This document shows, piece after piece, positions 1-64,000 of a stretch of 64,000 nt of DNA. The notes beneath the pieces are model-generated. The model was not told the DNA's origin, did not search any database, and saw only the letters and a program-made list of their open reading frames with translations. The DNA is from Nemertoderma westbladi. Its lineage: Eukaryota > Animalia > Xenacoelomorpha. The position numbers and the translations under genes were made by a program. The stretch is taken from contig JAUCBJ010003424.1 in NCBI GenBank assembly GCA_032718475.1, positions 1-64,000 on the forward strand, written 5' to 3'. Numbering within the stretch: the first letter of the stretch is position 1; each line of letters begins with the position of its first letter.

Positions 1-900
1 CCCAAAAATTTCAAAGTATTTGGCCAGTTTCGGAATCAGCGCCGAAAAATACTCTACGTGTCAAAATCATAAAAGAATATAATTTTTGCAAAAATTTGAA
101 AAATTTTCACTTTCGGTGCATGTTTGGTCAATTGTAATAAGGAGGAAATTTAAATCTCATTATCCTAGTGTTGCCTTTTTTGGGACTCTTTCCTTAATCT
201 ACTTTTTAACTACTTAACCGATTTTCTTTCTGTTTGAAGAATTAGTTAGAGGAATACTCCGCGCACAAATTGTGTTGACCGAATTTAGAAATATTGTTTA
301 AATAAAAAGTTACGCCTTTTTTTGTGTAAGAAATATCGAAATTTTGAAATTTTTCGACTTTTGGATACTATTGATGCTTTTGAAAAGAAAAATGCAATAA
401 CTTTTTTTAAACAAAATTTAAAAAGTCTGTCACCACAATTTTTGCGCGGAATGTTCCTGTACATAATTATGCAAACAGAACGTAATTCTCTTAATTAGTT
501 TAAAAGTAGATAGAGAAGTTGTCCCATAAAAGTAAACCCATGAAAAATTACCAAACATACACCCAAAGTGAACAATTTTTAAATTTAAAAAAAAAAGATC
601 TTCTTATGCGGTTTTGATACCTATAATAAATAGATAGGCAAATTTTCGGTGCTGATTCCGAAAATTCCAAGATATTTCGAAGTTATTGTGTTTTTTATGG
701 TCTTTTTTTGTGTCAAATCTGGTGCTGCACAAAATTACAAATTTTCAACTTTATGGTTAAAATTACAAAAATTCGAGAATAACTCGAGAACGAAACTTTT
801 TATCAAAAAAACTGATTTCTGATTCGAATACACCATAACATTTTACATCGGAGAACACATAAAAAAATTTCATGAAAATAAGACTGGTGGGGAACACCCT
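1..900. mobile_element. Right end of a non-autonomous DNA transposon, Kolobok-like (TTAA target), truncated by the window start
   Basis: Ends ...GGAACACCCT|TTAA at 900/901-904, matching the RR..YY termini and TTAA target typical of Kolobok. Internal inverted repeats: CGGAATCAGCGCCGAAAAAT (31-50) vs ATTTTCGGTGCTGATTCCG (~642-660), and 251-279 vs 429-458. No ORF. The left end is not visible. Confidence 0.5.
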
Positions 901-1299
901 TTAATTACTGTGCCGTTCACATCCTAAAACTATAACATAGTTGCATCTACAGTACAGTATGGGAAGTGAGGCACCGCACCGTCTACCACTCCCGCTGGGG
1001 CCAGTGTGTCCTCGAAGACCTAAAAATGCACAAATGGCTCTTAGTGTTTCCAAGGAGAGGCGGGTTCTGACCCATCCCATAATGTGAGAGTAGTAAGGTC
1101 TATCTCACCTACCCTGTGTGCCCTGTGCATGTATCTGAATATTTCATCTTCTCCTCTTAATTAATTTTAAAGATAAAAAATCAAGAAACAAAATAAACCA
1201 AAATAAACAAAATAAAATGAACTAACTAACTCTTTCACAACTATTTATTCATATAAATAGCTGAGTTAAGTATATATACACAAATTTGGGATACAAACC

Positions 1300-1935
1300 A
1301 ATACTACTACTAGTAGTAGGATGGCATCGCTGCATTTTTAAGAATTCTGTGCCGGCTTGACGACAAAATTGCGCCGCCACAACTCCCTATCACCCATTAC
1401 ATTTTGCTAGATCAGCCGCATCTTCAAGGCCAGTGTCCTTTAAGAGGCAACTCAAGAATGTCATGGACTGTCCACCATGCTTATTCACTCCTTAACAACA
1501 CCAAATCACAAGATTATGCACTGGCTGGTTCGCAATGTCCTGCGGAAATCGGAATCCTCAAGGATCCTCAAGGCGAAAGCAGTCCTGCAAAGGGGAGGCA
1601 GTTCCGTTCAAGTATCACGCTAGGGGAGACTTATGGAACACCTCCAATGTTGTATAGAGTCTGATTGGAGATGTGGTCATTGTATTTGACACAAAGAACC
1701 TGGCGCAGTATTCTTGTGTAAGTGCCGTCCAGAGATTTGGTATCCTCTGAGATGAAGTTAGAGCCCAGAGGACTCCCATAGAGGAGTACTGGAACTACTG
1801 CTGCTCTAAATAATCGGACCTTAAGTTTCCGATAAATTCTCGGTGACTTCCAAATCCGGAAAGCCTATTCAAGGCTACCCATGCCTTTCCCTTACGTATC
1901 CGAAGGTCTTCACCTGACTTCCGGATCCATGATGC
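1300..1935 (-). mobile_element. 5'-truncated, degenerate RTE-clade LINE fragment (RT C-terminus plus 3' end)
   Basis: Reverse complement of the copy at ~3250-3856 (e.g. 1341-1413 vs 3745-3818). Short TAG/CTA simple-repeat tail at ~1301-1320. Confidence 0.85.
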
Positions 1936-3119
1936 GAGTTTTGGATAGCGGGTGTGAAGCAAATGGAGGTGCAGTAGAGATCAATACTGAAGACACATAT
2001 AGGTGCCCGATAGCCAACATCTAATGAGTTAATCCACATTTAGAGGGTGTTCCCCAGGCTGCTGCCTTTATCGCGAGAAGACGGGTGGCTTTCCTGAAGA
2101 TGGTACAGAATTCGCCAGTAAATTATCCACTCCAGTTAGCTCTCAGCCTGTTTAGCGGGACAAACCTTTGCTCTAAGATTTTCAAGTCTATGTCAAGATA
2201 TTCATCTTATCATGTCTATGTCTATATTTTCATTGGATATACTCAGCAAGCCAACTAGACATTTCAGACAAGCAGTAATGAGATTAATTGAATAAATGAA
2301 TGAGTAATGAAGCTGAAGGTCGTTAGTCTTGGATTCCTCGTGATGAGCAGGTTTGTAGCTGTTCAGTGGGGGGTATACAGGATGAGAAACAAGCGAGCTT
2401 GGAGTGAGTTTCACTACTACAACTTTGATGGAACTGTTTATTAAATACAAAGTAGATTTCGGTAAATATATTTACAAGAGTCCTAGGAATGTTCGATAGT
2501 GATCTGTGAACAGTTTGAAGTTCTTCTTTTTGTATGTCAGATCTGTAGTCTTAATATATTATTATAACTGTTTCTTTCCATGGTTTTTTTGAGTTTAATC
2601 GTATCTTTATGTATAGCTTTCTTTTTTGAGTTTAAAAATCGTTGCATTGTCTTGTTGTTATGTCTCGTTTGTGTATTTGGTTCTACTCGTATTAGTTTTA
2701 TTATGCAGTGTATTATTGATAGGATCTATTAAATTATTGTGATTAATTTATTATTAGTGATTTATTTTGTCGAGGACCTTATGGGAGATCATGTTTGTGT
2801 CTATATATAATATGTATAACTAACTAACTATGATATATTTCTATGAAAGTCAGCAGGCAAGTATAAATATGTTTGTCAGCCATTGACATTCCTGATAAGG
2901 TCTTCAGGGTTATATTGTTAATCACAGACTATGGAGGTGTCTGTGGCAGGGCTGTCCAGCAATGGATCCTGGTTGTGTGGCTGATATAGTATATGTTTAT
3001 GTGCATATTTAATGCAGACCATTCCTTACCTTATCAGAAATGAAGTTTTTTTAGCAGATACACACACAAAACAATATTTTACTGTTTACGGCTCCTCAGC
3101 TCATTAGAACATGCTGCTT

Positions 3120-3856
3120 CTAGTGTTGGTCTTTTTATTAATTCTAGAAAGACCAAAATTTTGACAGTTAAATTTGAAAGTCCTCAGCAAGTCTCTGATC
3201 GGATGAGCATAAGCTCAAAGGATGGTATGCCTGAGCATGTGGACGACTTCTGTTACCTGGGATCATGGATCCGGAAGTCAGGTGAGGACCTTCGAATACG
3301 TAAGGGAAAGGCATGGACAGCCTTGAATAGGCTTTCCAGGATTTGGAAGTCACCGAGAATTAATCGGAAACTTAAGGTCCGATTATTTAGAGCAGCAGTA
3401 GTTCCAGCACTCCTCTATGGCAGTCCATGTTGGGCTCTAACTACTGAGGACACCAAATCTCTGGATGGCACATTCACAAGAATACTACGCCGGGTTCATT
3501 GTGTCAAGTACAATGCAACATCTCCAACCAGACACTATACAACATTGGAGGTGTCTCATTGGTTCCCCCAAGCTTGACACTAGAACAAAATCGCCTCCGC
3601 TTTGCAGGACATTGCTTTCGCCGCGAGGACCACCCAGTGCATAATCTTGTACTTTGGCAGCCTCATGGAGTGAATAAGCATGGTGGACAGCCCATGACTT
3701 TCTTGAGACGCATCTTAATGGACACTGGCCTTGACGATGCGGATGATCTAGCAAATGTCATGGGTGATAGGGAGTTGTGGCGGCGCAATTTTGTCGACAA
3801 GCCGGCACAGCATTCTTAAAAATGCAGCTGCAATGTAGCATGCCGATCCTAGTAGT
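3120..3856 (+). mobile_element. 5'-truncated RTE-clade LINE fragment, frameshifted
   Basis: ORFs 3161-3577 and 3499-3819 give VDDFCYLGSWI, RIRKGKAWTALNRLSRIWKS, LLYGSPCW and RLRFAGHCFR, the characteristic RT-thumb/C-terminal motifs of RTE-type LINEs. Confidence 0.88.
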
Positions 3857-4109
3857 TACTGGTTATTCATTAACACAAGAACCACATTATTCACATACAT
3901 AACTGAAATTTCACATCACTCGCGAAATTCAACATCGCTGGCACATAACCTGAAAAGCATGACATATCATTATTATATGATTTGGAAGTTATTCAAATGT
4001 ATTTTTAATATTTGTAAATGTTATAAATGTATTATTTGCGTTTGCTTGGTGAACATATAACATTATTTTAAAAATAACAATAAAATTAATTCAAATATTT
4101 TTCCTCTAG

Positions 4110-7100
4110 ATTTCATCTATAACTTCAACTAAATCAGTCCAAAAATGCTATTGTGGGCTAGACGTGATGGAACATTCCGAAATGGCCATCAAGAATGGAG
4201 ACATGAGTGGCAATGGATCGTGGTCCACAGCATTCAATACAAATCTCACACCAACTAACGCATTTGGAAATGTAACCCTGCCCAGTCGCCAACAGGTAAA
4301 TGATACGTCTCCAACAAAGTACATACGTATGGATTCCAACACAAAAGGTGAGCATGTTGTGAAGCTCATTGAAGAATGTTGGGATATTCCACCACCATCA
4401 ATGGTACTCACCATATTTGGGAACAATTTCACAGGAAGTCAGATGCGAGGAAAGGTGAGGCAAGTTTTTGAAAAGGGCCTAATGAAAATAGCCGATATTT
4501 CCCATGTCTGGATATTTAGCCAAGGATTAAGTTATGGTGTGAGTGCACAGGTTGGAAATATAATTGCACAAAATGTTAAAAGTAGAGGCGGTAGTGTTTT
4601 CCTAGCTGGATTAACATCATGGGGTTCTGTCGCTGGAAATTCTTCTCTCATTAATTTATGTAGTCCAAAGTGTATTGAATACAGATACAGAAAAGAAGAT
4701 GTTTGCTTTGAAGATGGACTTCTTAATGTACCATTAGATTCTAACCATACACATTTTATTCTTTCTGATGATGGAACCACAGGGAAATTTGGTGACAAGG
4801 AGGTATTATGGCATAACTTTATGGAGGCATTAAGAAATGATAATGAAGTCAATGAAGACAATTGTATTCCTGCTCTAAAAAATATCCCAATACTTAGCAT
4901 TTTACTAGGAGGAGATAGAAGTACATTGCAAGAAGTTCAAGGATCTCTTAAACTTAAAACACCACTGATAATTCTCGAAGGATCAGGTGGGTTAGCAGAT
5001 CTTTTTATTTGGGTGTTAGTGCAAACAGAACACATGAGGATGCCAACAGAAGTTAATAGCCAATCATCAGAGAAATATGATTTATTTGGAGAATTCATTC
5101 AATTGGTACAGAAGAAAATTATTGGTATTTGGGGAACAGATCACATAAGTAATGTAATACGGATGCTTTATGAATGTCTTCTAGACAAAAGTCTACTTAT
5201 AATTGTAAGTAAAAGTGAGAAGAGCATGGATACTGTAATGATTAAAGAAATGATGAAGCTAAATGCACATAACCAACTTGATCAGCTTCAGATATGTCTC
5301 GACTGGGATCGGGCTGACATTGCGAGTGATTATATATTTACTGGTGATAAACGCTTTGATGAGAATGACATAGGTCCATATCTGCTACAGGCTATACATG
5401 ATGATAAAACATCATTTGTTGATTTAATACTGGAAAGTGGTTTTGATTTGAAATCATTCCTTACAGTAAAAATGTTAAAAGATTTATATAATATTATTCC
5501 ACATGAACAGGTATTGTATGGATTTCTTAACTCACAAAAACAAAAATATGGAAATAAATTCATATCATTGCAGGATATTGGAAAGATTGTAAAATATTTA
5601 ATGGGTAATGACATTGATTACAATCCAATTTATCTCTGTGATTCCCGATATAATATGAATATCGCAAAGGATAATAATATACTGCATGTAAATATAGAGG
5701 AACCAGCTCAATTTCTTTCTAATCATACAGGAGACACTCATTGTACATCTGATTTTGAAACATTTGATGATCCAAGCAGAGAATTGTTTATATATTGCAT
5801 TCTTTTAGGCAGAGAAGAAATGTCAAGATATTTCTGGGAGGAAGAAAATCATAAATGTGCAGCAGCATTAGCAGCTGTCAAAATACTGAAATCAATGGCT
5901 GAATCACGATATGTCACAGATTCTCGATATTGTGCTAGACTCCACGAAATTGCTCAATACTTTGAGGATTTAGCGATAAATGTGGCCAATGAGTGCTATT
6001 GTGAAGATTCTTTTCAGGTCCAGATTCTTCTTTGTCAAGTGTTACCTTTGTTTGGTGGAAGTACAGTCATGGAACTTTCTCAAGCAGGAAATTGTATTAA
6101 CTTCACATCACAAAGTGGTTGTCAAGCATTCCTCTCTAGTGTTTGGTATGGTGAGATGATGCCAACAGGATTACATCGCATATCATTGTGTCTATTATGC
6201 CCTCTCCTTGTTCCATTTCTTATACCGTTCTATGGTGATAAATGTTTTTCAGAAGATGACACTGATAAATCTGGTACATGTGACAATATTGCAAGGATGA
6301 TAGACATGAATAATGAGAACACAATTTCAAACAAAGGTGCCACTAATAATGAAAGAAAGCCACTAGACCAGTTATCATACTACAAAAAGATATATGGTTT
6401 TTTGAGGGCACCCATTGTTGTATTTTGGCAGCATTCCTATTTCTACATGGTATTAGTACTGCTGTTCAGTTATGTATTAATGATGAATTTCCATGAAACA
6501 CCTTCAATTTGGGAAATTATACTCGTATTCTGGTTTGGAACACTGTATCTAGACGAGGCTAGACAAATATATGATAGTGGAATACCAACATTACGTAGGA
6601 AGGTCCTTGCATGGATTGGGAATACTTGGAATAAGTTAGACTTGTTTTGTATGATAACTATTGCTCCAGGTTTAATACTGAGAAACATAGAAGGACAGCT
6701 GTTTTCAGCCAGAGTGTTTTATGCCATTGCTTTATGGGGTTGTTATCTGCGAACACTGCATATTGGAACAATAAATCGTGTAATTGGGCCAAAATTGATC
6801 ATGATAGAAAAAATGTTGAAAGATCTTATATTCTTTATAGTTATTATAATAATATTCATTCTCTCGTATGGAGTTGCAGTGCATTCTTTGATGTTTCCTA
6901 ATGAAACTGATATTGGAGCTGCTGCAGAATCGATTTTATACCATTCTTATTTCCAAGTCTATGGCAACCTATTTCTTGATAACTATAATTTAGATGAAGC
7001 AAATTGTGAGACAAATGATGAATTAGCGATGGCTACTGGAATTCAGAGATGCCCGCAATCAAAATTTTGGCCACTAATTTTTTTAGCTGTATATTTGCTA

Positions 7101-7961
7101 TTGAGTAATGTTCTACTTCTGAATTTATTAATTGCAATGTTCAGTCATACATTTGATGCTGTTAATGACAATACTGATGAGTATTGGTCCTTCCAAAGGT
7201 ATGATCTGATGGAAGAATATTTTTCAAAACCTCTGTTTGCCCCACCATTGAGTTTAATTCCCTTTGTTTTGCGATTATGCGGGATAATTAAACACCGACA
7301 ACTGAAATTGATTTCAAATAAAAATGAAGTAGCAGCTATTGCAAGATTTGAGGATATGTGTGCAAGTAACTATATTTCCCGAGCAGCAAAAGATGAAAAC
7401 ATTGGGGTTGAAAAACGGATGATTCTGGCTAATAAACAGTTAGAAAAACTTAATGATTTGGTTGAGAGTACAAACCAAAGGCAGCGTTCGAGCATAAATA
7501 GAGTTTATGATACGACTATGTACGAATTCCAATCTCAAATGGGATTTTTGAAATATGAACATGAGGCAAATGAAAAACTAGTTGAGAAACAATTTGCTTT
7601 GTTTGGTGATCTATCAAACCAGCTGTTAGAAATTACTGAAAAATTGAATGATCTTAAAACTTCGCCCCCACCCCCTGTGCCATCACTACCACCAGAAATG
7701 CCACCACCAAGTCGAACAACAAGGGTTAAGGAAATGTCGTATCGTATAGATTCCTTGACGAAACGAGTTCTAGATACGAGTTCCAGTGGAAAACCAACTC
7801 AAAGTGAGACAATAAAGGATGAAACTGAGAAAACATTCAAAGACTTGCAATCAGATATAAGAGAGTTACAAACTGTAATCAGAGGTATCTCTTCTGATAT
7901 TCAAGCCTACCAATATCAGAATAGGGAGACACTGGAGGTAATTCTGAGAAAACTAACTTGA
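4110..7961 (+). CDS. TRPM: TRPM (melastatin) family cation channel, giant last coding exon; no NUDT9-H or kinase domain; start codon probably in an upstream exon
   Basis: MHR motifs TNAFG, PSMVLTIFG, LDSNHTHFILSDDG, LEGSGGLAD and LDWDRADIA. Six hydrophobic segments, pore YFQVYGNL with two following Cys, S6 NVLLLNLLIAMFS, TRP box WSFQR and a C-terminal coiled coil. The frame is open upstream of 4164 to an acceptor TTTTTCCTCTAG (AG 4108-4109) and adds ISSITSTKSVQKCYCGLDVMEH. Confidence 0.95.
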   Translation: MSSITSTKSVQKCYCGLDVMEHSEMAIKNGDMSGNGSWSTAFNTNLTPTNAFGNVTLPSRQQVNDTSPTKYIRMDSNTKGEHVVKLIEECWDIPPPSMVLTIFGNNFTGSQMRGKVRQVFEKGLMKIADISHVWIFSQGLSYGVSAQVGNIIAQNVKSRGGSVFLAGLTSWGSVAGNSSLINLCSPKCIEYRYRKEDVCFEDGLLNVPLDSNHTHFILSDDGTTGKFGDKEVLWHNFMEALRNDNEVNEDNCIPALKNIPILSILLGGDRSTLQEVQGSLKLKTPLIILEGSGGLADLFIWVLVQTEHMRMPTEVNSQSSEKYDLFGEFIQLVQKKIIGIWGTDHISNVIRMLYECLLDKSLLIIVSKSEKSMDTVMIKEMMKLNAHNQLDQLQICLDWDRADIASDYIFTGDKRFDENDIGPYLLQAIHDDKTSFVDLILESGFDLKSFLTVKMLKDLYNIIPHEQVLYGFLNSQKQKYGNKFISLQDIGKIVKYLMGNDIDYNPIYLCDSRYNMNIAKDNNILHVNIEEPAQFLSNHTGDTHCTSDFETFDDPSRELFIYCILLGREEMSRYFWEEENHKCAAALAAVKILKSMAESRYVTDSRYCARLHEIAQYFEDLAINVANECYCEDSFQVQILLCQVLPLFGGSTVMELSQAGNCINFTSQSGCQAFLSSVWYGEMMPTGLHRISLCLLCPLLVPFLIPFYGDKCFSEDDTDKSGTCDNIARMIDMNNENTISNKGATNNERKPLDQLSYYKKIYGFLRAPIVVFWQHSYFYMVLVLLFSYVLMMNFHETPSIWEIILVFWFGTLYLDEARQIYDSGIPTLRRKVLAWIGNTWNKLDLFCMITIAPGLILRNIEGQLFSARVFYAIALWGCYLRTLHIGTINRVIGPKLIMIEKMLKDLIFFIVIIIIFILSYGVAVHSLMFPNETDIGAAAESILYHSYFQVYGNLFLDNYNLDEANCETNDELAMATGIQRCPQSKFWPLIFLAVYLLLSNVLLLNLLIAMFSHTFDAVNDNTDEYWSFQRYDLMEEYFSKPLFAPPLSLIPFVLRLCGIIKHRQLKLISNKNEVAAIARFEDMCASNYISRAAKDENIGVEKRMILANKQLEKLNDLVESTNQRQRSSINRVYDTTMYEFQSQMGFLKYEHEANEKLVEKQFALFGDLSNQLLEITEKLNDLKTSPPPPVPSLPPEMPPPSRTTRVKEMSYRIDSLTKRVLDTSSSGKPTQSETIKDETEKTFKDLQSDIRELQTVIRGISSDIQAYQYQNRETLEVILRKLT

Positions 7962-8430
7962 TACACTAAATAATCCCTAAAAGTTAATTCAAATTTAAAT
8001 TATATTCGCTCGCTTGTATCCTTTTTAATGTTAAATTAATAATTAAGTAATATTTAATGATTATTATTTAATTCTAGTACAATTTTCAAACTAAAATTAG
8101 TAAATTTGAGAGTTTAGAGAGACGGGAGTAGAAGTGTATGGTCCTCTCTAGAACGCTTAGACTTATATGAAACCCAGGGCGTCAGTCTGTCTGTGTAACA
8201 CCCCCTAATTAGCGCAATCAATCATGAATAAATTACTGTAATTAGACCCTAATGGGTGAAATATGACTTTTCACTATTCAGTCATTTGAACAACATGTTT
8301 GAGCTTCAGAATCTTGTCAAATATCGCCAATCTAGCACAGAACGTCGCCAAAATTTGTTAATCCGGCAAAAAAAAAAGGCACAAATTCGTCTAAAAGAGT
8401 AAATTATTGGTAGCAGAATAATATGATTCA

Positions 8431-8867
8431 ACTAGAAAAGACAGCAAGCTGGCTGCTATAAGGCGACCTCCCATACACAAATGTAGTGCATACAATTGAA
8501 CGGCCCAGTGTTTACAATTCAATCAGCTGGCCTCCCACCTAACATAGAGTAGCAGTGACCTTGTAGATATTCCCATAGGAAGAGCTATTCAGCTGGCGGG
8601 GTAATACATTATACAAACTAACAGTTGTTTGATTACTGTCTGGGATAGAGTGAGAGAGTAATAAATTTAGCAAGTAATATACTTCTCTGCAGTTTGGGCT
8701 ATCCATTCAATAAATAGTAGTAGCTTACTAGGCCCTCATGAGTACCAGCAGATCTGGTGTTTCTATCGTTGAGTTGATGGCAATTTCGTGTTTTCATTTT
8801 CGCTCACTCAGGGTGGTACTGGTTTGAGGGGCAGGTTCTTTTAAAGCCAGCTTGCTGGCTTTCTAGT
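8431..8867. mobile_element. MITE-like element (~437 bp) with ~23-bp terminal inverted repeats
   Basis: ACTAGAAAAGACAGCAAGCTGGCT at 8431 vs AGCCAGCTTGCTGGCTTTCTAGT ending at 8867. Confidence 0.55.
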
Positions 8868-9701
8868 ACATAAATTAATTGTACTATAATAATGTCATAG
8901 GCTACTTTTGCCGCATGATGGGCTACATTTGTAGCATAGGCTACCATTGTACCTTAATTAATTTTTCTCTAGCCTTCCGGCACATTTACTACATTAATGT
9001 TTTTATTGTAAAACCCGCCACCCACTGACAAAATCTCTCACCTAGCAACCATAAAAAATATAAAACCATAAAACCCAAATGTATAACCTGCTGGCTATTT
9101 ACCACAGTACGCTTTTGAAATGTACGTAAAGTGAATCCTCAGAGGCAACCCAAAGACTCCTCTCTCTTGGCTCTTAACTTTAAGGTAGTGAGGCACCAAA
9201 CTAACTCACAATGTCGAATAGTCTCACACTCACAATCCGTATCAGTTTTGTTTGCTCCCTTAGCCGGGTCGCATTACAGCTGGGCTGATCGAAGTTAATT
9301 CTTTAGAGTTAACATTACACTCACGACCTTCCTATGATAAAACTCACCAAATGGATAACCTGAACTGGTTTGGGTACTCAAATATCTGCTTAAATAGTCA
9401 ATTAATTGGTTAAACGTATACCATTTCGCCTCCTAGCGACGGTAATGAATTGAATAGGAGTGTCCTCGTGTGTTTGGGACAATATTAAGTCAATAGGAAA
9501 TCAAATATTACACTAATAGAGACACAAGAATCCTTCCAATGTGAGGTGAAATCTACAAATCAGCAGACTCTATCTGCTGATTTGTAGCTGCGCCACTATC
9601 TTGGACTTCCTTATACCTAAACAAGATTTGTCATTTATGTGAGCATCGAGAACCTAAGTAATCAATTTAGGCTAGAATGTTTCAAGAGTACCACCATTGG
9701 A

Positions 9702-9822
9702 ATTATAACTTTTTATTGGGCACAGCTTTAGCAAAGTCGGCAATGACGTCCAGGTGGTATCGAACTGGTGATCTCCGGGTTGGAAGTCTGACGCTCTAAC
9801 CATTCAGGTAGTCGTTTTCAGC
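9702..9822 (-). mobile_element. tRNA-derived SINE-like unit (left arm of an inverted pair)
   Basis: Near-exact reverse complement of 9903-10020. On the minus strand it has an A-box-like TACCTGAATGGTTAGAGCG and a B-box-like GTTCGATACC. Confidence 0.65.
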
Positions 9823-9902
9823 TAATCGTTCATGTGAGGCCATCATGAGGTAATATGCGGATATACAAGGTATCAGATAGTATTTCCAGGTCTATATTTT
9901 AC

Positions 9903-10020
9903 CTGAGCCGCTAGCTGAATGGTTAGGGCGTCAGACTTCCTACCCGAAGGTCACCAGTTCAATCCCACCTAGACGTCATTGCCGACTTTGCAAAAGCTGT
10001 GCCCAACAAAAAGTTATAAT
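9903..10020 (+). mobile_element. tRNA-derived SINE-like unit (right arm of an inverted pair)
   Basis: A box TAGCTGAATGGTTAGGGCG and B box GTTCAATCC with tRNA-like spacing, followed by a ~45-nt non-tRNA tail. The acceptor stem does not close, so this is not a functional tRNA. Confidence 0.65.
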
Positions 10021-10941
10021 AATATGAAACCACTCATTCACCCATAACACCAATAATAAACCATTGGAATTAGCGTCCTAGAAAACCTCAGTACAAAGAA
10101 AATTAATATAGATTAAAAAGATAAAGCTTGACAAATATAATAAAACATAAATCTATTCAAAAATAAGCTTGGAAATAAAAATAAAAAACTATTTTACAAA
10201 GTTTTATGATCAGCCAACTGTATGAATAACTTTTGTATTGAAAGATGACCTCATTTAAGCAACATATGCAAAATTGATATATTAATCGGGGCCTTTTATG
10301 GTGTTTACGTGTAGCACGCTGAGGAATGAATGGGATTTTATAATCTCCTTTAGTGGCTGGCCTCTTTAGACATAAATCATCTCAAAGTTCTTTTCGCCAG
10401 CACTACGTTGTTAGAGTAACTAGAGTAAATAAGGGCGCCCTAATTAAAACTCAAACTATATGGATGCATCTCAGACACACGCAAGGGTAACTAACTAGCA
10501 GTTCCATTTAATTTAATTTGGGTTAAATTGTTATGACGAGAATGGCATCATGGAATCATACTATATGGTAGCCTAGATGCTACCTACGGTACAATTAATT
10601 AAGGCACAATGGCATATATATATATTATTGGTATAAAACTATATAAATAAGTATAATTAATAATGTAAAAGCAGTAGATGAATGATGAGTTATATGTCAC
10701 CCACTAGGGTTGACTTACACTAATTGATTTATTGATGACACCAACTAATTACGGTCTAATTACTCTAATTAGTAGATAATACCCAGACAGACTGACGCTT
10801 TGGGTGGTTGCCTTCTAAGGCCAAGCGTTTTAGTTTGGAGAGGACCATACACTCAGTACTACAGTAACTCAGTTTGTCAGTTCACCTTAGTCAGTAGTGG
10901 CATAATGTTTACAAATGGTGGAGGTCAACGTTTGTTCTTAA

Positions 10942-11773
10942 AACCTTCTATCTCCCAGTGTTCCCAATTGGGAACATTTTTTTAAATTCAACTCCGTGAG
11001 AATTAATTTAGGATTATATTACGTTTTTTAATGTTGATAGGAAGAGTGGAATATTGCTTTTTATTTTCAAACTTCAAGTTGTTCTTGTGGCATTTCAATT
11101 TATATGCCACTTTTCAAAAATTCGAGAAAATAAGAATATAAAAAATTAGAAAATAATTTAAAATGGTTTAATATAAATAATATAAAATCGTTTAAAATTA
11201 CATAACTAATATGTATTTGTGATCTGCTATATTAAAAGCGACATAAAGCTATTGTCGTATTTGTGTAAAACTATATGGGAACATATTTCTGATGTAAAGC
11301 AATATAGTAAAATTGAACCAAATACTGTTGGACTATGGATGTAGGTGTAGGACTGCAATATGTATAGCCAAAATAAACATTATTATACAATATTTTGTTC
11401 CATTTGGGAACATTGGTAAAATAATTTTTCGCAACATGTTACTGTCACCATTGTTTACTAATTCAAATCAAACATAAAAACATCACTAGTGCTCCCAAAT
11501 GGGACATAAACCAATAGACCAATAAAATTGTCTAAAAGTCTATAAAATTGGAGTCTGTGGTTTTTAACACAGTACTTTTTATTTATATTATTTTGTAAAA
11601 TAAATTATAAAAATTTGCTGTGGTACCATTGTTCCCAAATAGTAACAGGTATTTTTTGTGAAAACTAACAGGAGCAATGATAAATTTTTTTACAAAGTTT
11701 AAGTTAACTCGATTTGAAAATGTTTCAAAAATTTCAACAAATTTGCTGAGATTTAAAGAGGGTTAGGAAGGTA
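10942..11773. mobile_element. Degenerate piggyBac-like non-autonomous element
   Basis: Flanked by TTAA (10938-10941 and 11774-11777). Imperfect TIRs AACCTTCTA / TAGGAAGGTA. Recurrent palindromic motif TGTTCCCAATTGGGAACA (~10959) with variants at ~11276, 11397, 11491 and 11630. Confidence 0.45.
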
Positions 11774-12050
11774 TTAATTGTTTATTGGTAGTCTTTTCGA
11801 TAAAAGAAAACTAAGTCCGGTGAGAAGGAGAAAACCGAAATAGATTAGCTGTAAAACAAAAGAAATAATAAATCTAAACAAGATCATCTAGAACTAATTG
11901 TTTGAACTGGAATGATACCCATTTTTTTTAATTATTTTTAAATTTCTTATTTTGAGAGGCAAGTTGTCCCATATTTTCGGTGTTGTAAATGTTAACGGTT
12001 GTTGTGAGAGTTGTAGACGTTTTTGAACGTTTCTGAGCGAGCGTATGCTA

Positions 12051-12113
12051 CAGTCCCACTCTCAAACTTTGATCAATGTTTGATCAAAGGAATGCTTTTT
12101 GAGAGCGGGACTG
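12051..12113. mobile_element. 63-bp Tc1/mariner-type mini-MITE (hairpin)
   Basis: TA|CAGTCCCACTCTCAAA ... TTTGAGAGCGGGACTG|TA: CAGT/ACTG termini, TA duplication, 16-bp TIR with one mismatch, and an inner palindrome CTTTGATCAA..TTGATCAAAG. Confidence 0.65.
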
Positions 12114-12716
12114 TATATACATCAACTGAGGTAGAAAGGCGGAATAATTTATTGTAAGTTATTATAAGTTATTTTTGATTTATTTATATATTAATAATTA
12201 ATTGTCAAAAGAGGTAGGCGGACTAGTTTAGTTTAGTTTACTTATATTATATTATTGATAAATCTCAATAAATGTTCTTGATTATGGCCGGCCATGTGTA
12301 AAATAGCTGTTAACAATAATTTTGTTAAAAATATGTTAACTGCGGGGCTATCATCAAAAAGATGAGCAGTTGTTTTTAATATATTATTATAAGTTAACAA
12401 TTTCGGATACACAAACCGTACATGGTTCGAATTAATACAATTATTTGGATTTAAAGTTATTTACGAAGCGAGTTGGATCTCTGTTTGTATTGCAAGCTGG
12501 GAACCGAAATGTTATGTTACCGAAATGTTGTTGCGAAATGATATTAAAACTATTTGGGATTTATTATTGTGAAATTGTCCGTTTTACTTTTAACAGAAGT
12601 AGATTGTTTTAATAGGATGTAAAGCAGTATTATTGCTTGTCATTTTTCTGTTATTTTCTTTATTTCGAACAAAATTTTAGTAAAGTTTTCCAATAAGATA
12701 TGTATTGTATATGTAT

Positions 12717-13733
12717 TGCTTAAATTTTATTATTGCAGTGTAAGGTTGCAATGTAAACTTACTGTATTATTCGATAGATCGTTAATAATTAATCTCTGAC
12801 AGATATTATTGGCTTTCGGGAAATATTAACAGTTCCTTTAGGACGTGGCGCTTTATCTATTTAAACAGAACTAAGACTTATACTAAAACGCAACGATACC
12901 GCTTATGATTAAAGTATAAAGCGTATTCTTTAGGAAATACTTTGTTACCAATCACAATCATACACACTATTCTGCCGACCGTCAGTATATTTGATCACAC
13001 ATAAAGAGAGCAGTAATTGACTCATGTAGTGTCTGCTAAATAACATTAGATTCAATACACACCACATTGATATAAATCGCAATTGTTATGTATAGCCGGT
13101 CTCTCTAACCTGTAGTGTATCAAGAAAATTGGGAAATTTGGGTGATTTATCCGTATTATCCAGAGAGCAATATTTCCATCAACAAATAGGTACAATTAAT
13201 AACTGACAGTAAATAACAGTACAAACAATATGATTAATAGTGAGTTAAGATTGATTAGTTAAGTAAGGTTAGTTAATGAGATTCGATTCGGTAACAGTTT
13301 ATACTTTCGATAATTTAAGCAGTTTTACTAGAGTTCTTCCCAAAAGCCGGTGTTATGGCGAAAATGGGAACACAACAACAGAATCATATAAAATCATATG
13401 ACTACTACCACTATACGAGTATACCAAAAACTCTTATTCCCCGAAGCTCCCGTCCAACACAGAGGATGAGCAGTGAGATAGGAAATTCAGTTCAGTAGCG
13501 CTGGGATAGGTCGAAATTAACGCCCACTCAAATTCTATTGGCCGATACGGACAGCAAGGCTAAAGCAACCTCTCTAAGCTAGTTGGCCGATTAAACTGAG
13601 CCCAGATATCTCCGTACAGCACATCAGCCAATAAGCTGGTAGCTTGCACTATTTTAGTTATAAATCCCTTTGAGAGTATTCTAGCGACTGGGGGGAACTG
13701 GCCAGCAAAGGCAAACGTATCAGTTATCCCACA
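12717..13733 (-). repeat. 3' LTR of element A
   Basis: Minus strand reads TGTGGGATAAC...AATAAAATTTAAGCA. No difference from 24907-25923 was found by eye. AATAAA (minus) at 12731-12726. Confidence 0.92.
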
Positions 13734-13804
13734 AAATCTAAGTCTATAAAGTCTATAAAATATACAAAATCACAGTTTCTAAAATATAAAAATACTCTAA
13801 ACAG

Positions 13805-14725
13805 TTAGTCTTTCTTGCGCGGACGGCGTTTACGCAGTTTTTTAAAGCTAGCAAGAGTCCTTTTCTCTTTGGGGCGAGCCACTTTACGAGGAGGGCTATA
13901 ACTCCTGGGTGAAGGGTGCAATATGATTGCATCAGAAGGTATGGGATTGCGATCGGTATATCCGCCGGTCGAAGTACCGGGTTGATTGACATCAACGTCC
14001 GGGGAGAGGGGTCTAACGGCTTTGAGAGCCCGTTTCAAGACAGCCGCTCTTACGGGTCCTGTACGAGTGGTCTGCACGAGGGCCGTGGGTGGACCATAGG
14101 TAGTTAGAAATTTCCTTGGTTTAATGGTTCTTTCCAACTCGCGTTCGCGGGCTCGATACTCGTAAGGCCGTCGATATACTTCCTGTAACTCGGGGTGTGA
14201 GTTGACAAATAAGTCTCCATAGGCAGGGTCTTGACGGATAAAGTTTATTAAGTTGTAAGAATGGATGTCACTCGGATTAATGCTCCTGAGGAATTTGCGT
14301 ACATATTTAGTTGAAATACATTCTCCAACGCGCTTCAATAGTTCATAACTTGATAGGCGTGATTTTTGCTCGACAGATGCAAACAAATAAGGATGGAACG
14401 CATAAACTCCTTCGTAAGCGCGTCCAGGGTAATAGCGATGGCGTGAATCACAATGTAAATCAGCGTTCGCTTCCCAAGCTCTGATATAACGTAGTACAAT
14501 CATTTCATCTACGCTCTCTAAATCATGGTTAAAGGGACAATCAAAGCTGGCGTGTCCTTTTAATTGACAATGATGGCATTGAGTCATAAATTGGGGGCAG
14601 ACAGCAAAAATCTTCAATTCCATAAAAAGAGTTCTGTAAAGGTCTAGCGCATATGTTGACATCGTGTACCATACGACGGACAAGATCCGCTCGATTGTCC
14701 GGAGGTTCAACGAGTATACCGTCAA
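13805..14725 (-). CDS. Element A accessory ORF4: CCHC zinc-knuckle protein with a basic C-terminal tail
   Basis: 306-codon open frame with in-frame ATGs at 14662, 14623 and 14587. Motif CHHCQLKGHASFDC (CX2CX4HX4C). Ends KKLRKRRPRKKD. Overlaps the end of ORF3 in the +1 frame. Confidence 0.75.
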   Translation of the reverse strand: MTVYSLNLRTIERILSVVWYTMSTYALDLYRTLFMELKIFAVCPQFMTQCHHCQLKGHASFDCPFNHDLESVDEMIVLRYIRAWEANADLHCDSRHRYYPGRAYEGVYAFHPYLFASVEQKSRLSSYELLKRVGECISTKYVRKFLRSINPSDIHSYNLINFIRQDPAYGDLFVNSHPELQEVYRRPYEYRARERELERTIKPRKFLTTYGPPTALVQTTRTGPVRAAVLKRALKAVRPLSPDVDVNQPGTSTGGYTDRNPIPSDAIILHPSPRSYSPPRKVARPKEKRTLASFKKLRKRRPRKKD

Positions 14726-16307
14726 CTCGAGCAGCCTCGATTGGCGGATGCTGTAACATAGGAGCGTCAGCGATAAGATTTTGCGATCTTATGCTGATAT
14801 CAACCGGTTGGGGTTGTATCTTTGCGAAAAGTTTATCACCGAAATGAGGAACCATCGAGGGATGACGGACGGTTTTAGAGTAGAGATCGGTTATGAGTAT
14901 CTGCGCTTCGGGTTGGGCTAAAGCGGCTTCTTCTCTCTCATCCATTTCCGTATGCCTCTCCTCCAGTTGATTCTCCTCCGCCTGTTTCTGCAAGCGTTCT
15001 TCCAGAAACTCCTGTAGAGAATACGTACGTCCAAGCTCGATGTCCTCTTCGAGGTTTTGGATTTCTCTATCAAACTGCGGCAAGGCTAGCTCTTTCACCG
15101 ATTGGACCTGCTGCTGTAATTTACGTTTCTCTAGAAAATCCTGGGTTCCCTTTCCGATTTTCTGTCGGATGGCGTCTAGAGCGTTTCTGATGACACTCTC
15201 CTCGACTTCCGTGGCAGGTTGTATCGGAGTTAATCCTGGCCGGTTGTAAGGATTAAATGGCGATGTTAGATGTCCGCGTCCCAATCCAGTTAAATAGGAT
15301 GGTCGAATATCCAACGAACCTACCGCCGGAACACCACCGATTAACTGCTCGGGTAACACCAAATCCTTGAACAGTGAGTATAATTCGGGAGGATCAGTGA
15401 TACTGTTAGGATCAAGAGTTTGAGGTCTCACGGGGAAATGGGGAGGTCTGACCGAGTATTCCGGAACTCTGATCATGGGTTTATTTAGCGATCGTTTTAG
15501 ACGGGCGATCGTAGGTGATACGTCGAACAGGTTTCGCTCGAAACTCCCGTAAGTATAACGCGTAAAACTGTGTTTAGCACAACGTCTCCGCGGATGTTTA
15601 TGTCTTTCCGTTTGCTGGTTAGGTCTAGGACATGAGTCACAATAATACCAAAGACGTACGTCCTGCAGAGGAAACGCGGGTGATCGTTCTCCAGTTTTGC
15701 AATACTCTTCCATTTGTTCAAAGCTGTCCGGGACAACAGGCAGTGGACGATCTGCGGTAAGATACATCATGGTGAAATAGAGTCGTTTGAGTTCTACCAT
15801 GGGATCGTGATGTATACCTTGAGGATATCGAGTCTCTAGGTTCTGTTGACTGGCAATATTGAGATAGGTTTCTCTCAAAAATTCCACGTAGTCGTTGAAG
15901 TTGATACGCTTATCGGGTTCTTCAACGTTTTCTCTGTCGAGTAGGTTGCGAATAGAGTTCTCGTGTTCTATTCTCGGTTTGTCATTACGATTCCGCTGGG
16001 CATGATATTTAAATAAAACCATTTCCCTTTCGGTGTCTACATCATCAGCATCATGTAAATCGGTGGGATGGCCGGTAGTTAAGAAGTCCATATACGTACC
16101 ATTGCGATTCGTATAGCGAGCGGTGAATTTTCTATAGTCCGCTTCACGCGTAAGTTGTTCCTGGGACATCAGCGGTTCGATATAACGACCATCGTCCTCC
16201 GTAATAGTCGGATCGGCTTCACCGCGTATCAAGCTATCCACAAACGCTTGCAAAGGTAGAGTATATCGCTCTCTAATACCAAGGTCATCTTCTATCAATT
16301 CCGTCAT
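14541..16307 (-). CDS. Element A accessory ORF3 (588 aa), unknown function, putative CxxC...CxxH zinc site and coiled coil; not Env-like
   Basis: Long ATG-initiated ORF in the env position with no signal peptide or transmembrane segment. Homologous to the ORF starting at 63436. Confidence 0.88.
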   Translation of the reverse strand: MTELIEDDLGIRERYTLPLQAFVDSLIRGEADPTITEDDGRYIEPLMSQEQLTREADYRKFTARYTNRNGTYMDFLTTGHPTDLHDADDVDTEREMVLFKYHAQRNRNDKPRIEHENSIRNLLDRENVEEPDKRINFNDYVEFLRETYLNIASQQNLETRYPQGIHHDPMVELKRLYFTMMYLTADRPLPVVPDSFEQMEEYCKTGERSPAFPLQDVRLWYYCDSCPRPNQQTERHKHPRRRCAKHSFTRYTYGSFERNLFDVSPTIARLKRSLNKPMIRVPEYSVRPPHFPVRPQTLDPNSITDPPELYSLFKDLVLPEQLIGGVPAVGSLDIRPSYLTGLGRGHLTSPFNPYNRPGLTPIQPATEVEESVIRNALDAIRQKIGKGTQDFLEKRKLQQQVQSVKELALPQFDREIQNLEEDIELGRTYSLQEFLEERLQKQAEENQLEERHTEMDEREEAALAQPEAQILITDLYSKTVRHPSMVPHFGDKLFAKIQPQPVDISIRSQNLIADAPMLQHPPIEAARVDGILVEPPDNRADLVRRMVHDVNICARPLQNSFYGIEDFCCLPPIYDSMPSLSIKRTRQL

Positions 16308-16350
16308 ATCTGCTATCTGAGTTTATTAATATCAATATGAGTTAATAGTT

Positions 16351-16505
16351 TAGGCAAGCGGGCGTCGCTGCCTACTAGGCTTTTGCCCCCGGACAGTGGG
16401 TTTCTCAGCGCCGATGTACCGCTGTCGCAGTGTTTACGCCAACATGTAGCAACAGCACGACAACGATAACCGGCACAAGTCCCACCACTGTCCGTCCCAA
16501 AGGCT
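16351..16505 (-). other. Structured RNA element (long G-U-rich hairpin plus small hairpin) upstream of ORF3
   Basis: Minus-strand pairings: CGGACAGUGG/CCACUGUCCG, GUGCCG/CGGCGC and UAUCGUUGUCGU/GCGACAGCGGUA. A second hairpin lies at 16351-16374. Confidence 0.7.
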
Positions 16506-17119
16506 TGAATCCACTTGAGGTTATATCGGTAGAGTTAGGGCTATTTTACAATTGCGATTAGCTACTGTAAACACACTTTAGTAGTAACATTCACCTATAA
16601 ACGCACAAATTCCATACAATCATTGCTTACTGCACACATGCATGCCATTTGTCCGTTAGTCAGTGTCTTCCAGAATGTCACGTTATTACTATGTATCCTT
16701 GGATACTAATAGTGCGCTATGTATACTCTTATGCTACGCAATGGGGCAAGCTTTTTATTGTTCCTTTAACTTGCTTCTAATTCTAGCGTGGGTGTTGCCA
16801 TGGTGACATTATGGAAAACTAGCGGTAGAATTAGGGCAATTCTCATGTATACAGATCTGGGATGTTATTTAATAGTAATTCTTTAATTGTCAATCTTCTC
16901 TTTATGCCTGATTTTATAAATTTTATCGGCTATTGACTATATATTGGAGATTCTCGCACTCTAGTACACTCAATATGAATCTCCGCTCCCATGATCTATT
17001 AATTACTGGAATTTTGGGAATGTTGTAAATTGCACAAAATGACAATTTATGAAATTCATTCGAATATGAATTTAAATTTATTCCCTTGAATTTTATTATT
17101 TGATGTTAAAATTGACACA

Positions 17120-17410
17120 ATTTGATTCCAGAGCAGGTCTGGGGACATAGGATCCTGAATTCTATGAAATTTGTCTTTTAAGAGTATCGGTAAGTGCTAC
17201 GATATCTTAATCGACTAGAATTGTTAACGGATCTGAATTTTACAGATTTTAATAAATATTAAATTAATATTTAGGATGGGCACCGATTTATTCCAGAACT
17301 TGTCTGGGGACGTTAACCACTGATTCTAGAACTTGTCTTTCAAGTATATCGGTGGGTGCCACGATATCTTAATCGACTAGAATTACAGATGGTCAAAAGT
17401 TTAACAGATT
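17120..17410. repeat. Two diverged ~170-bp tandem copies in the pol-ORF3 spacer of element A
   Basis: TTCCAGA..GTCTGGGGAC...ACGATATCTTAATCGACTAGAATT occurs at ~17126-17222 and ~17291-17384. Confidence 0.7.
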
Positions 17411-17928
17411 TATTTGCGATTTACGCTACTGTTAGAGGGACATCACGCTACTATATGTATTATTTGTTATAAGGTAGAAGAGCAATATCGCACGAAGCAA
17501 TGTCAGTGTGAAGAGGCAAGTCGTTTCCAAGGTCTACCCAGAGCTTGGTTTAGCCGAGACACGAGGATCTGAACTTTGCATTCCTAATACTCTGCCTACC
17601 AATAATACTTAAATATAGTAGTGGCTTTATTGTACTTTAAGAAGTACTGACATGTCATCTTACTATAATCTCGCATTTATAATATAATACGGACAGTAAG
17701 GAAAGAGAAAAATAATTATTTCTTGCCGTCGCACTAAATATATTGTAAGTAATTAAATACGTAATAAACACTAATATATTGCACTAATTTACTAAATATT
17801 CTAAAATAACATTCTACTAAATAAAATTAAAGAAAACGATTATAATAAAATTACATAATAATACATACATAAATATAAAATAAAAACAAATATAAAATGA
17901 TATAGTCACACGCCCACTCCATATGTTA

Positions 17929-20900
17929 TTACGTTATGGAGTCCCTAGATATTTGTCGGATTAGGGAAGTGGCCGTAGGAAGAGTATCTTGCCTTCCATA
18001 GTTTCCGGACAGTTTTCGGTCTCTTTCCAGTAAACATAAACGACTAGCTGGGCGATTGAGTGGTTGTGTTAGTTTCTCCGCTCCCTTGGCCTGTCTACTC
18101 TCCGCCGTGGTAAGATGAGGAGGCCATTCTTCTTCTTCTTTACTTAAGAAGTCGGATCCACCTAACCAGCCTGGAGTATCTATCAGTTCTTGAGGAGTTG
18201 CTCCTCTGGAAGCGATGTCGGCTGGATTAATCGTCCCAAGGCAATGTCTCCATTGATCTACATTGGAGTTAATATCGTCATTATCTGAGGAGTATGGTGT
18301 TCCCTCAGTTGGGTCGTCCACATCACTGCTCTCCACTTCCCCCTTTACTTGGTATACCTGTTGTTGAGGGAATCTCTCTTTGAGAGTTCTACGGGAAGGG
18401 CCAGTGAAGTACCAACCTACTCTAGTTCTTACCGCATAGGTTTGTAGTGGCTGTGGTTGAGCAGGCCGTTTCTCTAATGGCTCGAGCGCCTCATGCGCGT
18501 TTTGGCCGATGAGTATTTGCACTCCAGGATAATCGGTTTGGAATCGAGGTATCTCAAGATGTTGGATGCACTCGTCCTCGTCCCAGTTATAAGGTTCTGC
18601 TTGAGTAGTAGCAAAGTTCTTTATAGCCACCATTTTTACTGACCTTATACCTTGTGTTCCTAACTTATCCTGGGGGGTGGACAACACACCTACATAGTAA
18701 TCTGCCGTTAGGGTAGATTTCCAAACCTGCATAATTCCTGACATATTCAATTTAGTCCGGAACTTGGGTTGTCCAGCAAAGATATCTTCGGCTAGTTCTT
18801 GATCGATGAATGTTCCTGTGCTGCCGGAGTCAAGTAGGGCGTTCACTATGTAACTCTTGTTGGGACCATGAACTCGAACTTGCACTACAGGAAATTCTCT
18901 TATTCCTATGTTGGAAGTTGGAACTTTCCAAGATGGTTGTTTGTCAAAAGGAGTTGGAGTAAACTCGTCAGTGTCCTTTTCATCCGTAAGTGCTCGATAC
19001 ACTGTGGTATTTATTAGATAACAGGATTCGTTGGCATCGGAGAATTCGTCTGTATAGAATCCTTCCCACTCAGAACCTTGGTCAGTGTCGTTCACATCAC
19101 TGAATTGGACATGTAGTTCGGGCTCACTTACCTGACTCGGGTTGTCTCGTTCGAACTCACTGTGTAACAAAATGTGATGTTTCGCGCCACACTTTGCACA
19201 CTTTGCGTCGGAGTAACAGGTTCGCCGTTGGTGTCCTGATCTGAGGCAATTATAGCATAACCGCTTATTCCACAGGACTGTACGTCTGTCTACAGGGGAT
19301 TTCTTTAGAAATTCAGCACACGCACTCAAACGGTGAGGCCCGTCGCACAGCGCACATTTTGGTTTGATGTTACTCACCTTAACTTGGTTAACGTTATGCA
19401 CTCTCGTTCTTTCTTCGGGCTTTCTTCCGTGAATTCTCTTAGGAGACGTAGGAGGAGTTGTTGTTACCTGTTCTCTCCTGTCACTGGTTCGAGACTTGTA
19501 TTTACTTACGTCTTTATAGGTCTTGTTGTCATAGTAAGATTTTGCTGTGTCTTTCCCGCTGTCCTCTTCTTGAGAAGCTTGGCTTTCGCCGTCGTCAGTA
19601 TAACACACTGGTATTATCCTTCTCCTAGAATCGGGTTTCTCACTTACCTTATTTTCCGATGTTTTCTCTCTGGCCTGCCTTATGAGTTGTAATTTTACTT
19701 CACTATCTAAGAAAGACATGAGATCAGCCATGGTAGGACTTCGTCGTTGTTGTTCATTCATGTACAACACTTTCTTGTCCCAGCGTGTACATACTCCACC
19801 CTTTGGTAAAGTAGAGACTATGGCTCCAATAACCATGGAACTCTGATATTCATGCGACTTACCTAACCAGTCCAGTTGTCTACAGATCTCTTGAATTTCA
19901 TCGGAAACTATAATCCCGCTACTAAGGAAGTGTCGGGGGGCTACTAATTTTGCATACAGATACTTAGCTATGTTATCCTTGTTACCATACCTGATGTTTA
20001 GTGTATCCCAAACTTGTCTTAATCCATCTGGATGTCCAATAAACTTTAACGCCATTAACTTGGGAGGTCCTTCCAAGCACTTGATGAGGAATCTAAGTTT
20101 CTCTCCGTTAGATAGTACAGAGTTCTGTATGCTATCTTTGTAATATTCGTTGAAAGGTAACCATTTCATCTCATCTCCATTGAATTTGACGATCTCTCCC
20201 ACTTTGACCGCTTGGCGGGCTTCTGTTCTAGCCATCTGACGCGTAAAGCTTTCTTGGGCCATCGTGTTATTTAATATCGAATTATCGGTATACAAATTTC
20301 TCGGATCATTATCAGGTCTATAGGGAATATCATTAATAACAGGTCTATAATCACCCTTAATAGGGTTTGCTATAGGAGTTTCAACTTCACTAGCAGTATA
20401 GATGCGTGTAGGCTCCACACCTTGCGCATGTAATACTTCAGACCTAACGGGTTGACACAATGTTACAGGGGGTATTGGTATGCCTCTTTGTATATTGACT
20501 AATTTGTCGCGTTCTAGCGCGATACTTTGCTGCACTTCTTGCAACTCTGCTCTACCTTCCCTCACTGTTCCCTTAAGTTGGTGGACAGTCTCCTGCATCT
20601 GTCCTAGCAGGAGATTCATCCCCCGCCGTCCCTCTTCCACCCACTCAACCGCCGAAGCGGGAGTCGCCAACATAGTAGCGGGCTGACGCGGGACGACGGG
20701 AGACAAATTATTGATTTCTCTCTCTGCTATCTGGACAGGGATATTTGCATGGACTGTTCCACCGGGTACAGGCAGTGTAGTACTATGTAAAGGGAATTTA
20801 GAGTTAAGCTCTGGAAGTGTAGGGGTCTCTAGCACAGAAGTGACTTTGGGAACAACAGGCCTAATTATTTCAGGTTCATCGACTATAGTAGGGAGTCTTT

Positions 20901-22545
20901 TGACCTGGATAAATTGTTCTATGGGTTCTGCACTACCTAAGTCTGTACTAGTTAGCTGTCTTTTAACAGCTGGGGGCAAATCAGGCAATTTGCGACGGTA
21001 ATATGTTTTTCTACGCCTACTTAGATGAGATCTATTTCCTCCGCCTTCAGGATCGGTAGTATCGCCTTCCTCCGAGGATGTGTATCCCTGGCGCTTGGGA
21101 GTAGATTTTCTCATCATCTGCATTTGATTAGCAGTAAACTGTTTATTTATACTGTCTTGTGTCTCTTGCAGATTTTCCAACTCCAGTTGGGTAGTCTGTT
21201 CAGAGGCTCTCCGTTCTGCTTCGGCCACTGCCCTTTCCGCCTTTGCTTCTGCCGCCGCTGCCTTTCTTTTTGCTTCTGCTTCTACCGCTGCTGCCCTTCC
21301 TGCTATTCTTTCTGCTTCTACTTCTGCCGCCACTGCCTTTCTTTCTGCTTCTGCTTCTGCCGTAGCCGCCGCCTTTTGTTCCTCTATCCTTCTTTTCTTT
21401 ATTTGTTCTTCTCGGACTCTAGTGAGGCGGAGTTTTTCATCACATTCAGCTTGGTTTGCAGCTAACATTTCGGCATCGATTGAGTCCAACACAAGCTTGG
21501 TTCCTTCACTATTAGGGGAAAGTCCAGACAGCCGTCTCCTCAACTCTTCGTCTCCTAGGAATCGCTGATAGTCGGACAAATAAATGTCGATAGCGTCTCT
21601 AGTTCGCGGTTCCTCGGCGGCCTCTTCGCTTTTCGCTTGAGAAAGGGTGACATCAGTTGGTTCTTCATAGGTTGATCTCTCAGCCAGCTGGGATTTCCAC
21701 TGGGCCGTTTCCTGTACTTTGAGATCTACCCGATGTAGCCAAGTCTTGACAGCAACCTGCAGCGACGTGTCCTGTCTTCTTTTGGAAGTTTCCTCAAAGG
21801 CTGAGAGGATTGGTCGTATGCGTAGGGTTCTTTCGCGTATTTGATATAGCAGTTCTTCCTGCTCTTGAGGTCCGTGAGGTTGTCGAAACAGTTGTTCTTC
21901 CAATCGATCCAAGGATCCGAAGAATCCCTGCACATATCCTGCTGCCGACCTCTTCCAAACAGCTGGATCCATTGTATCTTTAGCCACTCCCATCCTGTGT
22001 ATATCTTCCCAAGTAGCCTCGGACAGATCCAACGGAAGTCCGAGTCCGGGAAAGTTCCATTGTGATTCAACAATAGATATCAATTCTTCCCTGGCGTATC
22101 CCGCGTAATTATCTTGGGTCGCTCGCTTATTCTTCGCCCAGTCGGCTTGATGTTCCTCCACCGCAATGAATATAGTAGTTAGCACTGCAGCAGGAAGAGT
22201 AAGAAGGGGGTCCGAGTAGACTGTATCAGCCATCTGCACTCCATGTTCGGGAGTCAACTCTACAGTATCCGAACTGCTGGAGCTATCGGGTCGCTGGGAA
22301 GTAGGTTCTTGACCAAGATGTTGCTGCGATAGGACAACTGCCTCTTGGTCCCGTTTTACCTGTGCCCGAGTGCCTATGATGGACCTATGGTGGACTAGCC
22401 TAGGGTCTGATACTACTGGAGGGATGACCTTTTTTACAGTAGGAGGTGAGCCGAACTCCTTTCTTATTCGCTCCACACTCCTATCTGAATCACAAATAGT
22501 TGTATCGATCAGACTGTCTGACAGGTTTTGCTGAGTGTCAGACAT
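17929..22545 (-). CDS. gag: BEL/Pao Gag-protease polyprotein (1538 aa) with in-frame loss of RT, RNase H and integrase core
   Basis: Gag core KFNGDEMKWLPF...EKLRFLIKCLEG. Knuckles CALCDGPHRLSAC, CYNCLRSGHQRRTC and CAKCGAKHHILLH. Protease ALLDSGS...ILIG...TRVGW. It then runs directly into WRHCLGTINPADIASRG and RPASRLCLLE. No YVDD, DAS or D,D35E motifs. Confidence 0.93.
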   Translation of the reverse strand: MSDTQQNLSDSLIDTTICDSDRSVERIRKEFGSPPTVKKVIPPVVSDPRLVHHRSIIGTRAQVKRDQEAVVLSQQHLGQEPTSQRPDSSSSSDTVELTPEHGVQMADTVYSDPLLTLPAAVLTTIFIAVEEHQADWAKNKRATQDNYAGYAREELISIVESQWNFPGLGLPLDLSEATWEDIHRMGVAKDTMDPAVWKRSAAGYVQGFFGSLDRLEEQLFRQPHGPQEQEELLYQIRERTLRIRPILSAFEETSKRRQDTSLQVAVKTWLHRVDLKVQETAQWKSQLAERSTYEEPTDVTLSQAKSEEAAEEPRTRDAIDIYLSDYQRFLGDEELRRRLSGLSPNSEGTKLVLDSIDAEMLAANQAECDEKLRLTRVREEQIKKRRIEEQKAAATAEAEAERKAVAAEVEAERIAGRAAAVEAEAKRKAAAAEAKAERAVAEAERRASEQTTQLELENLQETQDSINKQFTANQMQMMRKSTPKRQGYTSSEEGDTTDPEGGGNRSHLSRRRKTYYRRKLPDLPPAVKRQLTSTDLGSAEPIEQFIQVKRLPTIVDEPEIIRPVVPKVTSVLETPTLPELNSKFPLHSTTLPVPGGTVHANIPVQIAEREINNLSPVVPRQPATMLATPASAVEWVEEGRRGMNLLLGQMQETVHQLKGTVREGRAELQEVQQSIALERDKLVNIQRGIPIPPVTLCQPVRSEVLHAQGVEPTRIYTASEVETPIANPIKGDYRPVINDIPYRPDNDPRNLYTDNSILNNTMAQESFTRQMARTEARQAVKVGEIVKFNGDEMKWLPFNEYYKDSIQNSVLSNGEKLRFLIKCLEGPPKLMALKFIGHPDGLRQVWDTLNIRYGNKDNIAKYLYAKLVAPRHFLSSGIIVSDEIQEICRQLDWLGKSHEYQSSMVIGAIVSTLPKGGVCTRWDKKVLYMNEQQRRSPTMADLMSFLDSEVKLQLIRQAREKTSENKVSEKPDSRRRIIPVCYTDDGESQASQEEDSGKDTAKSYYDNKTYKDVSKYKSRTSDRREQVTTTPPTSPKRIHGRKPEERTRVHNVNQVKVSNIKPKCALCDGPHRLSACAEFLKKSPVDRRTVLWNKRLCYNCLRSGHQRRTCYSDAKCAKCGAKHHILLHSEFERDNPSQVSEPELHVQFSDVNDTDQGSEWEGFYTDEFSDANESCYLINTTVYRALTDEKDTDEFTPTPFDKQPSWKVPTSNIGIREFPVVQVRVHGPNKSYIVNALLDSGSTGTFIDQELAEDIFAGQPKFRTKLNMSGIMQVWKSTLTADYYVGVLSTPQDKLGTQGIRSVKMVAIKNFATTQAEPYNWDEDECIQHLEIPRFQTDYPGVQILIGQNAHEALEPLEKRPAQPQPLQTYAVRTRVGWYFTGPSRRTLKERFPQQQVYQVKGEVESSDVDDPTEGTPYSSDNDDINSNVDQWRHCLGTINPADIASRGATPQELIDTPGWLGGSDFLSKEEEEWPPHLTTAESRQAKGAEKLTQPLNRPASRLCLLERDRKLSGNYGRQDTLPTATSLIRQISRDSIT

Positions 22546-22629
22546 GTTTAGTTATACAGTTGAATGTCTACTACTATAGTTTCAGTTAAAGCAAGTCTAG
22601 TAATTCAGTATGACCGCAAGCCTAGCGAT

Positions 22630-22930
22630 TTATTACCGGTACTGTTACTCAGTGTAACGTGATATATATACAATATATTAGAATACCGGTATGCTTATAA
22701 TATATATAAGTATTATTACAGACTAGATTTGTCACAGAGTACCGGTATATAATTTTAGCACAAATATATATATATATATAGTAGGCCTATAGTGAATACC
22801 GGTATACAGCTTACACTTATAGTATATAAGTATAATTATGAACTAGAATTAATTACAGAGTACCGGTATGATTTCAGCTCAAATTTATAGAAATAAATAT
22901 AATAAGCCTATAGTAAGCACCGGTATGTCA
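22630..22930. repeat. Diverged ~60/120-bp tandem repeat anchored on ACCGGTA in the 5' leader of element A
   Basis: (T)ACCGGTA recurs about every 50-65 bp (~22635, 22685, 22740, 22797, 22861, 22919). Alternate units resemble each other. Confidence 0.65.
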
Positions 22931-23889
22931 ATTATTTTTAGAATAATTGAATTCCTGAATATTTTAGGGTTACTTAGTTACTTTAACTTACTTTATTACC
23001 GTTGTTTAAGTAGTAGTCCAACTGGTAGTGAGACCTAGTTGTTGTATGACAGGCCTACTATTTATAAATCGTTTGATTTGATTTATAATATTTATATACC
23101 CGTTTATATGGGTTTTTGTCAATATTTGAAATAAATGTTATTATTTCTGGGGGAGACACTACACAGAAGCTGAACGCCTCTCAGTGAAGTGCTATTTATT
23201 TGACACTAAAACTGATAATTCTAATTTACCTAAGTTACTTAATACTACAAATTACTTACGATACGGGTGAGATTAATTCTCTAATTAAACACAACAAAAT
23301 ATTACGTGCGAAATTTTTAGGGTAATTTTACAGGAAACTACAAACCAGCCTAACAAAGGGTTAGAATTTCTGGTTATTACAAAGGACAGGGTACTACGGT
23401 ATTTGAAATAATAAGTAGTAAATATATTGTACTGTCCAGATAGGAAAATACCACCGCCTGACGACCTATAACCGTATCGCTATAGGTACTACGTTATGTA
23501 TCACGGATTGTTCCTACCCAGAAGCTAATAGAGCTAACGAATGTGCCTATCAACCACTTTACAACACAAATATACTGCCCACACACTAATTACTTCGGAC
23601 AGCACTGTACACTAAACCCTAAATTAGGTACAAGTACCGGTATAACAAATAATCAGTAGTTAAATATACTTGAACAGTTAAAAGAACCACGGCATCTGCT
23701 GGAGTGACCGAAGCACAAAATCTCCAGTCTTTACCTACGCCGAGCAGCCCTGATGTAGTACCGGGGTTAGTTTAACTATAACGGTATGTATAACAAGCAC
23801 AATTACTGTAGGAATAAACTTGGGGACATGAATGTTGCGAATAATCGCATAAACTCTGAATAATAAATATTACGCTACCCGTACAGAAT

Positions 23890-24445
23890 ACTCAAACAAA
23901 ATACAAACCAAACGCTGGCAAACTACTATCAAGCCTAAACAAACTACAGTATGTGCAGATTCTGAAACAGTTAGTTAGTATGCGTTCTAACACGGTAGTA
24001 CGACTTATTCTTTAAGAGGGGATTGACCTTACCGCATATGGCTGCCCCAACTTACTAACGGCACTTTATCAGACCAACTCTACACACGCAGCAATCCCTT
24101 CAGACCTAAAAATAGCTAGACAACAATCCAGCCTACAAATATTTGAGTAATAACTATTACGGTATCTGAACAGACCACACAAACAAACACAGGCCAAAAC
24201 ACTGGCAGACTACGATCAAGCCTAAATAAACTACAGTATATGCAGACTCTGAAACTGTTAGTTAGTATGCGTTCTAACACGGTAGTACGACTTATTCTTT
24301 AAGAGGGGATTGACCTTACCGCATATGGCTGCCCCAACTTACTAACGGCACTTTATCAGACAAACTCTACACACGCCGTAATCTCTCCAAACTCAACACA
24401 GTCAGACAGCAGTTCAGCCTACAATTATTTGAACAATCTGAGCAG
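23890..24445. repeat. 287-bp tandem duplication in the 5' leader of element A
   Basis: GTTAGTTAGTATGCGTTCTAACACGG...GGCACTTTATCAGA is identical at ~23970-24073 and ~24257-24360 (offset 287). The flanks are more diverged. Confidence 0.85.
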
Positions 24446-24906
24446 ACTTACACGTCTTCAGCTCAATATTAACTTACTAGGAAATAAAACCGACAGAAAT
24501 AAGTAGAATCTCAATAAAAATTCAGGGCTGCAGTCCCTGATTAAGTACTAAGACCTACCGGTATACAATAATCAAATCGAATAATACTAAATGTACTTGT
24601 ACAGCAGTACCGGTACCGGTGATGACAGTTAGGCCTACTGACCTACAAAAGTACCGGTTCAGTTTTACCAGTCACTACGGTATTTTGCAACCCTATTGCC
24701 TACTGCAATAAGATTATAAACTGTTACTGTTCGCGCTTTTGAAGACCTTTAGCAGTTTAACCTGCCAAAATTTATATGTCTTTTAGTTAATTAAAACACC
24801 TTTAGCATACGACGATATTTTATGCTAATACACAAAACATTAGCCGAAGTCAGCCCATGCGCGATCATTCACCCGATGGATCTACACCCGGGAGGCTGAA
24901 TTCGGA

Positions 24907-25923
24907 TGCTTAAATTTTATTATTGCAGTGTAAGGTTGCAATGTAAACTTACTGTATTATTCGATAGATCGTTAATAATTAATCTCTGACAGATATTATT
25001 GGCTTTCGGGAAATATTAACAGTTCCTTTAGGACGTGGCGCTTTATCTATTTAAACAGAACTAAGACTTATACTAAAACGCAACGATACCGCTTATGATT
25101 AAAGTATAAAGCGTATTCTTTAGGAAATACTTTGTTACCAATCACAATCATACACACTATTCTGCCGACCGTCAGTATATTTGATCACACATAAAGAGAG
25201 CAGTAATTGACTCATGTAGTGTCTGCTAAATAACATTAGATTCAATACACACCACATTGATATAAATCGCAATTGTTATGTATAGCCGGTCTCTCTAACC
25301 TGTAGTGTATCAAGAAAATTGGGAAATTTGGGTGATTTATCCGTATTATCCAGAGAGCAATATTTCCATCAACAAATAGGTACAATTAATAACTGACAGT
25401 AAATAACAGTACAAACAATATGATTAATAGTGAGTTAAGATTGATTAGTTAAGTAAGGTTAGTTAATGAGATTCGATTCGGTAACAGTTTATACTTTCGA
25501 TAATTTAAGCAGTTTTACTAGAGTTCTTCCCAAAAGCCGGTGTTATGGCGAAAATGGGAACACAACAACAGAATCATATAAAATCATATGACTACTACCA
25601 CTATACGAGTATACCAAAAACTCTTATTCCCCGAAGCTCCCGTCCAACACAGAGGATGAGCAGTGAGATAGGAAATTCAGTTCAGTAGCGCTGGGATAGG
25701 TCGAAATTAACGCCCACTCAAATTCTATTGGCCGATACGGACAGCAAGGCTAAAGCAACCTCTCTAAGCTAGTTGGCCGATTAAACTGAGCCCAGATATC
25801 TCCGTACAGCACATCAGCCAATAAGCTGGTAGCTTGCACTATTTTAGTTATAAATCCCTTTGAGAGTATTCTAGCGACTGGGGGGAACTGGCCAGCAAAG
25901 GCAAACGTATCAGTTATCCCACA
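24907..25923 (-). repeat. 5' LTR of element A
   Basis: Direct repeat of 12717-13733. Confidence 0.92.
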
Positions 25924-26779
25924 AAAGCTTTTACAGATAGCATATTTGAATTCCCCGTATGGATATTGACTGTATAGAATGTACCTTAACCAACTAAAGT
26001 TAAAAATAAAAATTATTCGATTATAACTACTTTACAAATTCTGGCCCTTTTTGGCCCCTATTGCCGACATATTTTTTGTACCCCCATTCGATAGGAACGT
26101 AGCCCCAATGGTCTTCTACGAGTTTCATAAAAGAATTAGTGGATTCCTACCCGCGTTGTCGAATTAAACATTTCGGAAATAAGTTTTCCAAAAAGGACGG
26201 ACAAAAACGTACAAATTTAGAGCCCCTTTTTCCACCCGAAATTTTAATAAATATCTTACCCCCATTCGATACGAAGGTAGTACCACTCTTCCCCTTTCCA
26301 ACCGCGTTACTTTCGTCCCCGTACGATTAATATTAGCCGAGTTATAGCGGATCCCGCAGAGTCATTTTGTCCGTTTTTTCAACTTTGACGGACATTTTTG
26401 GAAAAAAGGCGTGGTAATCTTTTTTGAAAAAAAAAATGAATTCACTAATTAATCCCTTCTATCGTATCCCGGCGTCGGCTAAGCAATAACCTAGGGTTTT
26501 TTCGAGCCACTGTAGAGCGCCTTTCAAAAACATTTTAAAATTGTCGAAAAAATGACGGATTTAATAATGTTAGAGTTGCTAATATCTTAGAATTCCGAGG
26601 TGCTCCCCTGGTGAGAAAATAAAAAAATTTGGTCAGTTCCTTCATCGAAAAGTCCCCCAGAATCCCAAGTTAACCTATATAGTTAGCGATGGCCTGCGGC
26701 TTTAGGAGCGGCCGCGGTATTCACCTCCCTCATAGCGGCCGCGGCGGTGTTGCGTCAAATGGAGAAATATTTATCCCAC

Positions 26780-27215
26780 CAAGACAGAATTCATGACTTT
26801 TAATGTTGATGGAAACTTGACAACCATTGATAATAATCAACTAAGGAAGGTCGATGACTTCCAGTACCTTGGATCATGGATAGAGAGAAGCAAAAAGGAC
26901 ATAGAAGTTAGGAAAGAAAACGCTTGGGTAGCTCTATCAAAAATGGATACCATCTGGAAATCAGATCTCTCCAGGCACCTGGAGACTAAGTTCTTTCGAG
27001 CCACAGTGGAAAGTGCATTTTTATACGGGGGTGAGACCTGGACACTGACTAAATCACTTGAACAACGAATTGATGGTTGATACACAAGACTATTAAGGGC
27101 AGCCCTAAACATCAGCTGGAGACAACACATGACAAACGCCGAGATTTATGGTACAATTCCACCTGTATCAACCACCCTCCGTGAACGCAGATTAAGATTC
27201 AGTGGGCACTGCAAA
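26780..27215 (+). mobile_element. RTE-clade LINE fragment (second family), with an in-frame stop
   Basis: KVDDFQYLGSWI, AWVALSKMDTIWKS, FLYGGETWTLT, then RRLRFSGHC. TGA at 27078-27080. Confidence 0.88.
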
Positions 27216-27848
27216 TCTCTATTTACTAATATCTCTATTCTACTCTATTCTCTATTTACCAAATTTCTATTTGCGCTTTCATTCTTTAGAAAGAAGCTTT
27301 TGAAAAAATAGTGTCTTAAACACTATTTTTTCGGAAATATCACCACGTGTTACATCGTTGTTATTACTCTACTCTTACGGTTACAATCCTGAACTGCCCA
27401 ATCACATTGTATCACATCCCAACCAATGATATTATTGGTTTGGCATTGGAAATAAAGTAATCTATGAATATAGATGAGTTTTTTGTTTGTATACTTATAT
27501 TTATTTCATACTGTAAGGTTTTATTTCGGTGTCAGATGTTCAAGTAATTTAAATGTATTTTTTTTCTAAAATAGTTTATATTTACATAACCTTGAATAAT
27601 TATTTTACATCACTCAACATTGGCAAATTTAAAATATATATATAAGATTAAGTGAGTAGAATTTGTTAAGAAAATATAAGGTTTACATAGTTCTACTTAA
27701 TCTACGCTAGCTAATACTTTAATATATGAAAAAACATGAATTGAAACTATTTGAATTCAAAATCAAAATATATTTGATCCTAAAAATTTATTACAGTAGA
27801 AAAAGATTTAGAGAAGAACGAAATCAACATTCCATATCCAGTTAAATG

Positions 27849-30800
27849 GACACAATCCTCTACATGGAGACTATCAAATCAAATAAATCGACATATTCTC
27901 ACTAGGACTACCTCGACACAATCCTCTACATGGAGACTATCAAATCAAAGAAATCGACATAGGACTAGGACTACCTCGACACAATCCTCTACATGGAGAC
28001 TATCAAATCAAATAAATCGACATATTCTCACTAGGACTACCTCGACACAATCCTCTACATGGAGACTATCAAATCAAATAAATCGACATATTCTCACTAG
28101 GACTACCTCGACACAATCCTCTACATGGAGACTATCAAATCAAAGAAATCGACATAGGACTAGGACTACCTCGACACAATCCTCTACATGGAGACTATCA
28201 AATCAAATAAATCGACATATTCTCACTAGGACTACCTCGACACAATCCTCTACATGGAGACTATCAAATCAAATAAATCGACATATTCTCACTAGGACTA
28301 CCTCGACACAATCCTCTACATGGAGACTATCAAATCAAATAAATCGACATATTCTCACTAGGACTACCTCGACACAATCCTCTACATGGAGACTATCAAA
28401 TCAAATAAATCGACATATTCTCACTAGGACTACCTCGATACAATCCTCTACATGGAGACTATCAAATCAAATAAATCGACATATTCTCACTAGGACTACC
28501 TCGACACAATCCTCTACATGGAGACTATCAAATCAAATAAATCGACATATTCTCACTAGGACTACCTCGACACAATCCTCTACATGGATACCATCAAATC
28601 AAATAAATCGACATATTCTCACTAGGACTACCTCGACACAATCCTCTACATGGAGACTATCAAATCAAATAAATCGACATATTCTCACTAGGACTACCTC
28701 GACACAATCCTCTACATGGATACCATCAAATCAAATAAATCGACATATTCTCACTAGGACTACCTCGACACAATCCTCTACATGGAGACTATCAAATCAA
28801 ATAAATCGACATATTCTCACTAGGACTACCTCGATACAATCCTCTACATGGAGACTATCAAATCAAATAAATCGACATATTCTCACTAGGACTACCTCGA
28901 TACAATCCTCTACATGGAGACTATCAAATCAAATAAATCGACATATTCTCACTAGGACTACCTCGACACAATCCTCTACATGGAGACTATCAAATCAAAT
29001 AAATCGACATATTCTCACTAGGACTACCTCGATACAATCCTCTACATAGAGACTATCAAATCAAAGAAATCGACATATTCTCACTAGGACTACCTCGACA
29101 CAATCCTCTACATGGAGACTATCAAATCAAATAAATCGACATATTCTCACTAGGACTACCTCGACACAATCTACATGGAGACTATCAAATCAAATAAATC
29201 GACATATTCTCCCTAGGACTACCTCGACACAATCCTCTACATGGAGACTATCAAATCAAATAAATCGACATATTCTCACTAGGACTACCTCGACACAATC
29301 CTCTACATAGAGACTATCAAATCAAAGAAATCGACATATTCTCCCTAGGACTACCTCGACACAATCCTCTACATGGAGACTATCAAATCAAAGAAATCGA
29401 CATATTCTCACTAGGAAAAACTCGACACAATCCTCTACATGAGACTATCAAATCAAAGAAATCGACATATTCTCACTAGGACTACCTCGACACAATCCTC
29501 TACATGGAGACTATCAAATCAAAGAAATCGACATATTCTCACTAGGACTACCTCGACACAATCCTCTACATGGAGACTATCAAATCAAATAAATCGACAT
29601 ATTCTCACTAGGACTACCTCGATACAATCCTCTACATGAGACTATCAAATCAAATAAACCGACATATTCTCACTAGGACTACCTCGACACAATCCTCTAC
29701 ATGGAGACTATCAAATCAAATAAATCGACATATTCTCACTAGGACTACCTCGACACAATCCTCTACATGGAGACTATCAAATCAAATAAATCGACATATT
29801 CTCACTAGGACTACCTCGACACAATCCTCTACATAGAGACTATCAAATCAAATAAATCGACATATTCTCACTAGGACTACCTCGACACAATCCTCTACAT
29901 GAGACTATCAAATCAAATTAATCGACATATTCTCACTAGGACTACCTCGACACAATCCTCTACATGAGACTATCAAATAAAATAAATCGACATATTCTCA
30001 CTAGGACTACCTCGACACAATCCTCCACATGGAGTCTATCAAATAAAATAAATCGACATATTCTCACTAGGACTACCTCGACACAATCCTCTACATAGAG
30101 ACTATCAAATCAAATAAATCGACATATTCTCCCTAGGACTACCTCGACACAATCCTCTACATGGAGACTATCAAATAAAATAAATCGACATATTCTCACT
30201 AGGACTACCTCGACACAATCCTCTACATGGAGACTATCAAATCAAATAAATCGACATATTCTCACTAGGACTACCTCGATACAATCCTCTACATGAGACT
30301 ATCAAATAAAATAAATCGACATATTCTCACTAGGACTACCTCGACACAATCCTCTACATGGAGACTATCAAATCAAATAAATCGACATATTCTCACTAGG
30401 ACTACCTCGACACAATCCTCTACATGGAGACTATCAAATCAAATAAATCGACATATTCTCACTAGGACTACCTCGACACAATCCTCTACATGGAGACTAT
30501 CAAATCAAATAAATCGACATATTCTCACTAGGACTACCTCGACACAATCCTCTACATGGAGACTATCAAATAAAATAAATCGACATATTCTCACTAGGAC
30601 TACCTCGACACAATCCTCTACATGGAGACTATCAAATCAAATAAATCGACATATTCTCACTAGGACTACCTCGACACAATCCTCTACATGGAGACTATCA
30701 AATCAAATAAATCGACATATTCTCACTAGGACTACCTCGATACAATCCTCTACATGGAGACTATCAAATCAAATAAATCGACATATTCTCACTAGGACTA

Positions 30801-33800
30801 CCTCGATACAATCCTCTACATGGAGACTATCAAATCAAATAAATCGACATATTCTCACTAGGACTACCTCGACACAATCCTCTACATGGAGACTATCAAA
30901 TCAAATAAATCGACATATTCTCACTAGGACTACCTCGATACAATCCTCTACATGGAGACTATCAAATCAAATAAATCGACATATTCTCACTAGGACTACC
31001 TCGACACAATCCTCTACATGGAGACTATCAAATCAAATAAATCGACATATTCTCACTAGGACTACCTCGACACAATCTACATGGAGACTATCAAATCAAC
31101 TAAATCGACATATTCTCCCTAGGACTACCTCGACACAATCCTCTACATGGAGACTATCAAATAAAATAAATCGACATATTCTCACTAGGACTACCTCGAC
31201 ACAATCCTCTACATGGAGACTATCAAATAAAATAAATCGACATATTCTCACTAGGACTACCTCGACACAATCCTCTACATGAGACTATCAAATCAAAGAA
31301 ATCGACATATTCTCACTAGGACTACCTCGACACAATCCTCTACATGGAGACTATCAAATCAAAGAAATCGACATATTCTCACTAGGACTACCTCGACACA
31401 ATCCTCTACATGAGACTATCAAATCAAAGAAATCGACATATTCTCACTAGGACTACCTCGACACAATCCTCTACATGGAGACTATCAAATCAAAGAAATC
31501 GACATATTCTCACTAGGACTACCTCGACACAATCCTCTACATGGAGACTATCAAATCAAATAAATCGACATATTCTCACTAGGACTACCTCGATACAATC
31601 CTCTACATGAGACTATCAAATCAAATAAACCGACATATTCTCACTAGGACTACCTCGACACAATCCTCTACATGGAGACTATCAAATCAAATAAATCGAC
31701 ATATTCTCACTAGGACTACCTCGACACAATCCTCCACATGGAGACTATCAAATAAAATAAATCGACATATTCTCACTAGGACTACCTCGACACAATCCTC
31801 TACATAGAGACTATCAAATCAAATAAATCGACATATTCTCCCTAGGACTACCTCGACACAATCCTCTACATGGAGACTATCAAATAAAATAAATCGACAT
31901 ATTCTCACTAGGACTACCTCGACACAATCCTCTACATGGAGACTATCAAATCAAATAAATCGACATATTCTCACTAGGACTACCTCGATACAATCCTCTA
32001 CATGAGACTATCAAATCAAATAAATCGACATATTCTCACTAGGACTACCTCGACACAATCCTCTACATGGAGACTATCAAATCAAATAAATCGACATATT
32101 CTCACTAGGACTACCTCGACACAATCTACATGGAGACTATCAAATTAAATAAATCGACATATTCTCCCTAGGACTACCTCGACACAATCCTCTACATGGA
32201 GACTATCAAATCAAATAAATCGACATATTCTCACTAGGACTACCTCGACACAATCCTCTACATAGAGACTATCAAATCAAAGAAATCGACATATTCTCAC
32301 TAGGACTACCTCGACACAATCCTCTACATGGAGACTATCAAATCAAATAAATCGACATATTCTCACTAGGACTACCTCGACACAATCTACATGGAGACTA
32401 TCAAATTAAATAAATCGACATATTCTCCCTAGGACTACCTCGACACAATCCTCTACATGGAGACTATCAAATCAAATAAATCGACATATTCTCACTAGGA
32501 CTACCTCGACACAATCCTCTACATAGAGACTATCAAATCAAAGAAATCGACATATTCTCACTAGGACTACCTCGACACAATCCTCTACATGGAGACTATC
32601 AAATCAAATAAATCGACATATTCTCACTAGGACTACCTCGACACAATCTACATGGAGACTATCAAATCAAATAAATCGACATATTCTCACTAGGACTACC
32701 TCGACACAATCTACATGGAGACTATCAAATTAAATAAATCGACATATTCTCCCTAGGACTACCTCGACACAATCCTCTACATGGAGACTATCAAATCAAA
32801 TAAATCGACATATTCTCACTAGGACTACCTCGACACAATCCTCTACATAGAGACTATCAAATCAAAGAAATCGACATATTCTCACTAGGACTACCTCGAC
32901 ACAATCCTCTACATGGAGACTATCAAATCAAATAAATCGACATATTCTCACTAGGACTACCTCGACACAATCCTCTACATAGAGACTATCAAATCAAAGA
33001 AATCGACATATTCTCACTAGGACTACCTCGACACAATCCTCTACATGGAGACTATCAAATCAAATAAATCGACATATTCTCACTAGGACTACCTCGACAC
33101 AATCCTCCACATGGAGACTATCAAATCAAATAAATCGACATATTCTCACTAGGACTACCTCGACACAATCTACATGGAGACTATCAAATCAAATAAATCG
33201 ACATATTCTCCCTAGGACTACCTCGACACAATCCTCTACATGGAGACTATCAAATAAAATAAATCGACATATTCTCACTAGGACTACCTCGACACAATCC
33301 TCCACATGGAGACTATCAAATAAAATAAATCGACATATTCTCACTAGGACTACCTCGACACAATCCTCCACATGGAGACTATCAAATCAAATAAATCGAC
33401 ATATTCTCACTAGGACTACCTCGACACAATCCTCCACATGGAGACTATCAAATCAAATAAATCGACATATTCTCACTAGGACTACATCGACACAATCTAC
33501 ATGGAGACTATCAAATCAAATAAATCGACATATTCTCCCTAGGACTACCTCGACACAATCCTCTACATGGAGACTATCAAATAAAATAAATCGACATATT
33601 CTCACTAGGACTACCTCGACACAATCCTCTACATGGAGACTATCAAATCAAATAAATCGACATATTCTCACTAGGACTACCTCGACACAATCCTCTACAT
33701 AGAGACTATCAAATCAAAGAAATCGACATATTCTCACTAGGACTACCTCGACACAATCCTCTACATGGAGACTATCAAATCAAATAAATCGACATATTCT

Positions 33801-36800
33801 CACTAGGACTACCTCGACACAATCCTCCACATGGAGACTATCAAATCAAATAAATCGACATATTCTCACTAGGACTACCTCGACACAATCCTCTACATGG
33901 AGACTATCAAATCAAAGAAATCGACATATTCTCACTAGGACTACTTCGACACAATCCTCTACATGGAGACTATCAAATCAATTAAATCGACATATTCTCA
34001 CTAGGACTACCTCGACACAATCCTCTACATAGAGACTATCAAATCAAATAAATCGACATATTCTCACTAGGACTACCTCGACACAATCCTCTACATGGAT
34101 ACCATCAAATCAAATAAATCGACATATTCTCACTAGGACTACCTCGACACAATCCTCTACATGGAGACTATCAAATCAAATAAATCGACATATTCTCACT
34201 AGGACTACCTCGACACAATCCTCTACATGGAGACTATCAACTCAAATAAATCGACATATTCTCACTAGGGCTACCTCGACACAATCGTCTACATATGAGA
34301 CTATCAAATCAAATAAATCGATATATTCTCACTAGGACTACCTCGACACGATCCTCTACATGGAGACTATCGAATCAAAGAAATCGACATATTCTCACTA
34401 GGACTACCTCGATACAATCCTCTACATGAGACTATCAAATAAAATAAATCGAAATATTCTCACTAGGACTACCTCGACACAATCCTCTACATGGAGACTA
34501 TCAAATAAAATAAATCGACACATTCTCACTAGGACTACCTCGACACAATCCTATACATGGAGTCTATCAAATCAAATAAATCGACACATTCTCACTAGGA
34601 CTACCTCGACACAATCCTATACATGGAGACTATCAAATCAATTAAATCGACATATTCTCACTAGGACTACCTAGACACGATCCTCTACATGGAGACTATC
34701 AAATCAAATAAATCGACATATTCTCACTAGGACTACCTCGACACAATCCTCTACATGGAGACTATCAAATCAAATAAATCGACATATTCTCACTAGGACT
34801 ACCTCGACACAATCCTCTACATGGAGACTATCAACTCCAATAAATCGACATATTCTCACTAGGGCTACCTCGACACAATCCTCTACATGGAGACTATCAA
34901 CTCAAAGAAATCGACATATTCTCACTAGGACTACCTCGAAGCAATCCTCTACATATGAGACTATCAAATCAAATAAATCGATATATTCTCACTAGGACTA
35001 CCTCGACACGATCCTCTACATGGAGACTATCAAATCAAAGAAATCGACATATTCTCACTAGGACTACCTCGATACAATCCTCTACATGAGACTATCAAAT
35101 AAAATAAATCGACATATTCTCACTAGGACTACCTCGACACAATCCTCTACATGGAGACTATCAAATAAAATAAATCGACACATTCTCACTAGGACTACCT
35201 CGACACAATCCTATACATGGAGACTATCAAATCAAATAAATCGACACATTCTCACTAGGACTACCTCGACACAATCCTATACATGGAGACTATCAAATCA
35301 AATAAATCGACACATTCTCACTAGGACTACTTCGACACAATCTACATGGAGACTATCAAATCAAAGAAATCGACATATTCTCACTAGGACTACCTCGACA
35401 CGATCCTCTACATGGAGACTATCAAATCAAATAAATCGACATATTCTCACTAGGACTACCTCGACACAATCCTCTACATGGAGACTATCAAATAAAATAA
35501 ATCGACACATTCTCACTAGGACTACCTCGACACAATCCTATACATGGAGACTATCAAATCAAATAAATCGACACATTCTCACTAGGACTACCTCGACACA
35601 ATCTACATGGAGACTATCAAATCAAAGAAATCGACATATTCTCACTAGGACTACCTCGACACGATCCTCTACATGGAGACTATCAAATCAAATAAATCGA
35701 CATATTCTCACTAGGACTACCTCGACACAATCCTCTACATAGAGACTATCAAATCAAATAAATCGACATATTCTCCCTAGGACTACCTCGACACAATCCT
35801 CTACATGGAGACTATCAAATAAAATAAATCGACATATTCTCACTAGGACTACCTCGACACAATCCTCTACATGGAGACTATCAAATCAAATAAATCGACA
35901 TATTCTCACTAGGACTACCTCGATACAATCCTCTACATGAGACTATCAAATCAAATAAATCGACATATTCTCACTAGGACTACCTCGACACAATCCTCTA
36001 CATGGAGACTATCAAATCAAATAAATCGACATATTCTCACTAGGACTACCTCGACACAATCTACATGGAGACTATCAAATTAAATAAATCGACATATTCT
36101 CACTAGGACTACCTCGACACAATCTACATGGATACCATCAAATCAAATAAATCGACATATTCTCACTAGGACTACCTCGATACAATCCTCTACATGGAGA
36201 CTATCAAATCAAATAAATCGACATATTCTCACTAGGACTACCTCGATACAATCCTCTACATGGAGACTATCAAATCAAATAAATCGACATATTCTCACTA
36301 GGACTACCTCGACACAATCCTCTACATGGAGACTATCAAATCAAATAAATCGACATATTCTCACTAGGACTACCTCGATACAATCCTCTACATAGAGACT
36401 ATCAAATCAAAGAAATCGACATATTCTCACTAGGACTACCTCGACACAATCCTCTACATGGAGACTATCAAATCAAATAAATCGACATATTCTCACTAGG
36501 ACTACCTCGACACAATCTACATGGAGACTATCAAATCAAATAAATCGACATATTCTCCCTAGGACTACCTCGACACAATCCTCTACATGGAGACTATCAA
36601 ATCAAATAAATCGACATATTCTCACTAGGACTACCTCGACACAATCCTCTACATAGAGACTATCAAATCAAAGAAATCGACATATTCTCCCTAGGACTAC
36701 CTCGACACAATCCTCTACATGGAGACTATCAAATCAAAGAAATCGACATATTCTCACTAGGAAAAACTCGACACAATCCTCTACATGAGACTATCAAATC

Positions 36801-39800
36801 AAAGAAATCGACATATTCTCACTAGGACTACCTCGACACAATCCTCTACATGGAGACTATCAAATCAAAGAAATCGACATATTCTCACTAGGACTACCTC
36901 GACACAATCCTCTACATGGAGACTATCAAATCAAATAAATCGACATATTCTCACTAGGACTACCTCGATACAATCCTCTACATGAGACTATCAAATCAAA
37001 TAAACCGACATATTCTCACTAGGACTACCTCGACACAATCCTCTACATGGAGACTATCAAATCAAATAAATCGACATATTCTCACTAGGACTACCTCGAC
37101 ACAATCCTCTACATGGAGACTATCAAATCAAATAAATCGACATATTCTCACTAGGACTACCTCGACACAATCCTCTACATAGAGACTATCAAATCAAATA
37201 AATCGACATATTCTCACTAGGACTACCTCGACACAATCCTCTACATGAGACTATCAAATCAAATTAATCGACATATTCTCACTAGGACTACCTCGACACA
37301 ATCCTCTACATGAGACTATCAAATAAAATAAATCGACATATTCTCACTAGGACTACCTCGACACAATCCTCCACATGGAGTCTATCAAATAAAATAAATC
37401 GACATATTCTCACTAGGACTACCTCGACACAATCCTCTACATAGAGACTATCAAATCAAATAAATCGACATATTCTCCCTAGGACTACCTCGACACAATC
37501 CTCTACATGGAGACTATCAAATAAAATAAATCGACATATTCTCACTAGGACTACCTCGACACAATCCTCTACATGGAGACTATCAAATCAAATAAATCGA
37601 CATATTCTCACTAGGACTACCTCGATACAATCCTCTACATGAGACTATCAAATAAAATAAATCGACATATTCTCACTAGGACTACCTCGACACAATCCTC
37701 TACATGGAGACTATCAAATCAAATAAATCGACATATTCTCACTAGGACTACCTCGACACAATCCTCTACATGGAGACTATCAAATCAAATAAATCGACAT
37801 ATTCTCACTAGGACTACCTCGACACAATCCTCTACATGGAGACTATCAAATCAAATAAATCGACATATTCTCACTAGGACTACCTCGACACAATCCTCTA
37901 CATGGAGACTATCAAATAAAATAAATCGACATATTCTCACTAGGACTACCTCGACACAATCCTCTACATGGAGACTATCAAATCAAATAAATCGACATAT
38001 TCTCACTAGGACTACCTCGACACAATCCTCTACATGGAGACTATCAAATCAAATAAATCGACATATTCTCACTAGGACTACCTCGATACAATCCTCTACA
38101 TGGAGACTATCAAATCAAATAAATCGACATATTCTCACTAGGACTACCTCGATACAATCCTCTACATGGAGACTATCAAATCAAATAAATCGACATATTC
38201 TCACTAGGACTACCTCGACACAATCCTCTACATGGAGACTATCAAATCAAATAAATCGACATATTCTCACTAGGACTACCTCGATACAATCCTCTACATG
38301 GAGACTATCAAATCAAATAAATCGACATATTCTCACTAGGACTACCTCGACACAATCCTCTACATGGAGACTATCAAATCAAATAAATCGACATATTCTC
38401 ACTAGGACTACCTCGACACAATCTACATGGAGACTATCAAATCAACTAAATCGACATATTCTCCCTAGGACTACCTCGACACAATCCTCTACATGGAGAC
38501 TATCAAATAAAATAAATCGACATATTCTCACTAGGACTACCTCGACACAATCCTCTACATGGAGACTATCAAATAAAATAAATCGACATATTCTCACTAG
38601 GACTACCTCGACACAATCCTCTACATGAGACTATCAAATCAAAGAAATCGACATATTCTCACTAGGACTACCTCGACACAATCCTCTACATGGAGACTAT
38701 CAAATCAAAGAAATCGACATATTCTCACTAGGACTACCTCGACACAATCCTCTACATGAGACTATCAAATCAAAGAAATCGACATATTCTCACTAGGACT
38801 ACCTCGACACAATCCTCTACATGGAGACTATCAAATCAAAGAAATCGACATATTCTCACTAGGACTACCTCGACACAATCCTCTACATGGAGACTATCAA
38901 ATCAAATAAATCGACATATTCTCACTAGGACTACCTCGATACAATCCTCTACATGAGACTATCAAATCAAATAAACCGACATATTCTCACTAGGACTACC
39001 TCGACACAATCCTCTACATGGAGACTATCAAATCAAATAAATCGACATATTCTCACTAGGACTACCTCGACACAATCCTCCACATGGAGACTATCAAATA
39101 AAATAAATCGACATATTCTCACTAGGACTACCTCGACACAATCCTCTACATAGAGACTATCAAATCAAATAAATCGACATATTCTCCCTAGGACTACCTC
39201 GACACAATCCTCTACATGGAGACTATCAAATAAAATAAATCGACATATTCTCACTAGGACTACCTCGACACAATCCTCTACATGGAGACTATCAAATCAA
39301 ATAAATCGACATATTCTCACTAGGACTACCTCGATACAATCCTCTACATGAGACTATCAAATCAAATAAATCGACATATTCTCACTAGGACTACCTCGAC
39401 ACAATCCTCTACATGGAGACTATCAAATCAAATAAATCGACATATTCTCACTAGGACTACCTCGACACAATCTACATGGAGACTATCAAATTAAATAAAT
39501 CGACATATTCTCCCTAGGACTACCTCGACACAATCCTCTACATGGAGACTATCAAATCAAATAAATCGACATATTCTCACTAGGACTACCTCGACACAAT
39601 CCTCTACATAGAGACTATCAAATCAAAGAAATCGACATATTCTCACTAGGACTACCTCGACACAATCCTCTACATGGAGACTATCAAATCAAATAAATCG
39701 ACATATTCTCACTAGGACTACCTCGACACAATCTACATGGAGACTATCAAATTAAATAAATCGACATATTCTCCCTAGGACTACCTCGACACAATCCTCT

Positions 39801-42800
39801 ACATGGAGACTATCAAATCAAATAAATCGACATATTCTCACTAGGACTACCTCGACACAATCCTCTACATAGAGACTATCAAATCAAAGAAATCGACATA
39901 TTCTCACTAGGACTACCTCGACACAATCCTCTACATGGAGACTATCAAATCAAATAAATCGACATATTCTCACTAGGACTACCTCGACACAATCTACATG
40001 GAGACTATCAAATCAAATAAATCGACATATTCTCACTAGGACTACCTCGACACAATCTACATGGAGACTATCAAATTAAATAAATCGACATATTCTCCCT
40101 AGGACTACCTCGACACAATCCTCTACATGGAGACTATCAAATCAAATAAATCGACATATTCTCACTAGGACTACCTCGACACAATCCTCTACATAGAGAC
40201 TATCAAATCAAAGAAATCGACATATTCTCACTAGGACTACCTCGACACAATCCTCTACATGGAGACTATCAAATCAAATAAATCGACATATTCTCACTAG
40301 GACTACCTCGACACAATCCTCTACATAGAGACTATCAAATCAAAGAAATCGACATATTCTCACTAGGACTACCTCGACACAATCCTCTACATGGAGACTA
40401 TCAAATCAAATAAATCGACATATTCTCACTAGGACTACCTCGACACAATCCTCCACATGGAGACTATCAAATCAAATAAATCGACATATTCTCACTAGGA
40501 CTACCTCGACACAATCTACATGGAGACTATCAAATCAAATAAATCGACATATTCTCCCTAGGACTACCTCGACACAATCCTCTACATGGAGACTATCAAA
40601 TAAAATAAATCGACATATTCTCACTAGGACTACCTCGACACAATCCTCCACATGGAGACTATCAAATAAAATAAATCGACATATTCTCACTAGGACTACC
40701 TCGACACAATCCTCCACATGGAGACTATCAAATCAAATAAATCGACATATTCTCACTAGGACTACCTCGACACAATCCTCCACATGGAGACTATCAAATC
40801 AAATAAATCGACATATTCTCACTAGGACTACATCGACACAATCTACATGGAGACTATCAAATCAAATAAATCGACATATTCTCCCTAGGACTACCTCGAC
40901 ACAATCCTCTACATGGAGACTATCAAATAAAATAAATCGACATATTCTCACTAGGACTACCTCGACACAATCCTCTACATGGAGACTATCAAATCAAATA
41001 AATCGACATATTCTCACTAGGACTACCTCGACACAATCCTCTACATAGAGACTATCAAATCAAAGAAATCGACATATTCTCACTAGGACTACCTCGACAC
41101 AATCCTCTACATGGAGACTATCAAATCAAATAAATCGACATATTCTCACTAGGACTACCTCGACACAATCCTCCACATGGAGACTATCAAATCAAATAAA
41201 TCGACATATTCTCACTAGGACTACCTCGACACAATCCTCTACATGGAGACTATCAAATCAAAGAAATCGACATATTCTCACTAGGACTACTTCGACACAA
41301 TCCTCTACATGGAGACTATCAAATCAATTAAATCGACATATTCTCACTAGGACTACCTCGACACAATCCTCTACATAGAGACTATCAAATCAAATAAATC
41401 GACATATTCTCACTAGGACTACCTCGACACAATCCTCTACATGGATACCATCAAATCAAATAAATCGACATATTCTCACTAGGACTACCTCGACACAATC
41501 CTCTACATGGAGACTATCAAATCAAATAAATCGACATATTCTCACTAGGACTACCTCGACACAATCCTCTACATGGAGACTATCAACTCAAATAAATCGA
41601 CATATTCTCACTAGGGCTACCTCGACACAATCGTCTACATATGAGACTATCAAATCAAATAAATCGATATATTCTCACTAGGACTACCTCGACACGATCC
41701 TCTACATGGAGACTATCGAATCAAAGAAATCGACATATTCTCACTAGGACTACCTCGATACAATCCTCTACATGAGACTATCAAATAAAATAAATCGAAA
41801 TATTCTCACTAGGACTACCTCGACACAATCCTCTACATGGAGACTATCAAATAAAATAAATCGACACATTCTCACTAGGACTACCTCGACACAATCCTAT
41901 ACATGGAGTCTATCAAATCAAATAAATCGACACATTCTCACTAGGACTACCTCGACACAATCCTATACATGGAGACTATCAAATCAATTAAATCGACATA
42001 TTCTCACTAGGACTACCTAGACACGATCCTCTACATGGAGACTATCAAATCAAATAAATCGACATATTCTCACTAGGACTACCTCGACACAATCCTCTAC
42101 ATGGAGACTATCAAATCAAATAAATCGACATATTCTCACTAGGACTACCTCGACACAATCCTCTACATGGAGACTATCAAATCAAATAAATCGACATATT
42201 CTCACTAGGACTACCTCGACACAATCCTCTACATGGAGACTATCAAATCAAAGAAATCGACATATTCTCACTAGGACTACCTCGACACAATCCTCTACAT
42301 GGAGACTATCAAATCAAATAAATCGACATATTCTCACTAGGACTACCTCGACACAATCCTCCACATGGAGACTATCAAATCAAATAAATCGACATATTCT
42401 CACTAGGACTACCTCGACACAATCTACATGGAGACTATCAAATCAAATAAATCGACATATTCTCCCTAGGACTACCTCGACACAATCCTCTACATGGAGA
42501 CTATCAAATAAAATAAATCGACATATTCTCACTAGGACTACCTCGACACAATCCTCTACATGGAGACTATCAAATAAAATAAATCGACATATTCTCACTA
42601 GGACTACCTCGACACAATCCTCTACATGGAGACTATCAAATCAAATAAATCGACATATTCTCACTAGGACTACCTCGACACAATCCTCTACATGGAGACT
42701 ATCAAATCAAATAAATCGACATATTCTCACTAGGACTACATCGACACAATCTACATGGAGACTATCAAATCAAATAAATCGACATATTCTCCCTAGGACT

Positions 42801-45800
42801 ACCTCGACACAATCCTCTACATGGAGACTATCAAATAAAATAAATCGACATATTCTCACTAGGACTACCTCGACACAATCCTCTACATGGAGACTATCAA
42901 ATCAAATAAATCGACATATTCTCACTAGGACTACCTCGACACAATCCTCTACATAGAGACTATCAAATCAAAGAAATCGACATATTCTCACTAGGACTAC
43001 CTCGACACAATCCTCTACATGGAGACTATCAAATCAAATAAATCGACATATTCTCACTAGGACTACCTCGACACAATCCTCCACATGGAGACTATCAAAT
43101 CAAATAAATCGACATATTCTCACTAGGACTACCTCGACACAATCCTCTACATGGAGACTATCAAATCAAAGAAATCGACATATTCTCACTAGGACTACCT
43201 CGACACAATCCTCTACATGGAGACTATCAAATCAATTAAATCGACATATTCTCACTAGGACTACCTCGACACAATCCTCTACATAGAGACTATCAAATCA
43301 AATAAATCGACATATTCTCACTAGGACTACCTCGACACAATCCTCTACATGGAGACCATCAAATCAAATAAATCGACATATTCTCACTAGGACTACCTCG
43401 ACACAATCCTCTACATGGAGACTATCAAATCAAATAAATCGACATATTCTCACTAGGACTACCTCGATACAATCCTCTACATGAGACTATCAAATCAAAT
43501 AAATCGACATATTCTCACTAGGACTACCTCGACACAATCCTCTACATGGAGACTATCAAATCAAAGAAATCGACATATTCTCACTAGGACTACCTCGACA
43601 CAATCCTCTACATGGAGACTATCAAATCAATTAAATCGACATATTCTCACTAGGACTACCTCGACACAATCCTCCACATGGAGACTATCAAATCAAATAA
43701 ATCGACATATTCTCACTAGGACTACATCGACACAATCTACATGGAGACTATCAAATCAAATAAATCGACATATTCTCCCTAGGACTACCTCGACACAATC
43801 CTCTACATGGAGACTATCAAATAAAATAAATCGACATATTCTCACTAGGACTACCTCGACACAATCCTCTACATGGAGACTATCAAATCAAATAAATCGA
43901 CATATTCTCACTAGGACTACCTCGACACAATCCTCTACATAGAGACTATCAAATCAAAGAAATCGACATATTCTCACTAGGACTACCTCGACACAATCCT
44001 CTACATGGAGACTATCAAATCAAATAAATCGACATATTCTCACTAGGACTACCTCGACACAATCCTCCACATGGAGACTATCAAATCAAATAAATCGACA
44101 TATTCTCACTAGGACTACCTCGACACAATCCTCTACATAGAGACTATCAAATCAAATAAATCGACATATTCTCACTAGGACTACCTCGACACAATCCTCT
44201 ACATGGAGACTATCAACTCAAATAAATCGACATATTCTCACTAGGGCTACCTCGACACAATCGTCTACATATGAGACTATCAAATCAAATAAATCGATAT
44301 ATTCTCACTAGGACTACCTCGACACGATCCTCTACATGGAGACTATCGAATCAAAGAAATCGACATATTCTCACTAGGACTACCTCGATACAATCCTCTA
44401 CATGAGACTATCAAATAAAATAAATCGAAATATTCTCACTAGGACTACCTCGACACAATCCTCTACATGGAGACTATCAAATAAAATAAATCGACACATT
44501 CTCACTAGGACTACCTCGACACAATCCTATACATGGAGTCTATCAAATCAAATAAATCGACACATTCTCACTAGGACTACCTCGACACAATCCTATACAT
44601 GGAGACTATCAAATCAATTAAATCGACATATTCTCACTAGGACTACCTAGACACGATCCTCTACATGGAGACTATCAAATCAAATAAATCGACATATTCT
44701 CACTAGGACTACCTCGACACAATCCTCTACATGGAGACTATCAAATCAAATAAATCGACATATTCTCACTAGGACTACCTCGACACAATCCTCTACATGG
44801 AGACTATCAACTCCAATAAATCGACATATTCTCACTAGGGCTACCTCGACACAATCCTCTACATGGAGACTATCAACTCAAAGAAATCGACATATTCTCA
44901 CTAGGACTACCTCGAAGCAATCCTCTACATATGAGACTATCAAATCAAATAAATCGATATATTCTCACTAGGACTACCTCGACACGATCCTCTACATGGA
45001 GACTATCAAATCAAAGAAATCGACATATTCTCACTAGGACTACCTCGATACAATCCTCTACATGAGACTATCAAATAAAATAAATCGACATATTCTCACT
45101 AGGACTACCTCGACACAATCCTCTACATGGAGACTATCAAATAAAATAAATCGACACATTCTCACTAGGACTACCTCGACACAATCCTATACATGGAGAC
45201 TATCAAATCAAATAAATCGACACATTCTCACTAGGACTACCTCGACACAATCCTATACATGGAGACTATCAAATCAAATAAATCGACACATTCTCACTAG
45301 GACTACTTCGACACAATCTACATGGAGACTATCAAATCAAAGAAATCGACATATTCTCACTAGGACTACCTCGACACGATCCTCTACATGGAGACTATCA
45401 AATCAAATAAATCGACATATTCTCACTAGGACTACCTCGACACAATCCTCTACATGGAGACTATCAAATAAAATAAATCGACACATTCTCACTAGGACTA
45501 CCTCGACACAATCCTATACATGGAGACTATCAAATCAAATAAATCGACACATTCTCACTAGGACTACCTCGACACAATCTACATGGAGACTATCAAATCA
45601 AAGAAATCGACATATTCTCACTAGGACTACCTCGACACGATCCTCTACATGGAGACTATCAAATCAAATAAATCGACATATTCTCACTAGGACTACCTCG
45701 ACACAATCCTCTACATAGAGACTATCAAATCAAATAAATCGACATATTCTCCCTAGGACTACCTCGACACAATCCTCTACATGGAGACTATCAAATAAAA

Positions 45801-48800
45801 TAAATCGACATATTCTCACTAGGACTACCTCGACACAATCCTCTACATGGAGACTATCAAATCAAATAAATCGACATATTCTCACTAGGACTACCTCGAT
45901 ACAATCCTCTACATGAGACTATCAAATCAAATAAATCGACATATTCTCACTAGGACTACCTCGACACAATCCTCTACATGGAGACTATCAAATCAAATAA
46001 ATCGACATATTCTCACTAGGACTACCTCGACACAATCTACATGGAGACTATCAAATTAAATAAATCGACATATTCTCCCTAGGACTACCTCGACACAATC
46101 CTCTACATGGAGACTATCAAATAAAATAAATCGACATATTCTCACTAGAACTACCTCGACACAATCCTCTACATGGAGACTATCAAATCAAATAAATCGA
46201 CATATTCTCACTAGGACTACCTCGACACAATCCTCTACATAGAGACTATCAAATCAAAGAAATCGACATATTCTCACTAGGACTACCTCGACACAATCCT
46301 CTACATGGAGACTATCAAATCAAATAAATCGACATATTCTCACTAGGACTACCTCGACACAATCCTCCACATGGAGACTATCAAATCAAATAAATCGACA
46401 TATTCTCACTAGGACTACCTCGACACAATCTACATGGAGACTATCAAATCAAATAAATCGACATATTCTCCCTAGGACTACCTCGACACAATCCTCTACA
46501 TGGAGACTATCAAATAAAATAAATCGACATATTCTCACTAGGACTACCTCGACACAATCCTCCACATGGAGACTATCAAATAAAATAAATCGACATATTC
46601 TCACTAGGACTACCTCGACACAATCCTCCACATGGAGACTATCAAATCAAATAAATCGACATATTCTCACTAGGACTACCTCGACACAATCCTCCACATG
46701 GAGACTATCAAATCAAATAAATCGACATATTCTCACTAGGACTACCTCGAAGCAATCCTCTACATATGAGACTATCAAATCAAATAAATCGATATATTCT
46801 CACTAGGACTACCTCGACACGATCCTCTACATGGAGACTATCGAATCAAAGAAATCGACATATTCTCACTAGGACTACCTCGATACAATCCTCTACATGA
46901 GACTATCAAATAAAATAAATCGAAATATTCTCACTAGGACTACCTCGACACAATCCTCTACATGGAGACTATCAAATAAAATAAATCGACACATTCTCAC
47001 TAGGACTACCTCGACACAATCCTATACATGGAGACTATCAAATCAAATAAATCGACACATTCTCACTAGGACTACCTCGACACAATCCTATACATGGAGA
47101 CTATCAAATCAATTAAATCGACATATTCTCACTAGGACTACCTAGACACGATCCTCTACATGGAGACTATCAAATCAAATAAATCGACATATTCTCACTA
47201 GGACTACCTCGACACAATCCTCTACATGGAGACTATCAAATCAAATAAATCGACATATTCTCACTAGGACTACCTCGACACAATCCTCTACATGGAGACT
47301 ATCAACTCCAATAAATCGACATATTCTCACTAGGGCTACCTCGACACAATCCTCTACATGGAGACTATCAACTCAAAGAAATCGACATATTCTCACTAGG
47401 ACTACCTCGAAGCAATCCTCTACATATGAGACTATCAAATCAAATAAATCGATATATTCTCACTAGGACTACCTCGACACGATCCTCTACATGGAGACTA
47501 TCAAATCAAAGAAATCGACATATTCTCACTAGGACTACCTCGATACAATCCTCTACATGAGACTATCAAATAAAATAAATCGACATATTCTCACTAGGAC
47601 TACCTCGACACAATCCTCTACATGGAGACTATCAAATAAAATAAATCGACACATTCTCACTAGGACTACCTCGACACAATCCTATACATGGAGACTATCA
47701 AATCAAATAAATCGACACATTCTCACTAGGACTACCTCGACACAATCCTATACATGGAGACTATCAAATCAAATAAATCGACACATTCTCACTAGGACTA
47801 CCTCGACACAATCTACATGGAGACTATCAAATCAAAGAAATCGACATATTCTCACTAGGACTACCTCGACACGATCCTCTACATGGAGACTATCAAATCA
47901 AATAAATCGACATATTCTCACTAGGACTACCTCGACACAATCCTCTACATGGAGACTATCAAATAAAATAAATCGACACATTCTCACTAGGACTACCTCG
48001 TCACAATCCTATACATGGAGACTATCAAATCAAATAAATCGACACATTCTCACTAGGACTACCTCGACACAATCTACATGGAGACTATCAAATCAAAGAA
48101 ATCGACATATTCTCACTAGGACTACCTCGACACGATCCTCTACATGGAGACTATCAAATCAAATAAATCGACATATTCTCACTAGGACTACCTCGACACA
48201 ATCCTCTACATAGAGACTATCAAATCAAATAAATCGACATATTCTCCCTAGGACTACCTCGACACAATCCTCTACATGGAGACTATCAAATAAAATAAAT
48301 CGACATATTCTCACTAGGACTACCTCGACACAATCCTCTACATGGAGACTATCAAATCAAATAAATCGACATATTCTCACTAGGACTACCTCGATACAAT
48401 CCTCTACATGAGACTATCAAATCAAATAAATCGACATTTTCTCACTAGGACTACCTCGACACAATCCTCTACATGGAGACTATCAAATCAAATAAATCGA
48501 CATATTCTCACTAGGACTACCTCGACACAATCTACATGGAGACTATCAAATTAAATAAATCGACATATTCTCCCTAGGACTACCTCGACACAATCCTCTA
48601 CATGGAGACTATCAAATAAAATAAATCGACATATTCTCACTAGAACTACCTCGACACAATCCTCTACATGGAGACTATCAAATCAAATAAATCGACATAT
48701 TCTCACTAGGACTACCTCGACACAATCCTCTACATAGAGACTATCAAATCAAAGAAATCGACATATTCTCACTAGGACTACCTCGACACAATCCTCTACA

Positions 48801-51170
48801 TGGAGACTATCAAATCAAATAAATCGACATATTCTCACTAGGACTACCTCGACACAATCCTCCACATGGAGACTATCAAATCAAATAAATCGACATATTC
48901 TCACTAGGACTACCTCGACACAATCTACATGGAGACTATCAAATCAAATAAATCGACATATTCTCCCTAGGACTACCTCGACACAATCCTCTACATGGAG
49001 ACTATCAAATAAAATAAATCGACATATTCTCACTAGGACTACCTCGACACAATCCTCCACATGGAGACTATCAAATAAAATAAATCGACATATTCTCACT
49101 AGGACTACCTCGACACAATCCTCCACATGGAGACTATCAAATCAAATAAATCGACATATTCTCACTAGGACTACCTCGACACAATCCTCCACATGGAGAC
49201 TATCAAATCAAATAAATCGACATATTCTCACTAGGACTACATCGACACAATCTACATGGAGACTATCAAATCAAATAAATCGACATATTCTCCCTAGGAC
49301 TACCTCGACACAATCCTCTACATGGAGACTATCAAATAAAATAAATCGACATATTCTCACTAGGACTACCTCGACACAATCCTCTACATGGAGACTATCA
49401 AATCAAATAAATCGACATATTCTCACTAGGACTACCTCGACACAATCCTCTACATAGAGACTATCAAATCAAAGAAATCGACATATTCTCACTAGGACTA
49501 CCTCGACACAATCCTCTACATGGAGACTATCAAATCAAATAAATCGACATATTCTCACTAGGACTACCTCGACACAATCCTCCACATGGAGACTATCAAA
49601 TCAAATAAATCGACATATTCTCACTAGGACTACCTCGACACAATCCTCTACATGGAGACTATCAAATCAAAGAAATCGACATATTCTCACTAGGACTACC
49701 TCGACACAATCCTCTACATGGAGACTATCAAATCAATTAAATCGACATATTCTCACTAGGACTACCTCGACACAATCCTCTACATAGAGACTATCAAATC
49801 AAATAAATCGACATATTCTCACTAGGACTACCTCGACACAATCCTCTACATGGATACCATCAAATCAAATAAATCGACATATTCTCACTAGGACTACCTC
49901 GACACAATCCTCTACATGGAGACTATCAAATCAAATAAATCGACATATTCTCACTAGGACTACCTCGATACAATCCTCTACATGAGACTATCAAATCAAA
50001 TAAATCGACATATTCTCACTAGGACTACCTCGACACAATCCTCTACATGGAGACTATCAAATCAAAGAAATCGACATATTCTCACTAGGACTACCTCGAC
50101 ACAATCCTCTACATGGAGACTATCAAATCAATTAAATCGACATATTCTCACTAGGACTACCTCGACACAATCCTCCACATGGAGACTATCAAATCAAATA
50201 AATCGACATATTCTCACTAGGACTACATCGACACAATCTACATGGAGACTATCAAATCAAATAAATCGACATATTCTCCCTAGGACTACCTCGACACAAT
50301 CCTCTACATGGAGACTATCAAATAAAATAAATCGACATATTCTCACTAGGACTACCTCGACACAATCCTCTACATGGAGACTATCAAATCAAATAAATCG
50401 ACATATTCTCACTAGGACTACCTCGACACAATCCTCTACATAGAGACTATCAAATCAAAGAAATCGACATATTCTCACTAGGACTACCTCGACACAATCC
50501 TCTACATGGAGACTATCAAATCAAATAAATCGACATATTCTCACTAGGACTACCTCGACACAATCCTCCACATGGAGACTATCAAATCAAATAAATCGAC
50601 ATATTCTCACTAGGACTACCTCGACACAATCCTCTACATGGAGACTATCAAATCAAAGAAATCGACATATTCTCACTAGGACTACCTCGACACAATCCTC
50701 TACATGGAGACTATCAAATCAATTAAATCGACATATTCTCACTAGGACTACCTCGACACAATCCTCTACATAGAGACTATCAAATCAAATAAATCGACAT
50801 ATTCTCACTAGGACTACCTCGACACAATCCTCTACATGGATACCATCAAATCAAATAAATCGACATATTCTCACTAGGACTACCTCGACACAATCCTCTA
50901 CATGGAGACTATCAAATCAAATAAATCGACATATTCTCACTAGGACTACCTCGATACAATCCTCTACATGAGACTATCAAATCAAATAAATCGACATATT
51001 CTCACTAGGACTACCTCGACACAATCCTCTACATGGAGACTATCAAATCAAAGAAATCGACATATTCTCACTAGGACTACCTCGACACAATCCTCTACAT
51101 GGAGACTATCAAATCAATTAAATCGACATATTCTCACTAGGACTACCTCGACACAATCCTCTACATAGAG
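27849..51170. repeat. Satellite array, 66-bp monomer, ~350 copies, 23.3 kb
   Basis: Consensus TGGAGACTATCAAATCAAATAAATCGACATATTCTCACTAGGACTACCTCGACACAATCCTCTACA repeated head to tail with no spacers. Small-indel variants (63, 65, 67 bp) and recurrent SNP variants occur. Confidence 0.99.
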
Positions 51171-51296
51171 TATAGAATTATATTCCCTAAATGCCGTGGA
51201 TTTTCAAAATTTTATTTTATTCGAATTAACTTTGTAAAGATTGCTTTGAGTTCTCATTCGTATTGGTTCTATCTATTGTGCACCTATCGGTCAAGT

Positions 51297-51383
51297 GGTT
51301 CAGTAGCTCAGTCGGTAGAGCGTTGGAAATTATATGTGTAGTAGGTATCGAGTTCGAATCCTAGTAAGTGCGAATTATTTTTT
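51297..51383 (+). pseudogene. tRNA-like Pol III promoter unit (SINE head or tRNA pseudogene)
   Basis: A box TAGCTCAGTCGGTAGAGCG, B box GTTCGAATCC and a downstream T6 run. The anticodon and acceptor stems do not pair. Confidence 0.65.
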
Positions 51384-51432
51384 GTGCAGAATTTCAACTC
51401 ATTTAAATTAACCGCTACAAATTAATTGCATT

Positions 51433-51762
51433 TGTCTGTACCAATGAGACTGTAGTTATTTGATTGTAACCAATGTCGTGCAAGTTATATATTAGCTGGA
51501 CCAATAGCTATCTTTAAAACCTTGTTAGAACCCATAGAACAATCGAGAATTTTCTCGATTGATTGCGGCACAAATTTGGTATATAAAGGTGCGATTCGTT
51601 CATTAGTTATCAATCACATTCTATCTATCATTCAATCAATCTCTCTGTCGTGCTTAGTTTATTCTCAGATTACATTGTATTATAATTGTGTCTTCTGTAA
51701 TAAAGTCAGAATATTCTCTCAGCTTTTCTATCTGTTTTACTATGAATTCACTACGGTGAACA
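51433..51762 (+). promoter_or_regulatory. Putative 5' LTR of element B (CCAAT boxes, TATA, poly(A) signal)
   Basis: Begins TGT. CCAAT at 51441, 51470 and 51501, TATATAAA at ~51580, AATAAA at ~51699, and ends ...GAACA. Boundaries cannot be confirmed without the 3' LTR. Confidence 0.55.
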
Positions 51763-53635
51763 AACTCAGGGACAGGATGGCCGGCTAGAGATCGGGCCGC
51801 AGCAATGAACGGGAACATCACGGGAATGTAGACGAGAGACAACCCGCAATACCATTTAGAGTTATTCGCCCATCGCCTGAAAGGTTAGACAGCGTTCGAT
51901 CCTTGCTACCTAAGTATAAGACCAAAAGATCAAAAGGTAGACGTAGTGACACGCTGTAAGCCCAAAATTACATCATAGGGACTGTACTGTCTTGATTCAG
52001 GAAAACCCACAGTAGACCTTCACTTTCCTACGGGGGGGGAGGGAGAGAGAGCAGATACTAGTACGCAGATAGGACGTAGGCACACCGGTACAAGGCATAC
52101 ACATTGGTTAGGGTGCAGCAAACTGTACGCTTAACTCTTGCTAAGTACAGGTGTGTGTGCGACTATTTGCAGTACGACAGTGTCCATTACATCAGAACTT
52201 GTAGGCTAGGGGGGTTGCTGTGTTTTCACCTGAATTGGGATTGTACCGTTCAGGCGGTAGGGCAGTTTACGCTAGGCGCAAATAAATTGAGGCTATCAGG
52301 GATACTAACATCTACCGTGTCCCCGCCAACGCCCTAATAGGAAGTTACCCGGACTACCTGGGTGACTAAAATTCTAGATAGGAGCCAGGATAGCTATTAG
52401 TACCCGTACGCCTACAGTAGTAAACTAACACATCTCTTCTTAGTATCAGGGACCTGGTACCTAAAATTGCCGAATTCTGGGCGTAGTATTAACCTTATGC
52501 CTGAATTTGAGTCCTGGAAATACGCAAGAGGGGAAGGAACCTTATCATTCGTGAGTATTGGACCTACAAGTTACAAAATTAGAATATTCGTAAATGCACA
52601 CCGTACCCAGTAATTATATATGTGAAGGAGCAAAACTGTTTTGACCGTTCAGAATTAACACACGCGCGTTAGAAATTATTTACACCTCGAAATATATAAA
52701 ATTAACTTTGTCCGTACTGTGCTTTGCCCGCTAGTTAGACATCTCCAAATCTCTGCCTGTACCTAGCTAGCGTCTCTTTGCCCAACCATATAAATCACAC
52801 CGCGGCAAAGTATACGAGCCCCTTAGTCCGTCAGTGAGTCAGCCTGATTTTAGGATTCGCTGCGCGGGATTTGTTTTATCGAAGTTTGTCTGCTCGTAGA
52901 CTGTTTTCTGCCTCACCGGTTATAAGAGATCGATACTGCAATATATTCGTTTACTTAGAGTTTACTGTTTTGGTGAGAAGGTCGGATTTATGATTTGATT
53001 TACAAACTTTACAGTAGGATATTGCAGGTATTGTTACCGTCTCTTCCAATAGTAGGAATGTGTTTTACTGAACTACGGTTCAGTAGGACTAAAGTTATTT
53101 AAAAATTTTGTATTTTGAGGTAAAATTTGTATTTGATTAGCTAAGCGCTGATTTTTGAAATAAAATTTGATTTGAACCGCGTGTAAAAATATTTTTTGGA
53201 ATTGAATACCGGTGTTTAAAAGGGTTTAAATACCATATTGTACCGGTACAAAATTTTCGTAAAGTAAAACCTAACTCTTTTGTTTTTTCAGGATTCAGAA
53301 CTCATTTCTAGACTGTAACGGGAGCAAGACCGTGTTTAGCAAGTTTGGGAGATAGATAACTCAACAACTTTGGTTGGGAAAATCGCGTTTCGTCCGCAAC
53401 GTTAAAAACGGAAAGGTTCACGTTCGGTTTGTATCTGGGAATCTGTTTTTCTGGAGAATTATTGGAGTGGGTGAGTTCGAAAAGTTGCATAAATAAGTTA
53501 GGCATTACCGTATTTAGTTAAAATTATTGTGGGTTCCACTGTCTCAAGTATTTATGCATTCCGTATGATTTCTTTGTTCATTGCTGAATTAGTCCGTATT
53601 ATTGTATTTAATTTACCTTTTGATAACGCATATCG

Positions 53636-53780
53636 TTATCCGATTTATTTGTTATAAAATTGGCCGCTAGGCTAATTTTATTATATACTTATTCCGTGAC
53701 ATTTATTTGCTGTAAAATTGGCCGTTTAGGCTAATTTTATCCATCTGCTATAAAATCGGCCGGTAGGCTAATTTTATAAG
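53636..53780. repeat. Three diverged short tandem copies just upstream of the element B gag start
   Basis: TAAAATTGGCCG..TAGGCTAATTTTA at ~53655, ~53713 and ~53750. Confidence 0.7.
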
Positions 53781-53859
53781 ACTGTAATTAGTACCGTTTA
53801 GATAAATACGGTAAACTCGATACTTTGACACTCACTTTACTTGACTTACAACTACCGAA

Positions 53860-56241
53860 ATGAGTGACAAACAAGACTATACGAAGAATACACAAACCGA
53901 CTATGACTCATGCGACGGAGATAAGTCAGCAGCGGAAGAACAACAGGGGAAGACTCGCGAGCCTACCGAACCTACACCGTGTGCGTCACCAGTACATCCA
54001 ACGGGAGTACCGGATGCCGTAGTACGAGGCGACGGCAGGACCGAGGACTTTCTAACTGTTCCGCAACCTAGATACAGGGAAACGGAAATGGTAAGTTCAG
54101 CAGGAAGTACAGAAAGTGTGGTTAGAAGCGTCGGAGGTTACATGGCGCATATTACCAGGAGTATTGGAGAAGGCCAACGCATATTAGACGGGTTGACCGC
54201 TCCGATGTCTCGATTCGAGTTCTACACCCTCCAGGTTAGAGTACAGAGTAAAGTATATAAGTCCGTAGATAATCTAGTTGGCCTACAAGATCTAGCTAGA
54301 CAGAGACAGGACATGGATACTCAACTTAGAATCCTCGAGAAACTAATGATCACTAGAGAGAAACTGATTCAGTTTAAGTCGACGATTAGACAGATACAAC
54401 AGGAACAAGCGGACCAGTTGTTAGGTGAGTCAGTTTCGGACGAATTATTACAACCCGAGGAAGAACAGGAACTGTACCGACTGGATGGACAATTAAAACA
54501 CCTGACGGACCACTTACGTATGTGCGGCGAAGACGTCGGAGATTGGGAAACCGTGCCGGAATATACGAAGGAAACTTCACCCGTACGAATCGAATCGGCA
54601 CCGGGAATACTGGACCAATCGTTGGTAAGTATTCGTAGTGAAATCTGCGAGGGAAGTATAGTCACGTCAGAAGTTGCTCGACAACAGCAAGAATTCCACC
54701 GACAACGACAAGAAATGGAAGAACAAGCTCAACTTCTAGTGATGCAGGCAGCAGTAGAGGAAGAGAAGCTACGCGTTGCGAATATAGCAAGAATCTCTCA
54801 TCTACAGGAACAAGCTGAATTAGAAGCAGCCGAAGTAGAAAGGTTAGAAGTAGACATTGCCCGACAAGCGGCAGCGGCAGCGGCCGAGGTAGAGCGACGA
54901 GCGGCAGCGGCCGAATTAGAGCGACAAAACGCAGCGGCCGAGTTGGAGCGACAAACGGCAGCGGCAGCGGCCGAGGTAGAGCGACGAGCGGCAGCGGCCG
55001 AGTTGGAGCGACAAACGGCAGCGGCAGAATTACAACGAGAAAGGTTAGTTTCGGAAGCGCGGGCCGAAATGAAAACACGGCAAATAAAAGCTCAATCCGC
55101 TATACGACAAGCGGAGTTTGAGGCGCAACGACAACAAACGGAACAACGAGAGAAGACAGTGAAACTTCATTTCGAACTCGAGAAGAAGGCGAGAGAATTA
55201 GCGAACGCCGAGGAAGATTTGGATCAAAAGGCCCGCGATAGATCGATGAGATCTCGTGACGGACATGATTTGGACCAGTTAGAGGTAAGACATCGCCAAA
55301 TTCAGGAACGGAAGAAGGAAGGAAGCGTAGGAGCACCCGGACGGGAACGACAATTAGTAAAAGACGTGTGTCAACGATTCCCACAGGTAACTCATATGTT
55401 TGCACCGGTTACGACTAAGGAACCTGTTTCGATTGCGGGTAGTAGTGATATTTCTCCTATCCATGGTGCGACGGAACACAGGTTTGTTATTCCGGACGAG
55501 TTTATACCGCCAAGAGCAACGTCGTCGCCCATTCCGAAAGTCAAGGTAAGTAACCCACCGATTACGGATCGTAGTAGTTTATTGACCGGACCTGCGCTAC
55601 TGACGACAAAACAGGTGAGTCCACCGTCGACACCTAAACCCGTTACACACTACGCTTACCCAATGACGTTTCGACCAACAAGGCCTTTGGATTCAAATGC
55701 TGTCATTCGCCCACCGAACCAGTTTACATCGCAATCTACGACTTCGAGGAAGACTTGTGAGCCTACCGAACAACGGAGAACAGTGGAGACGCGACCATTC
55801 AACCATTTTACATCGCAATCTACGACTTCGAGGAAGACTTGTGAGCCTACCGAACAACGGAGAACAGTGGAGACGCGACCATTCAACCAGTTTACATCGC
55901 AATCTACGACTTCGAGGAAGACTTGTGAGCCTACCGAACAACGGAGAACAGTGGAGACGCGACCATTCAACCATTTTACATCGCAATCTACGACTTCGAG
56001 GAAGACTTGTGAGCCTACCGAACAACGGAGAACAGTGGAGACGCGACCATTCAACCAGTTTACATCGCAATCTACGACTTCGAGGAAGACTTGTGAGCCT
56101 ACCGAACAACGGAGAACAGTGGACGATGTTCCGAAACGAAATGTTAGAATTCGTACGACGCAACGGACGCGAGCACGTCGACCACCATATCCGGATGATA
56201 GTAGTACTTCGAGCGAATCGGATTACCCGAAACGCGAATGA
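53860..56241 (+). CDS. gag: Element B Gag, N-terminal part (coiled coil, AAAE repeats, 28-aa repeats)
   Basis: 793-aa ATG ORF with the same architecture as the N-half of element A Gag (MSD start, Ala/Glu/Arg coiled coil, Pro/Thr-rich region). It continues by +1 shifts into ~56240-56612 and then the pol frame. Confidence 0.85.
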   Translation: MSDKQDYTKNTQTDYDSCDGDKSAAEEQQGKTREPTEPTPCASPVHPTGVPDAVVRGDGRTEDFLTVPQPRYRETEMVSSAGSTESVVRSVGGYMAHITRSIGEGQRILDGLTAPMSRFEFYTLQVRVQSKVYKSVDNLVGLQDLARQRQDMDTQLRILEKLMITREKLIQFKSTIRQIQQEQADQLLGESVSDELLQPEEEQELYRLDGQLKHLTDHLRMCGEDVGDWETVPEYTKETSPVRIESAPGILDQSLVSIRSEICEGSIVTSEVARQQQEFHRQRQEMEEQAQLLVMQAAVEEEKLRVANIARISHLQEQAELEAAEVERLEVDIARQAAAAAAEVERRAAAAELERQNAAAELERQTAAAAAEVERRAAAAELERQTAAAELQRERLVSEARAEMKTRQIKAQSAIRQAEFEAQRQQTEQREKTVKLHFELEKKARELANAEEDLDQKARDRSMRSRDGHDLDQLEVRHRQIQERKKEGSVGAPGRERQLVKDVCQRFPQVTHMFAPVTTKEPVSIAGSSDISPIHGATEHRFVIPDEFIPPRATSSPIPKVKVSNPPITDRSSLLTGPALLTTKQVSPPSTPKPVTHYAYPMTFRPTRPLDSNAVIRPPNQFTSQSTTSRKTCEPTEQRRTVETRPFNHFTSQSTTSRKTCEPTEQRRTVETRPFNQFTSQSTTSRKTCEPTEQRRTVETRPFNHFTSQSTTSRKTCEPTEQRRTVETRPFNQFTSQSTTSRKTCEPTEQRRTVDDVPKRNVRIRTTQRTRARRPPYPDDSSTSSESDYPKRE
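55717..56122 (+). repeat. 84-bp coding tandem repeat (~4.8 copies) within gag
   Basis: N(Q/H)FTSQSTTSRKTCEPTEQRRTVETRPF units start at 55717, 55801, 55885, 55969 and 56053. CAG and CAT alternate, giving a 168-bp dimer period. Confidence 0.95.
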
Positions 56242-56612
56242 ATATAAACGCGAGCGTTCAGACAACTCCTTTGCAGATAATCCTCCACAGAATACACCAA
56301 CACAGAAGGCGTTACAACCAACGGACGCAATTAGTACACAACAGTTCGCCGACATTCTGCGACCAGTTGTCAATAAGTTGGCTCAGATCGAGGAACGTCT
56401 GGAGGAAGGTTACACCGACAGTTCGAGAAATTCCGAATTCGAACACAATAGACACCCGAAGGGACCACAAAGACCGGTACCTTCAAACCCCACATCGTAT
56501 CAGGGAAAAGCGCCAAGAAGGGAGAACATCAACCAGACTACCAACCAAGGACGCGAAACTCTGAACGTTGCCGAGGAGATAGCGAAATTCGCAGCCAGAC
56601 AGGGATTGCCCT
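56240..56612 (+). CDS. gag: Element B Gag, middle segment between two +1 frame breaks
   Basis: EYKRERSDNSF...AEEIAKFAARQGLP is the 3' part of ORF 55697-56641. It leads into the Gag core as element A's FTRQMARTEARQAVKV does. Confidence 0.7.
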
Positions 56613-59600
56613 GTACAACAACCACCGAAGTTCTCCGGTAGCTCAAAACACTGGCATACCTTCGTAGACTATATCGAATCCCAGATCGCCGTGTGCGCCT
56701 TTACATCACGGGAGAAGTTCAATTACCTGCTCCAAACGTTGTCAGGAGAACCTAAACGTTTGGCGGAGACTTTCGTCGGTGTACCGGACGCTTTCGAACT
56801 AGCGTACGATCGTTTGACTTCGATATACGGAGGTACAGTGAGCATGGCCAGGTCAGTAATAGAGGAACTCTGTAAGGGAGGGGCTATCACTAAACCCGTC
56901 GACTTACTAAAACTAGCTGACGAGATCAAGAACGCTATCACTACCTTAAGATCAATTGGACAACTTGATTACGGGAATACCCCTACAGTCCTATTAAAGA
57001 TAATAGGACGACTCCACCATCGACTTCGTCGGGAGTGGAGGAAGGTCGAATACCAGCGAGAGGAGCGAGGAGGATTCCTAAAATTAGAAGATGTGTACCT
57101 TTTAATATCCAGGGAGGCGGTAGTAGAAACTCGATCTAACTACACCGACCAGCACATCGTGGCAGAAGGGATCACATTGCCATCCTCCAACCGACAAAAA
57201 CCCCAGACAACATCCACTAAGACGGCCACTTACACCACACCGACGGAATTACGACAATTCTCGGACGGTAGTAGGGTATCTGCGCCCATTGGGACAAAAC
57301 AGACGAGACAGCAACTCAGCACCGACTTCAACAGCTACCAATACTGCGAGCATCCAGGTAAGCGGTATATTGGTCACAAGTTACGAGGTTGTCGACAATT
57401 TCGCGAGTTGAACTCGGAAGAACGACGGCTGCAAATACGGCCACTGGACTCTTGTTGGCGATGTACGCGACACGGACACGTGCGCAAGGATTGCCCAAAT
57501 ACCGACACTTGTCCATCCTGTGGACGCAACCATGACGGTCTGCTCCACACAGACAGCCACACGCCGACGAAACGCTTCGCCAGGGAACACCCGGAAGCAG
57601 CAGCGAGATGTGATGCGGCTTACCGAAAACGAGAATCGAAAACGACTCCAACCTTCGTGACCCATATTGAGGATTGCTTCTCAGAACAATCCGGATCGTC
57701 GGACGAAGAATCAGAAGACGACGACGAATATTCCAATGGAGACGAACAACCGTCGATCGCGCTCCTGACTACTGATCAACTGAAGGGATTCAGTGTAATC
57801 CCGATTAAGGTTACTGGCACAAAGGGGAGCAAGAGGATCTATGCGATTCTAGATTCAGCCTCATCCCATAGCTACGTGGACGAAAAGATAGCTGACGTCG
57901 TGACGGATCTAAAACAAGGTAAGCACGTCAGTTATACAGTAAGTAGTATGCACGGACAGCGTGCAATACCAGTGACACGAGTTAAGTTGGACTTAGACTC
58001 TCTTCTTCCAAAATCGCAGCACAGCGAGAGGGAGAGGTCTTTGTTGCCCTTTAGAGATCTAACCTTTGCGGCCACGAAGGACTTTAGTAACCTACTAGGT
58101 CCAGTGCCGGAACAATCTCTAGAGGACCGTAAGTATTTCAGACACCTTGGTGTACCCGAATGTCCTGTCAATTATAGATCGGTAGCAATGCTGATCGGGA
58201 CGGACCAATTCAACCTACATCAGGTGTGGGAAACCAGACCATCGGCAGTTGTAGCGGGAAACGCATACGCCTGCAGAACGCCGATAGGGTGGTATACTCG
58301 AGCGCCTGTGCGCACACTAGACGTAAGTGACGAGGAAGACGATGTACAGAGTACATGTAGTTTATTAACTACAAATTCGATTCATTCCTTTTCACACGAC
58401 GTGAACCATACTACACTACAGTCGACAAAACACGACAGACGTGTAACTAGTATGATAAGTCACAAGGAGCAGCTAACCCACAAGGTGAGTTTAGAACTTG
58501 GGGAGAAGACGAGTCAGCTGGAGATTCCATCGACGACAGATGATAGGCTTGCGAGTCTACCTACCCCAATAACCTCAACAGTGCCAGTCGATATCGATGA
58601 TGACGCGTTGAGAAATCATCAGTTGGAACAAGCCGCCTTGGACAAGGAATTAACGGAGAAGACTATCAGGTGGTTAGAACAAGATACAGCTGAACCTGGT
58701 AGCTACGAACCTTGTATGTCGGAACAGGAGAAACAATCTCTGAAGATCATGGAAGATACTATCCGCCAGACGAAAGACGGACATTATGAGGTAGGTATGT
58801 TATGGCGTAGCCAAAGTCCTAAACTTATAAACAACTACCCACTGGCTTTAAGACGTCTACACTCAATACGGCAACGTCTATTAAAGGACGAGAAAGCCCA
58901 TCTGCAGTACAACACTCAGATGGAGACGTATTTGACGAAGGGATACGCTATCCGAATGACTAACCCGGAGCGAGTGACCGACCAAACGTATTACTTGCCA
59001 CATCACTACGTGAGACACCCCGACAAACCAGACAAAGTACGTGTAGTCAATGACTGTGCGGCTCTGTTTGAGGGAATGTCCCTCAATAGTGAGTTGATGG
59101 ATGGACCGAACATGAATAATTATCTTATGGGGGTGATTATGCGCTTCCGTCAGCGTCAAGTAGCCTTTACTTGCGACGTTGAAGCGATGTTTCACCAAGT
59201 AAAAGCGTTAGAGCGAGACAGAGACAGTTTGTGGTTCCTCTGGTACCCGGAAGGAGATTTAAGTCTACCACCGGCGACTTACCAAATGCAAGTTCGCGTT
59301 TTCGGTGCCAGAGACAGCCCAAATTGTACGATGTACGCCCTAAAGCAGGCCGCTAGGGATCAGAAACATCTATATGACCCAGAGATAATTAGAATTGTGG
59401 AGCGTGACTTTTACGTTGATGACGGATTACAGAGTTGCGACACAGTAGAACGTGCTACAACAGTAGCACATCAATTACGGGACTGCTTGGCGGGCGGAGG
59501 TTTTAACCTCACCAAATTCGCCTCAAACAGTGCCGAATTAGTAGACTCATTCGGAACTACTGAGCGTGGAGGTGGTGACATAGACCTAGAGTTCGAACCA

Positions 59601-62600
59601 CTACCGACGACTAAGGTGTTGGGGCTCTTTTGGGACCCAAACACAGACAACTTTCGAGTGAAAGTGAGACTGGACAGTCAAGAGAACACACTGACCAAGA
59701 GATCATGCTTGTCAAAATTGAGCCGATTGTTCGATCCGTTAGGATTCATCAGTCCAGTGATACTGCAAGCCCGCATTTATATGCGCAGTATATGGAAGGA
59801 TGGACTAACATGGGACGAGCCGATTTCATCAGACCAAGTGGACTTATGGAAGACCTGGGAGGCGGAATTATCTTCGCTAGAGGATTATTTCATACCCAGG
59901 GTTTACTTTCCATTACAAAGTACATTTCCTGACAACTTGGAACTACACTGTTTTTCTGACGCCAGTGACAACGGTTTTGGTGTGGCAGCGTACCTGCGCA
60001 GACAAGTAGAATCAGACGAGTTCGATGTTTCGCTCATTACTTCTAAGGCTAAGACCATGCCTACTAAGTATATGACGACACCACGAGCCGAGCTACAAGC
60101 CGCAACCCTGTCAACCACCATCGTGAACCTCATACAGACAGAACTACAGTCGAGTTTACAGATATTTTATTGGACTGACGCGACGTTGGTTTTATTTTAC
60201 ATAAACAACGACACACTCGAATTCAAGACATTCGTTGCTAACCGTCGCGCGGAAATTCTAGACCGTTCAATAAAAGAGGATTGGCGACATTGTCCCGGAC
60301 CACAAAACCCAGCTGATATTGCGTCGCGAGGAATGATGCCTCAGGAATTCTGTAAACCGGAGAACAAAGAATTTTGGCAACACGGACCCCAGTTCTTACA
60401 GAAATCGACACAAGATTGGCCTCCGTTATACGACAACAAGTCCAACACCATTCCTAAGGACGCCGAAATCAAGAAACCAAAAAAGGGGAAGACAAAGAAA
60501 AAGACAACGGCGGCAAAACTCAAGAAAAAACCGAAGGCGAAATGGAAAGATATAACTTCAAAGGTCAAGAGAGGAAGACTTGCGAGCCTTTCTACACCAG
60601 ACATATCGCCAGACGGTCAAACAGACACGTTACTAGACGGTCAACCAGACATTTTGCCAGACATATCACAAAATGTTCCACCAGACGCTAGTAACACACT
60701 GACAAACAGTAAAGCCGCAGTTTCCCTATTGGAGCGGCCTTCTATTGACAAACAACCAGATACGTTACCAGACGTATCGCCAGACACATTACTAGACAGT
60801 CGACCAGACATTAGTAATGTATTGACAAACAGTAAAGCCGCAGTTTCTCTATTGGAGCGGCCTTGTATTGACAAACTACCAATTTTGACACACTTGAGCA
60901 ACCATAAGCACGGTGAAACCTCATGTATTACAGATGTGGGTAGTACCTACGCTAATGTAAATACAGGTGTTACTTTGCGCTCAAGAGACATACCGAACTT
61001 GCAACCTATGGTGAAACCTGGGATTAATATCGGCAGAAAAATTAGTTTACCGAAACCCACTGATCCCATAGAGTTCAAACCACCATTAACGATCGACTTA
61101 CAAAGTACCGACAATCAAGGTAAGAAGACAAAGAAGGACAAATTACTTGTAGACCCGGACGGATCAACAGTCAACAAGGGAATACCTACCGGCGGACCCG
61201 TGGGCCCTTCTAGTAATTCAAAACCTTCCAAATTCGCAATTGACTTACCTGATGACGTCACAAATACTCATGTCGACCGTATTGTAAACTTAACAGATTC
61301 TTGGACAAGCGCTTGCCGAAAATTAGCGTGGATTGTACGTTTTGTACAATACGTTAAAGGCAAACGCGACTTTACGCGTCGACTTACATTGACTGAGATT
61401 GACAGTTGTGAGATTAAATTAATTCGCCATTACCAACTGCGATATTTCGCGCGCGAATTCACATCTATAAATCAAGGTCAACCAATCAAGTCGTCACCAA
61501 TACTGAGTTGGAGTCCGATAATTTATAATGGCTTAATTTGTCATAAATCTCGGCTTCAAAACATTGACTTTAACACGAACTTTAGGTACCCAATAATAAT
61601 ACCGCAACACCACGAACTACAACGTGCAATGATACTGGACGCACATCTACATCTGAAACACGCTGGAAGACACCACTGTCTTTCCTACTTACGTACTAGA
61701 TTTGTATTAATTAGACCCAGTAAAGCATTAAGTTCAGTGACACGTACGTGTATTATTTGTAAAAAGGTACATTCTAGAATAGGTACCCAAGAAATGAGTG
61801 AACTACCACAAGCACGACTTCAAGCATTCAGACCACCTTTTACAGAGACTGGAATTGATTGCTTTGGTCCCATACATACGAAACGTGGACGTATACTAGT
61901 AAAACGCTGGGGACTGATTTTCACATGTATGTCCAGTAGGGCAGTTCATATTGAACGTGTGATGGATCTTTCCACCAACGCGTTTATACTAGCACTGCGG
62001 CGATTTATCGCTAGACGCGGACTAGTGAAATGCTTGTACTCAGACCAAGGGACAAACTTTGTTGGTGCTCGGAATGAGATTGCTAGAGCCTTTAAGAAAT
62101 TAGATCATGATCAAATCTCGAACGAACTGCAACCTCACAAGATTGTTTGGAAGTTTAATCCTCCAGATAGTCCTTGGAGAGGCGGAGTCTGGGAGAGATT
62201 GATTAGATCTATCAAAACGGCCATGGCAAAGGTCATTCCAGTAAACCACATATTAACAGACGACCAACTGACAACATTGTTTGTTGAAATCGAGGCAATA
62301 CTAAATACTAGACCAATAGTATTAGTACCCGATGACAAACAATCTCAGTTTGCTTTGACACCGGCACACCTGCTTATGCAGGCACCGACAACTTTGACAC
62401 CTATTTCTATTCCAATAGAAAGCGACAGTTACGGTAGAAAAGCGTGGAAAATCACGCAACTACTAGCTACCAAATTCTGGGAAATATGGCAAAACCATTA
62501 TTTGCCCTCTATTTCTGCCAGAACAAACTGGTACAATAACACCCGCGCATTAAAGCCGGGAGATCACGTGCTGTTAGCGGAAGTGAATCTAAAAAGACGC

Positions 62601-62780
62601 TTCTGGATAACAGGTGTAATTTTAGCCACACATCCATCTATGGATGGAGTGACAAGAACTGTGACAGTACGGACAATTGACGGTCGTACAGTAGACAGAC
62701 CGACTCAACGTCTCGTACTTCTTGAAGAGACTCGTAACGAGTCTGGAGACTACAAATCTCCACCTAATACTAGTAAATAA
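56613..62780 (+). CDS. pol: Element B Gag core + Pol (protease, reverse transcriptase, RNase H, integrase)
   Basis: The frame extends upstream of 56691 to VQQPPKFSGSSKHWHTF. Knuckles CWRCTRHGHVRKDC and CPSCGRNHDGLLH. PR ILDSAS. RT YLPHH..KVRVV and FYVDD. RH LHCFSDAS, PRAELQAA and WTDA, then NPADIASRG. IN HHCC, GIDCFGP, SDQGTNF and GGVWERLI. Confidence 0.97.
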   Translation, partial: VQQPPKFSGSSKHWHTFVDYIESQIAVCAFTSREKFNYLLQTLSGEPKRLAETFVGVPDAFELAYDRLTSIYGGTVSMARSVIEELCKGGAITKPVDLLKLADEIKNAITTLRSIGQLDYGNTPTVLLKIIGRLHHRLRREWRKVEYQREERGGFLKLEDVYLLISREAVVETRSNYTDQHIVAEGITLPSSNRQKPQTTSTKTATYTTPTELRQFSDGSRVSAPIGTKQTRQQLSTDFNSYQYCEHPGKRYIGHKLRGCRQFRELNSEERRLQIRPLDSCWRCTRHGHVRKDCPNTDTCPSCGRNHDGLLHTDSHTPTKRFAREHPEAAARCDAAYRKRESKTTPTFVTHIEDCFSEQSGSSDEESEDDDEYSNGDEQPSIALLTTDQLKGFSVIPIKVTGTKGSKRIYAILDSASSHSYVDEKIADVVTDLKQGKHVSYTVSSMHGQRAIPVTRVKLDLDSLLPKSQHSERERSLLPFRDLTFAATKDFSNLLGPVPEQSLEDRKYFRHLGVPECPVNYRSVAMLIGTDQFNLHQVWETRPSAVVAGNAYACRTPIGWYTRAPVRTLDVSDEEDDVQSTCSLLTTNSIHSFSHDVNHTTLQSTKHDRRVTSMISHKEQLTHKVSLELGEKTSQLEIPSTTDDRLASLPTPITSTVPVDIDDDALRNHQLEQAALDKELTEKTIRWLEQDTAEPGSYEPCMSEQEKQSLKIMEDTIRQTKDGHYEVGMLWRSQSPKLINNYPLALRRLHSIRQRLLKDEKAHLQYNTQMETYLTKGYAIRMTNPERVTDQTYYLPHHYVRHPDKPDKVRVVNDCAALFEGMSLNSELMDGPNMNNYLMGVIMRFRQRQVAFTCDVEAMFHQVKALERDRDSLWFLWYPEGDLSLPPATYQMQVRVFGARDSPNCTMYALKQAARDQKHLYDPEIIRIVERDFYVDDGLQSCDTVERATTVAHQLRDCLAGGGFNLTKFASNSAELVDSFGTTERGGGDIDLEFEPLPTTKVLGLFWDPNTDNFRVKVRLDSQENTLTKRSCLSKLSRLFDPLGFISPVILQARIYMRSIWKDGLTWDEPISSDQVDLWKTWEAELSSLEDYFIPRVYFPLQSTFPDNLELHCFSDASDNGFGVAAYLRRQVESDEFDVSLITSKAKTMPTKYMTTPRAELQAATLSTTIVNLIQTELQSSLQIFYWTDATLVLFYINNDTLEFKTFVANRRAEILDRSIKEDWRHCPGPQNPADIASRGMMPQEFCKPENKEFWQHGPQFLQKSTQDWPPLYDNKSNTIPKDAEIKKPKKGKTKKKTTAAKLKKKPKAKWKDITSKVKRGRLASLSTPDISPDGQTDTLLDGQPDILPDISQNVPPDASNTLTNSKAAVSLLERPSIDKQPDTLPDVSPDTLLDSRPDISNVLTNSKAAVSLLERPCIDKLPILTHLSNHKHGETSCITDVGSTYANVNTGVTLRSRDIPNLQPMVKPGINIGRKISLPKPTDPIEFKPPLTIDLQSTDNQGKKTKKDKLLVDPDGSTVNKGIPTGGPVGPSSNSKPSKFAIDLPDDVTNTHVDRIVNLTDSWTSACRKLAWIVRFVQYVKGKRDFTRRLTLTEIDSCEIKLIRHYQLRYFAREFTSINQGQPIKSSPILSWSPIIYNGLICHKSRLQNIDFNTNFRYPIIIPQHHELQRAMILDAHLHLKHAGRHHCLSYLRTRFVLIRPSKALSSVTRTCIICKKVHSRIGTQEMSELPQARLQAFRPPFTETGIDCFGPIHTKRGRILVKRWGLIFTCMSSRAVHIERVMDLSTNAFILALRRFIARRGLVKCLYSDQGTNFVGARNEIARAFKKLDHDQISNELQPHKIVWKFNPPDSPWRGGVWERLIRSIKTAMAKVIPVNHILTDDQLTTLFVEIEAILNTRPIVLVPDDKQSQFALTPAHLLMQAPTTLTPISIPIESDSYGRKAWKITQLLATKFWEIWQNHYLPSISARTNWYNNTRALKPGDHVLLAEVNLKRRFWITGVILATHPSMDGVTRTVTVRTIDGRTVDRPTQRLVLLEETRNESGDYKSPPNTSK

Positions 62781-63435
62781 TTAGGAGTTTACAAATAGAT
62801 TTCCACGTACCTGTACACCGTAGTAAGGACAGCGGTAGAATTCCATTGTCTTTATATGTGAACATTGAGGGTAGTACCCTTATGTGTCACATAGGAGCGG
62901 GATTTGTAGGTATAAGAAATGGAATTCTACTTGGAACTCACAATATTGAGACATTTTCGAAATTTTAGACAATCCATTTGGATTTGAAAATTTTAAAATT
63001 TTCTCCAGTGAATAGATTTCAGGGTACAGTCGGGTGGAACTTAAAATTAGAGAAACAAGAGAGGAAGACTTGCGAGCCTTTCTTAAAATTTTAATTAAAT
63101 TTTACACGGTCTTGTTTCAATAAGTTACGTCAAAATAGACTCCCCTATATTTATTACTAATTCTTGATTGCTTATTTTCTGATAATAGTTTGGGATCAAA
63201 AGGTGAGTATTTTAGACTCACGGCCAGTTTAGCCCAAATTCGTTTTACTTCGGCAAAAAATTTTAGATAAGAAGCAGCGTGTCATTAAAGAAACCCTAGA
63301 TCTTAGGCTATGGGTAGGAGGTTAGAGCGTTGTCGAGCCCAAAGGGCAGACGAAACTCTCACGTCTCCTCACAACTAACTACAAACTCTGTTGTATTCCC
63401 TCTAGTAGTAATGATTATGTAACTACACCCTAATT

Positions 63436-64000
63436 ATGGAGAAAGGGATACAAGGAGAGCCGAGATGGGGATATGATATCCAAGAAGAGGCAGCAGCGCC
63501 ATTCGAAAGATTTGGAGCCAAGGATTACACTATATTTGGTATAAAAGAATTATCGGAAAGTACAGCGAAACTCGCGAGAACTAAATATGACTCGAATGTA
63601 TTAAAGAGAAGGCAAAACGCATTAAACGAAAGAATCGAAAGTTTGCGCCAAACCTTCAACGAACTTTACCCGTACGATGCTTTGTGTGATACGGGAGACA
63701 TTAGCGAAGACCCCGATACTGAAATTAGTCGTTTGTATCATACCATGCAATACCTAAAGGCGCACGAACCTATGCCCGCGGTACGCGATGAATTCGATGG
63801 AATGCATCTTTACAGACGAACTCGAGGGGACGATAGAGAAACCAAGGAAGCATTTTCAGTTTATAAACTTTATTATCAATGCGGTTCTTGTATGCGCGAA
63901 CAACGAAATGCGATTCCGATGCGTTTGAATAAGGAAAATCCCGAACCGATATTGGCGAGGTGTTCGAATCATCAACAACTACGCTACCAGGAAGGAGGGT
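63436..64000 (+). CDS. Element B accessory ORF3 (partial; homolog of 14541-16307)
   Basis: Hand translation (absent from the ORF track because it has no stop in the window): MEKGIQGEPRWGY...EDPDTEISRLYHTMQYLKAHEPMPAVRDEFDGMHLY...YKLYYQCGSC...RCSNHQQLRYQEGG. Open for 188 codons to the window end, with an in-frame TGA upstream at 63412. Confidence 0.88.
   Translation, partial: MEKGIQGEPRWGYDIQEEAAAPFERFGAKDYTIFGIKELSESTAKLARTKYDSNVLKRRQNALNERIESLRQTFNELYPYDALCDTGDISEDPDTEISRLYHTMQYLKAHEPMPAVRDEFDGMHLYRRTRGDDRETKEAFSVYKLYYQCGSCMREQRNAIPMRLNKENPEPILARCSNHQQLRYQEGG

Follow-up and report, generated by a model that had tools for sequence, protein, structure and literature searches.

To our knowledge, the nuclear exit of intron-containing retroelement RNA has been solved for only a few elements (Rev, CTE, CERV), and we know of no LTR superfamily that has been studied less than BEL/Pao. 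CERV of the C. elegans element Cer1 is an orphan ORF in the env position with a spliced mRNA; it has no homologue outside the genus, and it carries a Cys loop, possibly zinc-binding, that is needed for genomic RNA export (PMC10309623). The gene analysed here, ORF3, likewise lies in the env position. A joint that would fit a spliced mRNA was seen for it in one run, which is not recorded as RNA. However, Cer1 is of Ty3/Gypsy type and ORF3 belongs to BEL/Pao, another superfamily; the N-terminal half of CERV is spliced from Gag exons, whereas the joint here leaves gag out and ORF3 starts at an ATG of its own; the CERV loop is C4, whereas ORF3 has C3H spacing; and export function has been shown for CERV, whereas an export role for ORF3 is our proposal. 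With a joint that skips gag and a frame closed ahead of the ATG, ORF3 has no N-terminal half shared with Gag; database searches showed neither H/M/G domains nor sequence homology to CERV, and by the features tested ORF3 is not a CERV family member. With HIV-1 Rev, ORF3 may share a logic in which the product of a spliced RNA licenses the export of the unspliced RNA, as outlined in the same source (PMC10309623). Yet Rev and ORF3 have no homology, and ORF3 comes with no export signal above chance and no response element (Rfam blank, with no match in 12000–27800).

Cer7 is also said to have an accessory ORF. In the survey by Llorens et al., accessory genes appear for Retroviridae, Caulimoviridae and some Ty3/Gypsy clades (PMC2774666), and accessory ORFs are noted for the planarian element Burro (PMC6431247). 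Rotifer LTR clades have non-Env ORF3s from spliced messages, and the bdelloid examples (DEDDy, GDSL, CC, TM) resemble ORF3 in being non-Env, in occupying the env slot and, if the joint described below is an mRNA, in having a separate spliced message (PMC5408684). They differ in being recognisable enzymes or TM proteins of other clades, whereas ORF3 has no known domain. TelKA2n, a pol-deleted, non-autonomous bdelloid family, keeps an env-like ORF (PMC5408684), which may be compared with the RT- and integrase-deleted element A described below. In the Drosophila MDG1/412 elements, an Env-less LTR lineage, sORF1 and sORF2 parallel the situation here in that there are two accessory ORFs under purifying selection; they differ in measuring 70–110 aa, in lying upstream of gag and in being unspliced, and sORF2 is a TM, fusogen-like protein (10.1101/2025.03.14.642691). 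Going by these accounts, other LTR lineages of animals are already known to carry a non-Env ORF3 where env would lie, as with CERV of Cer1 and the rotifer ORF3s.

In BEL/Pao itself, elements usually carry gag-pol only and few carry env (PMC3118150), and the third ORFs described are Gc-, gB- or F-like (10.1101/2021.11.23.469668; PMC13524379). The initial annotation of this DNA had given the same background, in agreement with these three sources. Env-bearing members (roo, Tas, Atlas, other nematode belpaoviruses, mosquito chuvirus-like elements) share with our elements the backbone and an extra ORF past pol; their glycoproteins have signal and TM segments, whereas ORF3 has neither and matches none of them. 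Overlapping ORFs have been noted in C. elegans belpaoviruses (10.1101/2021.11.23.469668). A search of literature listings, with limited coverage of subscription papers, showed no non-Env zinc-site ORF3 in BEL/Pao; Repbase, Dfam or GyDB may contain the families described below already, with no annotation of the ORF.

The window, i.e., the whole stretch of 64,000 nt of Nemertoderma westbladi that was analysed (contig JAUCBJ010003424.1, positions 1–64,000), is animal-like DNA with two LTR elements, A and B. It also contains an uninterrupted TRPM channel frame of 1264 aa (4167–7961), whose best relatives are vertebrate TRPM6 proteins (23–26% identical), and a 66-bp satellite with 355 copies (27849–51170). 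The features of the two elements are as follows.

24907–25935, minus strand: 5′ LTR of element A, TG...CA, about 1029 bp, beginning TGTAAAAGC at 25935.
17929–22545, minus strand: Gag-protease frame of element A, with DUF1759, zinc knuckles and an LDSG protease motif.
14541–16307, minus strand: ORF3-A, a 588-aa open frame after pol.
15570–15641, minus strand: predicted zinc site of ORF3-A, C223-x2-C-x16-C243-x2-H.
13805–14788, minus strand: ORF4-A, 327 codons between stops, in a different frame from ORF3, with which it shares 248 nt.
12717–13736, minus strand: 3′ LTR of element A, first 9 bp missing, with no polypurine tract ahead of it in this copy.
53860–56241, plus strand: N-terminal part of gag of element B, the frame being interrupted before 56583.
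56583–62780, plus strand: Gag's C-terminal portion plus full pol (PR-RT-RNase H-IN) of element B, by domain matches.
63436–64000, plus strand: ORF3-B, with its ATG at 63436 and its first 188 aa before the window ends.

Element B carries the complete BEL/Pao domain set of PF05380 (Pao A17), DUF1759 and DUF5641. Its pol matches PF05380 (E 6e-42), PF18701 (E 2e-20) and PF03564 (E 6e-11), with PR, RT, RNase H and IN in that order at 57849, 59412 (YVDD), 60282 and 61851; its 3′ LTR falls beyond the window. Element A has the direct TG...CA LTR pair that is a BEL/Pao feature (24907–25926 and 12717–13736, 100% identical over 1020 bp), contains DUF1759, and has pol remnants that align to element B. Behind the protease, its 1538-aa Gag-protease frame passes directly to where RNase H ends and from there to the native pol tail, which is retained: RT and most of RNase H are deleted in frame near 18255, and integrase is deleted in frame near 18060. 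A domain search of this frame found no A17, RT or IN match. Because it has no RT or integrase, element A is dependent on other elements for both, and it retains open Gag-protease, ORF3 and ORF4 frames despite that loss. No target-site duplication abuts both LTRs, the flanks being different, which concerns this copy and not the family.

The A family is highly repeated, with 107,621 contigs placed on A in run X1 and 26,944 in X3, and its summed contig depth lies four orders above that of the single-copy flank, a figure that is not a copy number. Many contigs have loose ends at 13749, near the 3′ LTR. Contigs from three runs also depart from the A sequence at 14611, so that, compared with many copies, element A has probably undergone a break or replacement at this point. 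Given these departures, the C-terminus of ORF3-A may be atypical of the family, and the usual ORF3 end and ORF4 start are not readable from copy A.

The two ORF3 proteins are homologous. BLASTP aligns them with 44 of 134 residues identical (33% over 134 columns, E 3e-13), and their Smith–Waterman score is 147, where 1000 shuffles reach 67 at most and the next best of the 185 window ORFs of at least 60 aa reaches 64. Neither the ORF3 genes (best blastn E 0.12) nor the whole elements (best match 17 bp) align as DNA. As the capsid/nucleocapsid/protease region of Gag is 23% identical over 628 columns, conservation between A and B is higher in the ORF3 core than in Gag. ORF3-A consists of an acidic N-terminus, the conserved core (aa 137–255), a Pro-rich linker and an acidic predicted coiled coil, and the shared core is predicted to form a helix-loop-helix and a Pro-containing strand, followed by C-x2-C-x16/23-C-x2-H. 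All four Cys/His residues of the ORF3-A site are retained in ORF3-B (63880–63972, spacing C-x2-C-x23-C-x2-H), and the site probably binds zinc. A 588-codon open frame has a chance of about 2e-14, and the base composition of ORF3-A resembles that of gag and pol (GC 0.46). We are confident, short of certainty, that ORF3 is a real, previously undescribed accessory gene.

The initial annotation had placed ORF3-A at 14541–16307, begun ORF3-B at 63436 on the plus strand and quoted motifs from both; frames and motifs are as it gave them (B over the 188 aa before the window end), and the protein alignment it proposed as a test bears out the relationship. Its view that LTRs, leaders and most of Gag cannot be aligned holds for the DNA of the elements and fails for the capsid/nucleocapsid/protease part of Gag. 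ORF3 does follow pol in both elements, as it had said, with the correction that the pol of A is without RT, most of RNase H and integrase. Its gene inventory of element A was incomplete in that ORF4 (13805–14788) had been overlooked.

ORF3 is under selection as a protein, and its pattern of change is not neutral. Over 113 aligned codons of the core, nucleotide identity between A and B is 0.43 for first, 0.61 for second and 0.31 for third codon positions; 26 of the 40 identical residues are encoded by different codons, fourfold sites match in 6 cases of 15, and third positions are saturated. Within the family, we analysed the best-supported 40 of 2437 and 40 of 618 rows from contigs of other copies. 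Among these rows, 20 ORF3 variants are listed, two of which lie in the ORF4 overlap and were set aside; 12 of the remaining 18 are silent, against an expected fraction of 0.30 (p 0.0014), which corresponds to a dN/dS of about 0.2 by hand. In the same rows, silent changes make up 5 of 6 listed variants in ORF4 (p 0.012) and 5 of 9 in Gag. Listed contig pieces, with up to about 19% other letters, are gap-free in 11 of 13 cases inside ORF3 and in 6 of 6 inside ORF4; the two gapped ORF3 pieces have 24 and 2 gap letters, and listed pieces over the LTR and the ORF3 5′ leader have 5 and 11. Three low-depth joints in X3, among the rows listed, would disrupt the ORF3 frame, one X4 contig carries a 1-nt insertion in ORF4, and run X7 (organism C) yielded four short pieces only. 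No variant at an ORF3 Cys/His codon occurs among the best 40 of 2437 and 40 of 618 rows; Cys/His retention, proposed earlier as a test, holds between A and B, the only comparison made, and conservation of these residues is established for that pair only.

ORF3 shows no envelope features. Maximal 19-residue hydropathy is 1.21 for ORF3-A, 0.07 for ORF3-B (first 188 aa) and 0.99 for ORF4, and the 588 aa of ORF3-A include 7 Cys and a single sequon. Hydropathy reveals no signal peptide or C-terminal TM anchor in ORF3, with B judged over its first 188 aa; the earlier claim that both proteins are without signal peptide and TM helix is thus borne out across all 588 aa of A and for that part of B. ORF3 showed no homology to F, gB or Gc fusogens and no Cys-rich glycosylated ectodomain, and no single TM helix of the sORF2/FAST type was found in ORF3 or ORF4.

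Searches for relatives were blank, which carries limited meaning because the host is apparently sparse in databases. No homologue emerged among 7994 candidates for ORF3 (lengths 323–1029) or 622 for ORF4 (lengths 149–476), Pfam, PHROGs and PDB sequences gave nothing below E 0.03 for either, and exact look-up found none of five window proteins. Protein sets of 5.8 billion and 1.84 billion, the ESM Atlas, and viral and metagenome contigs held no true relative: the best Atlas scores (0.78 and 0.82) gave no lead, and viral contigs yielded 0 of 2 and 0 of 46. The sole match among the 1.84 billion representatives, a bacterial HYR-repeat protein (P0008), was rejected, its score summing nine weak repeats (best single E 6e-4). 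Two metagenome loci (L001 and L002), which passed out of 103 pattern matches, were also set aside: only 23–35 residues match, without the Cys motif, and both are without similarity to Gag, Pol or ORF4 and surrounded by bacterial-looking ORFs. AlphaFold2 models had low confidence (mean pLDDT 37 and 44), and a Foldseek search with them, uninformative at that confidence, gave nothing at E 0.001. Patterns of export or nuclear signals are no commoner than in shuffles (p 0.15–0.75), and ORF3 does not align to the Gag of A or B. With its new Cys/His module, ORF3 represents a novel protein family, and the slot that it fills is of a known kind. What the initial annotation had suggested, a lineage-specific, non-Env accessory family under purifying selection, is supported by the pattern across codon positions, by the bias of the variants towards silent changes and by the searches that found no relative; neither a match to an Env or host family nor a neutral pattern, which it had named as grounds for refutation, was found.

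The overlapping ORF4 has a CCHC knuckle at 14578–14537 (C-x2-C-x4-H-x4-C), a pattern given by 2 of 20000 shuffles, and its best Pfam counterpart, zf-CCHC_3 at E 0.13, is below the family cut-off. Near its end is an Arg/Lys-rich tail (15 Arg/Lys in 30 residues, top of 1000 shuffles). Because many copies leave A at 14611, the true start of ORF4 is uncertain. None of five known +1/−1 shift patterns was present in the ORF3/ORF4 overlap, and the two could be a single gene in other copies; ORF4 would be either an RNA-binding partner of ORF3 or, elsewhere, the distal part of one gene with it.

A route to expression is suggested by contigs that join the LTR to the region just upstream of ORF3. The sites concerned are the following.

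25293–25302, minus strand: splice donor in the LTR of element A, AG/GTTAGA, exon end at 25300, to which 13110 corresponds in the 3′ LTR.
16524–16540, minus strand: landing site of the LTR joint, a branch-point-like CTAAC plus pyrimidines.
51882–51889, plus strand: predicted candidate donor of element B, AG/GTTAGA as in A, the only match in 51001–53860.
63375–63405, plus strand: predicted candidate acceptor of element B, CTAAC, pyrimidine tract and AG, 30 nt before the ORF3 ATG.

In public run X4, two contig joints (16507 to 13110 and 16524 to 13118, depths 493 and 1109, from this single run at 80% likeness) terminate at, or at most 9 nt from, the LTR GT donor, where the window reads CAG/GTTAGA (25300 in the 5′ LTR, 13110 in the 3′ LTR). 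On the other side the joint lands just past the CTAAC and pyrimidines, about 220 nt upstream of the ORF3 ATG. X4 is labelled “DNA?”, is not on record as RNA and also covers the single-copy flank 12198–12709, and among the four rows listed for X2 and X3 the LTR-to-ORF3 joint is absent. The joint probably represents an mRNA, and a genomic copy of a spliced RNA would yield the same joint, still implying splicing. If RNA, it removes 8.8 kb (leader plus gag-pol), as an env mRNA does. The first exon is non-coding for ORF3, because the ORF3 frame closes 5 codons ahead of its ATG. Nearly all contigs placed at the landing site differ from the window, and, because its own acceptor there is non-canonical, copy A itself may be unable to make the spliced RNA. 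Contig depth in X4 is higher over ORF3 and ORF4 than over gag and the leader, a measure that cannot rank genes. A 73-codon, Cys-containing frame at 16316–16534 was considered as a gene and rejected, with 1-nt changes inside it accounting for 4 of 12 listed indel rows.

We propose that the likely template for ORF3 translation is a spliced subgenomic RNA, driven by the LTR and with gag-pol skipped, and that the ORF3 product, a predicted zinc-binding regulator, would keep the unspliced genomic RNA from being spliced or retained in the nucleus, the part played by CERV for Cer1 and by Rev for HIV. For an element that removes an intron of at least 8.8 kb, the unspliced RNA would still need a way out of the nucleus, and the product of splicing would be the usual location of an export factor. 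Among the roles that the initial annotation named as possible (RNA export, transactivation, anti-silencing), the splice joint slightly favours RNA export. By analogy with these systems, a CERV/Rev-like export regulator is the likeliest of the roles considered for ORF3, one that we put forward tentatively.

With the same gene and the same spliced RNA, the protein could instead suppress silencing or transactivate the LTR by binding chromatin, DNA or piRNA-pathway factors, and so aid high copy number; foamy-virus Tas and plant VANC offer parallels. An activator might well have a zinc-type site combined with long acidic and Pro-rich stretches, the A family is present in many repeats, and Drosophila MDG1 elements encode a nuclear accessory sORF1 whose role is unknown (10.1101/2025.03.14.642691). 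However, no DNA-binding or known suppressor family was matched, the ORF4 knuckle is of the RNA-binding kind, and, with no alignment between the A and B LTRs, a sequence-specific activator would have needed to change its target while its core stayed conserved. We consider this reading unlikely.

It is rather improbable that ORF3, together with ORF4, serves as a second protein of structural or nucleic-acid-chaperone type (a Gag helper or a captured ORF1-like gene) acting in cytoplasmic packaging or particle traffic. The order of predicted coiled coil, CCHC knuckle and basic tail is reminiscent of non-LTR ORF1 proteins, the RT- and integrase-deleted element retains Gag, ORF3 and ORF4 together, and zf-CCHC clusters occur among the ESM Atlas look-alikes of ORF4 with scores of 0.75–0.79, below the lead threshold of 0.9. 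Against this, no RRM, capsid or ORF1 family was matched, ORF3 is unaligned with the Gag of either element, and what A and B conserve is the N-terminal Cys/His core, which is no known chaperone module.

An envelope protein or one for cell-to-cell transmission, strongly diverged or truncated, would fit the env position and the env-like splice, and a C-terminal anchor is possible elsewhere, since B ends at the window edge and many copies leave A at 14611. Yet this is highly improbable for a protein that has no hydrophobic leader or TM segment, so few Cys and a single sequon, whose upstream stop bars the observed splice from supplying a signal peptide, and that matches none of the described BEL/Pao Envs (phlebovirus Gc-, gB- or F-like) or sORF2/FAST proteins with their TM helix. 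The poor structure predictions might speak for a frame open by chance or for passive cargo (a nested fragment, or a host gene captured recently), a reading that is largely refuted by the same position in two families with Gag 23% identical, the saturated third positions and silent-biased variants, the gag/pol-like composition and the minute chance of such a frame.

Extending the RNA export reading of ORF3, a BEL/Pao lineage may have turned “complex” through an LTR splice to an orphan ORF3 plus ORF4 module, an independently invented Rev/CERV-type exporter kept by a highly repeated family after RT and integrase loss, though this fuller scenario is doubtful. A conserved, spliced and Env-unrelated BEL/Pao gene would offer an independent case of RNA export to test, and an ORF past pol should not be named env by position alone. 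Even if its function differs, the ORF3 family predates the split of two families whose Gag proteins are 23% identical.

In both BEL/Pao elements, A on the minus strand and B on the plus strand, an upstream ORF of three codons lies between the putative splice acceptor (predicted in B, non-canonical in A) and the ATG of ORF3, the accessory gene after pol (A, 16434-16445, minus strand; B, 63411-63422, plus strand). The gag of element B carries in-frame tandem repeats with 84-bp and 27/87-bp units (55717-56123 and 54862-55032), and Ala/Glu-rich repeats resembling these occur in the gag of element A (21244-21362).

Several further features lie outside the two elements:
1329-3828: long, nested inverted repeats, arms 82-96% complementary, flanking a 1.3-kb core
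4167-7961, plus strand: TRPM-like channel frame, 1264 aa without interruption
26736-27308, plus strand: non-LTR RT-like fragment, C-terminal part
27849-51170: satellite, 66-bp unit, 355 copies, 95% matches
51293-51365, plus strand: tRNA-like stretch, recognized by eye, between the satellite and element B

One arm of the inverted repeats is overlapped by another non-LTR RT-like fragment (3044-3577), to which the C-terminal fragment bears a by-eye likeness. The closest database proteins to the TRPM-like frame share just 23-26% identity with it; TRPM genes usually contain many introns. Within the satellite array, frames of equal length lie 7346 bp apart (30269/37615; 32983/40329), a recurrence hinting at a higher-order repeat. 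The tRNA-like stretch, at which ARAGORN made no tRNA call, is possibly a SINE head.

For element A, comparison with contigs from four sequencing runs (X1, X2, X3, and X4) bears on insertion, priming, and pol. A single-copy flank contig in all four runs matches window positions 12090-12709 up to 12709 and then diverges; thus, as seen from this side, element A is perhaps missing from the site in these samples. The sequence after the 5′ LTR (24880-24906, minus strand) lacks a TGG-type primer-binding site, and many X3 contigs show the same continuation there, so priming of this element may be unusual. Both pol deletions (18057-18255, minus strand) preserve the frame through the native pol stop. 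Because none of the best-supported contig rows listed has a strong loose end at these deletions, they may be common across the A family.
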